Program-made: the position numbers and the translations under genes
Shown here: positions 1-64,000 of the stretch, in pieces
Layout: the number at the start of each line of letters is the position of its first letter
Numbering within the stretch: the first letter of the stretch is position 1
The notes under the pieces: model-generated
What the model was told of the DNA's origin: nothing
Databases searched by the model: none
Seen by the model: only the letters and a program-made list of their open reading frames with translations
Source of the DNA: an uncultured Alphaproteobacteria bacterium
GTDB lineage: Bacteria; Pseudomonadota; Alphaproteobacteria; HIMB59; GCA-002718135
DNA length: 64,000 nt
Reading direction: 5' to 3'
Assembly: GCA_902575815.1 (NCBI GenBank)
Contig: CACGTA010000004.1
Coordinates: forward strand, 13,925 to 77,924

Positions 1-291
1 CAAACTTGGGAGGATGAAGATGAAGTAATTAAAATTGCAAATGATACTATTTATGGTCTTGCAGCAGGTATTTGGACTAAGGATACTAATAAAGCTATTC
101 GTTTAGCGGATAAGATAGAGGCTGGAACTGTTTATATAAATAATTATTTTAATGCATCTACTCAATCTCCGGTTGGAGGCTTCAAGCAATCAGGATACGG
201 TCGTGAAAATGGATGGGAGGGAATGCAAAGTTACATGCAGACTAAATCTACTTGGCTAGCTACCAATCCATCTCAACCAGACCCATTTTAA
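1..291 (+). CDS. Aldehyde dehydrogenase, C-terminal part (truncated by window edge)
   Basis: Frame +1 reads ...IANDTIYGLAAGIWT...AGTVYINNY...PVGGFKQSGYGRENG...PDPF*, the typical ALDH C-terminus; not in the ORF track. Confidence 0.93.
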   Translation, partial: QTWEDEDEVIKIANDTIYGLAAGIWTKDTNKAIRLADKIEAGTVYINNYFNASTQSPVGGFKQSGYGRENGWEGMQSYMQTKSTWLATNPSQPDPF

Positions 292-298
292 GAAGTAA

Positions 299-1090
299 TT
301 ATTCTTTCCAGTTTGGTTCTCTTTTTTCTAAAAAAGCTTCAATACCTTCCTTGGAATCATCATGTAACATATTTTCTGTCATTACCTTTGAAGTAAAAGT
401 ATATGCGTCTTCTAAATTCATATCTTTTTGTTTGTAAAAAGCTTCTTTACCAATTTTAATAGTATTAGAAGATTTAGACGATATTTTTTTAGCAATTTGA
501 AATACATTTTCTTTTAAACTATCCTCTTCAAAGACATCATTTATTAAACCAATCCTTAATGCTTTATTTGCATCTATAAGATCTCCAGTGAGAAGCATTT
601 CCATTGCTTGCTTTTTCCCTACAGTTCTTGATAATGGAACCATTGGTGTAGAACAAAATAATCCAATATTAACACCAGGGGTTGCGTATTTTGCTCTGCT
701 ACTTGAGTAAGCTAAATCACAGCTAGAAATTAACTGACAACCTGCTGCAGTAGCAATACCATCAACCATAGCTATAACTGGTTTATTATTTTTATTAATT
801 TTCAGCATAAGTTGAGAGCACATTTGAAATATTTTTTTAAAATAGCTTTCACCTTTGTCATTTTGCAATCTTTGTGAATTTAAATCTTTTAAATTATGTC
901 CTGCACAAAAAATATTACCGTTTGATGATAAAATAATTACTTTTACATCATTATCTTTATCAGCGATGTCTAGTGCTGATGTTAATTCATTGATCATGTT
1001 TTCGCTTAAAGTATTTTGGTTTCTCTGGTCATTAAGAATAATATTAAAAATATTATTATTTTTTTCGTTTAATATTAGATTAAAATTCAT
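299..1090 (-). CDS. Enoyl-CoA hydratase/crotonase family protein
   Basis: FCAGHNL, KPVIAMVDGIATAAGCQL, PGVNIGLFCSTP, EGIEAFLEKREP motifs. Confidence 0.9.
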   Translation of the reverse strand: MNFNLILNEKNNNIFNIILNDQRNQNTLSENMINELTSALDIADKDNDVKVIILSSNGNIFCAGHNLKDLNSQRLQNDKGESYFKKIFQMCSQLMLKINKNNKPVIAMVDGIATAAGCQLISSCDLAYSSSRAKYATPGVNIGLFCSTPMVPLSRTVGKKQAMEMLLTGDLIDANKALRIGLINDVFEEDSLKENVFQIAKKISSKSSNTIKIGKEAFYKQKDMNLEDAYTFTSKVMTENMLHDDSKEGIEAFLEKREPNWKE

Positions 1091-1537
1091 TTAATTGATT
1101 TGAATTTCAACATCTTTGGATAGTGAATTAGCGATAAAACAATACTTATGTGATCTCTCTTTCATCTTTTTCATTTCTTCATCAGAAATATTAAAATTAT
1201 CTTCAAATACTATAGCTGGATTTAGCTCTATTTTGTTGACGTACATTCTCCCCTCTGCATTTTTTCCTAAATACGAAATTGCTTTATCTTTGTAATTAAT
1301 AACTGGCCATTTCATTTTTGCAGCTAAAGCTAAAAACGTCATCATAAAACAACTACTTACAGCTGCAGCTAGTTTTTGCTCTGGATTAATATTAGTTTCG
1401 CTTCCTCCATAATCTGGAGATGATCCTGCATCAATAGATACATTTTCATTAAGCATTACTGTGTGATCAGTTAAGTATTTTCCAAATTCGAGTTTTTGAT
1501 CTCCTAATTCCCACTTTAATTCGATTGAATGACTCAT
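1091..1537 (-). CDS. OsmC/Ohr family peroxiredoxin-like protein
   Basis: NPEQ..AAAVSSCFM and HKYCFIANS two-Cys motifs; start moved to ATG at 1537 (MSHSIELKW), directly behind the dmdA stop. Confidence 0.88.
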   Translation of the reverse strand: MSHSIELKWELGDQKLEFGKYLTDHTVMLNENVSIDAGSSPDYGGSETNINPEQKLAAAVSSCFMMTFLALAAKMKWPVINYKDKAISYLGKNAEGRMYVNKIELNPAIVFEDNFNISDEEMKKMKERSHKYCFIANSLSKDVEIQIN

Positions 1538-1538
1538 T

Positions 1539-2660
1539 TTAAGAATAATTAAAAGGTAGTGAGCACACTTTACCTTTTCTCTCAATGTTGTCTGGTGTTA
1601 ATACGATAACATCCTGCCCATCATTCCAATAGTCTCTATCAACCATTGATAGTCCAATATTAGTTTTTAAAAATGGTGAATAAATACCAGAGGTGATATT
1701 ACCAATTTGAAATCTATTTTTTGAGTATACAGGAAAAGGTATTGTACACGAAGGAGTCGGGGACCCATCAAAAGTAATTCCTTTTATTTTTTTTTCTATT
1801 CCATTTTTTAATATTTTTTTTAATGCATTTTTTCCAATGAAATCATGTGATAAATTGTTACAATAATTATCAAATCCACATTCAATTGGATTATTTTCTA
1901 AAGTAAATTCATTACCATAGGATAATAAACCACCTTCTATTCTATCAATTAAATTTGGACATCCAGGTGAAATATTAAAATCTTTTCCTGCTTCCCAAAT
2001 AGTTTCCCAAAGTTTTTTTCCTAAACTAAAACCTTTAAGGTAAATCTCAAAACCATCTTGTTTGCTATATCCTGATCTTGCAATTATCTGTTTTGTTCCT
2101 TCAAATTCAAAAAAAGAAAAATGAAAGAATTTTAATTTTTTAATTTTTTCTCCAAATATTGATGACATTAATTTTTCAGATTTTGGACCTTGAATTGCTA
2201 AGGGATAAATATCTGGCTCTATAATATCAACTTTAAAATTTCTTCCTACAGCCAATCCTTTTGCCCAAAGAAGGACATCTGAATCTGCAACTGATAGCCA
2301 ATATTTATTTTCACTTAATTTTAAAAGTACAGGATCATTTATCATTCCTGCATTTTCATCTATCATTGGATAATAGTAACATTTACCAATAGGCATATCT
2401 TTTATTGACCTTGGAGACATGAGTTGTATTAATTCTGTAGCATCTTCTCCTATTATTTGAACCTGTCGTTGACATGAAACATCCCAAATTTGAGTATTTT
2501 TAGATAAGTGCCAATAATCTTCTTCAACTGTTGCTTTATATGATTTTGGAAGAAGCATATGATTAACTACAGTAAAACCACTTACACCAGCCTCAATTAC
2601 TTTCTCGGTATAGGGAGTCCTCCTAATGCGTCTAGACATGTTTAATCCTGAATTACTCAT
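1539..2660 (-). CDS. dmdA: Dimethylsulfoniopropionate (DMSP) demethylase, GcvT family
   Basis: SRRIRRTPY, NHMLLP, IWDVSCQRQV, NDPVLLKL..WLSVADSD, PNLIDRIEGGLLSYG match DmdA; start moved to ATG at 2660. Confidence 0.88.
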   Translation of the reverse strand: MSNSGLNMSRRIRRTPYTEKVIEAGVSGFTVVNHMLLPKSYKATVEEDYWHLSKNTQIWDVSCQRQVQIIGEDATELIQLMSPRSIKDMPIGKCYYYPMIDENAGMINDPVLLKLSENKYWLSVADSDVLLWAKGLAVGRNFKVDIIEPDIYPLAIQGPKSEKLMSSIFGEKIKKLKFFHFSFFEFEGTKQIIARSGYSKQDGFEIYLKGFSLGKKLWETIWEAGKDFNISPGCPNLIDRIEGGLLSYGNEFTLENNPIECGFDNYCNNLSHDFIGKNALKKILKNGIEKKIKGITFDGSPTPSCTIPFPVYSKNRFQIGNITSGIYSPFLKTNIGLSMVDRDYWNDGQDVIVLTPDNIERKGKVCSLPFNYS

Positions 2661-2661
2661 T

Positions 2662-2997
2662 TTATTTAGACCACCATATTGAGTATCCATTTGGAGAAAC
2701 AATTAAAGGTATGTGATATTTTTTAAGAGGATCTTTCATTTTAAATTTAACACTGATTGAATTAATTATTTCACTAGTATTTCTAAAATATTTACCAGAA
2801 TTAATTATCATTTCATAATCACTTTCACAATCTTCTTTCGTTAATTCAAATTCTTTAAGCATTCTTCCAGAACTATCTGTTTTATCTTCTAGAAATACAA
2901 CTTTGTTATTATTATTTACTTTATAAATAACAATTTCTACATCACTTGCATGCGTACCATCTATTGAGTTTAGTAAATGTGTAGAAAAAATTGCCAT
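2662..2997 (-). CDS. Transthyretin-like / 5-hydroxyisourate hydrolase family protein with atypical C-terminus
   Basis: STHLLN..G, TDSSGR, YHIPLIVSPNGYS; ends WWSK rather than YRGS. Confidence 0.8.
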   Translation of the reverse strand: MAIFSTHLLNSIDGTHASDVEIVIYKVNNNNKVVFLEDKTDSSGRMLKEFELTKEDCESDYEMIINSGKYFRNTSEIINSISVKFKMKDPLKKYHIPLIVSPNGYSIWWSK

Positions 2998-3000
2998 AAC

Positions 3001-4743
3001 CTACTCTATAGACGCTTTATCTCTTTTATCACTAACTGCAGCAACTATTGGACTAATAACACCTTTAGCCTTAACATTTACACATGCAGTTTTACCACTT
3101 TCTAACGCTCTTTTTAAAGCGGGGCCTAAATCTTCTCTTTTAGTAACTAATTCTCCATGTCCTCCAAAACCCTCAAAAATTGAATGAAATGGAATATCTC
3201 TAAAATCAGTTGCAAAGTGTTTCCCACTTTCAAACAACCTTTCTTGTTGTTGAGAAATACAGTCAAGACCTCCATTGTTATCGATAACTACAACAATAGG
3301 TTTTTTTTCTTGAAATGCAGCTTCAATTGATAATCCGCCAGATAAAAATGCACCATCTCCACTTATTAAAACAACATTAGATTTAGGATTAAGATTTTTC
3401 GCTGATACTGCAAAAGGAACTCCAACACCTAACATACTAAAAGTGCCTGGATGTAATATTCCTCCAAGTTTTTTACCTTTTGATCCAGCAATATTAATTG
3501 CAATCTCAGACCAGAAATGTGTGTTTCCACCATCAATAACTAACCAATCATTTTCAGTTAATACTTCTTGAACATCTAAAGCTAACTGAAGAGGATGAAT
3601 TTTTCCACCTTCTTTTTTAGCCTCTTCAGTTTCTTTATTTAAATCATCCAATGTTTTATCAATCCAATTTTTTTTCTCTTTTTTATTCTTATCAAACCAT
3701 TCATTATTTAATTTCCATTTACTATTTTTCTTTAATTCTAAGAGTTTATCCAAAAAGACTCCAGGGTCACAAAGTAAATTAATATCTGCAGCTCTATTTA
3801 ATTCTATTTCTTCATGTGATCCATTAATACAAACAAGCTTTGTGCTTTTTGGAAAAAGTGGAGGATTACCAAAATTCATTTGATTATCAAGACGTGCACC
3901 AATCATAAGAACCAAATCTGATTCATTGAGAGCCATTTTTGATGGGGGGTATTGATGAATATCTGCAAGACCCATATATGTATTTGCCTCTTCACCTAAA
4001 AGTTTTTGGTGGTATGGTATATTAAATATTGGAATATTTAATTCAAACCCAGCTTGCTCTAATTTTTGTTCTGCACTTGACCACCAAACTCCATGCCCTC
4101 CAATAAAAACAGGTTTTTGTGCACTAATTGCTAGATCAAATATTTCATTTAAACTCTCAGGATCAGGCCAAGCTTTTGCTAAAGGTTTCTTTTGATGAGT
4201 AAAAGGTCTTTCTTCTAAACCTGCATCATCTGCAAATGATGAAAACATTATATCTACTGGTACACTTAAATGTACTGCACCAGGATAGCCATTTGTTGCA
4301 ATTCTATATGCTTTATCTACGAACTCTCTTATTCTGTTGCCATCTGTTATACTTGCACTGTATTTTGTTAACGGTGCTGCAATAGATACATCATCTATTT
4401 CCTTAAAACCGCCTGCTCCTTGTCTTTTTAAACTACTTGATCCAGTTATAAAAATAACAGGTGATCTTTCACCCCAAGCTTCCATCATTGAGGGTACTGC
4501 ATTTGCAAAACCTTCTGGCCCGACAATACAAACGGATGGTTTTCTTGATATTCTAGTATGACCATCAGCTAAATGACCAGCAATTTGTTCATGAGGACAA
4601 TTAATTACATTAATTTGACACTCCATAAATCCTTCAAGTGCTGGATTACAAAAACCTCCAGAAAGTGTAAATACATTATCAATACCTTTGTCTCTAAGAG
4701 CTCTTGCAACTAATGCCCCACCTCTAATCTTTTTATCTCCCAT
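3001..4743 (-). CDS. Thiamine diphosphate-dependent enzyme (ALS/oxalyl-CoA decarboxylase/2-hydroxyacyl-CoA lyase superfamily)
   Basis: HEQ..G..ADG catalytic Glu region; GDGAF...IDNN ThDP-binding motif; 580 aa. Confidence 0.9.
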   Translation of the reverse strand: MGDKKIRGGALVARALRDKGIDNVFTLSGGFCNPALEGFMECQINVINCPHEQIAGHLADGHTRISRKPSVCIVGPEGFANAVPSMMEAWGERSPVIFITGSSSLKRQGAGGFKEIDDVSIAAPLTKYSASITDGNRIREFVDKAYRIATNGYPGAVHLSVPVDIMFSSFADDAGLEERPFTHQKKPLAKAWPDPESLNEIFDLAISAQKPVFIGGHGVWWSSAEQKLEQAGFELNIPIFNIPYHQKLLGEEANTYMGLADIHQYPPSKMALNESDLVLMIGARLDNQMNFGNPPLFPKSTKLVCINGSHEEIELNRAADINLLCDPGVFLDKLLELKKNSKWKLNNEWFDKNKKEKKNWIDKTLDDLNKETEEAKKEGGKIHPLQLALDVQEVLTENDWLVIDGGNTHFWSEIAINIAGSKGKKLGGILHPGTFSMLGVGVPFAVSAKNLNPKSNVVLISGDGAFLSGGLSIEAAFQEKKPIVVVIDNNGGLDCISQQQERLFESGKHFATDFRDIPFHSIFEGFGGHGELVTKREDLGPALKRALESGKTACVNVKAKGVISPIVAAVSDKRDKASIE

Positions 4744-4744
4744 T

Positions 4745-5908
4745 TTAATACTTTATATCCTTAAAAAATTTCTCTGCTATAATTTTTTTATCAACTTCAT
4801 TTATATCGGTTAATCCCACTAAGCCAAGATTTGTACTTAACTCTTCTTTAATAAGGTTAATGATTCTTCTAAGACCTTTTGCGCCATCAGCACCGATGGC
4901 ATACATTAGAGGTCTGCCAAACATAACAAAGTCAGCTCCCAGAGCTAACGCGCGTAAAATATCACTACCACTTCTAATTCCACTATCAAAAAGTATTGGA
5001 AAATCGTCTCCCAAAGCTTTTCGTATTAATGGTAAAGCATTAATAGAAGCAGTAGCACTATCTAATTGTCTTCCACCATGATTTGATACTTGAATTGCAT
5101 CAGCACCAGCCTCTTTAATTTTCAAAGCATCTTCAGAATTCATTACTCCTTTGATTATTAATTTTCCTTTCCAAGCGTCTCGAACCCTTTTGAGAGTATT
5201 CCAATCAGTTGCCCCTCTACTTTCTTTTCGTCTAAAAACTTGATCACCACTTTTGGAGGTAACATAATTCATTGGTTGTGGAGCGCCTTTAAACAAAGTT
5301 GTTAAACTCCATTGAGGATGTAGTGCAAAATCTAAAAATTGTTTTGGGCCAATTTTAAATGGATAACCAAAGCCATTTCTATCATCTCTAGCTCTTCTTG
5401 AAAGAATTGGAACATCAACAGTAAGAATCAAAACCTTGTATCCAATGTTTTCTGCTCTTTTTAATAATTCCATAATAAATTCTTCACTTTGAAAAATATA
5501 TATTTGCATCCATGAATGACCTTCAGAAAAAGTAAACATATCTTCAAGCGTAGTACTAGAAGCCATTGAAACACATGTTGGAATATTATTATACGCACTT
5601 TCTTTTGCTATCATTTTATCTGCTTCAGGCCATGAAAGATTTGTCATTCCCATTGGTGCAAATCCAAATGGATAATCAAAATGAAAATCAAATATTTTCT
5701 TACTTAAATTTCTATTCTCGACATTTCTGAAAACTTTAGGTTCAAGTCTAATTTGATCTAATGCCTTACTATTAATTTCAGCAAGTTTATCATCTCCTGA
5801 TGCTCCATCAATGAAATCAAAGACTAATTTTGGTAATCTCTTTTTAGATAATCTAATTGCATCATCTATTGTATGGATTTTAGTGCTAGCTTTAATGAGA
5901 TCATTCAT
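4745..5908 (-). CDS. FMN-dependent alpha-hydroxy acid dehydrogenase (LldD/glycolate oxidase/mandelate DH family)
   Basis: LTVD, IIKGV, VSNHGGRQLD, DSGIRSGSDILRALALGA. Confidence 0.93.
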   Translation of the reverse strand: MNDLIKASTKIHTIDDAIRLSKKRLPKLVFDFIDGASGDDKLAEINSKALDQIRLEPKVFRNVENRNLSKKIFDFHFDYPFGFAPMGMTNLSWPEADKMIAKESAYNNIPTCVSMASSTTLEDMFTFSEGHSWMQIYIFQSEEFIMELLKRAENIGYKVLILTVDVPILSRRARDDRNGFGYPFKIGPKQFLDFALHPQWSLTTLFKGAPQPMNYVTSKSGDQVFRRKESRGATDWNTLKRVRDAWKGKLIIKGVMNSEDALKIKEAGADAIQVSNHGGRQLDSATASINALPLIRKALGDDFPILFDSGIRSGSDILRALALGADFVMFGRPLMYAIGADGAKGLRRIINLIKEELSTNLGLVGLTDINEVDKKIIAEKFFKDIKY

Positions 5909-5956
5909 TTTAATATTTGTATTCTAATATAATTTATAATTCTATTATAAAATATA

Positions 5957-7186
5957 TTAGTTTTTTGAAATACCCTTCCAAGGTATTGGACTAGATGGAA
6001 TATTTTCTTTTAAACCTCTTTGTATTTCACCTTTCTCATCATACATTGGTAAAGTACAAATTTCACCTTTTTGCACACTACCATCATCACAACTAACATC
6101 TACTATTGTATCTGGTCCAAATTCTGCATTATCCATATGAACTATAGCAACACCACAAACTTGAAATGGCGACCATGTACTTGAAGTTACAATTCCAACT
6201 TTTTTATTATTTATAGAAATTTTAGAATCAACTAATGCAAAACTATTTTCAACTCTCAAACCCCATGTTAAACAATCTTTGCTTGCATTAAGTAAATAAT
6301 CTCTTCCAATAAAATCACCTTTATTAAAATCTATAAACTTTCCTAATCCAACAGCAAATGGAGATCGATCTCTCGTAAAATCCCTCCCTGCAGATAAGAG
6401 ACCTGCCTCAATTCTTCTACATCTAAAACCTGGCGAGGCTGTTAGAATCATTCCCATTTCTTCACCTTTACTGAGTATTAAGTCTCCAATCTTTTTTGAA
6501 TCATTTTCTGGTCTTAAATAAATTTCCCAGCCAAGTTCATTTGTAAACCCTGTTCTGCTTATAATCACTTTTTCTGAAGCAATTGAAGTTTCAACCCAAT
6601 CAAAATAATTAAAACTATTTTTAAATGGTTGATCAACTAGTTTTTCTAACAGTTTTAGAGATTTAGGGCCTTGTATTTGACTGACCCAAACATTTGGATC
6701 TTTAATTTCAACATCTAAATTTTTCGAATGAGCTTTGTACCAACTATATAAATGTCCATCACCTTGTGCAAACCAAAATTTATTTTTTTCTAATTTTAAT
6801 AATAATCCATCTGAAATCATTCCTCCATCATGGTAACAAGCAAATTGATAAGAACATCTTCCTATTTTTACTTTTGAAATATCTCTAGGAAATATTTTTT
6901 GAAGTAAATTTTCAGCATCCGGACCAGAGATTTCGTAAGGATGCTCACCCGTATGACGTAAAATTATTTCTTGTCTAGCTTTCCAATACATTTCATCTGC
7001 TGTAGCATGAGATAATTTTTCAAGTGTAAATCTCCCATCAGCGTAGTTAGTATATTCTGGGTTAAATGGTAATTCTTGATAAGTTAGAGGATGTATTTTC
7101 ATGGGTCTAGCCAAATCTAGAGATCTACCAGTTTCTTTAATAACTGGCTTTACAACAAATCTGTAATTACTAACTAAATCTCCCAT
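5957..7186 (-). CDS. GcvT-family THF-dependent aminomethyltransferase/demethylase, substrate unknown
   Basis: EISGPDA, QIQGPKS, SRTGFTNELGWEIY, RRIEAG. Confidence 0.88.
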   Translation of the reverse strand: MGDLVSNYRFVVKPVIKETGRSLDLARPMKIHPLTYQELPFNPEYTNYADGRFTLEKLSHATADEMYWKARQEIILRHTGEHPYEISGPDAENLLQKIFPRDISKVKIGRCSYQFACYHDGGMISDGLLLKLEKNKFWFAQGDGHLYSWYKAHSKNLDVEIKDPNVWVSQIQGPKSLKLLEKLVDQPFKNSFNYFDWVETSIASEKVIISRTGFTNELGWEIYLRPENDSKKIGDLILSKGEEMGMILTASPGFRCRRIEAGLLSAGRDFTRDRSPFAVGLGKFIDFNKGDFIGRDYLLNASKDCLTWGLRVENSFALVDSKISINNKKVGIVTSSTWSPFQVCGVAIVHMDNAEFGPDTIVDVSCDDGSVQKGEICTLPMYDEKGEIQRGLKENIPSSPIPWKGISKN

Positions 7187-7227
7187 AAAATTTATTCAAC
7201 TTATCACAAAATAATGAAAAAAAAATT

Positions 7228-8151
7228 TTAAAATAAATTCTTAATAGCTTCAATATGTCGTGGTTTTACTTCACAGCATCCACCAACTAGAGTAACACCT
7301 TCATTTAAAGAATTTAAAACAAACTTTTTATATTTTTCTTCTCCAAATTCTTCATTTCGAGTTCCAAGTAACTCAACTGGATCAATATAATCATAATGTC
7401 CTTCAAAGCCTTCTGAATTGAATTTTTCTTTATTACTAGTAGGCAGTTGTTTAAATAAATTCATTTTATAACCAAAAGGAAGTTTTTGTTTATTGAACAT
7501 AGGAATACTCAAATTAACAATTTCAGGTGATACGCAAGCTGATACTATGCCGCAACAATTATATTTTTGTATAGTTTCAAAAAGTTCATCAAGACTTTCT
7601 CCAGATGGTAATTTTCCATCATAACGTAAGTGTACACCTACAAGAACTTGTTTATTAAATTCTTTTGAAGCTTCTAAAGCAATTTTTATTTCTTTGATGG
7701 AACACAAAACATCTAAGTAAAATATATCGACATAATCTTTTAATATTTTTGCAATTTCATGAAAATAATTAAACATTGTTTCATCAGTTTCAAAATGTAT
7801 TGGGGAATATGTATTACCTTGATTTGGCAATGAGCCTGCAACAATAACTTTTTTATCACTTTCATTTTTTGCTTTTAATGCGAGTGATCCAGCAGATCTT
7901 ATTCCAAATTCAAATTTATTAAGTAAATTATATTTTTTTAATAGCCTTCTTCTAACACTAAAATTTGAAGTAACGATTAATTGTGATCCTGCATTTATAA
8001 AATTTTTGTGCATTTCTAATACCATTGGGTGATTATTTTCATTTAATAAAGCTTGTGCAGACCAAAGATCACCGGTTGTTTCTAGACCCATTTCCATTAA
8101 AGTTTGACCTGAACCTCCATCAAAGAGATATTTCTTATTTTGTAAAAACAT
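7228..8151 (-). CDS. Homocysteine S-methyltransferase family protein (MmuM/BHMT-like)
   Basis: LFDGG.G..L, WSA.AL, H.NFI.AG, Zn-ligand Cys in ACVSP and GGCC. Confidence 0.88.
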   Translation of the reverse strand: MFLQNKKYLFDGGSGQTLMEMGLETTGDLWSAQALLNENNHPMVLEMHKNFINAGSQLIVTSNFSVRRRLLKKYNLLNKFEFGIRSAGSLALKAKNESDKKVIVAGSLPNQGNTYSPIHFETDETMFNYFHEIAKILKDYVDIFYLDVLCSIKEIKIALEASKEFNKQVLVGVHLRYDGKLPSGESLDELFETIQKYNCCGIVSACVSPEIVNLSIPMFNKQKLPFGYKMNLFKQLPTSNKEKFNSEGFEGHYDYIDPVELLGTRNEEFGEEKYKKFVLNSLNEGVTLVGGCCEVKPRHIEAIKNLF

Positions 8152-8169
8152 TTTTTTGGAAAATTAGAA

Positions 8170-8200
8170 GAAAAAGTGTGGCGCATTTAAATGCGCCACA
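8170..8200 (-). terminator. Stem-loop/intrinsic terminator downstream of the solute-binding protein gene
   Basis: Perfect 24-bp palindrome TGTGGCGCATTTAAATGCGCCACA (8177-8200) followed by CTTTTT on the minus strand. Confidence 0.8.
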
Positions 8201-8215
8201 AAGAAAATTAATATT

Positions 8216-9844
8216 TTATGCAAACCACCAACGTTCAGAAAGTTTGTTACCATCACTTTCCCAGTTACCAGCAACATCTTCACCGTGAGCAAGTTTTTTA
8301 GAACCAGCACCAACATATTGGTTAAATGCATAAACAATTGCACCACCATCGTAGTTACAAAGAGCTTGTGCTTCCCAGTACATTGATTTTCTTTTTTCCG
8401 CATCAAGTTCTGATCTAGCAGATCTAACAAGTTCATTGAAACGAACAGTTGAATCAGTTTGAACTAGATTACCCCAAGCAGCTTCGTTCCACTCAGTATC
8501 ATCAGTGAATGCAGCAGACCACATCATATCTTCTGTAGGTCTTCCACCCCAAGAACTCATACTGAAACCTTTAGTGTTCCATACGTTACTCCAGTAACCA
8601 TCTTCAGGTTCTTTTTTAACTCGAAGATCGATACCGCATTCTTGAGCAGATGCTGCTATCAAGTTAGTTGCATCTGTACATCCTGCATAAGGAACCTCAG
8701 AAGTACTAATTTCAATTGGTCCACTTACTCCAGATTTTTTCCAGTGAAAAGCAGCTTTATCAGCATCGAACTCTCTCTGCTCTAAAGCATTATTATGATA
8801 TGGGTGAGCAGTAGAGATCGGGTGATCATTACCCACTGTTCCATATCCTAGCATTATCTTATCAACAATTTCTTGTCTTTTGATTGCAAACTTCATTGCC
8901 ATACGAACATCAAAATTATCAAATGGTGGCACATTTAATCTCATAGGAGCTGTATAGTGTGCATATCCAGATGCTGCAGTAATTTCAACATTTGGATCTC
9001 TAGTTAATAAATTTGCAGTTCTTAAGTCAACACCGTTCATCCAGTCTATTTCACCATTTAATAATGCTGCTTGTCTTGTAGCAGGATCATTAATTCCGAT
9101 TACTTCAACTGAATCAAAGTGTGCAACACTATCACCTTTGAAATAATTTGGATTTCTTTTTCCAAATTTTGCTCCAACACCTGGATTGAATTCATCCATA
9201 ATGTATGGACCAGTTCCAATAGTAGATTGAGCATCAACAACTCCATCTTTTGTTGGTTTAATCATAATGTGATAGTCAGTAGTTATTGCAGGCCAATCGG
9301 CATTTGCACCTTTTAGCTTAAAAATAACTCTGTCATTTCCATCAGCAGAAACTGTTTCAATTTGAGATAAAAGTCCACCTGCTGCCGAAGCAGTATCTGG
9401 ATTCATGTGATACTGATAGTTGAGCACAACATCTTCTGCTGTCATTGATTTACCATTATGGAATTCAACACCTTTGCGAAGATTATATACCCATGTTTGA
9501 GCATCGTCTGATTCAATTGACTCAGCAAGCTCTCCAACAATTGTGTGATCTGAATCAACAACAGTTAGACAGTTCTGATATGACCAAGCAGTAGCTTGCA
9601 TAAATGAGCTCTGATAAGTTGCTGGATCAAGAGTATCAGTTGCATCTGCTGCACTATTACCCCATCTTAAATGTCCACCTTTTTTTGGTGTAGCTGCAAC
9701 TGCTTTATCTGCTAATGATAATGCAATTGGTAGCGTGACCCCAGTAGCAAGGACAGACATCATGAACTGTCTTCTATCAATAAGCCCTTTTGTTAGCTTT
9801 GAAGACTGTTCTTCAATGTATTTGTCTATTTTCTTATTTTTCAT
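8216..9844 (-). CDS. ABC transporter family-5 (peptide/nickel/opine-type) solute-binding protein with Tat signal
   Basis: RRQFM twin-arginine motif, TPKKGG, GELAES, LRKGVEFHNGK, GTGPY; GGGAGGA SD before ATG at 9844. Confidence 0.92.
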   Translation of the reverse strand: MKNKKIDKYIEEQSSKLTKGLIDRRQFMMSVLATGVTLPIALSLADKAVAATPKKGGHLRWGNSAADATDTLDPATYQSSFMQATAWSYQNCLTVVDSDHTIVGELAESIESDDAQTWVYNLRKGVEFHNGKSMTAEDVVLNYQYHMNPDTASAAGGLLSQIETVSADGNDRVIFKLKGANADWPAITTDYHIMIKPTKDGVVDAQSTIGTGPYIMDEFNPGVGAKFGKRNPNYFKGDSVAHFDSVEVIGINDPATRQAALLNGEIDWMNGVDLRTANLLTRDPNVEITAASGYAHYTAPMRLNVPPFDNFDVRMAMKFAIKRQEIVDKIMLGYGTVGNDHPISTAHPYHNNALEQREFDADKAAFHWKKSGVSGPIEISTSEVPYAGCTDATNLIAASAQECGIDLRVKKEPEDGYWSNVWNTKGFSMSSWGGRPTEDMMWSAAFTDDTEWNEAAWGNLVQTDSTVRFNELVRSARSELDAEKRKSMYWEAQALCNYDGGAIVYAFNQYVGAGSKKLAHGEDVAGNWESDGNKLSERWWFA

Positions 9845-10045
9845 TTGTCCTCCCTTATAATTGAACAAAAACCTAAGATTTTTGTTCATAATTTCTAGAA
9901 ATTTAACAAAAAACAAACTTAAGTTAATATATAAAAACATATATAACGTTTTAATTCAACGTATAAATTATTAATTTTAGCTTACATGTTGACCTAATTT
10001 AGACAAAACTTTAAGAATTAAGATTGTATCTTTAAGGAGGGTAAT

Positions 10046-11044
10046 ATTAGTAGAATTCATCCAATATTTAGAACAATTTTGTTAAGGCTTAGCCTTGGTC
10101 TCGTTACAGTTTTTGCATTCTCGGTAATAATATTTAGTACATTCTCTTTTTTACCGGGAGACTTTGCCACGGAAATATTAGGTCAAAGTGCAACAAAATC
10201 TGCAGTGAAAGCCCTAAGAGCAGAATTGGGTTTAGATAAACCTCCGGTAACAAGATATTTTGATTGGTTAGGAAATGTTTTTCAAGGAGATTTTGGTAGT
10301 TCTTTCTCTGGAAGATCTAAAGTTCAAGGGGATCAAGGTGATAGGTCTAGAGAAGTTGTGGGTTTAATTGTCCCCAGATTAAAGAATACATTATTTTTAA
10401 CAGGGGTTGCCGCCATGTTGGCTATTCCTCTATCTTTAATCTTAGGTATCTCAGCAGCATTATACAGAAACTCTTATTATGATAGGTCAGCAACTGGAGT
10501 TAGCTTAGTAACCGTATCTTCACCAGAATTTTTTACAGCCTATATTTTTATTCTTTTACTAGCGACACTGTTTCCAGTTTTTCCAACTATTTCTAATGTG
10601 GATGAAGCTTCAACTTTGGCTGAAAGATTTTACAGGACTGCTCTTCCAGTTTTTACTTTGACATTAATTACTATGGGTCACATGATGAGAATGACAAGGT
10701 CAGCGATAATAAATATCTTATCAAGTGAATATATTCAAATGGCAAAATTATCAGGAGCCTCAAGATATGAAGTAGTTGTTAAGCACGCACTTCCAAATGC
10801 TTGGGCACCTATTTCTCAAGTAATTGCAATAAACTTAGCTTACATGTTGATTGGTTCAGTTGTTGTTGAATATGTTTTTAACTATCAAGGTATTGGTAGG
10901 TTGATGGTCGGATCAGTCTATAATCGAGATTTACCCGTTGTTCAAGCTTGTGCATTAATTTTTGCATCAACATATGTAATATTAAATTTAATTGCTGACT
11001 TGATCGGAATTATTTCTAACCCAAGGTTATTATATCCCAAATGA
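10046..11044 (+). CDS. DppB/OppB-like ABC permease (start uncertain: ATT 10046 or TTG 10079)
   Basis: LPGD, GLDKP, GDFG.S, EY...A..G, KHALPNA, VVEYVF..GIG, RDLPVVQ. Confidence 0.92.
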   Translation: MSRIHPIFRTILLRLSLGLVTVFAFSVIIFSTFSFLPGDFATEILGQSATKSAVKALRAELGLDKPPVTRYFDWLGNVFQGDFGSSFSGRSKVQGDQGDRSREVVGLIVPRLKNTLFLTGVAAMLAIPLSLILGISAALYRNSYYDRSATGVSLVTVSSPEFFTAYIFILLLATLFPVFPTISNVDEASTLAERFYRTALPVFTLTLITMGHMMRMTRSAIINILSSEYIQMAKLSGASRYEVVVKHALPNAWAPISQVIAINLAYMLIGSVVVEYVFNYQGIGRLMVGSVYNRDLPVVQACALIFASTYVILNLIADLIGIISNPRLLYPK

Positions 11045-11961
11045 GCGAAAATTTATCTTATTCTGCAAAAAGTGAAGTTGCAAATTTAATTAAAAGAAGA
11101 ACTAGATTAGAAAGATTAAAAATTGCCTTATCAAAAGCTCCAATCTCAGCTTGGTTTGGTATGATTGTACTATTTATATATTTTTTTGCTGCAATATTTG
11201 CTCCCTTAATTGCTCCACATGGAGAAGCAGAAATATTCCCAGTAGCTTATGCTCCTTGGGGTGATGGTCATATATTTGGTACTGATCAAATTGGAAGAGA
11301 TATTTTTTCTCGCATTATCTATGCTGCAAGAAATACAATTGGTATTTGTTTATTGGCTACTTTTATTGCTTTAGGAATTGGAACAGTATTTGGAATTATA
11401 GCTGCTCTGGATAGAAGGTATTTAGATCAGCTATTAAGTAGAATAGTAGACACGCTTATGGCTATACCTGTAATGATTTTTACTTTTATACTTTTATCAG
11501 TTTTTGGACCTACTAATTTTAATTTAATTGTCATTTTAGGAATTTTGGAGTCAACTAGATTTTTTAGAATATCAAGATCAGTTGCTGTTGGTCAAGTTGT
11601 TCTAGAATATGTAGAGGTCGCGAGATTAAGAGGTGAAAATTTATCATATATTATATTCAGAGAAATACTTCCTAATATAGCTTCACCTTTGATTATTGAG
11701 TTTGGTTTAAGGTTCATATTTATAATTTTTACAATATCTAGTTTAAGTTTTTTAGGAATTGGCATTCAACCCCCTTCAGCAGATTGGGCATCAATGGTGA
11801 GGGAAAATGCAATACTTATTCAATATGCGCAATATGATATAACGGCAGGTTTAACACCATTAATTCCAGCTGCTGCAATTGCTTTACTTTGTGTATCAAT
11901 TAATTTTGTTGTTGATTGGTATCTTTACATTACTAGCGGATTAAAAGATGACGTTAAATAA
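11041..11961 (+). CDS. DppC/OppC-like ABC permease
   Basis: HIFGTDQIGRDIFSR, EYVEVARLRGE, EILPN, LSFLGIGIQPP. Confidence 0.92.
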   Translation: MSENLSYSAKSEVANLIKRRTRLERLKIALSKAPISAWFGMIVLFIYFFAAIFAPLIAPHGEAEIFPVAYAPWGDGHIFGTDQIGRDIFSRIIYAARNTIGICLLATFIALGIGTVFGIIAALDRRYLDQLLSRIVDTLMAIPVMIFTFILLSVFGPTNFNLIVILGILESTRFFRISRSVAVGQVVLEYVEVARLRGENLSYIIFREILPNIASPLIIEFGLRFIFIIFTISSLSFLGIGIQPPSADWASMVRENAILIQYAQYDITAGLTPLIPAAAIALLCVSINFVVDWYLYITSGLKDDVK

Positions 11962-13561
11962 ATCAAAAGAACTCCTGCTTGAAATGAAAAATATCCATAT
12001 TGATGGATTTTCAGATGAGAGATGGCATAAAATTTTAAAAGGTGTAGATTTGACTTTACACAGAGGAGAAATACTAGGATTAATTGGAGAGAGTGGTGCC
12101 GGAAAATCTACTATGGGTAAAGCTGCAATGGGCTATACCCAACCAGGTTGTAAGATTATAAAAGGAGAAATTAATTTTAATGGCATAGACCTCGCTAAAC
12201 TAACTGAATTTGAAAAGAGAAAAATTTGGGGAACTAAAATATCTTATGTTGCTCAATCAGCAGCAGCATCTTTTAATCCTGCTCATAGATTAATGGAGCA
12301 AACAATAAGTGCTGCTAATAGATTAAAGATAAATCCAACGGATGTGTTAAAAAAAGATGCGGTTCAACTTTATGAATCACTACAGCTTCCAGATGCGGAA
12401 AATATAGGAAATAGATACCCGCATCAAGTATCTGGAGGGCAACTACAAAGAATAATGACTGCAATGGCTATGTCCCCAAGACCAGAGTTAATTATATTTG
12501 ATGAGCCCACAACAGCTTTAGATGTAACAACTCAAGTTGAAGTATTATCTGCTATGAGATCTATAGTAGATAAATTTAATACAGCAGCAATTTATATTAC
12601 TCATGATTTAGCCGTAGTTGCGCAAATGGCTGATAGAATAAAAGTTTTGCGATACGGTGAAGAAGTTGAAGAAGCTGAAACAAGAGATATGCTATCAAAC
12701 CCAAAAGAAGAATACACCAAATCTCTATGGTCAGTAAGATCACTGATCAAGCCTGAAGAAACAAATGAAGATTATATGTTGTCTATTAAAAATATTGATG
12801 CAGCATATGGCTCATCAAAGGTCTTACATAATGTTTCTATAGATATTCCTAAAGGTAAAACAGTAGCTATAGTTGGTGAAAGTGGATCAGGAAAATCAAC
12901 AACAGCAAGAGTAATTACAGGCTTACTTCCTCAATTAAAAGGAGAAATAATTTTTGATGGAAAAAAATTGTCTCCAAAACTTGATCAAAGGTCAAAAGAA
13001 GAATTAAGAAGAATTCAAATAATTTTTCAAATGCCTGACACTGCAATGAACCCTCGTCAAACTGTTGATGAAATAATAGGAAGGCCAATAGAATTTTATC
13101 AAGGTATAAAAGGAAAAGAAAGAGAAGCAAAAGTTATTGAATTATTAAAAATGATTGAGCTAGATGAAACTTTTTTAGATAGATTACCATCCGAATTATC
13201 TGGAGGTCAAAAACAGAGAATATGCATTGCAAGAGCTTTAGCGGCTAACCCAGATTTAATTATTTGTGATGAAGTAACATCAGCACTAGATCAAATTGTT
13301 CAAGAAGGAATATTAAAATTACTTCAAAAATTACAAAAAGAGCTTGGTGTTACTTATATTTTTATAACCCATGATATAGCAACGGTTAAAGCAATCTCAG
13401 ATGAAATAGTTGTTATGTATCAAGGTGAGGTAGTGGAACAAGGTTTGAAAAGTAAAATTTTGAATCCACCATATCCTGATTATACAGAACTTTTATTGTC
13501 TTCAGTCCCAGAAATGGATCCTGATTGGCTAACCAATCTTCTGAATAAAAGATCTTCCTAG
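11948..13561 (+). CDS. Fused double ABC ATPase (DppD-DppF type)
   Basis: Two Walker A (GESGAGKS, GESGSGKS), signatures VSGGQ/LSGGQ, two DE..TALD/SALD motifs. Confidence 0.93.
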   Translation: MTLNKSKELLLEMKNIHIDGFSDERWHKILKGVDLTLHRGEILGLIGESGAGKSTMGKAAMGYTQPGCKIIKGEINFNGIDLAKLTEFEKRKIWGTKISYVAQSAAASFNPAHRLMEQTISAANRLKINPTDVLKKDAVQLYESLQLPDAENIGNRYPHQVSGGQLQRIMTAMAMSPRPELIIFDEPTTALDVTTQVEVLSAMRSIVDKFNTAAIYITHDLAVVAQMADRIKVLRYGEEVEEAETRDMLSNPKEEYTKSLWSVRSLIKPEETNEDYMLSIKNIDAAYGSSKVLHNVSIDIPKGKTVAIVGESGSGKSTTARVITGLLPQLKGEIIFDGKKLSPKLDQRSKEELRRIQIIFQMPDTAMNPRQTVDEIIGRPIEFYQGIKGKEREAKVIELLKMIELDETFLDRLPSELSGGQKQRICIARALAANPDLIICDEVTSALDQIVQEGILKLLQKLQKELGVTYIFITHDIATVKAISDEIVVMYQGEVVEQGLKSKILNPPYPDYTELLLSSVPEMDPDWLTNLLNKRSS

Positions 13562-13579
13562 TAATCTATATTTTAAATA

Positions 13580-13846
13580 ATGAATATATTTAAATTTTTA
13601 CTTAATTTTTTTTCTAGCAAAGAAAATAGAATAGATAATCTAGAAGCAAAAAATATAATGATAATTGAGAACAGGTTTAATAAATATAATTTAACATTAG
13701 GTTCTATTTACAAAGTAAATCAAAATATAAAACTAAAAAATTTTAAAAATAAAATTCTTGAAGATAGCTTAACAATAGTAGTTACTGACAATAAAGGTAA
13801 AACTATTGGATATATCTCTAAAAAAGAGATAGATAATATTCAATAA
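13580..13846 (+). CDS. Small hypothetical protein, possible single degenerate CBS domain
   Basis: 88-aa ORF filling the gap in the operon, stop abuts the next ATG; AKNIM...IVVTDNKGKTIGYISKKEI resembles a CBS fold. Confidence 0.55.
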   Translation: MNIFKFLLNFFSSKENRIDNLEAKNIMIIENRFNKYNLTLGSIYKVNQNIKLKNFKNKILEDSLTIVVTDNKGKTIGYISKKEIDNIQ

Positions 13847-14629
13847 ATGAAAATCAATCTGAATAAAAAAAATTATGTTATATCTGCTGGTGCAGATGGT
13901 TTAGGTTTTGCTATAGCAAATAAGATAATTAATTCAGGGGGTAAGGTATATTTATCTGATATAAATAAATCAAAAATTGATAAAATAAATTCAAATAAAA
14001 AATATCGTAATAAAATATTTGCTCAACACTTAGACTGCACAAATCCCAAAGACATAAAAAAATATTTTAATTCCATATCAAACTTAAAAAAAATAGATGG
14101 ATTAATAAATAATATTGGTATTGCAGGACCTACAAAGTATCTTCAAAATATTTCAATAGATGAATGGGATAACACAATAAAAACCAATTTAAGTTCACAT
14201 TTTTATTTTACAAAATTTGCTATTCCATTTTTAAAAAAAGCTAAAAAAGGATCTATCATTAATTTATCTTCAACTGCAGGATTATATGGTTTTGCTCAAC
14301 GTTCACCATATGCATCAAGTAAATGGGCAATAATTGGATTAACTAAAACATTAGCTGTTGAGTTAGGAAAATTTAAAATACGAGTAAATGCAATTTGTCC
14401 TGGTTCTGTTAATGGCGATAGAATGGATAGAGTAATAAATGCTAAAGCTAAATTAATTAATTCAACAAATAAACAAGTAAGAAAAGAATTAGAGTCAATG
14501 GTTTCATTAAACACATTTGTAGAAAAAGAAGATATTGCATCAATGGCCTTATTTTTATTAAGTAATGCCTCAGAAAATGTATCTGGTCAAATCATGACTG
14601 TTGATGGAAATACTGAAAGAATGAATTAG
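13847..14629 (+). CDS. Short-chain dehydrogenase/reductase
   Basis: SAGADGLG nucleotide-binding loop, NNIG, YASSK catalytic motif, VNAICPG. Confidence 0.92.
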   Translation: MKINLNKKNYVISAGADGLGFAIANKIINSGGKVYLSDINKSKIDKINSNKKYRNKIFAQHLDCTNPKDIKKYFNSISNLKKIDGLINNIGIAGPTKYLQNISIDEWDNTIKTNLSSHFYFTKFAIPFLKKAKKGSIINLSSTAGLYGFAQRSPYASSKWAIIGLTKTLAVELGKFKIRVNAICPGSVNGDRMDRVINAKAKLINSTNKQVRKELESMVSLNTFVEKEDIASMALFLLSNASENVSGQIMTVDGNTERMN

Positions 14630-16230
14630 TGGATAACAACGCTGATTACATCATTGTTGGTGCAGGATCAGCAGGTTGTGTTTTAGCTAACAGATTGTCT
14701 TCACAATCAAAGAATACCGTAATTTTATTAGAAGCTGGTCCATCTAGTAAAACTTGGAAAGTTGATATGCCAAGCGCACTTCTATATGCAATGCATGATC
14801 CAAAGTATAATTGGAAATATTATACAGAGCCTGAACCATTTCTAAATAATAGATCTTTATATTGTCCAAGAGGTAAAATGATTGGGGGATGCTCTTCGCA
14901 TAACGGCATGGTTTTTGCTAGAGGTCATAAAGAGGATTTTGATAGATGGTCTTCAAGTGGTTTAACTAATTGGTCATATGAAAAAGTTTTACCTTTTTTT
15001 AAAAAATTAGAAACTTGGTCTCATAATAGTAATGAAAGAGGTAATGAAGGACCATTAAAAGTAAATAAGTCAAACATAGATAAAAAATATCCTTTATTCA
15101 AAAAAGTTTTAGAAGCTGCACAAGAAGCTGGATATAAAATATTTAATGACTCTAATAATATTGATAAGGAAGGTTTTGGAACTTTTGATGTAACAATAAA
15201 CAATGGTGTCAGGCAAAGTGTTGCTAAGGCATATTTAGATCCAATCCAAAATAGAAAAAATCTAAGAATAATAAATAATATTGATGTTAAAAAAATTCTT
15301 TTTAAAAATAAAACTGCAATTGGTGTTGAAACGATTAAAAAAAATATAACCAATAATTATTTAGCCAATAAAGAAGTTATACTTTGTGCTGGTTCAATTA
15401 ATTCTCCTAAAATTCTTCAATTATCTGGGATTGGCAATGAAAAACATCTTAAAAGTTTAGGAATAGAAGTAATTCATAATTTAATTGGAGTAGGAGAAAA
15501 TTTACAAGATCATTTAGAGATGTACATTCAGTATAAATCTAAAAAAAATGAAACATTACATACACTAGCAACGAATTATCTTTATCAAGCTATTGAGGGA
15601 TCAAAATGGTTTTTATTTAAAAAAGGTAGATTAGCAAATTCAAATTTAGAATTAGGAGGGTTTGTTAAATCTGACAAATCATATAATCATCCAAACTTAC
15701 AATTTCATTTTTTTCCATACTTAGTTATTAATCATGGTTTAGAAAATCCTAATTTTGAAGCTTTTCAATTTCATGTTTGTCCAAATAGACCAAAAAGTAG
15801 GGGTTTTGTTAAAATTAAAACAAATAACTATAAAGATGATCCTAAAATACAATTTAATTATCTTAAGCATGAAGACGATTTAAATCAAATGAGACAAGGT
15901 GTGGGAATTGCTAAAAAAATATTATCTCAAAAAGCACTAAAAGAATATGTTGGCACTGAAATAAGACCTGGGAAGAATGTATTTAATCAAAATGAGTTAG
16001 ATGAAGTTATTAAAAATACATCTGAATCTGCGTATCATCCGTCATGCACAAATAAAATGGGTGAGGACAAAACTTCAGTTGTAGACCAAAACTTAAGGGT
16101 TCATGGAATTCAAAATTTAAGAGTTATTGATGCTTCTGTAATGCCAGATATTGTTAGTGCTAATTTAAATGCAACAACTATTATGATTGCTGAAAAAGCT
16201 TACGACCAAATAAATAGTACCGTTAGTTAG
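14629..16230 (+). CDS. betA: Choline dehydrogenase-like GMC oxidoreductase
   Basis: GAGSAG, PRGK..GG.SS.NGM, GENLQDHLE, AYHPSCT, LRVIDAS.MP, NLNATTIMIAEK; GTG start overlaps the SDR stop. Confidence 0.75.
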   Translation: MDNNADYIIVGAGSAGCVLANRLSSQSKNTVILLEAGPSSKTWKVDMPSALLYAMHDPKYNWKYYTEPEPFLNNRSLYCPRGKMIGGCSSHNGMVFARGHKEDFDRWSSSGLTNWSYEKVLPFFKKLETWSHNSNERGNEGPLKVNKSNIDKKYPLFKKVLEAAQEAGYKIFNDSNNIDKEGFGTFDVTINNGVRQSVAKAYLDPIQNRKNLRIINNIDVKKILFKNKTAIGVETIKKNITNNYLANKEVILCAGSINSPKILQLSGIGNEKHLKSLGIEVIHNLIGVGENLQDHLEMYIQYKSKKNETLHTLATNYLYQAIEGSKWFLFKKGRLANSNLELGGFVKSDKSYNHPNLQFHFFPYLVINHGLENPNFEAFQFHVCPNRPKSRGFVKIKTNNYKDDPKIQFNYLKHEDDLNQMRQGVGIAKKILSQKALKEYVGTEIRPGKNVFNQNELDEVIKNTSESAYHPSCTNKMGEDKTSVVDQNLRVHGIQNLRVIDASVMPDIVSANLNATTIMIAEKAYDQINSTVS

Positions 16231-16250
16231 AAAATTAAAATCTAATATAA

Positions 16251-16430
16251 TTAGATAGTTTTTCTTCTAAGAGTCCAACCGTATCTTTCGCTGTAGTATG
16301 CTTCGATACCATCAGCAAGATTAAGGTCATAATTTGAGTCTATAGATCCTTCAAGAACCTTCTTCTCAATAGAACTCTGCTCTAGGCTTTCTTTTTGGTT
16401 ATTAATGTTTTCTGTTAATTTACTATTCAT
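16251..16430 (-). CDS. Small protein (59 aa) divergent from the ScfR/RamB regulator
   Basis: Manually translated MNSKLTENINNQKESLEQSSIEKKVLEGSIDSNYDLNLADGIEAYYSERYGWTLRRKTI*; fills an otherwise unusually long gap; just below the ORF-track cutoff. Confidence 0.75.
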   Translation of the reverse strand: MNSKLTENINNQKESLEQSSIEKKVLEGSIDSNYDLNLADGIEAYYSERYGWTLRRKTI

Positions 16431-16540
16431 ATTTACAGATTTTACAAATACATAATAATATAAAAAAAAACTAGTGTTTTTCTTATTTTTAATGTAAAGA
16501 AAATTACTTCAAATTTTTTATTTTTGTAAATTTTGTAAAT
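16431..16540. promoter_or_regulatory. Divergent control region with paired TTTACAAA/TTTGTAAA boxes (putative ScfR/RamB operators)
   Basis: ATTTACAGATTTTACAAA (16431-16448) and TTTGTAAATTTTGTAAAT (16523-16540) are 16/18 reverse complements. Confidence 0.65.
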
Positions 16541-17978
16541 GAATATTGAATCTGACATAAATTTTGGTCCAAGGTTAAAAAAACAAAGGATAAGCAAAGG
16601 TTTTTCACAAGCTGAATTATCAAAAACTATTGGAATATCTCCTAGTTATTTAAATTTAATTGAAAGTGGAAAAAGAAAAATACCGCTTTCCTTACTAATT
16701 AAAGCAGCTGATAAATTAGATTTATCAATTAAAGACTTCTCAACAGAATCTAGCAAACGACTTCTTTCAGACGTGATGGATGTTTTAAGCAATGAAATTT
16801 TTGATGATTTAAAGATAACTAATCACGACACAAGTGACTTCATTGGTTCAAATCCTAACATAGCTAAAGCATTACTGACAATAAATGATTCTTTCAAAAG
16901 CTTTAAAGAAGATATGCAAAATCGACTTGAAACTATGGATGTCAATGCAAATCAAATAAAAAAACCAACAAGACTACCTGTAGAAATTGTTTCAGATATT
17001 CTTCAAGAAAATAAAAATTACTTTCATGATTTAGAAGTAAGTTCTGAAAATCTAAGAAAAGAAATAGGTCTTGAAACTGGACCTAACATTGGTTCTGGAT
17101 CTAAATTATCACTTTATCTCAAAGAAAAACATGGAATTGAGGTTAAAATTGTAACCATAAACGAAGATGAAAAAATAGTAAAAAGATTTGATGAAAATTC
17201 AAAGATTTTTTATCTTTCTGAAATGTTAACTTATACATCTAGAAACTTTCATTTAGCATCACAAGTTGCTTATTTAGAGGCTAATGAAGTTATCAATAAA
17301 GTTATTAAAGATAATAATGTTGAATCAGAAGAAGTAGAACCCTTGCTTAAACTATCTTTACTAAATTATTATGCTGCTGCTTTTATGATGCCTTATAACG
17401 ATTTTTTAAAGAGTGCTAAATTACATAAATATGATGTAGAAATTTTGATGCATCATTATGCTTGTAGTTTTGAACAAGTTACACATAGATTAACAAATCT
17501 TCAAAGACCCGGAAACGAAGGAGTGCCATTTCATTTTTTAAAAACAGATATTGCTGGAAATGTGTCAAAACGATTTTCTTTATCTGGTATTCATATACCA
17601 AGACATGGAGGTTCTTGTCCTAGATGGAATGTATATACTGCTTTTTTAAATCCTGGAAAAATTCATCCTCAAATATCTAAAATGCCAGATGGACGAGTGT
17701 ATTTTTGTATCGCAAGAGCTTTTGAGAAAGGAATTGAAAAACATGGAATGCCTAAAAGCTTTGTTTCAATTGGTTTAGGTTGTGATATGAAATACGCAAA
17801 AGATTTAATATATTCTGAAGGAATTGATTTAAATAATAAAAAATTACAAATGCCAATTGGAGTTTCTTGTAGAATTTGCCCTAGAGTAGAATGTCAGCAA
17901 AGAGCTTTTCCTCCAATTGATAAAGAACTTAAATTAGATATAAAATATCGTGGCACCTCTCCCTACGTTACAATTTAG
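16539..17978 (+). CDS. Short-chain fatty acyl-CoA regulator family (RamB/PrpR/PccR; XRE HTH + DUF955 + DUF2083)
   Basis: N-terminal SQAEL..IGISPSYLNLIE.GKR HTH; SFEQV.HRL..LQRPG; C-terminal IG.SCRICPR.ECQQRAFP. Confidence 0.92.
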   Translation: MNIESDINFGPRLKKQRISKGFSQAELSKTIGISPSYLNLIESGKRKIPLSLLIKAADKLDLSIKDFSTESSKRLLSDVMDVLSNEIFDDLKITNHDTSDFIGSNPNIAKALLTINDSFKSFKEDMQNRLETMDVNANQIKKPTRLPVEIVSDILQENKNYFHDLEVSSENLRKEIGLETGPNIGSGSKLSLYLKEKHGIEVKIVTINEDEKIVKRFDENSKIFYLSEMLTYTSRNFHLASQVAYLEANEVINKVIKDNNVESEEVEPLLKLSLLNYYAAAFMMPYNDFLKSAKLHKYDVEILMHHYACSFEQVTHRLTNLQRPGNEGVPFHFLKTDIAGNVSKRFSLSGIHIPRHGGSCPRWNVYTAFLNPGKIHPQISKMPDGRVYFCIARAFEKGIEKHGMPKSFVSIGLGCDMKYAKDLIYSEGIDLNNKKLQMPIGVSCRICPRVECQQRAFPPIDKELKLDIKYRGTSPYVTI

Positions 17979-18986
17979 TTAAATTTTAACTAACATTTTA
18001 CCTAAATTTTTACCATTCAGTAGATCTATAAATGCTTTTGGAGCATTTTCTATATTTTCATAAATTGTTTCTTTAAATTTTATTTTTCCTTCTGAAAGCC
18101 AATTTCGCATATCAGTTTCAAAAGGCTCTTTATCTTTTTCATGATCAAAAATTAAAAAACCTTTTATTGTTAATCTTTTTACTAATACGTGAGCCATATT
18201 TTTTAGGCCTGCAGGAGCAGAAGTTGAATTCATTTGAGATATTCTTCCACAAATAATAATTCTTCCAAAATTTTTCATTCGAAAAATTGCAGACTCTAAA
18301 AAATCACCCCCAACATTATCAAAGTATAAGTCAAATCCTTCAGGACAAATTTCTTTTAAGTGAAGAACAAGGTTATCAATTTTTTTATAATTAAATGCTA
18401 CATCAACATTTAATTCATTTTTTAACCAATCAACTTTTTCATCTGATCCTGTACTAGCGTAAACTTTACATCCTAAATTTTTTGCAATTTGACAAACTGT
18501 TGATCCAACACTTCCACCTGCTGAAGATACAAGAATACTTTGTCCCTTTTGTATTTTTCCATGATTGAAAAGACCAATATATGCAGTCTGCCCTGTCATT
18601 CCTAAAGGTCCTAGATAAGTTTGCAATGGAAGATCAGAATTTTTGATTTTTTTTAAATCACTACTTTTGCAAATGAAGTTATCTCTCATGCCAAAATTAC
18701 TGAACACAATATCTCCTTCTTGAAATTGTGAATCTTTTGATTTTTGGACTAAACCAATTGCATAACCCTCCATTTCCTCCCCTAGTAAAAAGGGTGGTTT
18801 ATAATTTTTACGTTCTGTCATTCTTGCTCTCATATACGGATCAACTGATATCCACGAATTAAGAACATGAATATTATTTGTTTTATCTAACTCTAAAGCT
18901 TTAGATTTAATTTCAAAATCATCTTCTTTAGGTAAACCAGTTGGGATATAATTTTTTAAGGCTACATATTTTGAGATTATTGTCAT
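17979..18986 (-). CDS. NADP-dependent oxidoreductase (MDR, CurA/prostaglandin reductase type)
   Basis: ISVDPYMR.RM, LGMTG.TAY, YFDNVGG, CG.IS, G.N.GK. Confidence 0.9.
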   Translation of the reverse strand: MTIISKYVALKNYIPTGLPKEDDFEIKSKALELDKTNNIHVLNSWISVDPYMRARMTERKNYKPPFLLGEEMEGYAIGLVQKSKDSQFQEGDIVFSNFGMRDNFICKSSDLKKIKNSDLPLQTYLGPLGMTGQTAYIGLFNHGKIQKGQSILVSSAGGSVGSTVCQIAKNLGCKVYASTGSDEKVDWLKNELNVDVAFNYKKIDNLVLHLKEICPEGFDLYFDNVGGDFLESAIFRMKNFGRIIICGRISQMNSTSAPAGLKNMAHVLVKRLTIKGFLIFDHEKDKEPFETDMRNWLSEGKIKFKETIYENIENAPKAFIDLLNGKNLGKMLVKI

Positions 18987-18988
18987 AA

Positions 18989-19909
18989 TTATAATTTATA
19001 TTTTTTCTTTAATTCTAGCAAATCTATTAAGAAATTATCTCTTATGTTACTTAAATCTTTTATAGAATGATTATTTGATTGTTTTTTTGTTCCTTTGATG
19101 ATTTTTTCTTTAAGTTTTTTTGATAATTTTGGAGACTTGAGTTTAGTCCATGGAAGTTTCAATGCTGGTCCAAATTGATCTAACATGTGTTTCATACCCA
19201 TTTCCCCTCCAGCTAGATGAAATGTAAGAAAAGTTCCCATTAGAGCCCACCTCATACCAGGACCATAAGTAATCGCTTCATCCAAATCTTTTGTTGAAGC
19301 AAATCCATCATTTACAATATGTAATCCTTCTCTCCATAAAGCTTCTTGTAATCTATCAGATAAAAAGCCTGGCAATTCTTTTTCTACCAATAACGTTTTC
19401 ATTTTAATTTTTTGATAAAATTTTTTTGCTTTATTGAGGTATAAATTTGTAGTTTTTTTCCCTTTTACAATTTCAACCAATGGGAGAATATATACAGGGT
19501 TAAAGGGATGAGCTATGATTAATCTTTTTGGATTAATACATTTCGATTGTAAATCTGATGGAAGTAAACCAGATGAGCTTGAAGCAATTATTGAATTTGA
19601 GGGTGAATATTTACTTATATTTTTTATAACATCTTTTTTTAAAGATAGTCTTTCAGGCACATTTTCCTGAATTAAATCTGCATTTTTCACTGCTTCCTCA
19701 ATATTATCTACGATTTCCAAATTTTTGAAGTTGATTTTTGTATTATATAATTTTTTTATAATTAAGTTTGTTCTTATTATTTCATCTTTCAGAAAAGTTA
19801 ATTGCTGAAAATTTTTATCAAATGCTTTAACTTTTATACCATTAGCTAGAAATCTAAGTATCCAGCCGGTACCAATTACACCAGTTCCAATGACAGCAAT
19901 ATTTTTCAA
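18989..19909 (-). CDS. cdhA: L-carnitine 3-dehydrogenase (3-hydroxyacyl-CoA DH family)
   Basis: GTGVIG.GW, IQE.VPE, SSSSG, HPFNPVY.LPLVE, DRLQEALWRE, GPG.RW..MG, QFGPALKLPWTKL; adjacent to BKACE and thioesterase. Confidence 0.85.
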   Translation of the reverse strand: MKNIAVIGTGVIGTGWILRFLANGIKVKAFDKNFQQLTFLKDEIIRTNLIIKKLYNTKINFKNLEIVDNIEEAVKNADLIQENVPERLSLKKDVIKNISKYSPSNSIIASSSSGLLPSDLQSKCINPKRLIIAHPFNPVYILPLVEIVKGKKTTNLYLNKAKKFYQKIKMKTLLVEKELPGFLSDRLQEALWREGLHIVNDGFASTKDLDEAITYGPGMRWALMGTFLTFHLAGGEMGMKHMLDQFGPALKLPWTKLKSPKLSKKLKEKIIKGTKKQSNNHSIKDLSNIRDNFLIDLLELKKKYKL

Positions 19910-19910
19910 A

Positions 19911-20801
19911 TTAAAAGTGTTTTTTTAGTTTTAATTTCTCTCTTGTCTGTTGCGGGGATATAATAGAAGCTCCCATATCTTCAACAATGCATCTTGCCTT
20001 TTCAACTAATTGTGCATTTGATGCAAAAACTCCTTTCTTTAAATAAAGATTGTCTTCCAGTCCTACACGAACATTTCCTCCTAAAATAACTGCTTGTGCA
20101 GCCATTGGCATTTGAGATCTTCCTATTCCAAATCCAGACCAAATGCCTTCAGAGGGTACCATTTCTGCCATTGCTTTCATTGCGCTCGTTGTTGCTGGTG
20201 ACCCCCAAGGTATACCAAGGCATATTTGATAAAAAGGAGGTCCATCAATTAAACCTTCTTTATAAAGTTGGTTAGCAAACCATAAATGACCCATTTCAAA
20301 AGCTTCCATTTCTGGTTTCACTCCAAGCTCCTGCATTTTTTTTGCCGCAGTTCTTAGTTGTATTGGTGTATGAATAAATGTCATGTTTGTGTCACCAAAA
20401 TTAAGTGATCCACAATCTAGAGTACAAATTTCAGGTAATAATTCTTCAACATGTTCTAATCTGCTTAATGCATCGATCATATCTGTATTTGCTCCCACCG
20501 GATTTAAAGGATCTTTACCCGTTCCGACTTCAAAATCACCACCCATACCTGTTGTAAAATTTAAAACTACATCAGTTTCAGAAGAGCGAATTCTATCTGC
20601 CACTTCTTTATAATAATTTAAATTTCTAGAAGGTTTGCCATCAGGTTCTCTTACATGTACATGAGCTATTGCTGCACCTGCTTTAGCGGCTTCAATTGAA
20701 GCATCAGCAATTTGTTTTGGTGTTATAGGTAATTCAGGATGTTTACCTGCTGTATCACCAGATCCTGTTACAGCACATGAAATTATTACTTCATTATTCA
20801 T
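19911..20801 (-). CDS. cdhC: Beta-keto acid cleavage enzyme (BKACE/DUF849), 3-dehydrocarnitine type
   Basis: [38 protein letters not shown]. Confidence 0.87.
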
Positions 20802-20843
20802 TATTTTAAACTACTATATTTTTTGAATTAATAAAGTAAAACA

Positions 20844-21311
20844 ATGAAGATATATTTAAATTCAGGACGAGTTAAAAAGGAATGGACTGATTACAATGGT
20901 CATATGAATTTGGCATTTTATATCCATCTTTTTGATTCTGGATGGGAAGTTCTTTTACAAAAATTTAATATGGGTGAAACTTCTGCAAAAACAGAGAAGA
21001 AAACCACGTTTGCTGTAGAGTCACATACAACTTATGACAAAGAAGTGAAAGAGGGTGATGAAGTAGATATTAATTTATTATTTCTTGATAGGGATAAAAA
21101 AAGATTAATTTATAAATTAGAAATGACACATAAACTTGAAGGTTATAGAGCAGCAACAACAGAGGTTTGTTCTTTGTATGTTGATTTAAATGTTAGAAAA
21201 GTTGCTGAATTAGAATTAGAAAAGCAAAAAGATATTGATAAATTTATTCAAGAAAATAAAAATAACTTTGACCCAGGCAACCTAACACTAATCAACAAGC
21301 TAAAAAAATAA
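20844..21311 (+). CDS. cdhB: Hotdog-fold thioesterase (betainyl-CoA thioesterase-like)
   Basis: EWTDYNGHMN.A.Y motif; carnitine cluster context. Confidence 0.75.
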   Translation: MKIYLNSGRVKKEWTDYNGHMNLAFYIHLFDSGWEVLLQKFNMGETSAKTEKKTTFAVESHTTYDKEVKEGDEVDINLLFLDRDKKRLIYKLEMTHKLEGYRAATTEVCSLYVDLNVRKVAELELEKQKDIDKFIQENKNNFDPGNLTLINKLKK

Positions 21312-21875
21312 TTATAAATTTCTATAAGGTGTTCTATTAAAAATTCTTTGAACCATTGGAACAAATTCTTTTAAAGGAATTGTATCATAATTTGGATCAA
21401 ATGATGCTTGATCCCATCTTTCACAAAAATTTATAGTGTCTTTAAAGAATTCATGACCTTTGAATTTATCTCTAATATTTCTATCTTTTCCATAATAATG
21501 ATTATAGTAGTAGGCCTGAAACAAACCGTGTTGTTCTACAATCCATCTTGTTTTTTCAGAAACAAAAGGTTTTAATACTGCAGCTGCAAGTTCAGAATGA
21601 TTAAGAGGTGCAATTTCATCACCTATATCATGCAATAAAGAGGCTACCACCATTTCTTCAGAAGCTTCTTCACGTAAGGCTCTTGATGCAGTTTGAAGAG
21701 AATGTTCTAATCTAGATACCTTATAGCCACCTAAAGAGTTGTCTAAACTTTCTAGCACTCTTACTATTCGATCAGCTGTACCTTCAATAAATTTATCTTC
21801 AAAATTAGCAAGAAGTTCATAATCCTCTTTATCACCATGTTTCATTTCAGTGAATTTTACTTCATCTTTAGACAT
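21312..21875 (-). CDS. HD-domain metalloprotein (PhnZ/TmpB/MIOX-like ligand pattern)
   Basis: LEHSLQTA...LLHDIGD...NH...QHG.FQ...WD; start ATG 21875 or 21890. Confidence 0.82.
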   Translation of the reverse strand: MSKDEVKFTEMKHGDKEDYELLANFEDKFIEGTADRIVRVLESLDNSLGGYKVSRLEHSLQTASRALREEASEEMVVASLLHDIGDEIAPLNHSELAAAVLKPFVSEKTRWIVEQHGLFQAYYYNHYYGKDRNIRDKFKGHEFFKDTINFCERWDQASFDPNYDTIPLKEFVPMVQRIFNRTPYRNL

Positions 21876-21903
21876 GAAATAATTATACATATTTTTAAAT
21901 TTT

Positions 21904-22887
21904 ATGAAACTAATTCCTGAATGGCATGAACACCAATATTGTTTGATTGCTTGGCCGTGTAATAAAGATCTTTATGGTAAAATTATTAATAAGGCTAGAG
22001 ATGAAGTTGCAAATGTAATTAATGAAATTGCAAAAACTGAGCAGGTTATTGTTTTGTCAAATAAAGAAGATATTAATGAAATTCAAAATAAAACTGATCA
22101 TAAAAATATAGATATTATAGAATGTAAATTAGATGATTCTTGGATGCGAGATATTGCACCAATTTTTTATAATGAAAATGAAAAATTAAAATCAATTAGC
22201 TTTGAATTTAATGGTTATGGAAAGTATCCAGATTATTTAAATGATAATAAAATATCAAAATTTATTTCAAGCTATTTAAATATCCCAACAACAACTTCTG
22301 ACTTGGTCATTGAAGGAGGAGCAATAACTTATGATGATAAAAAAAATTTATTTAGCACTAAAAATGTAATATTTAATAAAAATAGAAAACAAAAACATAA
22401 TAGTGAATATATTATTAAAGAATTAAAGCTCTTGTTTGACTTAAATTATATTTTTTTATTTGAAAATGGACTAATGGAGGATGATACAGATGGTCATGTA
22501 GATAATTTATTATCCCCGATAGGAAAAAATCAATATTTAATTGCTACAACTCACAAATTAGATCCTAATTATCAAATATTAGAAAAAAACAAAGCTGATC
22601 TTATTAAGTTTTTTAGAGATACTAATCAGACATTTGATTTAATTGAAGTTCCTTTACCTACAAGAAAAAAGATTAATAATAAGAATATTATTAGTTCATA
22701 TATAAACTTCTATTTCAGTAAAAATAAAATTATCTTACCTAAATTCAATGTTAAGGAAGATAATGAGGTAAAATTAATTTTTGAAAAGTTATTCCCAAAT
22801 CGAGAAATTATGATGTTGGAAACAGAAAATATAAATTATGGTGGTGGAAATATTCATTGTATAACAATGAATGTACCTAAAATATGA
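21904..22887 (+). CDS. aguA: Agmatine deiminase
   Basis: PEW..H, DSWMRD, EGG, DTDGHVD, SYINF, GGGNIHCIT. Confidence 0.92.
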   Translation: MKLIPEWHEHQYCLIAWPCNKDLYGKIINKARDEVANVINEIAKTEQVIVLSNKEDINEIQNKTDHKNIDIIECKLDDSWMRDIAPIFYNENEKLKSISFEFNGYGKYPDYLNDNKISKFISSYLNIPTTTSDLVIEGGAITYDDKKNLFSTKNVIFNKNRKQKHNSEYIIKELKLLFDLNYIFLFENGLMEDDTDGHVDNLLSPIGKNQYLIATTHKLDPNYQILEKNKADLIKFFRDTNQTFDLIEVPLPTRKKINNKNIISSYINFYFSKNKIILPKFNVKEDNEVKLIFEKLFPNREIMMLETENINYGGGNIHCITMNVPKI

Positions 22888-23741
22888 AAGTAAAAGTAGC
22901 AACATCACAATTCAAGGCTATTAAAGGAGACTTTGACGCTAATTTAAATAAAGCAATTAGTTTAGTTGAAAAAGCATCAAATGAAAATGTTGATATTTTA
23001 CTTCTGCAAGAATTATTTCAAGATTATTATTTTTGTTCAACAAAAAATGATAAATTTTTTGATCTTGCAATTGATTTTCCTTCTAATCCAATGTTCGAAA
23101 AATTATCTAAGATTTGTAAAGATAAAAAGATTTCATTACCAATTAGTTTTTTTCAAAAAAATGAAAATAATTTTTTTAACTCACTAGTAATGATTAATTC
23201 TTTAGGTGAAATTAGTGAAGTTTATAATAAGTCCCACATTCCAGAAGGTCCAGGATATAATGAGAAGTATTATTTTGAAAAAGGTAATACTGGTTTTATG
23301 GTTTTTGATACCCCAAAAGCAAAGGTTGGTTGTGCAATTTGTTGGGATCAATGGTTTCCTGAATGTGCAAGAATATTAACGTTGAAAGGTGCAGATCTAA
23401 TTTTTTATCCATCAGCAATTGGCTCTGAACCACACATGCCTGAATTAAATTCAAAAGATCATTGGATTAATACTATGATTGGCCATGCTGCTGCAAATCA
23501 GATTCCAATTATAACCTCGAATAGAATAGGGAAGGAGGTCGAAGCTGATATTGAATTAAATTTTTATGGTAATTCTTTTATACTGGATCATCTTGGAAAT
23601 GTAATAAATCGTATGAATGATAAGGATGAGGGAATAATAACTGCAACTTTAGATTTGTTAATTTCAAGAGAATATAGAAAATTATGGGGTAACTTTCGAG
23701 ACAGAAGGCCTGATCTATATAAAAAAATTCTCGATTTTTAA
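22884..23741 (+). CDS. aguB: N-carbamoylputrescine amidase
   Basis: Nitrilase triad LQELF / KSHIP.GPGY.EK / ICWDQWFPE; YPSAIGSEP; DRRPDLY. Confidence 0.93.
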   Translation: MKVKVATSQFKAIKGDFDANLNKAISLVEKASNENVDILLLQELFQDYYFCSTKNDKFFDLAIDFPSNPMFEKLSKICKDKKISLPISFFQKNENNFFNSLVMINSLGEISEVYNKSHIPEGPGYNEKYYFEKGNTGFMVFDTPKAKVGCAICWDQWFPECARILTLKGADLIFYPSAIGSEPHMPELNSKDHWINTMIGHAAANQIPIITSNRIGKEVEADIELNFYGNSFILDHLGNVINRMNDKDEGIITATLDLLISREYRKLWGNFRDRRPDLYKKILDF

Positions 23742-23781
23742 TTTATTTTATTTAATGTAATTTTTATTTAGGAGGGGAATA

Positions 23782-24834
23782 ATGCTTAAGTATTTTATAT
23801 CTCTATTAGTTTTAATTTCTTTTTCAGCTCAGGCTAAAGAAGAATTATTTATTTACAATTGGTCTGACTATATTGCTGAAGATACAATTGAAAATTTCGA
23901 AAATGAATTTGGCATTGATGTAACTTATGATGTGTTTGATTCAAACGAAGTTCTTGAAGCTAAACTTTTAGCTGGTGGTTCAGGTTATGATATTGTGGTG
24001 CCTTCAGGCTCTTTTTTAGAAAATCAAATCAAGGCTGGAGTTTTTCAAAAACTTGATAAGGCTCAACTTTCAAACATTGGTAATTTAGATCCCGATGTAC
24101 TAGCAAAAATTGATGCACATGATCCAGGAGGTCAATACTCGATAAATTATATGTATGGTACTACAGGTATTGGCTATAATACTGATAAAGTTGATGAAAA
24201 TGATATTACAAGTTGGAGCATTTTGTTTGATCCAGCTATTGCATCAAAATATGCAGATTGTGGAATCGCAATGTTGGATGCTCCTACAGAGGTTATGGAA
24301 ATCGCTTTAAAATACGTTGGAAAAGATCCTTATACAGAGGATGAGAAAGATTATGAGGTTGCTCTTGAAATGTTACAGCAAATAAGACCTTACATAAGAT
24401 ATTTTGATTCTTCTCAATATATCGATGATTTAGCAAATGGAGAGATCTGTTTAACTATGGGTTGGTCAGGTGACGTTTTTCTAGCTGCAGATGAAGCTGC
24501 AGATGGAGTAGAGGCTTGGTACTCAATTCCATCTGAAGGAACTGTAATATGGTTTGATATGATGGCTATTCCAGCTGATGCAAAAAATGTTGAGAATGCA
24601 CACAAATTTATAAATTATATTTTAAGACCTCAAGTTGCTGCTGATATTACAAATTACGTTTGGTATTCAAATCCAAATAAAGCAGCCAATGAACTAGTTG
24701 ATCCTGAAATTTTTGAAGATCCTGCTATTTATCCAGATGAAGCAACTTTAAGTATGCTTTTTGCTGATACTGCAGACTCTCCGAAAAAATCTAAATTATC
24801 AACTAAATATTTTAATAAGTTTAAAGCAAATTAA
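23782..24834 (+). CDS. potF: Polyamine ABC transporter substrate-binding protein
   Basis: YNWSDYI, FDSNE.LEAKL..G.SGYD, GWSGD, WFD; signal peptide; GGAGG SD. Confidence 0.88.
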   Translation: MLKYFISLLVLISFSAQAKEELFIYNWSDYIAEDTIENFENEFGIDVTYDVFDSNEVLEAKLLAGGSGYDIVVPSGSFLENQIKAGVFQKLDKAQLSNIGNLDPDVLAKIDAHDPGGQYSINYMYGTTGIGYNTDKVDENDITSWSILFDPAIASKYADCGIAMLDAPTEVMEIALKYVGKDPYTEDEKDYEVALEMLQQIRPYIRYFDSSQYIDDLANGEICLTMGWSGDVFLAADEAADGVEAWYSIPSEGTVIWFDMMAIPADAKNVENAHKFINYILRPQVAADITNYVWYSNPNKAANELVDPEIFEDPAIYPDEATLSMLFADTADSPKKSKLSTKYFNKFKAN

Positions 24835-24849
24835 AAAATATACTTCATT

Positions 24850-24879
24850 TCAGCACTAATATATTAATATTAGTGCTGA
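24850..24879 (+). terminator. Intercistronic stem-loop after potF
   Basis: TCAGCACTAATAT-ATTA-ATATTAGTGCTGA 13-bp inverted repeat. Confidence 0.7.
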
Positions 24880-24885
24880 TTTAAG

Positions 24886-25953
24886 ATGGATAATAATTTT
24901 CTTGTAATTGAAAATATTTCTAAATCCTTTGGAGATAACAAAGTTTTAGAAAATATTAATTTAAATATTTCAAAATCTGAATTTTTTGGTCTCTTAGGAT
25001 CTTCGGGTTCAGGCAAAACTACATTACTAAGAATACTAGGTGGATTTGAGAAGCCAGATACAGGACGTGTAATACTCGACGGAATGGACATAACAAACCT
25101 TGAACCTTTTGATAGACCATTAAACTATATGTTTCAATCGTATGCTCTATTTCCTCACTTAAACGTATTTAATAATTTAGCTTTTGGAATAAAAGAAAAT
25201 TTTACCCAAAAAGAAATTGAAATAAATGTAAGAAATATTGCTGAACTTTTATCTATTGAACATTTATTAAATAGAAGAATTAAGCAACTATCAGGCGGAG
25301 AGCAGCAAAGAGTTGCCCTTGGAAGGTGCTTAATAAAAAAACCTAAGTTATTATTATTAGATGAGCCTCTTGCAGCACTAGATAAAAAACTAAGATCAAA
25401 AACACAATTAGAGTTAACAACACTCCAAAAGAAATTAAAAATTACATTTGTTTTTGTCACCCATGATCAGGAAGAGGCAATGTCCTTATCTGATAGAATG
25501 GCAATAATGAAGAATGGTCTTATTTTGGAATGTTCTAGCCCTGAAGAGATTTATGAAAATCCTAAAAGTCTTTATACTGCCAATTTTATAGGCATTGCAA
25601 ATATAATTGAGATTTACAAAAAAGATGAAAATTTTTATTCTGATGATTTAGGTATAAATTTTAAATTAAACAAAGAATTAAAAAATACAAAAACAAATAT
25701 TTTACTAAGACCAGAGAAAATAAAAATACAATCAATCAATAATTTGAAAACAAGTTCATTTAATTCCTTTTGTGGAGAAATTTTAGAAAAATCATATTTG
25801 GGAAGCTTTACACGTTATGAAATTAAAATTAAAAATATGATAATTTCAGTTTTAGATCAGAATTTTAACTCCAACTCAAATTATAATTTCCCAAAAGGGG
25901 AGAAAGTCATTTGTAGTTGGGAAAGTGAATCAATTAAGGTTTTAGAGGATTAA
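24886..25953 (+). CDS. potG: Polyamine ABC transporter ATP-binding protein
   Basis: GSSGSGKT, FQSYALFPHL, LSGGEQQR, LLLDEPL, VTHDQEEAM. Confidence 0.85.
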   Translation: MDNNFLVIENISKSFGDNKVLENINLNISKSEFFGLLGSSGSGKTTLLRILGGFEKPDTGRVILDGMDITNLEPFDRPLNYMFQSYALFPHLNVFNNLAFGIKENFTQKEIEINVRNIAELLSIEHLLNRRIKQLSGGEQQRVALGRCLIKKPKLLLLDEPLAALDKKLRSKTQLELTTLQKKLKITFVFVTHDQEEAMSLSDRMAIMKNGLILECSSPEEIYENPKSLYTANFIGIANIIEIYKKDENFYSDDLGINFKLNKELKNTKTNILLRPEKIKIQSINNLKTSSFNSFCGEILEKSYLGSFTRYEIKIKNMIISVLDQNFNSNSNYNFPKGEKVICSWESESIKVLED

Positions 25954-26841
25954 TTGAAAAATAAATTATTTGAAAAATATTTTGTTTTTAGTCCTTATTT
26001 TTGGCTTGTTCTATTTTTTTTTATACCATTAGCTATAATTTTTAAAATATCAATTTCGGTATCAGAATGGGGGATGCCTCCTTATCAAGATATTTTTCTT
26101 TTTGATAATGGATTTAAGATCAATACTACATTTGAAAACTATGTTTATATATTCAGTGATTATTACTACATTGGATCTTTTGTAAACTCTTTGATACTAG
26201 CTCTAATATCTACTTTTTTTTGTTTACTTATTGGGTTCCCATTAGCTTTTTATATTGCGACTTCAAATATCAGATTAAGAAATATTCTATTAGTTTTAGT
26301 AGTTATTCCATTTTGGTCATCATTTTTATTAAGAGTATATGCATGGAAAATAATTTTACAGAATAATGGAATTTTAAATGTAATACTTCTAAACCTAGGC
26401 ATAACATCAGAACCACTTCAATTATTATACAACCAATATGCTGTCATCATGGGAATTGTATACACTTATTTACCTTTGATGATTTTACCACTCTATGGAT
26501 ACTTAAATAAATTTGACTTAAATTTAATTGAAGCATCAAAAGATTTAGGATTAAATCGTATTAAAACCTTTTTTAAAGTTATTCTTCCTTTGTCTCTTCC
26601 AGGAATTGTTGCTGGATCTTTATTAGTTTTTATACCTGTTGTTGGAGAATTTATTATACCTGAAATGTTAGGTGGTAGTGATAGATTGTATTATGGAAAA
26701 ATATTATGGGAGGAATTCTTTGTTAATAGAAATTGGCCCGGTGCTAGTGCTTTAGCTTTTAGTGGAATTATTATTTTGGTTTTACCAATTGTTATTTTTC
26801 AAATACTTTATTCGCGTTGGAGTCAAAAAAATGAAATCTAG
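25954..26841 (+). CDS. potH: Polyamine ABC transporter permease
   Basis: PFWSSFLLRVYAW, YLP.MILPLY, EAS.DLG, FIP.VGEF.IP; TTG start. Confidence 0.85.
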   Translation: MKNKLFEKYFVFSPYFWLVLFFFIPLAIIFKISISVSEWGMPPYQDIFLFDNGFKINTTFENYVYIFSDYYYIGSFVNSLILALISTFFCLLIGFPLAFYIATSNIRLRNILLVLVVIPFWSSFLLRVYAWKIILQNNGILNVILLNLGITSEPLQLLYNQYAVIMGIVYTYLPLMILPLYGYLNKFDLNLIEASKDLGLNRIKTFFKVILPLSLPGIVAGSLLVFIPVVGEFIIPEMLGGSDRLYYGKILWEEFFVNRNWPGASALAFSGIIILVLPIVIFQILYSRWSQKNEI

Positions 26842-27625
26842 TTTAATCAAAAGTACAGTTATTTTTTTAGGTTTATTTTTTTTATATTTCCCAATTTTAG
26901 TTTTAATTTTTTACTCATTTAATGAAAATAAGAGAGTAATGGTTTGGAAAGGATTTTCTTTAAGATGGTACAATGAATTATTTAATAATGAACAAATAAT
27001 TGAGGCATTTATTATTAGTATTAAAATTGCAGCTTTGTCTGCAACTTTTGCTACAATTTTAGGAGTTATGATTGGATATTCACTTGTAAGAATAAGAAAA
27101 ATTCCTTTTAAATCATTTTATATTTTTCTTTCTTCAACACCTTTGGTTTTACCAGAATTAATTTTAGGTCTTTCAATGTTGCTTTTTTTTATAAGCTTAA
27201 ATAATGTAATTGGATTTCCATCATCTAGAGGACAATTAACTATTTTTATATCGCACGTTACTTTTTGTATTGCATTTGTCGCAATTATTATTCAAGCAAG
27301 ATTAACTGACTTTAACAAAAATATTGAGGAAGCTGCGATGGATCTAGGTTATAATTATACCAAGGTACTCTATAAGATAACTTTACCAATAATTTTGCCT
27401 TCTATTATTGCTGGTTGGTTATTAGCTTTTACAATTTCTTTAGATGATCTAGTTGTTGCGAGTTTTACTACTGGGCCTGGAGCTAACACATTGCCAATTG
27501 TAGTTTTTTCTAAAGTTAGATTAGGACTGAGTCCTGAAGTAAACGCATTATCAGCAATTTTAATGTTTGCTTTAATAATAATTGGTTTATTTTATTTTTA
27601 TTTTAATAAAAAATTTAAACATTAA
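26831..27625 (+). CDS. potI: Polyamine ABC transporter permease
   Basis: YSFN, GFSLRWY, EEAAMDLG, SLDD, TLP; start moved to ATG 26831. Confidence 0.85.
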   Translation: MKSSLIKSTVIFLGLFFLYFPILVLIFYSFNENKRVMVWKGFSLRWYNELFNNEQIIEAFIISIKIAALSATFATILGVMIGYSLVRIRKIPFKSFYIFLSSTPLVLPELILGLSMLLFFISLNNVIGFPSSRGQLTIFISHVTFCIAFVAIIIQARLTDFNKNIEEAAMDLGYNYTKVLYKITLPIILPSIIAGWLLAFTISLDDLVVASFTTGPGANTLPIVVFSKVRLGLSPEVNALSAILMFALIIIGLFYFYFNKKFKH

Positions 27626-28982
27626 GTAATAAATATTCTCGCTCCCAAGAACTTATTACTGATAAATAAGCTTGATACTCAACTCTTCTTATCGCAGCAA
27701 TTGACCTTACAAATTTTTCATTAAATATAGATTTTATATCTTCATCATTTTCAAAAAGAGTTAATGATTCATCCATATTTTTAGGTAGATTAGAATTTTT
27801 ATCTTTAAATGCACTATCTTTGGTTTCTGGATTTGGATTTAAATTGTTTTTCATTCCTAAATATCCTGACGCTAAATTAGCAGCAAAAACTAGATATGGA
27901 TTTGTATCAGATCCAGGAATTCGATTTTCAATACGTATATTCCTTTCCTCAATTGATGGAATTCTAAAACCACAACTTCTATTACCTATTCCCCATTTAA
28001 CATTTTTAGGAGCACCCCAAGTTGCAAACAATCTTCTAAATGAATTTATATTTGGAGCGTATATTGGCATTAATAATGGAGTATATTTTTCCAATCCACC
28101 TAAATAATTTTTCATTTTTTTTGAAATTTTAGATGATTTATTAAAAAAAATATTTTTATTTTTTTCATTATATATCGATTGATGTATGTGCATTGCACTA
28201 CCAGGTTGGTTCTCCATAGGTTTTGCCATAAATGTTGCATGAAGTTTATGTTTCAACGCCGACTGTCTTAGAGTTCGTTTAAATAAAAATACCTGGTCTG
28301 CTAGATCTAAAGGATCACCATGCTGAAAATTAATTTCCATCTGAGCTGAACCAGATTCATGGTTAATAGTATCAATTTCAATATTTTGTGCTTCACAATA
28401 ATTATATACATCTTCAAAAAGATGATCAAATTCGTTAACAGCATCTATTCCTAAGGCTTGCTTACCTGTTTCTTGTCTGCCTGATTGACCCACTGGAACT
28501 TCAAGAGGATAATCTGAGTCAGCATTAGGTTTTACTAAATAAAATTCTAATTCTGGTGAAACAATTGGAGTTAATTTATCTTTTTTATAAAGTTTAAGAA
28601 TATTTTTTAGAGCATTCCTACTAGAATTTATAACATCATCTCCATTAAGATTTATTGCATCGCAGATAATTTGTGCAGTAGGGTCGTCGTACCATGGCAC
28701 TACTCTCATTGTATCAAAATCTGGTTTTAAAATTACATCAATGTCAGTTGGATTGTAAACACTTCTTGGTAAAGCACCAGCAGAGTCCTCAGTTGCATAA
28801 TCTCCTGATATGGTTTGAATAAAAGTTGATTGTGGTAATCTGTGACTTTCATCTTCCAATCCTTTTAAAAATTTATTTGTCGGTAAAATTTTTCCCCTTG
28901 CTATACCTCCAAGATCTGGAACTAAACATTCAACTTCTGTAATAGATTTTTCCTGAAACCAATTTTGAAATTTTTCAATCAT
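27615..28982 (-). CDS. puuA: Glutamine synthetase-like gamma-glutamyl-polyamine ligase
   Basis: G.ARGK, PELEFYL, HESG.AQ.EIN, TFMAKP, GSAMHIHQS, ENRIPG.D.NPYL; polyamine context. Confidence 0.8.
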   Translation of the reverse strand: MIEKFQNWFQEKSITEVECLVPDLGGIARGKILPTNKFLKGLEDESHRLPQSTFIQTISGDYATEDSAGALPRSVYNPTDIDVILKPDFDTMRVVPWYDDPTAQIICDAINLNGDDVINSSRNALKNILKLYKKDKLTPIVSPELEFYLVKPNADSDYPLEVPVGQSGRQETGKQALGIDAVNEFDHLFEDVYNYCEAQNIEIDTINHESGSAQMEINFQHGDPLDLADQVFLFKRTLRQSALKHKLHATFMAKPMENQPGSAMHIHQSIYNEKNKNIFFNKSSKISKKMKNYLGGLEKYTPLLMPIYAPNINSFRRLFATWGAPKNVKWGIGNRSCGFRIPSIEERNIRIENRIPGSDTNPYLVFAANLASGYLGMKNNLNPNPETKDSAFKDKNSNLPKNMDESLTLFENDEDIKSIFNEKFVRSIAAIRRVEYQAYLSVISSWEREYLLLNV

Positions 28983-29032
28983 ATTGAGACTGTTTGTTTA
29001 CTAATTATTATTAAACCATTAAAGATAAGTTA

Positions 29033-30355
29033 ATGTTTACTACAAAAAAAAGGACTTTTAATCAACATGATAATGAAAAAGAGAGTTTTTATAAATTTTC
29101 AGCACCTAATTTTTCTAATCAAAGTAAATTAAATGAGAATATTTCAACTGATGTATGTATTATTGGAGGTGGTTTAACAGGTATTTCTTCAGCATTAAAT
29201 TTATCTAATCAAGGTTTATCAATAACTATTTTGGAAGCAAATAAAGTTGGATCTGGTGCTTCTGGTAGGAATGGTGGTCAACTAGGAATTGGAATGAGAA
29301 AAGATCAATTCTACTTAGAAAAAAAATTTGGTATTGAAAAAGCAAAATTTTTTTGGAAAGTTGGATTAGATGCTGTTTCAAATGTAGTTAATTTAATTGA
29401 AAAATACAAAATTGACTGTGCGCTTAGACAAGGTGTTCTTCATGTAGGCAACACAAAAAAAGATTATAAATATTTTCAAGATGAAATTGAGCATATGCAG
29501 AAGAATTATAATTATAATAATTATGAATACTTTGACCACAATTCAATAAGAGATGAAGTTAATAGTGACAGATATTTTTCTGGAATGCTTTTAGAGGATT
29601 CTTATCATTTAAACCCATTAAAACTGACATATGGTTTAGCAGAACAGTGTTTAGCGAATGGTATAAATATATATGAAAATTCTCCGGCTGATAAAATTGT
29701 TGATAATCAAAAAGAAGTTATAATTCACTCTGGAAAAAATATTATTAAAGCAAAGAAAGTAATTATTGGTTGCAATGGTTATCTTGACAATCTTTTAGGA
29801 TCAAAGAGAAATTATTTTATGCCTATAAATAATTATATTATTGCAACAGAACCTCTCGGAAAAGATCTGGCAAGTAAATTAATCAAAAGAAATTGTGGCG
29901 TAATAGATTCTAGATTTATGATTGATTATTATAGATTTTCAGAAGACTACAGACTTCTTTTTGGAGGACCTGAAACAATTACATCTCATTTTGTAAAAGA
30001 TGCAAAGAGTTTTGTCTCTAAACGAATGTATAAAGTTTTTCCTGAATTAAAAAAATTTAAAATTGAATTTTCTTGGGGAGGTACCTTGGCAATATCGATT
30101 AATAGATTGCCTATTTTTGGAACTATAATGAATCAAAAGTTATATTATGCTCATGCTTACTCTGGGCATGGGTTAGCTATGAGTATTATGGGAGGAAAAA
30201 TGGTAGCTGAAAAAATTTTAAATAAATCAAATAATTTTGATATGTTTGAGCAAATTAATCATTTTAAAATTCCAGGTGGCAACATGTTTAGAAGACCATT
30301 GTATTCTTCAGCCATTATTTACTATAGGTTAATGGATTATTTAAATAGATTGTAA
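29033..30355 (+). CDS. puuB: FAD-dependent gamma-glutamylputrescine oxidoreductase
   Basis: IGGG.TG, GASGRNGGQ, HLNPLKL, DYYR, SWGG, YSGHG. Confidence 0.82.
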   Translation: MFTTKKRTFNQHDNEKESFYKFSAPNFSNQSKLNENISTDVCIIGGGLTGISSALNLSNQGLSITILEANKVGSGASGRNGGQLGIGMRKDQFYLEKKFGIEKAKFFWKVGLDAVSNVVNLIEKYKIDCALRQGVLHVGNTKKDYKYFQDEIEHMQKNYNYNNYEYFDHNSIRDEVNSDRYFSGMLLEDSYHLNPLKLTYGLAEQCLANGINIYENSPADKIVDNQKEVIIHSGKNIIKAKKVIIGCNGYLDNLLGSKRNYFMPINNYIIATEPLGKDLASKLIKRNCGVIDSRFMIDYYRFSEDYRLLFGGPETITSHFVKDAKSFVSKRMYKVFPELKKFKIEFSWGGTLAISINRLPIFGTIMNQKLYYAHAYSGHGLAMSIMGGKMVAEKILNKSNNFDMFEQINHFKIPGGNMFRRPLYSSAIIYYRLMDYLNRL

Positions 30356-31273
30356 TTACTTAATTGCTCTTCTTAATCTGTCATTTATAGTTTTGCCAAG
30401 CCCTTTATCAGGTATTTCTACTACAGCAATTTTTTTGCATCTACTTTGATCTAATTTATGAAGATAATGATAAAAATTTTTTGCTGCTTCATTTAAATTT
30501 TTTTTATTACTCAAATTTAAATTAATTATTTTAGACTTTAATTTATTATTGCCAAAATTTAATAAACCTTCATTTTTTAGTATTCTCTTAGCATTCATTC
30601 TTATTGGCTTTAAAGTTGAGTAATGTTTTTTTAAATTACCAGGAGAAATAGATGATTTCTTTTTAATTTTTACTTTTGCATATTTATTTAGCTCTTCAAC
30701 AGTTATGCTGCCATATCTTAATACTTCAATTTTATTATTGTTATCAATTCTAACAACTGTGGACTCTAATCCATGAGAAGACTGTTTATCTTTTAAAACA
30801 AATATTTTTTTTACGAGAATAGGATCGATATCCATAATATTGGTTACGGAAGTTCTTTCTGATAGATTAGCACTAGGGGCTGCAATAGGTAGGTCAAATA
30901 AAGTAATTAATTTTTTAGCCAATTTATTACTGGGAATTCTGCAGCCAACTAAAGTTGAGTTGTTAGAGACTAATTTTGATATTTTAGAATTTTTCTTTTT
31001 TTGTAATATTATTGTCAAAGGACCAGGCCAGAATGTTGAACCTAATATTTTTTCAAATTTATTTAAAATAAAATATTTTTCTATTTGTTTAATACTTTTA
31101 AAGTGACAGATAATTGGATTACTTCGTGGTCTTTTTTTTACTTTAAAAATAGATTTTACAGCCTCATCATTTGTTGCATCTGCTCCAAGACCAAATACTG
31201 TTTCTGTGGGAAATATTACAAGTTCTCCACTGCTTAATAATTTTTTTGCAATATCTAACTTATTTTTTTTCAT
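30356..31273 (-). CDS. sua5: Threonylcarbamoyl-AMP synthase (Sua5/TsaC)
   Basis: PTETVFGL, K.RP..NP, FWPGPLT, AAPSAN, ESTV, SPG...HY, INDRL.RA. Confidence 0.92.
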   Translation of the reverse strand: MKKNKLDIAKKLLSSGELVIFPTETVFGLGADATNDEAVKSIFKVKKRPRSNPIICHFKSIKQIEKYFILNKFEKILGSTFWPGPLTIILQKKKNSKISKLVSNNSTLVGCRIPSNKLAKKLITLFDLPIAAPSANLSERTSVTNIMDIDPILVKKIFVLKDKQSSHGLESTVVRIDNNNKIEVLRYGSITVEELNKYAKVKIKKKSSISPGNLKKHYSTLKPIRMNAKRILKNEGLLNFGNNKLKSKIINLNLSNKKNLNEAAKNFYHYLHKLDQSRCKKIAVVEIPDKGLGKTINDRLRRAIK

Positions 31274-31330
31274 ATTTTTTTATAAAATGTTTCCATCTAT
31301 CTTTAAAATAGTTATTATCAATACTTGTAT

Positions 31331-31963
31331 ATGGGAAAAGTTATAGCATTTTCGAATCAAAAAGGTGGTTCAGGTAAATCGACTCTTTCAGCAAATTTAT
31401 CAGTTTTGTGGAGCAATAGTGGTTACAAAGTAGCTGTTATAGATGCTGATGCACAAAAAAGTCTATCATATTGGCTTGAAGCAAGAAAATCTTATTATGG
31501 TGAAGATGATATTGGAATAACTCAATTAAATTTTGATATAAGGAATTTAATAGATGAAATTAAAGCAATAAAAAGAAAGTACGACTTTATAATAATTGAT
31601 AGCCCTCCATCTATAACTTTTGAAACAATGCAGGTTGTAAAAGCTTCTGATAGAGTATTTGTTCCAGTACAACCAAGTCCAGTAGACTTAATGGCTACAC
31701 TTCCTTTTTTAAAAATTGCAAAACAAGAAAGAAAAAATCCAATAATTATTCTTAATAGAGTGATGCCGAGAGCAAAATTAACTGACGCAATGATTTTGCG
31801 TTTAAGATATGCTGGTGCTAAAATTGCTCGCTCCCGACTGTCTAGCAAGGTATTATTTGCAGAAACATTCTCAGTTGGAAGGGGTGTGGTAGATATAAGT
31901 GTTACATCAGATGCTTCAAAAGAAATAATTAATGTTGGAAACGAAATTTTAAGAAATTTCTAA
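31331..31963 (+). CDS. Short ParA-family ATPase (orphan)
   Basis: KGGSGKST deviant Walker A, IDAD.Q, IIDSPP, PVQPS..D. Confidence 0.88.
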   Translation: MGKVIAFSNQKGGSGKSTLSANLSVLWSNSGYKVAVIDADAQKSLSYWLEARKSYYGEDDIGITQLNFDIRNLIDEIKAIKRKYDFIIIDSPPSITFETMQVVKASDRVFVPVQPSPVDLMATLPFLKIAKQERKNPIIILNRVMPRAKLTDAMILRLRYAGAKIARSRLSSKVLFAETFSVGRGVVDISVTSDASKEIINVGNEILRNF

Positions 31964-31967
31964 CTTA

Positions 31968-33266
31968 ATGTCTGATATCACAACTGTTATACTTGCTGCA
32001 GGCAATAGTACGAGATTTAAAGCAAGTAAATCGAAGCTTGTTTATCCATTATGCGGGTTACCAATTGTTTCACATATTTTTAATATTGCAAAAAAAATAT
32101 CTGGTAAAAATATATTAGTTGTATCTAATGAAAAAAATAAAGAAGAATTAAAGTTAATATTAAATACCTCAAAGTTAGTTGTTCAAAAAAAACAAAAAGG
32201 AACCGCTGATGCAATTGAGCAAGTTAAAAAATATGTTAAATCAAAAAATATTTTAATTTTATTTGGTGATACACCTTTAGTTGAAGTTAAAGATATAAGA
32301 AAACTAGTAAGTAAATTTAAAAAAAGTAAAGCGAAAGCTTCGTTAATTGCATTTAATACTTTAGAGCCACATGGTTATGGTAGGTTATTATTAAATAACA
32401 ACTACGTTGAAGAAATAATTGAGCAAATCAATTTAAAACCTGAACAAAAAAAAATCAATTTATGTAATTCTGGTATTTTGATAGCAAATACTAAATTATT
32501 ATTTGATAATTTAAAAAATATTAAAGAAAATAAAATTAAAAAAGAAAGATATCTTCCTGATATATGCAAAATTTTTTCAAAAAAAAATATTCCTATCAAT
32601 TATATTGAGTGCAATAAAGAAACAATGTTGGGCATAAATACATTGGATGATTTTAATGTTGTACAAAATATCTTGCAAAAAAAATACGTAAAAAATTTTA
32701 TAAAAAATGGAGTCAATTTTTTAAAACCCAATACTTGTTATTTAAGCTATGACACCAAAATTGAACCTACTGTTACAATTGAAAGCAATGTTACAATAAA
32801 GGCAAAAACAATTATAAAAAAAGGCTCAATAATTAAAAGTAATTCATACTTAGAAGAGGTTACAATAGATGAAAATTCACATATTGGTCCAAGTGCTAGA
32901 TTAAGACCAAAAACAAAAATCGGAAAAAAATCAAAGATTGGTAACTTTGTTGAAATAAAAAATTCTAAAATTGGAAATAATGTTTCTATTGCTCATCTTT
33001 CATATGTTGGAGATTCAGAAATAGGAAATAATGTGAATATAGGTGCTGGCACAATAACTTGTAACTATGATGGAAAGAAAAAACATAAAACGATAATAAA
33101 AGATAATGTATTTATAGGTTCAAACACATCACTAATTGCTCCAGTTGTAATTGAGTCTAAATCTAGAATTGGCGCAGGTAGTGTTATCACTAAAAATATT
33201 CCCAAAAATTCACTTGCTATTGAAAGATCAGCCTTAAAAATTCTAAGAAATAAAAGATCTAAATAA
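31968..33266 (+). CDS. glmU: Bifunctional UDP-GlcNAc pyrophosphorylase/glucosamine-1-P acetyltransferase
   Basis: LAAG..TR, GTADA, GD.PL, GYGR, GNFVEIK, HLSYVGD, GAGTITCNYDG, hexapeptide repeats. Confidence 0.93.
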   Translation: MSDITTVILAAGNSTRFKASKSKLVYPLCGLPIVSHIFNIAKKISGKNILVVSNEKNKEELKLILNTSKLVVQKKQKGTADAIEQVKKYVKSKNILILFGDTPLVEVKDIRKLVSKFKKSKAKASLIAFNTLEPHGYGRLLLNNNYVEEIIEQINLKPEQKKINLCNSGILIANTKLLFDNLKNIKENKIKKERYLPDICKIFSKKNIPINYIECNKETMLGINTLDDFNVVQNILQKKYVKNFIKNGVNFLKPNTCYLSYDTKIEPTVTIESNVTIKAKTIIKKGSIIKSNSYLEEVTIDENSHIGPSARLRPKTKIGKKSKIGNFVEIKNSKIGNNVSIAHLSYVGDSEIGNNVNIGAGTITCNYDGKKKHKTIIKDNVFIGSNTSLIAPVVIESKSRIGAGSVITKNIPKNSLAIERSALKILRNKRSK

Positions 33267-33313
33267 TAACCCTTGTTTCAAGATATATTAGGGTTTATGA
33301 GCCTTTTCAAATT

Positions 33314-34687
33314 ATGAGCGATAAATGGTCACCAAATAGTTGGAGAAATAAAAATGCTCTTCATATGCCTAACTATCAGAATGAAGATCATCTAAATAAA
33401 ACTCTAAATGAAATTTCCAAATATCCACCTTTAGTTTTTGCTGGAGAAGCGAGACTATTAAAAAAGAAACTTGGAGAAGTTTCAAACGGAAATGCTTTTT
33501 TATTACAAGGTGGAGATTGTGCAGAAAGTTTTGCAGATTTTCATCCAGATAATATTAGAGATACATTTAAAGTTATTTTACAAATGGCTGTTGTATTAAC
33601 GTTTGGCGCTTCTTGTCCAATTGTTAAAGTAGGAAGAATTGCTGGACAGTTTGCAAAGCCAAGATCATCTGCCACAGAAGTTATTAATGATTTAGAACTT
33701 GAGTCTTATAAAGGCGATATAATTAATGGGATAGACTTCAATCAAAAAGACAGAGATCCTAATCCAGATAGATTAATTCAGGCCTACAATCAGTCTGCAT
33801 CTACACTTAATCTTTTAAGAGCTTTTTCTCAGGGCGGTTTTGCCAATTTAAATAAAATACATCAATGGAACCTAAATTTTGTTAAAGGTGAGAATGCTGC
33901 TAAATTTAGAGAGATATCTTCTAGAATTGACGAATGCTTATCTTTTATGGAGGCATGTGGAATAAATGGAAACAGTGTAAGACAATTAAATGAAACAGAC
34001 TTCTTTACAAGTCATGAAGCTTTACTTCTTCAATATGAGGAAGCATTAACAAGAATAGATAGTACTTCAGGTAAGTGGTACGATGTTTCAGCTCACATGT
34101 TGTGGGTAGGTGACAGAACACGACAACTTGATGGAGCACATATTGAATTTTTAAGAGGTATTGAGAACCCTATAGGTATTAAAGTGGGTCCAAGCACAAA
34201 GACAGAAGAACTATTAAAGATATTAGATGTGTTGAATCCAAATAATGAAGCTGGAAAAATAACGCTGATATGTAGAATGGGTCATGAAAAAGTTAGTGGA
34301 ATACTTCCAAAAATAATTAGATCAGTTAATTCAGCTGGTAAAAATGTTGTTTGGACTTGTGACCCCATGCATGGAAATACTATCAAATCTAACACGGGTT
34401 TTAAAACTAGGCCATTAAAAGATATAATTTCTGAAATTCAGCAATTTTTTCAAATTCACAGAAGCGAAGGAACATATCCAGGCGGCGTACATTTAGAAAT
34501 GACTGGTCAAGATGTTACAGAATGTATGGGAGGTCTTCAAGAAATAACAGATGAAGATCTAAAAAATAGATATCATACATATTGTGATCCGAGACTAAAT
34601 GCCTCGCAGTCTCTAGAATTGGCTTTTTTATTATCAGATTTTTTAAAAGAAGAAAAATTGTTCTCAAAGCAATCTTCAAATTTATAA
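33314..34687 (+). CDS. Class II DAHP synthase
   Basis: LLQGGDCAE, GRIAGQFAKPRS, SHEALLL.YE, W.GDRTRQ, CDPMHGNT, CDPRLN. Confidence 0.95.
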   Translation: MSDKWSPNSWRNKNALHMPNYQNEDHLNKTLNEISKYPPLVFAGEARLLKKKLGEVSNGNAFLLQGGDCAESFADFHPDNIRDTFKVILQMAVVLTFGASCPIVKVGRIAGQFAKPRSSATEVINDLELESYKGDIINGIDFNQKDRDPNPDRLIQAYNQSASTLNLLRAFSQGGFANLNKIHQWNLNFVKGENAAKFREISSRIDECLSFMEACGINGNSVRQLNETDFFTSHEALLLQYEEALTRIDSTSGKWYDVSAHMLWVGDRTRQLDGAHIEFLRGIENPIGIKVGPSTKTEELLKILDVLNPNNEAGKITLICRMGHEKVSGILPKIIRSVNSAGKNVVWTCDPMHGNTIKSNTGFKTRPLKDIISEIQQFFQIHRSEGTYPGGVHLEMTGQDVTECMGGLQEITDEDLKNRYHTYCDPRLNASQSLELAFLLSDFLKEEKLFSKQSSNL

Positions 34688-34708
34688 ATTTATATTTATA
34701 TATAACCT

Positions 34709-35449
34709 ATGAATTCAAAAGATAAGATCGTATACATTTCTAATTGGATTAAAGATTACGCTAAATCTATAAATAATCATCCAACTACCCTAGTAATAGG
34801 AGTGTCAGGAGGAGTGGACTCAGCTCTTACTAGCACCTTATGTGCTCAAACTGGTTTAAAAACTATAGCTGTTTCAATGCCTATTAAGCAAAATTCATCA
34901 CAACATGATTTAAGTTTAAGACATTTAGAATTTTTAGAGCAAAATTACCCAAATGTAGAAACAAAAATAATCGAGCTAGATAATGTTTTTAAAACATTTC
35001 AAAATACGATGCAAAATTTTGATAGTGAGTTAGCTTTTGCAAATTCAAGATCTAGACTAAGAATGGTAACTCTATACCAAATAGCTCAAAGTAATAATGG
35101 TATAGTTGTTGGTACTGGAAATAAAGTTGAAGATTTTGGTGTTGGATTTTATACAAAATATGGTGATGGAGGTGTAGATATATCGCCAATAGCAGATTGT
35201 ACTAAAACTGAGGTGTGGGAATTAGCTGAAGAAATTGGGGTTATAAAAGATATTATTAGCGCAGCACCGACAGATGGTTTATGGGATGATAGTAGAAATG
35301 ATGAAAGTCAGCTTGGTCTTTCATATAAGCAATTAGAAGAAGCAATGGAAAATAAGTCTAGTGAATACTACAGTAGATACGAAGAAATTAGAAAACCAAA
35401 TCTTCATAAGATGAAGCCTATTCCTGTTTGCGAAATTCCTAAAGAATAA
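34709..35449 (+). CDS. nadE: NH3-dependent NAD+ synthetase
   Basis: GVSGGVDS, N..SRLRM, GTGNKVE..GFYTKYGDG, PT.GLW. Confidence 0.93.
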   Translation: MNSKDKIVYISNWIKDYAKSINNHPTTLVIGVSGGVDSALTSTLCAQTGLKTIAVSMPIKQNSSQHDLSLRHLEFLEQNYPNVETKIIELDNVFKTFQNTMQNFDSELAFANSRSRLRMVTLYQIAQSNNGIVVGTGNKVEDFGVGFYTKYGDGGVDISPIADCTKTEVWELAEEIGVIKDIISAAPTDGLWDDSRNDESQLGLSYKQLEEAMENKSSEYYSRYEEIRKPNLHKMKPIPVCEIPKE

Positions 35450-35450
35450 T

Positions 35451-36785
35451 ATGAAGTGTAGGTTCGCTCCTAGCCCTACAGGAAAAATACATATCGGTAA
35501 TGCTAGATCAGCAATTTTGAACTGGATTTTTTGTCAAAAAAATCAAGGTGAGTTTGTATTAAGAATTGATGATACTGATGCCAATAGGAGTTCTAAAGAA
35601 TTTGAGAAAAGTATCAAAGATGATCTTAAATGGCTTGGATTAAATTGGAGTTACACTTTTAATCAGTCCTCTAGACAGCATATTTACAATGAGAAAATCC
35701 AAATTCTAAAACAAAAGAAAAGACTTTATCCATGTTTTGAAACAGAAGAGGAATTAGCTTTAAAGAAAAAATCTTTGTTATCATCTGGGAAACCACCTAT
35801 TTATGATAGATCATCATTAAATCTAAGTGATGAAGAAGTAGAAAAAAAAATAGAATCTGGAATCCAACCCCATTGGAGATTCAAATTAGATCATGAAAAT
35901 ATTGGTTGGAAAGATATCATTAAAGGAGATGTTTCATTTGATGCAAAAAATTTGAATGATCCTGTTTTAATTAGAGCTGATGGAACATTGTTATACCATT
36001 TACCTTCAGTCATTGATGATATTGAAGAAAAAATTACGCATATTATTAGAGGGGAAGATCACATTGCTAATACTGCTTATCATATTCAAATTTTTAAGGC
36101 TCTTGAATCTTCTATTCCATCATTTGCTCATCATCCATTCTTAGTCGATGAAACTGGTAAGGGTTTTAGCAAAAGACTTGGCAGTCTTTCAATTGAAAAT
36201 TTTAGAGACGAAGGATACGAAAATATATCTTTACTTAATTATTTTCTTTTTATTGGTTCGAGCAGTAATATTGATCCAATCAAAGATTTAAATGAAATAG
36301 TAAAAAAATTTGATATTCAAAACTTATCTAGATCTTCTGCTAAATTTTCAATTGAATCCTTAAGAAATCTTAATGAAAATACTATTAAATTATTTAGTTA
36401 TAATGAGATTAGTCATAAGTTAAAAAACATAAAATCTAATTTTCAAAAAGAGAGTTTTTGGCGTTTTATTAAAAATAATATTTCATTTGTTAATCAAGCT
36501 AAAGAATGGGAAGAAGTAATTACAAAAATAAATAATGCTAAAGATTTAAATATTGATGATAGTTTTATTAATACGGCAGTTGATGAATTACCCGAGGGTC
36601 CTTTTGATGAAACAACATGGGATCATTGGACATCAAAAATTAACAAAAAAACTGGGCTTAAAGGAAAAGATTTATTTATGCCTTTGAGGTTAATTTTGAC
36701 AGGAAAATCTCATGGACCCGAATTAAAATATCTACTACCATTATTTGATAGAGACGAAATCTTGCAAAAACTTGGAAAAATCTAG
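35451..36785 (+). CDS. gltX: Glutamate--tRNA ligase
   Basis: RFAPSPTG..HIGN, LRIDDTD, THIIRGEDH, SKR, PLR..LTG..HGPE. Confidence 0.93.
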   Translation: MKCRFAPSPTGKIHIGNARSAILNWIFCQKNQGEFVLRIDDTDANRSSKEFEKSIKDDLKWLGLNWSYTFNQSSRQHIYNEKIQILKQKKRLYPCFETEEELALKKKSLLSSGKPPIYDRSSLNLSDEEVEKKIESGIQPHWRFKLDHENIGWKDIIKGDVSFDAKNLNDPVLIRADGTLLYHLPSVIDDIEEKITHIIRGEDHIANTAYHIQIFKALESSIPSFAHHPFLVDETGKGFSKRLGSLSIENFRDEGYENISLLNYFLFIGSSSNIDPIKDLNEIVKKFDIQNLSRSSAKFSIESLRNLNENTIKLFSYNEISHKLKNIKSNFQKESFWRFIKNNISFVNQAKEWEEVITKINNAKDLNIDDSFINTAVDELPEGPFDETTWDHWTSKINKKTGLKGKDLFMPLRLILTGKSHGPELKYLLPLFDRDEILQKLGKI

Positions 36786-36823
36786 TAAATTTTAATTTAT
36801 ACTCTATTAGCGATCTAGTAATT

Positions 36824-38410
36824 ATGGAAGATAAAGTATATTTATTCGATACCACACTTAGAGATGGTCAGCAAACAACAGGAGTTAATTTTTCTGTTAG
36901 TGATAAAATGAATATATCCCAACATCTTGATGATTTAGGAATAGATTACATTGAAGGTGGATGGCCTGGAGCAAATCCTACCGATAATGATTTTTTTTCT
37001 AGAAATACAAAATTTTCAAAAAGTAAATTGACTGCCTTTGGTATGACAAGAAGACCAGGTAGAAGTGCAGATAACGATCCAGGATTAAATGCACTTATTA
37101 ATTCAAGCGCAAGTTGTGTTTGTATTGTAGGTAAATCATCATCATTTCACGTTAAAAACGCTTTAGAAATATCTGAAGATGAAAATTTAAAAATGATCAG
37201 TGATAGTATTCAATCAATAAAAAATAAAAACAAAGAGCCAATTTTTGATGCAGAACATTTTTTTGATGGCTTCAAAGAAAATAAAGAGTTTGCATTGAAT
37301 TGTATTAAAGCAGCGTATGACGCTGGTGCAAGATGGGTTGTGCTTTGTGATACAAATGGGGGAACTCTTCCAGATGAAATTTACAATATTGTTTCAGAAG
37401 TAGTAAAAGTTATACCAGGTCAAAATGTTGGTATACATGCTCACAATGATACTGACAATGCAGTTGCAAATGCATTAGCAGCTATTAATGCTGGAGCAAG
37501 ACAGATACAGGGAACAATTAATGGTTTAGGAGAAAGATGTGGAAATACTAATTTAATTTCCTTAATTCCATCTTTGGTTCTAAAAACAAAATATAAAACA
37601 AATATTTCAAAAGATAAGTTAAAAAATTTAATTCATATTTCTAGAACATTAAACGATATTCTAAACATGCCTTCAAGAAAAAATGCTCCATATGTTGGAG
37701 ATCATGCTTTCTCTCATAAAGGTGGATTACATGCATCTGCCATAGAAAAAAATTCTTCAACTTATGAACATATTAAACCAGAAATTGTTGGTAATTCTAG
37801 AAACGTAGTAATTTCAAATCAGGCAGGAAGATCTAATATATTAAATCAATTAAATAAGATTAATATTGATCTACCTAAAAATGAAATCAACAATATCTTA
37901 GAGATTATCAAGGAAAAAGAATCAGAAGGATATTCATTTGATACTGCTTTAGCTAGTTTTGAACTATTAGTAAGACGTTATCTTGGTCATTTTGAGGATT
38001 TTTATAATTTAGAAAAATTTAGAGTCACAGATGAAAGAAGATGGAATGCTAAAGGTGAAATTGTTACTGAAGCAGAGGCTACGGTATTTTTAAAAGTTAA
38101 AGATTCAAATATGATGACAGTGGGTACTGGAAATGGTCCAGTAAATGCTATTGATAGTGCATTAAGAAAAGCCCTAATTGATTATTATCCTGATCTTAAA
38201 GATTTAAAGTTAACTGATTACAAAGTTATGATTCTTTCATCAGAAAAAGGTACTGGCGCTATTACAAGAGTTTTAATTGAATCATCTGATTCCACTAATA
38301 CACATTGGACAACTATTGGCGTATCTCCAAATATTATTGATGCATCTTATAGCGCTATTTTTGATAGCATTACATTTAAGCTCTTAAATGATTTAAAGAA
38401 TAAAAATTGA
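36824..38410 (+). CDS. cimA: Citramalate synthase
   Basis: DTTLRDG.Q, EGGWPGANP, DAEHFFDG, LCDTNGG, H.HND, GERCGN. Confidence 0.9.
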   Translation: MEDKVYLFDTTLRDGQQTTGVNFSVSDKMNISQHLDDLGIDYIEGGWPGANPTDNDFFSRNTKFSKSKLTAFGMTRRPGRSADNDPGLNALINSSASCVCIVGKSSSFHVKNALEISEDENLKMISDSIQSIKNKNKEPIFDAEHFFDGFKENKEFALNCIKAAYDAGARWVVLCDTNGGTLPDEIYNIVSEVVKVIPGQNVGIHAHNDTDNAVANALAAINAGARQIQGTINGLGERCGNTNLISLIPSLVLKTKYKTNISKDKLKNLIHISRTLNDILNMPSRKNAPYVGDHAFSHKGGLHASAIEKNSSTYEHIKPEIVGNSRNVVISNQAGRSNILNQLNKINIDLPKNEINNILEIIKEKESEGYSFDTALASFELLVRRYLGHFEDFYNLEKFRVTDERRWNAKGEIVTEAEATVFLKVKDSNMMTVGTGNGPVNAIDSALRKALIDYYPDLKDLKLTDYKVMILSSEKGTGAITRVLIESSDSTNTHWTTIGVSPNIIDASYSAIFDSITFKLLNDLKNKN

Positions 38411-39117
38411 CTCCAAAAAATCCAAGCATAATTTTAGTTAGACCCCAACTTCCTGAAAACATTGGAATGGTTGCTCGTGTTATGCACAACTTTGGTTTAA
38501 AAGATCTAATTATTGTTTCGCCAAGAGATAAATGGTTAAATAATAAATCAATAAATGCAGCAAAAAAAGCAACGAAAATTATTAAGAATATTAAAGTTTA
38601 TGATGATTTAGAAATTGCACTTTCTAATTTTTCTTATGTTGTGGCCACAACGAATAGAAGAAGATATTTGGAAAAAAATTCTACTAACGATTTTAAATTC
38701 ATTAAAAGAAAAATTATTGCTAATAAAAAAACAGCAATACTTTTTGGTCCTGAAAATTCAGGACTTTCAAATGAGGATTTGAGATTATCTGATATTATTT
38801 TTACTATTGAAACAAGTAGTAAAAGTAATTCATTAAATCTTTCTCATGCAGTTACTGTTTTAAGTCATAAATTATTTGAATTGAATAATTTAAAAATTAC
38901 TAATTCTATTTCAATTCAAAAAGATAATATTAGTAAATATCAATTATCTAAATTCTTAAATTATGTGATTGAGAAACTTGAAAATAAAAAATTTTTTACT
39001 CCAAGTGAAAAAAAAGAAAGTATGAAAAATAATATTTATAGTATTTTCACAAAAATCCCTCTCACAAAGAAAGAATTGCAGACATTATGGGGAATTACTA
39101 AAAAACTTAATAAATAA
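38407..39117 (+). CDS. trmJ: tRNA/rRNA 2'-O-methyltransferase, TrmJ/LasT family
   Basis: PQ.PENIG..AR.M.NFG, FGPE.SGLSN, SLNLSHAV. Confidence 0.85.
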   Translation: MTPKNPSIILVRPQLPENIGMVARVMHNFGLKDLIIVSPRDKWLNNKSINAAKKATKIIKNIKVYDDLEIALSNFSYVVATTNRRRYLEKNSTNDFKFIKRKIIANKKTAILFGPENSGLSNEDLRLSDIIFTIETSSKSNSLNLSHAVTVLSHKLFELNNLKITNSISIQKDNISKYQLSKFLNYVIEKLENKKFFTPSEKKESMKNNIYSIFTKIPLTKKELQTLWGITKKLNK

Positions 39118-39140
39118 GCCAAAAATTGAGTATATTAAAT

Positions 39141-39168
39141 TTGACATAGTACTTTAAATCACTATATA
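39141..39168 (+). promoter_or_regulatory. Putative sigma70 promoter of rpsD
   Basis: TTGACA at 39141 and TATATA at 39163, 12 nt before the ATG. Confidence 0.55.
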
Positions 39169-39180
39169 CCCCTCATAATA

Positions 39181-39801
39181 ATGACAAAAAGACATAACGC
39201 TAAATACAAAATTGATAGAAGGTTAGGTGTTAACTTATGGGGGAGACCTAAAAGCCCTTTTAATAGAAGAAACTCAAAGCCTGGTCAGCATGGTGTTCAA
39301 GGACAAAGAAAGAAACTATCAGATTATGGAAATCAGTTATTTGCTAAGCAAAAACTTAAATTTTATTACGGTGATTTAACTGAAAGACAATTTAGGAATA
39401 TTTTCAAAAAAGCTTCTAATATTAAAGGTGATACAAGTCAGATTTTAATTGAACTTTTAGAAAGAAGATTAGATGCTACAGTTTATAGAATGAAATTTGT
39501 ACCTACAATTTTTTCTGCAAGACAGCTAGTTAATCATGGTCATGTAAAGGTCAATGGAAAAAGAGTGAACATTCCATCTTATAGTGTTAGCGACGGAGAT
39601 GAAATCTCAATAAAAGATAAAAGTAAAGAAATTAACTTAATTGTAGAATCAGTTAGTTCTCAAGAAAGAGAAATTCCAGAATACTTAGAAGTTGATGTAA
39701 AAGAGTTGAAAGGTCGTTTTTTAAGAGCGCCTCTAATTCATGATGTTCCTTATCCTGTAACTATGGAACCTAATTTAGTTATTGAGTATTATTCAAGATA
39801 A
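39181..39801 (+). CDS. rpsD: 30S ribosomal protein S4
   Basis: [36 protein letters not shown]. Confidence 0.97.
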
Positions 39802-40678
39802 TTTCTTTTTTATAACTATCATAAATATAAATTATTATTCCTATCCAAATAATTATAAATGATATTAACTTAATTTGTAAAATTTCTTCATTAAGAATAA
39901 ATACTGAAGTTATAAAATGAAATGTTGGTGCTAAGTAAAATAAAACTCCCGCTAGACCTAATTGAATAAATTTTAAGCCCAAATTAAAAAATAATAATGG
40001 AAAAATTGTTACAGCTCCTGTTAGAATTAAAAATAATGATGTCTTCAAATCAATACTAAAGATACTATTTTCATTTTGCCAAAATAAATAAACTAAGTAG
40101 GGGATAGATATTAAAGATATTATGAAAGTCTCATAAAGTAAACCAATTGAAGGATTAACATTAACTTGTTTTCTTAATAATCCATATATTGCCCATGAGG
40201 TTCCAATCCAAAATATTAGGAATGGAAATTGATTTAAATTAATAAATAAGAATAATATACCTAATAACATAAGACATACAGATGCAAATTTAGGCTTAGT
40301 AATTTTCTCATTTAAAAAAAAATAACCAAGAATAATACTGATCATTGGAGTAATAAAGTAACCCATTGATGCATCCTGAACTCTTTCTTGTCCTACAGAA
40401 TAAATAAAACCTGCCCAGTTACCTGCAATAAGAAAAGCTGTAATTGTTAAAAGAAAAAGTTTTTTTTTAAATTTAAATATTTCTATAAAATCATTTATAT
40501 TTGAAATTAAAATTAATAATAAAAATAAAAAAATAAATGACCAGAAACCTCTGTGAGCTACAACTTCAATAGTCTCAACGTGATTTAATTCATTAAAAAA
40601 AAGGGGTTGTGGAAGCCCCCAAAAAATTGCTGCAATACAGGAAAATATTACACCTTTAGAAAATTTATTATTTAACAA
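39779..40678 (-). CDS. rarD: EamA-family transporter RarD
   Basis: AHR..WS, NW..FI, ASMGYFI.P, YGL.RK; multiple TM segments. Confidence 0.87.
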
Positions 40679-40679
40679 A

Positions 40680-41021
40680 CTAGGACGGGTTTACGTCTAT
40701 TCCATTTGTATTGAATAATTCTAGTAATTCACCACTTTCAAACATTTCAGTTATGATATCACAACCACCTATAAATTCTTTCTTAACATAAAGTTGTGGT
40801 ATGGTTGGCCAATTAGAATATGTTTTAATACCTTCTCTCATTTCGTCACTCTCTAACACATTCACACTTCCAAATTTAACACCTACTTTATTTAATATTT
40901 CAACTACTCTTGCAGAAAATCCACACATTGGAAATACAGGGGTGCCCTTCATGAAAAGCATTACATCATTTGAGTTAATTTCATTTTCTATATTTTGGGA
41001 TACATGGTCGTTATTATTCAT
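40680..41021 (-). CDS. grxD: Monothiol glutaredoxin Grx4
   Basis: FMKG...P.CGFS, WPTIPQLY, GGCDI. Confidence 0.95.
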   Translation of the reverse strand: MNNNDHVSQNIENEINSNDVMLFMKGTPVFPMCGFSARVVEILNKVGVKFGSVNVLESDEMREGIKTYSNWPTIPQLYVKKEFIGGCDIITEMFESGELLELFNTNGIDVNPS

Positions 41022-41023
41022 TA

Positions 41024-41254
41024 TTACTCCGATACAGTTTTTAGCTTAAGTGCGTGCAAATCACTACCCATTTTACCATTAAAAGCATCATAAACCATCT
41101 TATGTTGTTCTACTCTTGTTTTTCCAGAAAAGGATTTTGACGTCACTATAGCACTGTAATGATCGCCATCTCCTTGAAGATCTTCAATTTCAACAGTTGC
41201 ATCTGGTATAGCTTCTTTAATAAATTGTTCAATTTGTTCAACAGTCATTGGCAT
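41024..41254 (-). CDS. BolA family protein
   Basis: GDGDHY, F.G..RV.QH..VY, LHAL; adjacent to grxD. Confidence 0.92.
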   Translation of the reverse strand: MPMTVEQIEQFIKEAIPDATVEIEDLQGDGDHYSAIVTSKSFSGKTRVEQHKMVYDAFNGKMGSDLHALKLKTVSE

Positions 41255-41291
41255 ACCTATAAAATAGTTCAGATATTAAAAAAAATAAAGA

Positions 41292-42584
41292 CTATTTAAT
41301 TTTATTTTTAAAAATCCATTCTATTTTCTTTAGATCGTTATCATCTTTAATGATTTTTTCGATTTCTTTTGAATTTAATTTTTTGTTTAATTCTTTATTT
41401 TTTTGTAAAACTTGAGAAAAATTCTTATTATTATTCCATGTTTCCATGGCACTTTCTTGAACAATTTTGTAGGCTTGTTGTCTTTTCAATCCTTTTTCAA
41501 TTAGTTTTAACATAATATTGTGAGTTCTATGTAAACCTCCAAGCATATTCAAATTTTTTAACATATTTTTTGGATAGACTTTTAAATTCTTTATAATGCC
41601 ATTTAAACGACTCAGTGCAAAATCAGTTGCAATTGTAATATCTGGTGTCGTAATTCTTTCAACACTAGAATGACTAATATCTCTCTCGTGCCAAAGTACA
41701 ACATTTTCTAGTGAAGGTATTACACCACTTCTAATATAACGTGCGATACCTGTTAAGTTCTCACTTAATACTGGGTTACGTTTGTGAGGCATAGCAGAAG
41801 AACCCTTTTGCTTAGAAGAAAAACTTTCTTCAACTTCTAATACCTCTGTTTTTTGTAAATTTCGAATTTCCACTGCAAACCTCTCAATAGAAGATGCTAA
41901 AATTCCTAGTACTGAGAAAAAATACGCATGCCTATCTCTTGGAATTACTTGAGTTGATACATCTTCAGAATTTAGTTTAAGTTTTTTTGCTACATAATCT
42001 TGAACTCGTGGGTCTATAGAATTAAATGTTCCAACAGGTCCAGAAATAGCACAAACAGATATTTCGTTGATCGCCTGATCAAGTCTTTCTAAATTTCTTT
42101 TAAACTCAAAATAAAAGGAAGATAATTTTAATCCAAAAGTAATAGGTTCAGCATGTATCCCATGACTTCTTCCAATCATTAATGTGTCTTTATATTTTTT
42201 TGATTTGATTTTTAGACTTTGAATACACTCTACTAAACTTTTTCTTATTATTTCAGAGGTTTGCTTAAGTTGTACAGAAAATGAAGTATCAATAATATCA
42301 CTGGAAGTTACACCAAAATGAAAATACTTTGACGAGTCGCCAATATATTTGCTTACATTATTAATATAAGCAACAACATCATGTTTTGTCTCTTTTTCAA
42401 TTTTTTCTATTTCTTTAACATTGAATTTTGCTTTATTTCTTATTTCTTTTGCAGCTTTTTTAGGAATAACGCCGAGCATCGCTTGTTTTTCTGCAATCAA
42501 ACACTCAATTTCTGTCCAAATTGTAAATTTATTTTCTAATGACCAGATCTTTTCAATTTTAGGTCTATTATATCTAGGTATCAT
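41292..42584 (-). CDS. purB: Adenylosuccinate lyase
   Basis: HDV, HFG.TSSD, GRSHG.HAEP, GSSAMPHKRNP, WHERDISHS. Confidence 0.96.
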   Translation of the reverse strand: MIPRYNRPKIEKIWSLENKFTIWTEIECLIAEKQAMLGVIPKKAAKEIRNKAKFNVKEIEKIEKETKHDVVAYINNVSKYIGDSSKYFHFGVTSSDIIDTSFSVQLKQTSEIIRKSLVECIQSLKIKSKKYKDTLMIGRSHGIHAEPITFGLKLSSFYFEFKRNLERLDQAINEISVCAISGPVGTFNSIDPRVQDYVAKKLKLNSEDVSTQVIPRDRHAYFFSVLGILASSIERFAVEIRNLQKTEVLEVEESFSSKQKGSSAMPHKRNPVLSENLTGIARYIRSGVIPSLENVVLWHERDISHSSVERITTPDITIATDFALSRLNGIIKNLKVYPKNMLKNLNMLGGLHRTHNIMLKLIEKGLKRQQAYKIVQESAMETWNNNKNFSQVLQKNKELNKKLNSKEIEKIIKDDNDLKKIEWIFKNKIK

Positions 42585-42593
42585 TTTATCTAC

Positions 42594-43388
42594 TTATACA
42601 TCCTTTATTGGGAAAGCTGTATTATTTTTAGATAATGTAAATATTTCATTTCCTTCTTCTGTTATTCCAATTGTATGCTCGAATTGAGCAGATAAAGATT
42701 TATCTTTTGTTACAGCTGTCCATCCATCATTAAGTATTTTTGTTTGCCATCCACCTAAATTAATCATTGGTTCAATTGTTAAAAACATACCAGGCTCTAA
42801 CATAGGTCCTTCGCCTGGTTCTCCAAAGTGTAAAACACTAGGTGGAGTATGAAATTCCTTTCCAATTCCATGACCACAAAAATCTCTTACTACAGAATAA
42901 CCTTTTCCTTCAGCAAGTTTCTGAATTTTATTTCCAATATCACCAATATGCTTACCAGGTTTAGCTTCACTAATACCAATTAATAAAGATTCATAAGTTA
43001 TTTTTAAAAATTCATAATTTTTTTTATTTGTCTTGCCTGCTACAAACATTCTGGAACTATCACCATGCCAACCATTTAGAATAACTGTTACATCTACATT
43101 TACTATATCACCATCAGATAGAATTTTTCTTTCAGAGGGAATTCCATGACAAACAACATGATTTACAGATGTACAAACTGATTTTGGGAAACCTTTATAA
43201 TTTAAAGGAGCAGGTATTGCATTATTTTGAATAATTTGATCATGACATATGTCATTTATTTCTTGAGTACTTATTCCTGGAACAATCTTTTTACTTAAAG
43301 AATCTAGAACATCAGCAGCTAAAGAACCAGCCCCCCTCATGCCCTCAAAATCTTTTTTCGTATGTATTGGGATATTGTTGTTTCTCAT
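42594..43388 (-). CDS. map: Type I methionine aminopeptidase
   Basis: CTSVN.VVCHGIP, DVT...G.HGD, GHGIG..FH, TIEPMI, SAQFEHT. Confidence 0.96.
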   Translation of the reverse strand: MRNNNIPIHTKKDFEGMRGAGSLAADVLDSLSKKIVPGISTQEINDICHDQIIQNNAIPAPLNYKGFPKSVCTSVNHVVCHGIPSERKILSDGDIVNVDVTVILNGWHGDSSRMFVAGKTNKKNYEFLKITYESLLIGISEAKPGKHIGDIGNKIQKLAEGKGYSVVRDFCGHGIGKEFHTPPSVLHFGEPGEGPMLEPGMFLTIEPMINLGGWQTKILNDGWTAVTKDKSLSAQFEHTIGITEEGNEIFTLSKNNTAFPIKDV

Positions 43389-43445
43389 TTAAAAAATAAT
43401 TACTTACAATTAATAAATAATATATAGAAAATATCAATTAATCAT

Positions 43446-44192
43446 ATGAGTTCTTTTACTGCAGGAGTTATTGTTATTGGTGATGAAATACTTTCTGGCA
43501 GAACTCAAGATACAAACTCAAATTATATTGCAAAAAAATTATTAGAAGCTGGTATTAAGTTAGAAGAAGTTATTGTTATTCAGGATGAGAAAAAAACAAT
43601 AATAGAAAATGTTTTAAAATATTGCTCAAAATATTCTTATGTTTTTACTACTGGAGGAATTGGACCAACTCATGATGATATAACTTCAGAAAGTATATCT
43701 GAAGCCTTTAATTTACAATATGAAACAAATAAAATGGCTTTTGAGATTCTTGAAAATTATTATCCAAAAGGTGAATTTAATGAAAGCAGGCAAAGAATGG
43801 CCAAAATGCCATTTGGTTCAGAGCTTATTTTAAATCCAATGACCGCTGCACCAGGATTTATTGTAAAAAATATTTATGTTTTACCTGGTGTGCCAGAAAT
43901 AATGCAAGTTATGTTCGAGGAATTAATGAAAAAAATTAAAAAAGGTAAGCCAAAACTTGTTACAACAATTAATACTAATTTATACGAAAGTAAAATTGCA
44001 AAAAATTTAAAAAATATTCAAAACAATTATACAAATGCTTCAATCGGAAGTTACCCCTATTTTAATCTTGCAGCTAAAACAGGCGGTGTTAACATAGTTG
44101 TTTCATCATGGGAGATGACATCTATTCAACCAATAGTTGATGATATAACTAAGATGATTGAATTAAATGGTGGAAAAAGTTCTATAGTTTGA
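43446..44192 (+). CDS. CinA-like molybdopterin-binding domain protein
   Basis: IGDEILSG.T.DTN, TTGGIGPTHDDIT, LPGVP, IGSYP. Confidence 0.88.
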   Translation: MSSFTAGVIVIGDEILSGRTQDTNSNYIAKKLLEAGIKLEEVIVIQDEKKTIIENVLKYCSKYSYVFTTGGIGPTHDDITSESISEAFNLQYETNKMAFEILENYYPKGEFNESRQRMAKMPFGSELILNPMTAAPGFIVKNIYVLPGVPEIMQVMFEELMKKIKKGKPKLVTTINTNLYESKIAKNLKNIQNNYTNASIGSYPYFNLAAKTGGVNIVVSSWEMTSIQPIVDDITKMIELNGGKSSIV

Positions 44193-44208
44193 TATTAGTC
44201 CAAAATCA

Positions 44209-44293
44209 GGCCTCGTGGTGGAATGGTAGACACAAAGGACTTAAAATCCTTGCCCTTTTGGGAGTGCCGGTTCAAGTCCGGCCGAGGCTACCA
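44209..44293 (+). tRNA. tRNA-Leu (anticodon TAA)
   Basis: GGCCTCG/CGAGGCT acceptor stem, D-loop GGTAGAC, anticodon arm AAGGA-CTTAAAA-TCCTT, long variable arm, GGTTCAAGTCC, encoded CCA. Confidence 0.96.
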
Positions 44294-44304
44294 ATCATTA
44301 AATT

Positions 44305-44679
44305 ATGTTTGCTTTTATTACTATTGGAACAAATAATTTAAAAAAATCATCTGCATTTTATAGTAAAATTTTAAAACCTCTAAAAATTAAAAAAGTATTA
44401 TCTCATCATCGTTATTTTGGTTATGCTAAAAAAGAAACACCTAAAAAAATAGAATTATACTTGATTAGACCTCATAACAAAAAAAAAGCAACCATAGGAA
44501 ATGGTACAATGATTACTTTTAAAGCTAATTCTAAAAAAACTGTTAATGAATTTTATAAAATTGGAATTAGTCTTGGAGCAAAAGATGAAGGAATACCTGG
44601 CCCCAGACATGGTAAAGATTATTATGCATATTTAAGGGATTTAGATGGTAACAAGATTTGTATTTTTAAAAAAATTTGA
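44305..44679 (+). CDS. VOC/glyoxalase family protein
   Basis: TIGTN.L..S..FY, GNG.M..F.A, GA.DEG.PG.R, Y.AY.RDLDGNK. Confidence 0.88.
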   Translation: MFAFITIGTNNLKKSSAFYSKILKPLKIKKVLSHHRYFGYAKKETPKKIELYLIRPHNKKKATIGNGTMITFKANSKKTVNEFYKIGISLGAKDEGIPGPRHGKDYYAYLRDLDGNKICIFKKI

Positions 44680-44681
44680 TC

Positions 44682-45440
44682 TTAAAAATTAAATTGTTCA
44701 TTCAAAATTTTATCTTCAATAGAGTGTTTACTATCGAATAATACAGTGCATTTGTTTTCATCTGAAGATACAATATTGACTCTACTAATATCTCTAAACT
44801 CAACATTGTCTGCAGTTACGCTAGATGAGCGCTCATCATAATTTAAAACTTCAAAATCAATTTTACTAATTTCTGATAAAAGAGCACCTCTCCATCTCCT
44901 TGGTCTAAAGGCGCTGATTGGAGTTAATGCAAGTATATTTGAGTCTAAAGGTAGAATACTACCATGTGCGGATAGATTATAAGCTGTACTTCCAGCTGAT
45001 GTAGATAACAAAACGCCATCACATATCAATTCTTCCATTTTTACTTTCTCATTTATTTTGATTTTAATTTTTGATGCCAAATGAGTCTGCCTCATAAGAG
45101 AAACTTCATTATATGCATATGCCTCAAAGATTTCATTATTAACATTTTGTGCCGTCATTTTTAATGGTTTAAAAGTAGATTTTTTAGCATTGGTAATCAT
45201 GTCATTTAAATTTTCATTACTAAGATTATTCATTAAAAAGCCAATTGAACCAAAGTTTATTCCAAAAAATGGTTTGTTTAGTTTATTAAAATTATGAAGT
45301 GATTTTAAAAGTAATCCATCTCCTCCAATTGGAATAATGTAATCGGCATCTTCTACAGAATTTTGTCCAAATAATTCTATTAGTTTTTTTTCTGTATTTT
45401 TTGCCTCAGGATTGTTTGATGATAAAAAATGAAATTTCAT
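44682..45440 (-). CDS. nadK: NAD kinase
   Basis: GGDG, G.N.GS.GFLMN, NEVS, DG...ST.AGSTAYNLSA. Confidence 0.93.
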   Translation of the reverse strand: MKFHFLSSNNPEAKNTEKKLIELFGQNSVEDADYIIPIGGDGLLLKSLHNFNKLNKPFFGINFGSIGFLMNNLSNENLNDMITNAKKSTFKPLKMTAQNVNNEIFEAYAYNEVSLMRQTHLASKIKIKINEKVKMEELICDGVLLSTSAGSTAYNLSAHGSILPLDSNILALTPISAFRPRRWRGALLSEISKIDFEVLNYDERSSSVTADNVEFRDISRVNIVSSDENKCTVLFDSKHSIEDKILNEQFNF

Positions 45441-46432
45441 TATCCACCTGTTACGTTCATATGTCTTTTCATATATTTATTAATTTTTTCTCCAATCATA
45501 AAATCATGTTGTTTTGGTTTAATATTAAGTGCAAACTTAATTTTTTCTTTTATAAAATCATCACTATAATCTTCTCTCATTATTTCTCTAAAATCAACAA
45601 AGTCATTCTGACCAAGGCACATGTAAAGTTTACCAGTGCTCGATATTCTTACTCTATTGCAAGAGGCACAAAAATTATTTGTTAAAGGACTTATAAACCC
45701 AATTTTATTAGAAACTAAATCACTAGTATAAAATCTTGCTGGACCTCCAGTACTATAATGAATTTTAGAAAAATTATATATTTTGTCTAGTTTTGAAAAA
45801 GTATCAGATAATGAGATAAACTGATATTCTCTTGATATATCTGTTTCTTCCATTGGCATTACTTCGATAAATGTAAGATCAATTTTTTTATTACTAGTCC
45901 AATATATTAATTCTTCAATTTCATTTTCATTAAAATCTTTAATTACTACAGTATTAATTTTAATTTTTATGTTGTTATCAAGTGCTTCATTAATTCCATC
46001 AAAAACTTTTTCAATATTTCCAAATCTTGTTATTTTATTATATTTTTCAGGATTAATTGTATCTAGAGAAACATTAATTCTATTAATACCATTTAGCTTC
46101 AGTAGTTTTGCATATTTTTTTAATAATGTACCATTTGTTGTCAGTGTTATTTCCTTTAGATTTGTTTTTTCTTTTTTGGTATTAAGTTTTTCAATTAATT
46201 TTATAATATCATTTCTTACTAAAGGCTCACCCCCAGTTAATCTAATTTTTTCAACTCCGAGTTCTATAAAGTTGTCACATAGTCTTTCAATTTCTTCTAA
46301 TGTGAGTATGTCTTTTCGTGGGAGAAATTGCATTTTTTCTTTCATACAATAAACACATCTCAAATCACATCTATCTGTAACAGATACTCTTAGATAATTT
46401 ACTTTTCTTAAATACTGGTCAATTAGTTGCAT
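45440..46432 (-). CDS. moaA: GTP 3',8-cyclase (radical SAM)
   Basis: YLRVSVTDRCDLRCVYCM, LTGGEP, C..CNR.R...G.LY.CL, C-terminal GG; TTG start. Confidence 0.96.
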   Translation of the reverse strand: MQLIDQYLRKVNYLRVSVTDRCDLRCVYCMKEKMQFLPRKDILTLEEIERLCDNFIELGVEKIRLTGGEPLVRNDIIKLIEKLNTKKEKTNLKEITLTTNGTLLKKYAKLLKLNGINRINVSLDTINPEKYNKITRFGNIEKVFDGINEALDNNIKIKINTVVIKDFNENEIEELIYWTSNKKIDLTFIEVMPMEETDISREYQFISLSDTFSKLDKIYNFSKIHYSTGGPARFYTSDLVSNKIGFISPLTNNFCASCNRVRISSTGKLYMCLGQNDFVDFREIMREDYSDDFIKEKIKFALNIKPKQHDFMIGEKINKYMKRHMNVTGG

Positions 46433-46616
46433 TTATATTAATTATTTTTAATTCAACTTCTTTAGGGTTAATAGTTTTTTTTCCAACATTTTCAAAATTT
46501 ATTGTAACTATATCGTTAATACATGATTGAACTTGACCAATTCCCCATTCTTTTTCTTTACTGACATTTACAACAAAAGTACCTGGTGTAAGATCACCTA
46601 TATAAAAATCTGACAT
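46419..46616 (-). CDS. DUF3553-family small protein
   Basis: L.PG..V....EWG.GQVQS...VTINFEN.GK. Confidence 0.8.
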   Translation of the reverse strand: MSDFYIGDLTPGTFVVNVSKEKEWGIGQVQSCINDIVTINFENVGKKTINPKEVELKIININATN

Positions 46617-46627
46617 TTAAAATAAAA

Positions 46628-47035
46628 TTAACTAATTCTTTTTTCTGCTTTTTCATGCATTTCTTGAGCTTCTAAACTCAATGTTGCAACTGGTCTTGCT
46701 TCTAATCTTTTGATACTAATTGGATCACCTGTTTCATCGCAATAACCATATGATCCATCTTCAATTCTTTGAAGGGCGGCATCAATTTTATTAATTAGCT
46801 TTCTTTCTCTATCTCTAGTTCTAAGTTCGAAAGATCTATCTATTTCTTCAGATGCTCTATCAGTTATGTCCGGTTTTGCTTCATTCTCATTCTGAAGATT
46901 ATTTAAAGTTTGAGATGACTCCTTGAGTAAATCTTTTTTCCAACTTACTAGTTTTTGCCTAAAATATTCTTTCATTTTGGCATTCATGAATTTTTCTTTC
47001 TGAGTTGGTTTATAATTTTTAGGTAATTTAGTCAT
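46628..47035 (-). CDS. dksA: RNA polymerase-binding transcription factor DksA
   Basis: FMN....YFR, D..DRA..E, RDRERKL..KI, YGYC.ETG.PI...RL.ARP; start ATG 47035 preferred. Confidence 0.95.
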   Translation of the reverse strand: MTKLPKNYKPTQKEKFMNAKMKEYFRQKLVSWKKDLLKESSQTLNNLQNENEAKPDITDRASEEIDRSFELRTRDRERKLINKIDAALQRIEDGSYGYCDETGDPISIKRLEARPVATLSLEAQEMHEKAEKRIS

Positions 47036-47149
47036 AATTTTAAAACGCTGCTGATTTATCAAATGATTTTATTTATTCAAGCAATATTGAAATTTTATTA
47101 ATTATAAATAATTCATATTTTTCAATATTTTAATTAAATTTTCATAAAA

Positions 47150-47190
47150 GAACAAAAATAGAACTTTTAAAATTAGAACAAAACGTGTAC
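47150..47190 (+). promoter_or_regulatory. Two alphaproteobacterial LexA (SOS) boxes upstream of recA
   Basis: GAAC-AAAAATA-GAAC (47150-47164) and GAAC-AAAACGT-GTAC (47176-47190) fit GAAC-N7-GAAC/GTAC. Confidence 0.85.
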
Positions 47191-47249
47191 AAGTAAACAT
47201 GATTTGCAAGAATCTTAATAAAAACATAGGAAATTAATGGAGAAATGTA

Positions 47250-48362
47250 ATGTCTCAAGCTAAATTAAAAGTAGTAAATAACGAAAATTCAATGGATAAA
47301 GAAAATAGAAGTAAATCTCTAGAAGCTGCTGTCAGCCTAATAGAGAAAAATTATGGAAAAGGCTCAATAATGAAATTGGGCTCTAAAACAAACGTAGATA
47401 TTGAAGCAATATCTACAGGTTCATTAGGGCTTGATATTGCCCTTGGTATTGGTGGAGTTCCAAAGGGTAGAATTATTGAAATTTATGGACCTGAAAGTTC
47501 TGGTAAAACTACTTTAGCTACTCATATTGTTGCTGAGTCACAAAAACAAGGCGGTAATTGCGCATTTATAGATGCAGAGCATGCTCTAGATCCAGCATAT
47601 GCAAAAAAATTAGGTGTAAATTTAGAAGAATTATTAATTTCCCAGCCTGATACAGGTGAGCAGGGTTTAGAAATTGCTGATTCTTTAATTAAATCTGGGG
47701 GTATTGATGTGCTAATTATTGACTCAGTTGCGGCACTTGTCCCAAGAGCTGAACTAGAAGGCGATATGGGAGATTCATTACCTGGTTTACAAGCTAGATT
47801 GATGAGTCAGGCTTTAAGAAAACTCACAAGCTCTATCGCTCAATCAAACACTCTAGTTGTATTCATAAATCAACTTAGAATGAAAATTGGCGTTATGTTT
47901 GGTAGTCCTGAGACAACTACAGGCGGTAATGCTTTAAAGTTTTATTCTTCTGTAAGAATGGACATTAGAAGAATTGGTGCAATTAAAGATAAAGATGAAA
48001 TCATTGGAAATCAAACTAGAGTAAAAATAGTTAAAAATAAAGTTGCACCTCCATTCAAAGTTGTTGAATTTGATATAATGTACGGAGAGGGTATATCTAA
48101 ATTAGGTGAATTAGTTGATTTAGGTGTCAAAGCAGAAATTATTGATAAATCTGGATCATGGTTTGCTTACAAAAATACTAAAATAGGACAAGGTAGAGAA
48201 AACGTTAAAAACTTTCTTAACGACAATCCAACTATAGCTAAAGAAATTGAAAATCAAATTCTACAAAATGCTGGAATAGTTGAAAAAGCTATGATGGAAG
48301 GAAAAGTAGAGAATAAAGAAAAAGAAAAAGAAGCTAAAGAAGCTGAAGAAATAAAAGAATAG
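47250..48362 (+). CDS. recA: Recombinase A
   Basis: [49 protein letters not shown]. Confidence 0.98.
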
Positions 48363-48381
48363 TAAATATTATTTTTGTTTG

Positions 48382-48409
48382 GCGCCTATTTCAAAATAGG
48401 CGCTTTTTT
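48382..48409 (+). terminator. Rho-independent terminator of recA
   Basis: GCGCCTATT-TCAA-AATAGGCGC followed by TTTTTT. Confidence 0.88.
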
Positions 48410-48447
48410 ATTTAGACAATAGAGTTTTCAAGTTATAATACCTTTTC

Positions 48448-51120
48448 ATGAATTCAAATCAGATTAGGTCAACATTTCTCAATTATTTTAAAAAAAATGG
48501 ACATGAGGTTATTCATTCTAGCTCTTTAGTGCCAGATAATGATTCTACTTTAATGTTTGCTAACTCTGGAATGGTACAATTTAAAAATATTTTTACAGGT
48601 AAAGAAATAAGAGAATATAATAGAGCAACTACTGCTCAGAAATGTGTAAGAGCAGGCGGAAAGCACAATGATTTAGAAAATGTAGGATACACCACAAGAC
48701 ACCATACTTTTTTTGAAATGTTAGGAAATTTCTCTTTTGGAGATTATTTTAAAGAGTTGGCCATAGAACTAGCATGGAATCTAATTACTAAAGAATACGC
48801 AATAAATAAAGATAGACTATTAGTAACTGTTTATTCTGATGATCAGGAAGCTTTTGATTTATGGAAAAAAATAGCTGGATTGTCTGAAAATAAAATTATT
48901 AAAATAAGTACTTCAGATAATTTTTGGTCAATGGGTGAAACTGGTCCTTGCGGTCCATGTTCTGAAATATTTTATGATCACGGTGATAAATACGAAGGAG
49001 GCCCTCCAGGTTCTCCAAACGAAGATGGTGATAGATTTATAGAAATATGGAATTTAGTATTTATGCAATATGAGCAAATATCTAAATCTGAGAGAATAAA
49101 TCTACCAAAACCCTCCATTGATACTGGAATGGGATTAGAGAGAATGACAGCTCTTCTAGATGGTTCTAATGATAATTATTCAACAGATTTATTTCAACCA
49201 ATTATAAATGAATCAACAAAACTATGTGGTGTTGAAAGTTCAATAACAAATCCTAGTCACAGAGTAATTGCAGATCACTTAAAATCCTCCTCTTTTTTAA
49301 TTGCCGATGGAGTAATGCCTTCAAATGAAGGTAGAGGATACGTCTTACGAAGAATAATGAGAAGGGGAATGCGACACGCACATTCTTTAGGTAATAAAGA
49401 GCCTGTATTTCATAAGTTATTTCCTATTTTTTTAGATGGAATTAAAAATTCATATCCTGAATTAGATAGAGCAAAAGATCTGATCACTAATACATTAATG
49501 AATGAAGAAACTAAATTCAAGGAAACTGTTGAAAAAGGAATTAAAATTTTAGATGAGGAAATTTCTAACTCAAAAAATATATTTAATGGAGAAGTAGCAT
49601 TTAAATTATACGACACCTATGGATTTCCCTTAGATTTAACACAAGATTATTTGAAAAGTAAAAATATTGAAGTCGATATAAAAACATTTGAACAAAAAAT
49701 GTTAGATCAAAAGGAAAGAGCAAGACAAAGTTGGAAAGGTACAGGAGACATCGAGGATGAAGGCATTTGGTTTGAAATAACTTCTAAAATAGATCCAACA
49801 GAATTTTTAGGATATTCTGATATGGAAGCTGATTGTAAAATAATTTCAATCATATCAGAAAGTAAGTCAGTAGATAAAATTAAAAAAGATCAAGAAGCAA
49901 TTATAATATTAAATCAAACACCTTTTTATGGAGAAAGTGGTGGTCAGGTGGGAGATCATGGTTTTTTTGAAAATGATAGCTTTAAGTTTGAAGTTATGAA
50001 TACTACAAAAATATTTGGAAATTATTTTCTTCACAAAGGTAAAGTAATTAGTGGTGAATGCGAAATTGAAGATACTATTAAAGCAAGAATTAATACATTG
50101 AATAGAGATTTTATTAAATATAATCATTCTTCAACTCATTTATTACATGCTGCTCTTAGAAAAATACTGGGCAAGCATGTCACGCAGAAGGGCTCACTTG
50201 TAAATTCAGAAAAACTTAGATTTGATTTTAGTCATAATAATCCAATTGAAAAAGATCAACTCATGAATATTGAAGAAATTGTAAATGATCAAATTCAAAA
50301 AAATGGAATTGTTGAAATTAAAATTGTGGATCAAAAAAAAGCTATTGAAGAAGGTGCGATGGCATTGTTTGGAGAAAAATATAGCGATGAAGTAAGAGTA
50401 GTAACAATGGGTCAAGAAAATGAATCATTCTTTTCAAAAGAATTATGCGGAGGAACTCATGTGTTTAAATTAGGGGAAATAAGTAAATTTAAAATAACAA
50501 ATCAATCTAGTGTTGCGTCTGGAATAAGAAGAATAGAGGCTGTATCTAATGTTGCAGTGGATAAATATATTAAAGAAATAGAAAGAAATTTATTAGAAAA
50601 AAATAAAAACCAAGATAATCAAATTGAAGATTTGAAGAATAAAATTAAAAAGATTAATGCTGATTATAATTTTAAAAATCAATCTGAAGACAAAGATTTG
50701 TTAATTAAAGAATTAATTCAGATACACGAAAAATTAAAACAAAATATATCTATATCAAAAAATATTGATAATATTGTTGTGAAAAAAATCAAAGAATTAA
50801 ATTTCATATACTTGATTGCTGAAGACTACCCTAATAAATCTTTGAAAACATTTATTGATGAGCAAAAAAAACAATATAACAAAAATAGTGTTTCGTTAAT
50901 AATTTCAAATAATAATAACAAACTATCTATAGTGCTAGGAGTTACTGAAGATATTATAGACCTTTTTGATGCTTCAAAAGAAATAAGAGAAATTTCGATT
51001 ATTCTAGGTGGCAAGGGTGGGGGTGGTAGAAAAGATCTTGCTCAAGGAGGAGGATCAGATGTTAGTCAAATTAATGAAAGTATAAAATACGTAGAAGATA
51101 AATTAAACTCTATTAGTTAA
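48448..51120 (+). CDS. alaS: Alanine--tRNA ligase
   Basis: [54 protein letters not shown]. Confidence 0.97.
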
Positions 51121-52321
51121 TTTGAAAATTATTTTTTATTGCGCTTAAAAAATCTTGAGTGTTTAACCATTTCTGATCTTTGTTAATTAATATTGCTAGA
51201 TCTTTTGTCATTTCACCACTTTCTACAGTTTTGATACACGTTTCTTCTAATTTTTTAGCAAAATTTATTAATTCATTATTACCATCAAATTCTCCTCTAA
51301 AACTTAAACCTCTTGTCCAAGCAAAGATTGATGCAATAGGATTAGTTGAAGTTTCTAAACCTTTCTGATGATTTCTATAATGTCTTGTAACAGTTCCATG
51401 TGCTGCTTCAGCTTCTACAGTTTTACCATCTGGGGTCATTAACACACTTGTCATTAAACCTAACGATCCAAATCCTTGAGCAACAGAATCTGATTGAACA
51501 TCTCCATCATAATTTTTACAAGCCCAAATAAAATTACCTTCCCATTTTAAAGCTGAGGCCACCATATCATCGATTAATCTATGCTCATAAACTATGTCTT
51601 TTCCTTTAAACTTATTTTTAAATTCAGTATCAAACACATCCTGAAATAAATCTTTAAATCTTCCATCGTAGACTTTTAAAATAGTATTTTTAGTAGAAAG
51701 GTAAACTGGCCAACCAAGGTTAAGTCCATAATTAAAACAAGCTCTAGCAAAGTCTTTAATTGAATTATCTAAATTATACATTGATAGGGCCACACCAGGT
51801 TTTTCAAATTCATATACATCTTTTGTAAATCCTTCAGATCCATCTTTAGGTTCAAAAACCATTTTAAGAGTTCCTGGTTTATTAATTAATGTGTCAGTCG
51901 CTCTATATTGATCACCAAAGGCATGTCTAGCAACTACAATTGGATGATTCCAGTTTGTAATTATTCTTGGAACATTTTTGCATATAATTGGCTGTCTAAA
52001 TATTGTTCCTCCCAGTATATTTCTTATTGTTCCATTGGGAGAACGCCACATTTGTTTTAATTTGAATTCCTCTACTCGATTTTCATCAGGAGTAATTGTT
52101 GCACATTTTATTCCTACACCATATTTTTTCACCGCCTCGGCAGCATCTATTGTGATTTGATCATTTGTCTCATCTCTTTTAATCACTCCAAGATCAAAAT
52201 ATTTGATATCTATATCAATATAGGGCAAAATTAATTGTTCTTTGATGTACTCCCAGATGATTCTGGTCATTTCATCTCCATCCATTTCAACTACAGGGTT
52301 TTTAACTTTTATTTTTGCCAT
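51113..52321 (-). CDS. icd: NADP-dependent isocitrate dehydrogenase (type II)
   Basis: [50 protein letters not shown]. Confidence 0.96.
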
Positions 52322-52860
52322 TTAATTAATATATTTTTTAATTGATCAACCGTATCTATAATGTGAAAACTGTTTTGTAAATTTTTATTTGAAAAATTTT
52401 CATCTTCAAAAAATTTAAATTGCTGAAATAGATTATCCCAGAAATTATTTTTATTAAAAAATATTATTGGCTTATTATGAATCCCCATTACTTTCCAAGA
52501 TACAACTTCTACTATTTCTTCTAAAGTACCTGTTCCTCCTGGTAATGCTAAATACGCATCACCTAACTCAAATAGTAACTTTTTTCTTTCAGACATATTA
52601 TCCACTATTTTTAATTCATCTATATTTTCAAAAATTATTTCTCTCTCAGATAAAAAATATGGAATAACTCCCGTAACTATATTTTTATATTTTTTTGCTG
52701 TCTTAGCAACCACACCCATAATACCAACTTTTGCGCCACCGTAGACAATATTTATTTTAAATGATGATATTAATTTGCTAATTTCTTCTGCATCTTGATA
52801 ATATTTATTACTTAATTTATCTGAAGATGAGCAATAGACAGTAATAGATTTAATAGTCAT
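52309..52860 (-). CDS. LOG family nucleotide phosphoribohydrolase (TIGR00730-like)
   Basis: VYC.SS, VYGG...G.MG, M.ERK, PGG.GTLEE, KP. Confidence 0.9.
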
Positions 52861-52885
52861 AAATTTAATGTTTATTAGAAAAAAT

Positions 52886-55800
52886 TTAACTAGAAATTTT
52901 ATTCTTATACCAATTCTTAATGTTTTCTCTAAACATTAATGCTGATGGTGTTACAACTAATGTGAGAAATGTCGCAAAAAGTAGTCCAAATACTATAGCT
53001 GTTGATAATTGAACCCACCACTGGGTATCTGGCGAACCTCTGGTTATTTCTCTAGATATGAAGTCAACATTTGTCATTGTAACCATTGGTAATAATCCTA
53101 GTACTGTTGTAGTTGTTGTAAGTAAAACTGGTCTTAGTCTCTGTGCCCCTGTTTTGATAATGGCTTCTCTAATACTAGATGTTTTAGTCTTTAAAAAATC
53201 AAATGTATCAATCAATATAATATTATTATTTACAACTATTCCAGCAAGAGCAATTACTCCAACTCCTGACATAACAATACCAAATGGCTGTGCTGTTACC
53301 ATTAGACCTATAAAAACACCAGCTGTCGACATTACTACTGCAAAAAGAATTAAGAATGCACTATAAAAACTATTAAACTGCAATAGAAGTATCATTAGCA
53401 TTAAAAATAAAGCTACACCAAAAGCTCCTGTTAAAAATTCTTGAGCTTCTTTTTGATCTTCATTTTCTCCAATAAGTTCAGCCCTTACTTTGTTATCTAA
53501 TTCATAACGAGGTAAATCTAAAGTTCTTCCTCTCCAAGACGGAGCAGTATCTGAAATTCCTAATACGTACTCAAGTTCTTTTACTTTTCCGTCAGGATAA
53601 GTTCCAGGCTCTACATCTGCCTGAATATTTATAGCATTTTTTGAATCTACTCTAATTATATTTCCTGTTCTGCTATTTGGAACAATTTCTACAAAATTGG
53701 ATATAGGAACTAAACCATTTGAAGTAGTCACTCTTAAGTTATCAATTCTATCCAATGTTCTTCCTTCGTTTGGATAACGAAGATAAAGTGGTATACTTTC
53801 ATTACTATCATCAGGTCTATATTCACCAAGTTTAAGACCGTTTGTTGCAAGTTTAATTACATTACCAATTGATGTAATGTTAGCTCCAAACTTAGAAGCT
53901 TGTTTTCTATCTACATTAATTTCCCATTCTATCCCAGGTGCTGGTAAATTATCTTCTACATTCATTAACTTTGGATAACTATCCATGAATTTTTTAAGCT
54001 TAATTCCTTCAGCTATTAAAAGTTGCTTATTATCACTGGTTAATTTAATGTTAATTGGTTTACCTTCACCAGGACCACCTTGTTGTTCTCTTGACTCTAC
54101 TTTAATCCCATTGATGCTTTTTGTAGCTTCCAAAATTTCTGCAAGAATTACTTTTGATTTTCTTCTTTTATCCCAATCTGTATATTCCAAACTTATTGAT
54201 CCGATGAAGTCTTCTGATGCCTCTGATTGTTCACTTACATTTCCACTTAAAGAATAAATATTTTTAAATTCTTGTCTCTCCGATTGAAGCTTTAAAATAA
54301 TATTCTCAACTCTTGATACATAATCTTTTTTTTCTTCAACTGAGAGATTACCTCTTGCAAAGACTACGATTTTTGCAAGATCTGGCTCAACATCTGGGAA
54401 AAATTCTACACCTTCTCCAACTTTAGTATAGGTGTAGTTTACAGCAACTAATATTACTAAAGCACTAATCATCACCTTTAAAGGATGAAATAATAAGAAG
54501 TTTAATACTTTTGCATAAAATCCAACAAAACCAGTTACGTTTAAAACAGGTTCATTTGATTCTGAAGATAAGATTTTTGCATTTTTAGAAACTAATTTAT
54601 CTGTAGAATTTACATTTTCTGAAATTTTATAAACTCTTGGTATAATTCTTATAAATACAAATATAAATAAAGCGAAGCTCAATAAATATTTTCCAATTGT
54701 TATAAATAAACTAAATCTTTCAAGATTTAATAATCCAAATCCATAAGATAATAGATTGTAAAAAATTAATGATATTAGTAATGGTACAATAAATTGGAGA
54801 AGTATTCTTGAAACAGTATTTAAAATAGATCCTAAAACTGGGACAAACAGTAGTGCCATAAACAAAGAAGAAATAAGAACACATATAAGTGTTATTGGTA
54901 AATATTTCATAAATTCACCAGCTATACCAGGCCAGAATATTAAAGGTAGAAAGGCTGCCAGGGTAGTTGCAGTCGAAGATATAATTGGTAGTGACATTTT
55001 TTTTGATGCATTTGCGAAAGCATCTTTTACACCAAGTCCTTCTTTCATTTTTCTATCTGCATATTCAACAACAACAATTGCTCCATCGACTAATAGTCCT
55101 ACAGATAAAATTAGAGCAAATAATACAACTATATTAATAGTAAAACCCATTACAGAAAGAGCTAATAAACCTGATAAAAACGATCCTGGAATAGATACAC
55201 CAACTAATAAACCAGACCTAACTCCTAATGCTCCTAAAATAATAATTAAAACAAGGATTATAGCTGCTATGACATTGTTTTCCAGACTATTTAACATAGT
55301 TTTAATTCCTTTTGATTGATCATTGCCAAAAGAAATTTCAACATTTTCAGGAAAACTTTTAGCAGTAATTGCAGTTATTCTTTTTACTTCTTCAATAGTA
55401 TTAATAATATTTTCACCAATTCTTTTAGAAACATCAATAGTTATTGAATTAGATCCATTTACATTTGCATAAGATTGCCTATCTTCAAATGTTCTTTTAA
55501 CTTCAGCAATATCCCTGAAAGTAATAACTGAATCTCCGTTAGTTTTAACAGGAGTATTTAATACATCTTCAATAGTTTCGTATAAACCTGGAACTTTAAT
55601 ATCAAAACTTCCGTCACCAGTGTCTTGACCACCAGCAGATACCATTTTATTATTTTCTCTAACAATATTAATAAGACTCTCAAGATTGATACCATAGCTA
55701 TCAACTGCAGTTGGATTAATTAGTATGTCAACTTGTTCATTTCTTTTACCGCCTATTTTAGCTTCTAAAACACTAGGAATTGTTTCTATATCATCTTGCA

Positions 55801-56281
55801 AAATATCAGCTAAATCTTGAAGTGTTCTATTAGGCACATCTCCACTTAAAGATATAGAAAGGATAGGAAACGTACTTATATTTACTTCGTTAACTGTTGG
55901 TTCATCTGCTTCACTAGGTAGATCACCCTTGGCTCTATCAACTTTATCCCTGATATCAACCATAGCTTGATCAGAGTCAAAACCAGCATCAAATTCTAAT
56001 AAAACATTGCCTCCGCCTGAATAAGCTGTTGATCTTACTTCTCTTACTCCTTCAACAGTTTTAACTTCGTCTTCAATTGGTTTAACTAAAAGCCTTTCAG
56101 AGTCTTGTGCAGAAATACCATTTTGACTTAGTGAAATATAAACTATTGGTATGCTTACATCAGGAGATGATTCTTTAGGCATTGTGATATAAGTAGATGC
56201 GCCTGAAAAAATTATAAAAATAAGTATTCCCATGAAAACTCGGGAATGGCTAATTGCATAGTCTATAATATTTATTTTCAT
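52886..56281 (-). CDS. RND efflux transporter permease subunit (AcrB/D/F family)
   Basis: G.LVDGAIVV.E, P...ST.TT.A.FLP, GIVVNN.I.L.D, RLRPVLLT..TT.LG.LP. Confidence 0.92.
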   Translation of the reverse strand: MKINIIDYAISHSRVFMGILIFIIFSGASTYITMPKESSPDVSIPIVYISLSQNGISAQDSERLLVKPIEDEVKTVEGVREVRSTAYSGGGNVLLEFDAGFDSDQAMVDIRDKVDRAKGDLPSEADEPTVNEVNISTFPILSISLSGDVPNRTLQDLADILQDDIETIPSVLEAKIGGKRNEQVDILINPTAVDSYGINLESLINIVRENNKMVSAGGQDTGDGSFDIKVPGLYETIEDVLNTPVKTNGDSVITFRDIAEVKRTFEDRQSYANVNGSNSITIDVSKRIGENIINTIEEVKRITAITAKSFPENVEISFGNDQSKGIKTMLNSLENNVIAAIILVLIIILGALGVRSGLLVGVSIPGSFLSGLLALSVMGFTINIVVLFALILSVGLLVDGAIVVVEYADRKMKEGLGVKDAFANASKKMSLPIISSTATTLAAFLPLIFWPGIAGEFMKYLPITLICVLISSLFMALLFVPVLGSILNTVSRILLQFIVPLLISLIFYNLLSYGFGLLNLERFSLFITIGKYLLSFALFIFVFIRIIPRVYKISENVNSTDKLVSKNAKILSSESNEPVLNVTGFVGFYAKVLNFLLFHPLKVMISALVILVAVNYTYTKVGEGVEFFPDVEPDLAKIVVFARGNLSVEEKKDYVSRVENIILKLQSERQEFKNIYSLSGNVSEQSEASEDFIGSISLEYTDWDKRRKSKVILAEILEATKSINGIKVESREQQGGPGEGKPINIKLTSDNKQLLIAEGIKLKKFMDSYPKLMNVEDNLPAPGIEWEINVDRKQASKFGANITSIGNVIKLATNGLKLGEYRPDDSNESIPLYLRYPNEGRTLDRIDNLRVTTSNGLVPISNFVEIVPNSRTGNIIRVDSKNAINIQADVEPGTYPDGKVKELEYVLGISDTAPSWRGRTLDLPRYELDNKVRAELIGENEDQKEAQEFLTGAFGVALFLMLMILLLQFNSFYSAFLILFAVVMSTAGVFIGLMVTAQPFGIVMSGVGVIALAGIVVNNNIILIDTFDFLKTKTSSIREAIIKTGAQRLRPVLLTTTTTVLGLLPMVTMTNVDFISREITRGSPDTQWWVQLSTAIVFGLLFATFLTLVVTPSALMFRENIKNWYKNKISS

Positions 56282-56286
56282 TTAGA

Positions 56287-57528
56287 TTAGTTTATTGTTT
56301 CACCAATACTAATATATTCTTGACCACTTACAATTAAATTTACTTTCTCGGGTAATCCAGAAACCCACATGCCGTCTATTGTATCCTTAATTGTTTTGGT
56401 TGGATAGAATGTAACCTTATTATCATTATCTACAGCTTTAACACCTACGGTCCCATCGTCTAATAAAGTTAGTATAGAAGGTGGTATTTTGTGAGCTTTA
56501 AGTTCTGAACCTTTGATAATAATTTTAGTTGTTATTCCACTTTTATAAGAGAGATCTTTGTTATCAGCTTCAATCGTAATTTCGAATGTTCTTGTACTAG
56601 TTTCGGCTGATGGAGAAATAAAAGATATTATTCCATTTTTTTTAATACCATTACTATCTTCAATTAAAGCTTTAGTACCAACACTCACTTTATTTACATC
56701 AAATTCAGATAAATAACCTTCAATCTTGATAGGGTCTAAATCAATTATAGTAAATAGGGGAGTACCAATTGAGATAAATTCAGTTTCCTCAACCATCTTT
56801 TCTGAAATAATTCCATCAAATGGTGCCTTGATAGTAGTTTTTTCTATATCTAGTTTTATGTTCTTTAAAATTGATTTTACATTTGAAATTTGAGCTTCAA
56901 GGTTTGCTAAGGTAGATTCAAATTTTATTTTAATATCTTCTCTATCCGCTTGCGCATTGGCAAGATTAAAAGATGCTAAACTTAATTTTGATTTTGAACT
57001 TAAACCTTTATCAATAAGTTGTTTTGCAGATGCATATTCAATTTCATACAATTCAATTCTCTCAACATTTTGTCTAAGTAGATTATCTCTGTTTTTTTCA
57101 TTTAAAATTAATTCTTTATTAAGTCTTTCTAAATCTTTTTTTGCACTAGAAAGCTTTTCATTTCTATCCTCTAGTGAGATTGTAATCATTTCAGCATTTA
57201 GAGATACTCTATCTCCTCTTGCAAATTGAATATTATCTATGTTGCCAGATGTTTCAGATTTAACATCAATTTTTTTATTATGAATAGTTTGACCTTGTAA
57301 TTCAATAGATTGATCAATTAAACTGGAAATAAATACCTTTGTTTCAACAGAAAATGTAAAATCTTTATTATCGTTATTTTCTGTATTTTGTGAATATGAT
57401 GTTTCTGTTTCAGTGCTAGTTTCTGTATCATCGTCTTGGGCAACAACATTATTTGTAAATTGACCAGAACCAATCCATCCAACAACAGCGGCAAGTATTA
57501 TGAAGGCTATAAATATTGATCTTTTCAT
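56287..57528 (-). CDS. RND membrane fusion (periplasmic adaptor) protein
   Basis: N-terminal TM, coiled-coil hairpin, IKAPFDG, TRTF.I.I, W.SGL. Confidence 0.9.
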   Translation of the reverse strand: MKRSIFIAFIILAAVVGWIGSGQFTNNVVAQDDDTETSTETETSYSQNTENNDNKDFTFSVETKVFISSLIDQSIELQGQTIHNKKIDVKSETSGNIDNIQFARGDRVSLNAEMITISLEDRNEKLSSAKKDLERLNKELILNEKNRDNLLRQNVERIELYEIEYASAKQLIDKGLSSKSKLSLASFNLANAQADREDIKIKFESTLANLEAQISNVKSILKNIKLDIEKTTIKAPFDGIISEKMVEETEFISIGTPLFTIIDLDPIKIEGYLSEFDVNKVSVGTKALIEDSNGIKKNGIISFISPSAETSTRTFEITIEADNKDLSYKSGITTKIIIKGSELKAHKIPPSILTLLDDGTVGVKAVDNDNKVTFYPTKTIKDTIDGMWVSGLPEKVNLIVSGQEYISIGETIN

Positions 57529-57597
57529 TAAATATCGTACATGTCATATATATTAAAGTTACTAAAAAACAATTTTTTGTTAACTTTATTATCTTTT

Positions 57598-58197
57598 ATG
57601 AAATCAAAAAACTGGGTTAATAGACAAAAAAATGATCAGTTTGTAAAGAAAGCTAAACAGTTAGGGTATATAAATCGAGCTGCGTTTAAACTAGAAGAAA
57701 TTGAGCAAAAATATAAAATAATTGAACACTCTAGAGAAATACTAGAGCTTGGATCTTCTCCAGGTGGTTGGACTCAAGTCATCTTAAATTACAATTCAAA
57801 AACTAATATAACCTGTTTTGATTTATTAGATATGAAAATTAATAATCAACGTATAGCTTTCTATAGAGAGGATTTTTTAAAATTTAATTTTACTAATTTA
57901 AAAAATAAATTTGATTTGGTTTTATCAGATGTAGCTCCTAATACAACTGGTCATCAATCAACAGATCATCTCAGGATAAGTCAATTAATATATGAAGTTA
58001 TAGACAGTTTAGAAATAATATTAAAAAAACAAGGATCATTTATATTCAAAATTTGGAAGGGAGAGGAAGAAAAGGAAATTATAAAGATGCTTAAAAAAAT
58101 TTTTGATAAAGTTGAGTATTTTAAGCCAAAATCATCAAGACAAGAATCAAGTGAAATATTTATAATATCAAGAGGATTTAGATTGCATGAAGAGTAA
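57598..58197 (+). CDS. rlmE: 23S rRNA Um2552 methyltransferase
   Basis: W..RQ..D.FV..A...GY..RAAFKL, LG.SPGGW, LSD.AP, KP.SSR..S.E. Confidence 0.92.
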   Translation: MKSKNWVNRQKNDQFVKKAKQLGYINRAAFKLEEIEQKYKIIEHSREILELGSSPGGWTQVILNYNSKTNITCFDLLDMKINNQRIAFYREDFLKFNFTNLKNKFDLVLSDVAPNTTGHQSTDHLRISQLIYEVIDSLEIILKKQGSFIFKIWKGEEEKEIIKMLKKIFDKVEYFKPKSSRQESSEIFIISRGFRLHEE

Positions 58198-59740
58198 ATT
58201 AGAAACTATTTTAATTGTAGATTATGGATCTCAATACACACAATTAATAGCTAGAAGAATAAGAGAGTTAGAAGTCTTTTGTCTTGTCTATCCTTTTAAT
58301 AAAATTACGAAAAAAATTTTAAATGAAATCAAACCATCGGCATTTATATTATCTGGAGGACCTAGATCAGTACTCGACAAAAATGCCCCAAAATTAAATC
58401 AAGAAATTTTAAAAATGAAAAAACCAGTTCTAGCAATTTGTTATGGTATGCAATTAGTAACCAAAAATTTGAAAGGTGTAGTAAAACGTTCTACGCATAG
58501 AGAGTATGGTCACACTATCATAAATATTAAGAAAAAATCACTTTTATTTAAAGGAATAAACAAACGAAAAATCAAAGTATGGATGTCTCATGGAGATAAT
58601 ATCAATAAAATACCAAAACTTTTTTCAATAACATCTTTATCAAACAATAAAATTATTTCATCAATTGAAAATAATAAAAATAAAATTTATTGCCTTCAAT
58701 TTCATCCTGAGGTCTATCATACAGATTTTGGTTCAAAAATAATTAATAATTTTACTTTAAATATTGTAAATATTAAAAATAAATTCAAAATTAAAAAATT
58801 TATTGAAAATAAAGTATCAGAATTAAAAAATGAAATTAAGAATAAAAAAATAATCTGTGGTTTATCTGGAGGCGTAGATTCCACAGTTACTGCATATTTA
58901 TTAAGCAAAGCCGTTAACAAAAATCTTTATTGTATTTTTGTTGATCACGGTCTTCTAAGAAAAAATGAAGCTAACGAAGTGTCAAAAATATTTTCCAAAA
59001 AATTTGGCAAAAACTTTACTAAAATAAATGCTTCTAATATTTTTTTAAAAAATTTAAAAAATGTTTCTGATCCAGAGAAAAAAAGAAAAATTATTGGCAA
59101 AACATTTATAGAAGTTTTTGATAAAGCAGCTAAAAAAATATCAAATGTAGATTATTTAGGGCAGGGGACTCTTTATCCAGATATTATAGAAAGTATTCCA
59201 TTTTTTGGTGGTCCAACAGCTAAAATCAAAAGTCACCATAATGTTGGGGGTTTACCAAAAAAAATGAAATTAAAAATTGTGGAGCCATTAAGAGAATTAT
59301 TTAAAGATGAGGTAAGAAATGTTGGAAGGCAATTAAAAATAGATAAACATTTACTTTTAAGACATCCTTTCCCAGGTCCAGGTTTAGCAATCCGAATACC
59401 TGGGGTAATTGATAAAAAAAAGATCTTAATTCTTCAAGAGGCAGATCATATTTTTATAGAATATCTAAAAGAGAAAAATCTTTATAATAAAATTTGGCAA
59501 GCTTTTGTTGTTCTTCTACCAGTAAAATCAGTAGGTGTTATGGGGGATGAAAGAACATACAATTACTCTGTTTCACTTAGAGCTATTACTTCAGTGGATG
59601 GAATGACAGCGGATTTTTATATGTTTACAAATAATCAATTAAAAGAAATATCATCTCGTATAATTAATAATGTTAAAGGTATTAACAGAGTATTATATGA
59701 CTTTACATCTAAACCTCCTGGAACCATTGAGTGGGAATAA
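58187..59740 (+). CDS. guaA: GMP synthase (glutamine-hydrolysing)
   Basis: D.GSQY, ICYGMQ, QFHPEV, LSGGVDS, IKSHHNVGGLP, SKPPGTIEWE. Confidence 0.97.
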   Translation: MKSKLETILIVDYGSQYTQLIARRIRELEVFCLVYPFNKITKKILNEIKPSAFILSGGPRSVLDKNAPKLNQEILKMKKPVLAICYGMQLVTKNLKGVVKRSTHREYGHTIINIKKKSLLFKGINKRKIKVWMSHGDNINKIPKLFSITSLSNNKIISSIENNKNKIYCLQFHPEVYHTDFGSKIINNFTLNIVNIKNKFKIKKFIENKVSELKNEIKNKKIICGLSGGVDSTVTAYLLSKAVNKNLYCIFVDHGLLRKNEANEVSKIFSKKFGKNFTKINASNIFLKNLKNVSDPEKKRKIIGKTFIEVFDKAAKKISNVDYLGQGTLYPDIIESIPFFGGPTAKIKSHHNVGGLPKKMKLKIVEPLRELFKDEVRNVGRQLKIDKHLLLRHPFPGPGLAIRIPGVIDKKKILILQEADHIFIEYLKEKNLYNKIWQAFVVLLPVKSVGVMGDERTYNYSVSLRAITSVDGMTADFYMFTNNQLKEISSRIINNVKGINRVLYDFTSKPPGTIEWE

Positions 59741-59877
59741 TATAAATAATTGATTTTGTTATATTTTTAAATTTAAGATTTATGTATGCATTTTAAGAAT
59801 TACTAAATTGCCTATATCGTATTATTAAAAAAACACATTTAAACTAACCTCAGATTTAAATTAGGAGGTATAATCAA

Positions 59878-60855
59878 ATGAAAATATTTTTAATATTTAT
59901 TACTTCAGTTCTCTTATCTTTCAATAGTTTTGCAAATACTAAAATATCTTTTGCTTTAGATTGGAAATTTGAAGGACCAAGTGCACCTTATTTCTATGCA
60001 ATAGATAAGGGACATTTTGGTGAAGAAAATTTAGAAGTTGAAATATCTGCGGGTAAAGGATCCTTAGATGCAATTCCAAAGGTTGCAACAGGAGCTTTTC
60101 CTATTGGCTTTGCAGATATAAACAGTTTAATCAAATTCTTAGATCAAAATCCTGGAGCGCCAGTTATGGCAGTTATGATGGTTTATGATAAACCTCCATT
60201 TGCAATTGCTGGAAGAAAAAGTCTTGGTGTTACAACTCCATCTGATTTAGAGGGAAAAATTCTTGGTGCGCCACCACCTGATGGTGCATGGGCACAATTT
60301 CCACCATTTGCTTCTGCAAATAATATCAATGTTGATAATATAACAGTGGAGCCAGTAGGTTTCCCAACAAGAGAACCGATGTTAGCTGAAAAAAACGTTG
60401 ATGCTATAACAGGGTTTTCATTTTCAATGTTTTTAAATTTAGTTCGTCTTGGTGTTCCTGAGGATGATATATCAATTATGTTGATGGCAAACTATGGATT
60501 AGAATTATATGGTAATGCCATAATAGTTAACACTGATTATGCAGATGCAAATCCTGAAATAGTTAAAGGTTTTTTAAAAGCTGTATCAAGAGGATGGGCT
60601 GATGCTATGAAAAATCCTGAAGACGCGGTGAAGAGTATGGTTGAAAGAAATCCAGCTGCTGATTTAGCTTTAGAGACAAGAAGATTGATACTAGCAATAG
60701 AAGGAAATGTTAATACTGATTATGTAAAAGAAAACGGTATGGGTAATATTGACATTGCAAGAATGGAAAAAGCTTTAGGACAGTTAGCAGAAACATACGA
60801 ATTCTCATCTGATCCAGAGATTTCATCATTTTTTACCGATAAATATTTACCTTAA
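59878..60855 (+). CDS. ABC transporter substrate-binding protein, NMT1/THI5-like
   Basis: Signal peptide, LDWKFEG, G.F...L.V.I, L.GK.LG, YGN; GGAGG SD. Confidence 0.85.
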   Translation: MKIFLIFITSVLLSFNSFANTKISFALDWKFEGPSAPYFYAIDKGHFGEENLEVEISAGKGSLDAIPKVATGAFPIGFADINSLIKFLDQNPGAPVMAVMMVYDKPPFAIAGRKSLGVTTPSDLEGKILGAPPPDGAWAQFPPFASANNINVDNITVEPVGFPTREPMLAEKNVDAITGFSFSMFLNLVRLGVPEDDISIMLMANYGLELYGNAIIVNTDYADANPEIVKGFLKAVSRGWADAMKNPEDAVKSMVERNPAADLALETRRLILAIEGNVNTDYVKENGMGNIDIARMEKALGQLAETYEFSSDPEISSFFTDKYLP

Positions 60856-60863
60856 TATTTTTT

Positions 60864-60890
60864 TATGGGGTAGACTATTTCTACCCCATA
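60864..60890 (+). terminator. Intercistronic stem-loop after NMT1-like SBP gene
   Basis: TATGGGGTAGA-CTATT-TCTACCCCATA 11-bp inverted repeat. Confidence 0.72.
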
Positions 60891-60905
60891 TACTAATCAT
60901 AACTT

Positions 60906-61679
60906 ATGCATATCAATATTGAAAAGGTTTCTCATCAATATGAAACTAAACAAGGTATGCTTCCTGTTTTAAAGAATCTTTCCCTATCAATTAAAAGAAA
61001 AGGTTTTACTGCTATAGTTGGACCTTCAGGTTGTGGAAAATCTACAATAACTAGATTAGTCAGTGGATTAATTAAACCAACTCAAGGTAGTATTTTTATT
61101 TCAAATAAAAAAATTACATCCCCACTTTCTACTGTAGGAATGGCTTTTCAAAATCCAGTTTTGTTAGAATGGAGAAATGTAATTAAAAATATAATTCTTC
61201 CACTTGAGATAGTATCAAAAAATATGACTTATAATCAAAAGAGATCGAATGCATTAGATCTGCTTAAGTTAGTGGGATTAGAAGAATTTGAAAATAATTT
61301 ACCATCTGAATTATCTGGTGGAATGAAACAAAGAGTTTCACTTTGTAGATCTTTAGTTCATAGTCCAGAGGTCTTAATTTTAGATGAGCCTTTTGCAGCT
61401 CTAGATGCATTTACAAAAGAAGATTTGTGGGATGTTATGCACAAATTAAAAAAAGAAAGAGACTTCACATGTATTTTAATAACTCATGATTTAAGAGAAG
61501 CTGTTTATTTAGCCGATCAAGTAATTGTTTTATCCGGAAGACCAGCTTCATTACAATACGACGTTAAAACTAATTTTAATGAAGAAAAAAAAATCTCTGA
61601 TTTATATTCATCAGAAGTATCACAATTACTTGCAACACTTAGAAATCAAATCGAAATAGCTCAGAATAAAAATGATTAG
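60906..61679 (+). CDS. ABC transporter ATP-binding protein (TauB/SsuB/NrtD type)
   Basis: GPSGCGKS, FQ...LL.WR, LSGGM.QR, LDEPF.ALD, THD. Confidence 0.92.
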   Translation: MHINIEKVSHQYETKQGMLPVLKNLSLSIKRKGFTAIVGPSGCGKSTITRLVSGLIKPTQGSIFISNKKITSPLSTVGMAFQNPVLLEWRNVIKNIILPLEIVSKNMTYNQKRSNALDLLKLVGLEEFENNLPSELSGGMKQRVSLCRSLVHSPEVLILDEPFAALDAFTKEDLWDVMHKLKKERDFTCILITHDLREAVYLADQVIVLSGRPASLQYDVKTNFNEEKKISDLYSSEVSQLLATLRNQIEIAQNKND

Positions 61680-62430
61680 AATCAATAATTTTATTATACC
61701 TTTATTTAGTCTTATAATTTTTTGTTTGTTATGGGAATTGTTAGTTTGGTATAATAATTGGCCAAATTATAAAATGGCTTCCCCTTCAGATTTATGGCCA
61801 GCATTTTGGAAATTTAAACATCTCTTTTTAATCTACGGTTGGGAAACTTTTTGGAGAACTGTTGTAGGATTAATATTGTCTGTTTTGGTAGGATTAAGTT
61901 TGGGTATTTTGATGGGGTTTTCAAAAACTATTAGAATAGGCTTATATCCTATTCTTGTTGGTTTTAATGCTATTCCTAAAGCAACAGTAGTTCCAGTAAT
62001 TGCATTAATATTTGTTGGTATGCACAATATGAATACAATTATAATTGTAATTCTTATTTCATTTTTCCCAATCTGTGTTTCAATTTCGATTGGATTGTCA
62101 ACTTTGGAAAGAGAATATGAAGACATACTTTTATCTTTAGGTGCTAATAAATTTGAGATTTTTTATAAAATCGCTTTACCAAAAACATTACCAGAATTTT
62201 TTGGAGCATTAAAAGTATCAACAACACTCGCTTTTATTGGAACTAATTTGATGGAGATTATTGAACCCCATGGAAAAGGATTAGGACATTTGTTTGATAG
62301 TGGAAAAATTAGCGCAGATTATCCGTTAATGTTTGCAGTATTGATCACATTGGCTGTTATGGGAATATTTTTATATTATATTGTAGTTTATCTTGAAAAT
62401 ATTTTTGCTGGTTGGGCCATTAGAAAATAA
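61672..62430 (+). CDS. ABC transporter permease (TauC/SsuC type)
   Basis: Hydrophobic; PK....P, FFP, LGA...F.KI.LP, GLG. Confidence 0.9.
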   Translation: MIRINNFIIPLFSLIIFCLLWELLVWYNNWPNYKMASPSDLWPAFWKFKHLFLIYGWETFWRTVVGLILSVLVGLSLGILMGFSKTIRIGLYPILVGFNAIPKATVVPVIALIFVGMHNMNTIIIVILISFFPICVSISIGLSTLEREYEDILLSLGANKFEIFYKIALPKTLPEFFGALKVSTTLAFIGTNLMEIIEPHGKGLGHLFDSGKISADYPLMFAVLITLAVMGIFLYYIVVYLENIFAGWAIRK

Positions 62431-62484
62431 AGTTTAGAAAGATAAAGTTTAATAATACAAAATGTTAAATAAAATCGTTAATAT

Positions 62485-62814
62485 TTAATTTACTAACTTA
62501 AAAATGTTTCGATTTAAAGATGATATCAGTGCATCTAAACTTTCAAATTTTTTGTTTTGATTTTTTGATTTTAAATTATAAAAAATTTTCCTTTTTTTTC
62601 TTTCTAGTGATTTATTTAGAACGCATTCTGGAGCTGCTAGACTATGTTTAAATATATAAAAAAATGCATTATTTTTATTAAAATCAATAGCATAATCTTT
62701 CCATTCTCCACTAGAGACTCCTTTAGAATATAGATTTAAGATTTTAGCTAGCTCATCTTTGGAAAAATAGAGATTGTGATTGTTAGTTGAAGCACTAGAT
62801 GTTACTAAGCCCAT
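62485..62814 (-). CDS. DUF2794 family protein
   Basis: F...EL..IL.LY...V..GEW.DYAID....A.F.IF. Confidence 0.82.
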   Translation of the reverse strand: MGLVTSSASTNNHNLYFSKDELAKILNLYSKGVSSGEWKDYAIDFNKNNAFFYIFKHSLAAPECVLNKSLERKKRKIFYNLKSKNQNKKFESLDALISSLNRNIFKLVN

Positions 62815-62837
62815 AATTAAGAATATAACAAAAATTT

Positions 62838-63389
62838 ATGCCTGTAAATGCTCCAAATGATAATTTAGATGTTTTAGCACCATCATTTAATCTTAAAAAT
62901 ATTGATGATAAAATGCTTTCATTAGATAATGCAAAAGGATTAAATGGTACTGTTATCGTTTTTATATGTAATCATTGTCCATATGTTAAAGCAATTGCAA
63001 GTAGATTAAAAAAAGATGCTGATGAGTTACTAGAACACTCAATAAATACAATTGCCATTATGTCTAATGATGTAATTAACTATCCTGATGATTCATTTGA
63101 TAATATGAAAATTTTCTCTGATAAATATAAATTTAATTTTCCGTATCTTTATGATGAAACACAAGAAGTGGCAAAAAATTATAATGCTGTTTGTACTCCA
63201 GATTTTTTCGGTTTTGATAAAGATCTTAAATTAAAATATAGAGGTAGAATGGACTCAGGTGTAATGAATGAAAAGCACAATTCAAATATTGAAAGAGATC
63301 TTTTTAATGCAATGATTAAGATCAAAAATGAGGGAGTAGGGCCAACTAATCAAATAAATAGTATTGGCTGTTCAATAAAATGGAAATAG
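62838..63389 (+). CDS. Thioredoxin-fold/peroxiredoxin-like protein
   Basis: FICNHCPYV, YP.DS, FPYL.DETQ.VA, AVCTPDFF, SIGCSIKWK. Confidence 0.9.
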   Translation: MPVNAPNDNLDVLAPSFNLKNIDDKMLSLDNAKGLNGTVIVFICNHCPYVKAIASRLKKDADELLEHSINTIAIMSNDVINYPDDSFDNMKIFSDKYKFNFPYLYDETQEVAKNYNAVCTPDFFGFDKDLKLKYRGRMDSGVMNEKHNSNIERDLFNAMIKIKNEGVGPTNQINSIGCSIKWK

Positions 63390-63390
63390 T

Positions 63391-64000
63391 ATGAATCAAG
63401 AGAATAACAATCAAAATTTATTTAAAAAAATACAAAATTTTATTTTTAAAAACTACATACAATTAATAATTTCATTAGTAATTTTGCTAATTATATTTAT
63501 TGGTTTTCAAACATATAATTATTTTAAAATTCAAGATATAAAAAAATCTAGTATAAGTTTTTTCGACATTATCCAAGATGATCAAAATGATTTAAGGAAT
63601 TTAGAAAACTTAATTGATGATGATAATATTTTTTCTATTTTATCAAAATTAAAATTAATTAAACAAAATAATGAAAATAAAAACTTTAGTTACTCTAATG
63701 AATTGTATAAAGAATTACTTTCTTCGTCAAATTTAGATGATCTGTATAAATCGGCTATCGCTGTAAATGCGTCATACACAATGATTAATGCATCTTATGA
63801 AGACAATACTAATAATTATTTAAATGATATATCAATTTACATTAATAATATTAACGATGAATTGGATAGTTATTTTTCTATTAAAAAAGAATTAGAATAT
63901 TTATTAATCGTTACAGAAATTGACCTTAATAAATCTGAATATAGTAATTCAAAAGCATTGGACAAATATAATGAAATATTTAATTCAAGTATGATTTCTG
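63391..64000 (+). CDS. Membrane-anchored hypothetical protein (possibly YfgM/TPR-like), runs off the window end
   Basis: ATG at 63391, MNQENNNQNLFKKIQNFIFKNYIQLIISLVILLIIFIGFQTYNY...; open to the edge; single N-terminal TM. Confidence 0.65.
   Translation, partial: MNQENNNQNLFKKIQNFIFKNYIQLIISLVILLIIFIGFQTYNYFKIQDIKKSSISFFDIIQDDQNDLRNLENLIDDDNIFSILSKLKLIKQNNENKNFSYSNELYKELLSSSNLDDLYKSAIAVNASYTMINASYEDNTNNYLNDISIYINNINDELDSYFSIKKELEYLLIVTEIDLNKSEYSNSKALDKYNEIFNSSMIS

Follow-up and report, generated by a model that had tools for sequence, protein, structure and literature searches.

A co-inherited gene cluster containing a DMSP demethylase paralogue in streamlined marine Alphaproteobacteria

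Related metabolic systems

[quoted passage not shown] The locus described here encodes a DmdA homologue (DmdA2) whose score exceeds the curated cut-off for DmdA. In the window's own genus it is followed by a crotonase in a position where DmdD/AcuH would fit, going by passages of PMC6850173. However, this DmdA is a paralogue accompanied by neither dmdB nor dmdC in the loci compared, and the crotonase is nearest to ECHDC3 rather than to DmdD. The fixed partners of DmdA2 are instead a dehydrogenase, a thiamine diphosphate (ThDP) enzyme and a transthyretin (TTR)-like protein, none of which belongs to that pathway.

In the mandelate pathway a 2-hydroxy acid is converted to a 2-oxo acid and then to an aldehyde, the enzymes being FMN-dependent MdlB, ThDP-dependent MdlC and the aldehyde dehydrogenase MdlD. 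The locus likewise has an FMN dehydrogenase gene adjoining a ThDP enzyme gene, and among the solved relatives of the FMN enzyme (S)-mandelate dehydrogenase ranks second (240 bits). The differences are that oxalyl-CoA decarboxylase/2-hydroxyacyl-CoA lyase (HACL) and benzaldehyde lyase are closer to the ThDP enzyme than any free-acid decarboxylase is, that an aldehyde dehydrogenase (ALDH) is no conserved member of the cluster, and that methyltransferases and the TTR-like protein are added. The last of these shares its fold family and the active-site His, Arg and His with HIUase (PucM/YedX), an acyl-ureide hydrolase, but its C-terminus is altered, its score lies under the curated cut-off, and the cluster has no purine-catabolic neighbours.

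The bhmT-osmC-ordL locus of P. ubique HTCC1062, in the account of it in passages of PMC5069961, is controlled by a SAM riboswitch, is induced by sulfur limitation, and encodes an OsmC-family protein alongside a homocysteine methyltransferase in a SAR11-type genome. Both protein types occur in the present cluster, but with five genes between them; the methyltransferase falls far under the BHMT/MmuM cut-offs, and neither a SAM riboswitch nor any other Rfam family was found in positions 1-10200 of the window. For the DMSHB decarboxylation step of DMSP synthesis, passages of PMC11306096 describe the enzyme as unidentified in most organisms. Were DMSHB the substrate of the cluster, a C4 sulfonium 2-hydroxy acid would end up as C3 DMSP, the same net reaction as that of the DsyD domain of DsyGD. 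The cluster enzymes bear no relation to DsyD, a ureidoglycolate-lyase-like domain (PF04115); their step would be catabolic and need two or three enzymes.

Organisation of the locus

Within the window, that is, the whole 64,000-nt stretch of DNA that was analysed, nine co-directional minus-strand genes span positions 299-9844, with the following features:

10079-13561, plus strand: Dpp/Nik-type ABC importer (NCBIfam), divergent from the cluster; permeases at 10079-11044 and 11041-11961, fused double ATPase at 11948-13561
8216-9844, minus strand: family-5 solute-binding protein (SBP) with a twin-arginine signal (Pfam SBP_bac_5, 229 bits)
8177-8200, minus strand: terminator-like hairpin with a T-run after it, separating the genes for the SBP and the methyltransferase
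7228-8151, minus strand: divergent homocysteine S-methyltransferase-domain protein, HMT (Pfam S-methyl_trans, 137.5 bits)
5957-7186, minus strand: DmdA/Tdm-like THF-binding aminomethyltransferase-family protein, GcvT2 (NCBIfam and PDB matches)
4745-5908, minus strand: FMN-dependent 2-hydroxy-acid dehydrogenase (Pfam FMN_dh, 399 bits)
3001-4743, minus strand: ThDP enzyme of a narrow family (three TPP_enzyme domains)
2662-2997, minus strand: transthyretin/HIUase-family protein with an altered C-terminus (Pfam, 70.7 bits)
1539-2660, minus strand: DmdA2, DMSP demethylase paralogue (NCBIfam NF009133, 532 bits against a cut-off of 410)
1091-1537, minus strand: OsmC-family protein with two cysteines (Pfam OsmC, 57.4 bits)
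299-1090, minus strand: crotonase-family enoyl-CoA hydratase (NCBIfam PRK08139, 369 bits against a cut-off of 313)
1-291, plus strand: 3' end of a BADH-like ALDH convergent on the string (domain and NCBIfam matches)

The intergenic gaps from the SBP gene onward are 64, 41, 48, 1, 3, 1, 1 and 0 nt, leaving the final six genes 0-3 nt apart. Both the tightly spaced string and the convergent ALDH agree with the initial annotation. The SBP start codon, ATG at 9844, is preceded by AGGGAGGA, and the twin-arginine signal reads RRQFM. The strong hairpin directly 3' of the SBP gene, which the initial annotation had not noted, has 10 pairs, six of them G-C. Contigs from four seawater metatranscriptomes of four studies cover 30 of 30 bins of positions 1-10200. 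Some cross the hairpin, which is no proof of read-through; contigs also span the convergent ALDH/crotonase junction, so that they do not demonstrate one transcript.

Conservation and co-occurrence

Every one of the 31 loci of the window's own genus has kept the gene order. All nine genes occur in the same order in 24 of them, while the remaining seven end at contig edges and retain two to eight genes in unchanged order. In the 49 Pelagibacteraceae-type loci, among them those of the three cultured isolates HIMB1709, HIMB1695 and Uisw_090, a core consisting of the FMN dehydrogenase, the ThDP enzyme, the TTR-like protein and DmdA is retained in 47-49. Four distinct architectures were found, with the core present in every one; in one locus (L045), HMT, GcvT2, S51 peptidase, FMN dehydrogenase, ThDP enzyme, TTR-like protein, DmdA2 and thiolase genes follow one another in one string, 2-46 nt apart as measured between tblastn match ends. 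Measured in the same way, DmdA2 lies 1-36 nt past the TTR gene in every locus that reaches that far (76 of 80). Across a class-wide sample, TTR and ThDP genes adjoin an above-cut-off DmdA in only two loci, both from the window's genus, and in 0 of 24 others.

The initial annotation had called for a check of co-occurrence. Of the 401 Pelagibacterales genomes sampled, 64 carry the ThDP gene together with GcvT2, two have just one of the pair (one genome for each gene), and 335 have neither. Within the window's order, the ThDP gene is found in 67 of 102 genomes of the window's genus, 0 of 71 of a second genus and 0 of 11 of other genera. Thus, the set is co-inherited and syntenic rather than scattered among relatives, and it is a real unit, more than a chance association. 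It is an accessory cluster of streamlined marine Alphaproteobacteria, present in the window's genus and, among Pelagibacterales, in a minority. The core is almost always accompanied by a Dpp-type ABC importer and GcvT2, and in a lineage-dependent manner by the homocysteine S-methyltransferase, the S51 peptidase and a crotonase or thiolase. No paper describing this cluster was found in the literature.

DmdA2 and the other predicted enzymes

DmdA2 matches P. ubique DmdA (3tfh) with 405 bits and retains the folate-contact Glu/Tyr motif. In the tree its sequences group apart with support 100; the sister group of this clade is the canonical SAR11-type one, and DmdA2 is nested inside the DmdA family. 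Canonical dmdA is also present in all three DmdA2 genomes checked (G099, 96% complete, G582 and G583), the two copies in one genome being 45-48% identical, and in the two Pelagibacter genomes it adjoins dmdB/dmdC-like genes for acyl-CoA synthetase and acyl-CoA dehydrogenase. By sequence, then, DmdA2 is an old paralogue of the DMSP demethylase; the dmdA of the initial annotation keeps its family, while the canonical copies sit elsewhere. Paralogues are rare in SAR11, according to passages of PMC3160333. The retention of two in genomes of 1.1-1.6 Mb argues for separate roles. A Trp-to-Tyr change in DmdA2 was considered as a sign of a different substrate and rejected, since of 24 above-cut-off DmdAs that do not belong to the cluster, 9 carry it too.

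GcvT2 scores 181 bits with the Tdm and 179 bits with the DmdA NCBIfam model, both far under cut-off, and matches DmdA (125 bits) and Tdm (124 bits) structures. HMT, which occurs in every locus of the window's genus that extends to it and in 3 of the 49 loci of Pelagibacteraceae type, scores 85-87 with BHMT/MmuM NCBIfam models (cut-offs 215-338), under every NCBIfam cut-off; its single solved relative is the MetH homocysteine domain (56 bits). The closest solved relative of the FMN dehydrogenase is L-lactate oxidase (267 bits), and its LldD score is 273 against a cut-off of 376. It is 67-75% identical in Pelagibacteraceae.

The ThDP enzyme is the best-conserved gene product of the cluster, with identities of 96-100% in most of the window's genus and 78-88% in Pelagibacterales. 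Its nearest solved structures are oxalyl-CoA decarboxylase/2-hydroxyacyl-CoA lyase (175-190 bits) and benzaldehyde lyase (161 bits), and it falls short of the curated models for acetolactate synthase (271 against 587), oxalyl-CoA decarboxylase (204 against 557) and actinobacterial HACL (243 against 600). The TTR-like protein scores 70.6 with NCBIfam HIUase (cut-off 87.45), and YS[IV]WW (WW[SP]x) replaces the C-terminal YRGS of HIUase in 15 of 15 aligned orthologues.

The cluster's OsmC-like gene and crotonase are restricted to the window's genus, a thiolase holding the crotonase position in Pelagibacteraceae-type loci. Human ECHDC3 is the top solved relative of the crotonase (237 bits), and DmdD is absent from its 26 structure matches at E<=1e-25. 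In one genome (G041) an OsmC-crotonase pair is also found away from the cluster.

The curated cut-offs for lactate, acetolactate, oxalyl-CoA, HIU and betaine/SMM enzymes are thus missed by every enzyme of the cluster, a result in favour of the initial interpretation.

Transport and genomic neighbourhood

The ABC importer is syntenic in loci of the window's genus (82-100% identity), and in one locus (L065) a 51% identical SBP copy stands immediately ahead of the core. The closest solved relatives of the SBP are nickel or peptide binders, at no more than 62-82 bits, and the binding proteins of the window's genus and of Pelagibacteraceae are only 27-31% identical.

The ALDH, which the initial annotation had assigned to a DMSP-aldehyde step, is paired with an upstream choline-dehydrogenase-like GMC oxidoreductase (L013: GMC 11056-12693, ALDH 12743-14215). 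The pair is kept in loci of the window's genus, and probably represents a convergent unit of its own. Only one of the 49 Pelagibacteraceae-type loci has an ALDH within 10 kb, the other 48 lacking it, which speaks against that assignment. In support of the initial interpretation, the surrounding 35 kb are rich in onium-compound genes, including choline-dehydrogenase, BADH-like ALDH, gamma-butyrobetaine-dioxygenase-like, carnitine-dehydrogenase-like and BKACE genes.

Possible function and alternatives

Our preferred, still tentative reading is that the cluster may import a methylated DMSP-family sulfonium compound and catabolise it via a 2-hydroxy/2-oxo acid. We infer a substrate, an order of steps and a role for each enzyme as follows. 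The compound taken up would be, or become, a 2-hydroxy acid, and its methyl groups would be transferred to tetrahydrofolate by DmdA2 and GcvT2, or to homocysteine by HMT. The FMN dehydrogenase would convert the 2-hydroxy acid to the 2-oxo acid, the ThDP enzyme would cleave the C1-C2 bond in the style of the mandelate pathway, and the shortened product would enter the ordinary DMSP/MMPA route. DMSHB is one candidate substrate, for which the route is chemically coherent. The cut-off failures listed above count in favour of this sulfonium route, as do the conservation and co-occurrence of the set, the separate clade of DmdA2 in genomes that also have a canonical copy, the onium-compound genes nearby and the seawater metatranscriptome contigs; the dissimilar binding proteins and the general lack of a nearby ALDH in Pelagibacteraceae-type loci count against it, as does its failure to account for the S51 peptidase and the TTR-like protein.

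A somewhat unlikely alternative is that two functions lie side by side, the trio of dehydrogenase, ThDP enzyme and TTR-like protein degrading an unmethylated 2-hydroxy acid, with DmdA2 and GcvT2 as ordinary C1/THF enzymes that would be co-regulated neighbours rather than parts of the same pathway. Candidate substrates would be glycolate, lactate, 2-hydroxyglutarate, or ureidoglycolate, yielding oxalurate, with the HIUase-like protein cleaving the acyl-ureide. The trio is a separable module in one distant genome, the 59% GC alphaproteobacterium G247 (FMN dehydrogenase 50% and ThDP enzyme 70% identical), where it is followed by a TAXI-TRAP transporter and the sole above-cut-off DmdA-family match sits 1 Mb away. 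This calls for a change to the initial interpretation: the trio's substrate need not be methylated, which weighs against the sulfonium route. So does the nesting of DmdA2 within the DmdA family, since it may simply act on DMSP. The retained HIUase triad and the dissimilar importers also suit two functions. Two separate functions are hard to reconcile with the constant position of DmdA2 just past the TTR gene, with the restriction of this TTR-ThDP-DmdA arrangement to the window's genus in the class-wide sample, with the shared presence/absence pattern of GcvT2 and the ThDP gene, and with the lactate and HIUase scores below cut-off.

It is improbable that the cluster encodes a CoA-dependent, alpha-oxidation-like route, in which the ThDP enzyme would be of the 2-hydroxyacyl-CoA lyase/synthase type, paired with the crotonase (window's genus) or thiolase (Pelagibacteraceae) and acting on a branched or DMSP-derived acid as its CoA ester, while the FMN enzyme would take a free 2-hydroxy acid side product. 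The HACL model score of the ThDP enzyme points in this direction. So do its nearest solved relatives, which act on CoA esters, and the CoA-ester enzyme downstream of DmdA2 in both lineages, and these two also count against the sulfonium route. Yet the HACL and oxalyl-CoA decarboxylase cut-offs are far off, no CoA ligase or transferase occurs in any cluster architecture examined, the G247 trio is followed by neither crotonase nor thiolase, and the OsmC-crotonase pair can stand apart. Streamlined genomes commonly have long runs of genes in one direction with tiny gaps between them, and here the hairpin divides the string; even so, a chance assembly of unrelated genes through streamlining is exceedingly improbable, being already contradicted by synteny across two orders, near-perfectly common presence and absence, and the core in all four architectures.

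The initial interpretation is therefore partly supported, and in two groups of abundant small-genome ocean bacteria the cluster points towards a route, not described before, for a DMSP-like compound.

Gene organisation of the cluster

The assembly that carries the window (1.07 Mb in 56 contigs, estimated to be 58% complete, about 30% G+C) encodes a string of nine genes on the minus strand and a divergent importer locus:

299-1090, minus strand: crotonase
1091-1537, minus strand: OsmC-family protein (PF02566)
1539-2660, minus strand: DmdA (NF009133), hereafter DmdA2
2662-2997, minus strand: transthyretin/HIUase-family protein (TTR)
3001-4743, minus strand: ThDP enzyme with three TPP_enzyme domains
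4745-5908, minus strand: FMN-dependent 2-hydroxy-acid dehydrogenase (Pfam FMN_dh)
5957-7186, minus strand: GcvT-family protein (GcvT2)
7228-8151, minus strand: divergent homocysteine S-methyltransferase-domain protein (HMT; PF02574)
8177-8200: strong terminator-like hairpin, 3' of the solute-binding protein gene
8216-9844, minus strand: family-5 solute-binding protein (SBP) with a twin-arginine signal, starting at 9844 behind a good ribosome-binding site
10079-13561, divergent from the SBP gene of the same importer: permeases and fused ATPase of a Dpp/Nik-type importer

The genes, their order and their spacing agree with the initial annotation; from the SBP gene to the crotonase gene the intergenic gaps are 64, 41, 48, 1, 3, 1, 1 and 0 nt. 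The aldehyde dehydrogenase (ALDH) gene converging on the string forms a pair with a GMC-oxidoreductase gene that precedes it, and most of this pair falls outside the window. A scan of positions 1-10200 against Rfam revealed no family, SAM riboswitches included, at the gathering score or at E≤5, and control by a riboswitch or another RNA was rejected. The two weak matches both belong to eukaryotic families. The sole Rfam match at the gathering score across the 64-kb window is a tRNA gene at 44209-44290.

Distribution and conservation

A locus scan with one genome per species returned at least 599 matching stretches; at least 557 encode relatives of the ThDP enzyme. The 80 best were retained. 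Of these, 31 come from single-cell or metagenome assemblies labelled 'uncultured Alphaproteobacteria', with ThDP proteins that are 96-100% identical. All nine genes occur in the window order in 24 of these 31 loci of the window's genus, while the other seven end at contig ends with 2-8 genes in unchanged order. In three loci of the genus (L036, L039 and L040) identity falls to 66-68% for HMT and to 78-79% for GcvT2.

The remaining 49 loci (Pelagibacteraceae-type loci) are labelled Pelagibacter, Pelagibacteraceae or Pelagibacterales, with the exception of one 36% G+C contig labelled Rhodobacterales, and include the isolates HIMB1709, HIMB1695 and Uisw_090. The ThDP enzyme and the TTR are encoded in all 49, DmdA in 48, the FMN dehydrogenase in 47, and GcvT2 and a divergent Dpp-type importer in 41 each; an S51 peptidase gene immediately precedes the dehydrogenase gene, and a thiolase gene immediately follows dmdA, in 45 loci each. 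Absences of these genes fall at contig ends. HMT is found in three, one of which (L045) encodes HMT, GcvT2, S51 peptidase, FMN dehydrogenase, ThDP enzyme, TTR, DmdA and thiolase as a single string; in locus L065 the core is immediately preceded by an SBP gene whose product is 51% identical to that of the window. Identity to the window proteins across the 49 loci is 81-88% for the ThDP enzyme, 67-75% for the dehydrogenase, 62-70% for DmdA, 62-66% for GcvT2 and 48-64% for the TTR, and only 27-31% between the binding protein of the Pelagibacteraceae importer and that of the window.

Among 185 species genomes of the window's order, the ThDP gene is present in 67/102 members of the window's genus, in 0/11 from the other genera of the family and in 0/71 from a second family. 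The gene is missing from two near-complete members of the genus (92% and 91%), and these and three others contain no DNA matching window positions 2400-12000, so that even inside the genus the cluster is an accessory one. In a sample of 401 genomes of Pelagibacterales, the order of isolate Uisw_090, the ThDP and GcvT2 genes were each found in 65: both in 64, the ThDP gene alone in one (at a contig edge), GcvT2 alone in one and neither in 335. The co-occurrence of the gene set in relatives, which the initial annotation had proposed to check, is thereby confirmed. In a smaller comparison, superseded by this sample, neither GcvT2 nor the thiolase was matched at strict thresholds in five Pelagibacterales genomes that lack the ThDP gene. 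Eleven GcvT2 matches in Pelagibacterales (G852, G860, G800, G892, G923, G815, G886, G686, G756, G784 and G937) were flagged for one in-frame TAA or TAG codon; since the open frame of each (407-411 aa) equals the match in length, this codon probably lies at the N-terminal edge and does not break the gene.

In 401 genomes sampled across the class, the ThDP gene occurs only in the window's genome, one genus-mate and a distant alphaproteobacterium, G247. Identity of the ThDP protein is 96-100% among about 60 species-level genomes within the genus and 78-88% between orders, clearly above that of the neighbouring genes.

Predicted enzymes of the cluster

The dehydrogenase matches FMN_dh with 399 bits, and its gene is separated by 1 nt from the ThDP gene, a pair that is kept in 47/49 Pelagibacteraceae-type loci and in G247. 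Its nearest solved relatives are L-lactate oxidase (267 bits) and (S)-mandelate dehydrogenase (240 bits), and it scores below the cut-offs for lactate enzymes (PRK11197, 273 vs 376; LldD, 228 vs 550). An FMN-dependent 2-hydroxy-acid dehydrogenase adjoining a ThDP enzyme is a feature that the cluster has in common with the mandelate-type module. An ALDH as a conserved third member of such a module was not found: the window ALDH is convergent and has a GMC-oxidoreductase partner in the genus, and an ALDH lies within 10 kb of only one of the 49 Pelagibacteraceae-type loci and nowhere in the 20-kb G247 locus.

The ThDP enzyme has its closest solved relatives in oxalyl-CoA decarboxylase and 2-hydroxyacyl-CoA lyases (175-190 bits), followed by benzaldehyde lyase (161) and acetolactate synthases, and scores below all curated cut-offs (HACL, 243 vs 600; OXC, 204 vs 557 and 189 vs 739). 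Its translation contains the cofactor motif GDG...NN. Judged from homology searches, the family is narrow: only three full-length relatives above 34% identity (68%, 48% and 35%) were found among 1.84 billion cluster representatives. The relative with 68% identity belongs to a cluster of 805 members. Matches in the initial homologue search were filled by near-identical sequences, a metagenome scan with the 48% relative returned one 4-kb contig without partner genes and otherwise relatives of about 30%, and a plasmid search found no orthologue. The ESM Atlas yielded no label beyond 'thiamine pyrophosphate-binding protein'.

The TTR scores below the HIUase cut-off (70.6 vs 87.45). It retains the HIUase His, Arg and His, and in 15/15 aligned orthologues the C-terminus reads YS[IV]WW[SP]x in place of the YRGS of HIUases. 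HMT belongs to PF02574 (137.5 vs 22) and is very divergent, falling below the curated scores for BHMT and MmuM (86.6 vs 215 and 85.1 vs 338); a GGCC motif near the C-terminus of its translation presumably has a zinc-binding role. GcvT2 is distant from DmdA and, to the same degree, from the TMAO-demethylase THF domain. The OsmC-family protein (PF02566, 57.4 vs 27.5) has two Cys in its translation and lies below the NCBIfam subfamily cut-offs, and the crotonase has its closest solved relative in human ECHDC3 and not in DmdD. G041, a genus-mate without the cluster, has OsmC and crotonase genes paired in another context, with products 60% and 62% identical to those of the window (L165, G041:C3:24000-42000, positions 7558-8792).

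DmdA2 is a paralogue of the canonical DmdA

The window DmdA scores above the NF009133 cut-off (532.1 bits vs 410), a model that gave no above-cut-off match in 14 well-known genomes. Each of three genomes examined encodes two above-cut-off DmdAs, with scores for the cluster copy and the second copy of 535 and 525 bits in G099 (window's genus, 96% complete), 564 and 612 bits in G582 (Uisw_090), and 521 and 586 bits in G583 (HIMB1709). The second, canonical copies are 369 aa long, as is the crystallised P. ubique enzyme, and in both Pelagibacter genomes the canonical gene follows genes for an acyl-CoA dehydrogenase, an acyl-CoA synthetase and a 258-aa protein, which is the dmdA-mhpC-fadD-mmgC arrangement described for HTCC1062 (PMC3160333). 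Within one genome DmdA2 shares 45-48% identity with the canonical copy. Phylogenetic trees separate the canonical copies and DmdA2 into two clades, each with full support; all matches above 450 bits group together as the DmdA family (support 99), within which DmdA2 is a subclade (support 100) that has the canonical SAR11-type subclade as its sister (support 85). The window DmdA is thus not orthologous to the activity-tested P. ubique SAR11_0246 (PDB 3tfh), as the canonical copies of the three genomes group apart from it. The dmdA of the initial annotation is a paralogue and not the canonical dmdA. Since DmdA2 sits inside this family, sister to the canonical SAR11-type clade, its likeliest substrate would be DMSP or a close analogue. 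Two dmdA copies kept in such tiny genomes are an unusual feature. Across the two orders, identity is 66% for the canonical DmdA and 70% for DmdA2; given this resemblance, and with only the ThDP enzyme unusually conserved, a recent transfer between the orders is a needless explanation.

The DMSP-contact residue 'W171', called DMSP-specific in PMC7487153, was placed on the SGW motif on the basis that the folate residues E178 and Y180 share the same offset. At this site 15/15 DmdA2 proteins have Tyr for Trp, and the folate Glu and Tyr are retained. The replacement was rejected as proof of a new substrate: among 24 above-cut-off DmdAs outside the cluster in the class-wide sample the site is Trp in 14, Tyr in 9 and Phe in one, the best-scoring high-G+C proteins having mostly Tyr, and it is non-discriminating. 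Of the above-cut-off dmdA genes in this sample, those at the two loci of the window's genus have a TTR or ThDP gene within 1.5 kb, compared with 0/24 others.

In the window's genome the cluster copy is the only dmdA seen, which at 58% completeness is uninformative on a second copy. Its 22-kb contig C12 encodes a DmdB-like acyl-CoA synthetase, 70% identical to that of Pelagibacter; next come a gene of 436 aa and one homologous to that for the 258-aa protein (G000:C12:10873-16900), and no dmdA adjoins them. HIMB1709 has a third DmdA-like gene on a long branch, scoring 401.8 bits vs the cut-off of 410 (L164, G583:C1:455000-471000, positions 7471-8610), and two genomes of the second family (G024 and G025) have a sub-cut-off DmdA-like copy about 8 kb from their own dmdA.

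Genomic surroundings and presence in RNA libraries

The 35 kb around the cluster in the genus include two choline-dehydrogenase-type genes (one above cut-off), two BADH-like ALDH genes, a gamma-butyrobetaine/TmpA-like dioxygenase gene, an SDR gene, a RamB-like regulator gene, a carnitine-dehydrogenase-like gene and a BKACE gene, which fits an island for methylated onium compounds. Window positions 14629-20801 encode a choline dehydrogenase (PRK02106, 701 vs 605), an SDR, a RamB-like regulator (413 bits, below cut-off), a curcumin-reductase-like enzyme, a carnitine-dehydrogenase-like protein (340 vs 414) and a BKACE-family protein. Upstream of the window (L013, G000:C4:1-14400, positions 4044-12693) are genes for a cysteine-desulfurase-like protein, the second BADH-like ALDH, the gamma-butyrobetaine/TmpA-like dioxygenase (325 vs 415), an MmgE/PrpD-like protein, a GMC oxidoreductase (520 vs 605) and two proteins without an NCBIfam match at E≤1e-10; most of these are syntenic in the genus. 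Together with this left flank, the 14629-20801 region looks like a quaternary-amine catabolism island.

Contigs of four seawater metatranscriptomes from four studies cover 30/30 bins of window positions 1-10200 and span all gene junctions there, the convergent ALDH/crotonase junction included. DNA can be present in such libraries; therefore, the contigs show presence in RNA libraries rather than a single transcript. The SBP region has a much higher word depth, a measure that in contigs cannot rank genes.

Proposed function

The cluster may tentatively be regarded as an accessory catabolic unit whose substrate would be a methylated sulfonium compound, imported and degraded via a 2-hydroxy/2-oxo acid. 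Methyl groups would be transferred to THF by DmdA2 and GcvT2 or to homocysteine by HMT, the dehydrogenase would form the 2-oxo acid, the ThDP enzyme would break the C1-C2 bond, and the product could enter the DMSP/MMPA route. The route initially put forward, from 4-dimethylsulfonio-2-hydroxybutyrate (DMSHB) to DMSP, is one such scheme. As a variant, a THF methyltransferase might first convert DMSHB to MTHB, which the dehydrogenase could then oxidise to the keto-acid of methionine. The animal L-2-hydroxy-acid oxidase oxidises the methionine hydroxy analogue likewise. A DMSHB route would matter because the enzyme of DMSHB decarboxylation is described as unknown in most organisms (PMC11306096).

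Against the sulfonium reading stand the dehydrogenase, ThDP enzyme and TTR genes without dmdA in G247, the ALDH that is not a conserved member, the lineage-specific importers, the leaning of the ThDP enzyme to CoA-ester relatives, and an S51 peptidase and a TTR-like protein without an assigned role. G247 is a complete 4.3-Mb genome with 59% G+C from a three-species order, in whose three genomes it alone has the ThDP gene. Its trio follows the window order (dehydrogenase 50%, ThDP enzyme 70% and TTR 36% identical to those of the window) and has genes for a TAXI-type TRAP binding protein and for a fused DctQM membrane protein downstream of it. The genome has a single DmdA-family match above the cut-off, which scores 410 bits and is 1 Mb distant. 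Hence the trio is able to function in the absence of DmdA, acting on a compound imported by a carboxylate-type transporter. An IS4/5-family DDE transposase gene lies immediately upstream of the trio (L096, G247:C1:1600500-1620400, positions 12572-13396), which suggests that the G247 module arrived by transfer.

The main rival to the sulfonium reading, that two functions are kept side by side in the cluster, is somewhat unlikely; the separable trio of G247 speaks for it, and the joint retention of the trio and DmdA2 in the Pelagibacteraceae-type loci against it. A CoA-dependent, alpha-oxidation-like scheme is improbable; the closest solved relatives of the ThDP enzyme, which act on CoA esters, speak for it, and the scores of the enzyme far below the HACL and OXC cut-offs against it. 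Chance grouping is hardly credible beside the near-perfect joint occurrence of the ThDP and GcvT2 genes in Pelagibacterales. Within the sulfonium reading, a more specific proposal, which we consider doubtful, is that SAR11 and their HIMB59-like neighbours use the cluster as an undescribed pathway to consume a C4 sulfonium compound (such as DMSHB or S-methylmethionine), with methyl groups taken by a dedicated DmdA paralogue and a second THF methyltransferase, the long-sought 'DMSHB to DMSP' carbon shortening done jointly by a new ThDP decarboxylase family and the FMN dehydrogenase, and the TTR-like protein in a new, non-purine role. Overall, the interpretation given in the initial annotation is partly borne out.

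Significance

The cluster is real, conserved, undescribed and built from known enzyme families; no paper on it was found in the literature searched, and supplements may hold relevant gene lists. HTCC1062, HTCC1002 and HTCC7211 are reported to have only four aminomethyltransferases each and only the dmdA-mhpC-fadD-mmgC locus (PMC3160333), and HTCC1062 is reported to have bhmT and osmC in one sulfur-limitation locus (PMC5069961). These classic model strains apparently lack the cluster, which may be why it has gone unstudied.

The gene dmdA is presented as a marker for the share of marine DMSP going to methanethiol rather than to climate-active DMS, and most dmdA are ascribed to SAR11; surveys distinguish clades A-E, the commonest subclades, C/2 and D/1, being assigned to different SAR11 genotypes (PMC13360808, PMC7370799). 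A sizeable share of these bacteria (67/102 genomes of the genus and 65/401 Pelagibacterales) hold an old second dmdA paralogue fixed in a conserved, uncharacterised enzyme set. As three cultured isolates carry the cluster, its function is directly testable, and since SAR11 bacteria need reduced sulfur, candidate sulfonium compounds can be tried simply by growth. If the C4-sulfonium pathway were true, part of the dmdA counted in ocean surveys would report this pathway and not plain DMSP demethylation. Whichever the substrate, a new family of ThDP enzymes and a new subfamily of transthyretin-like proteins would gain a function.
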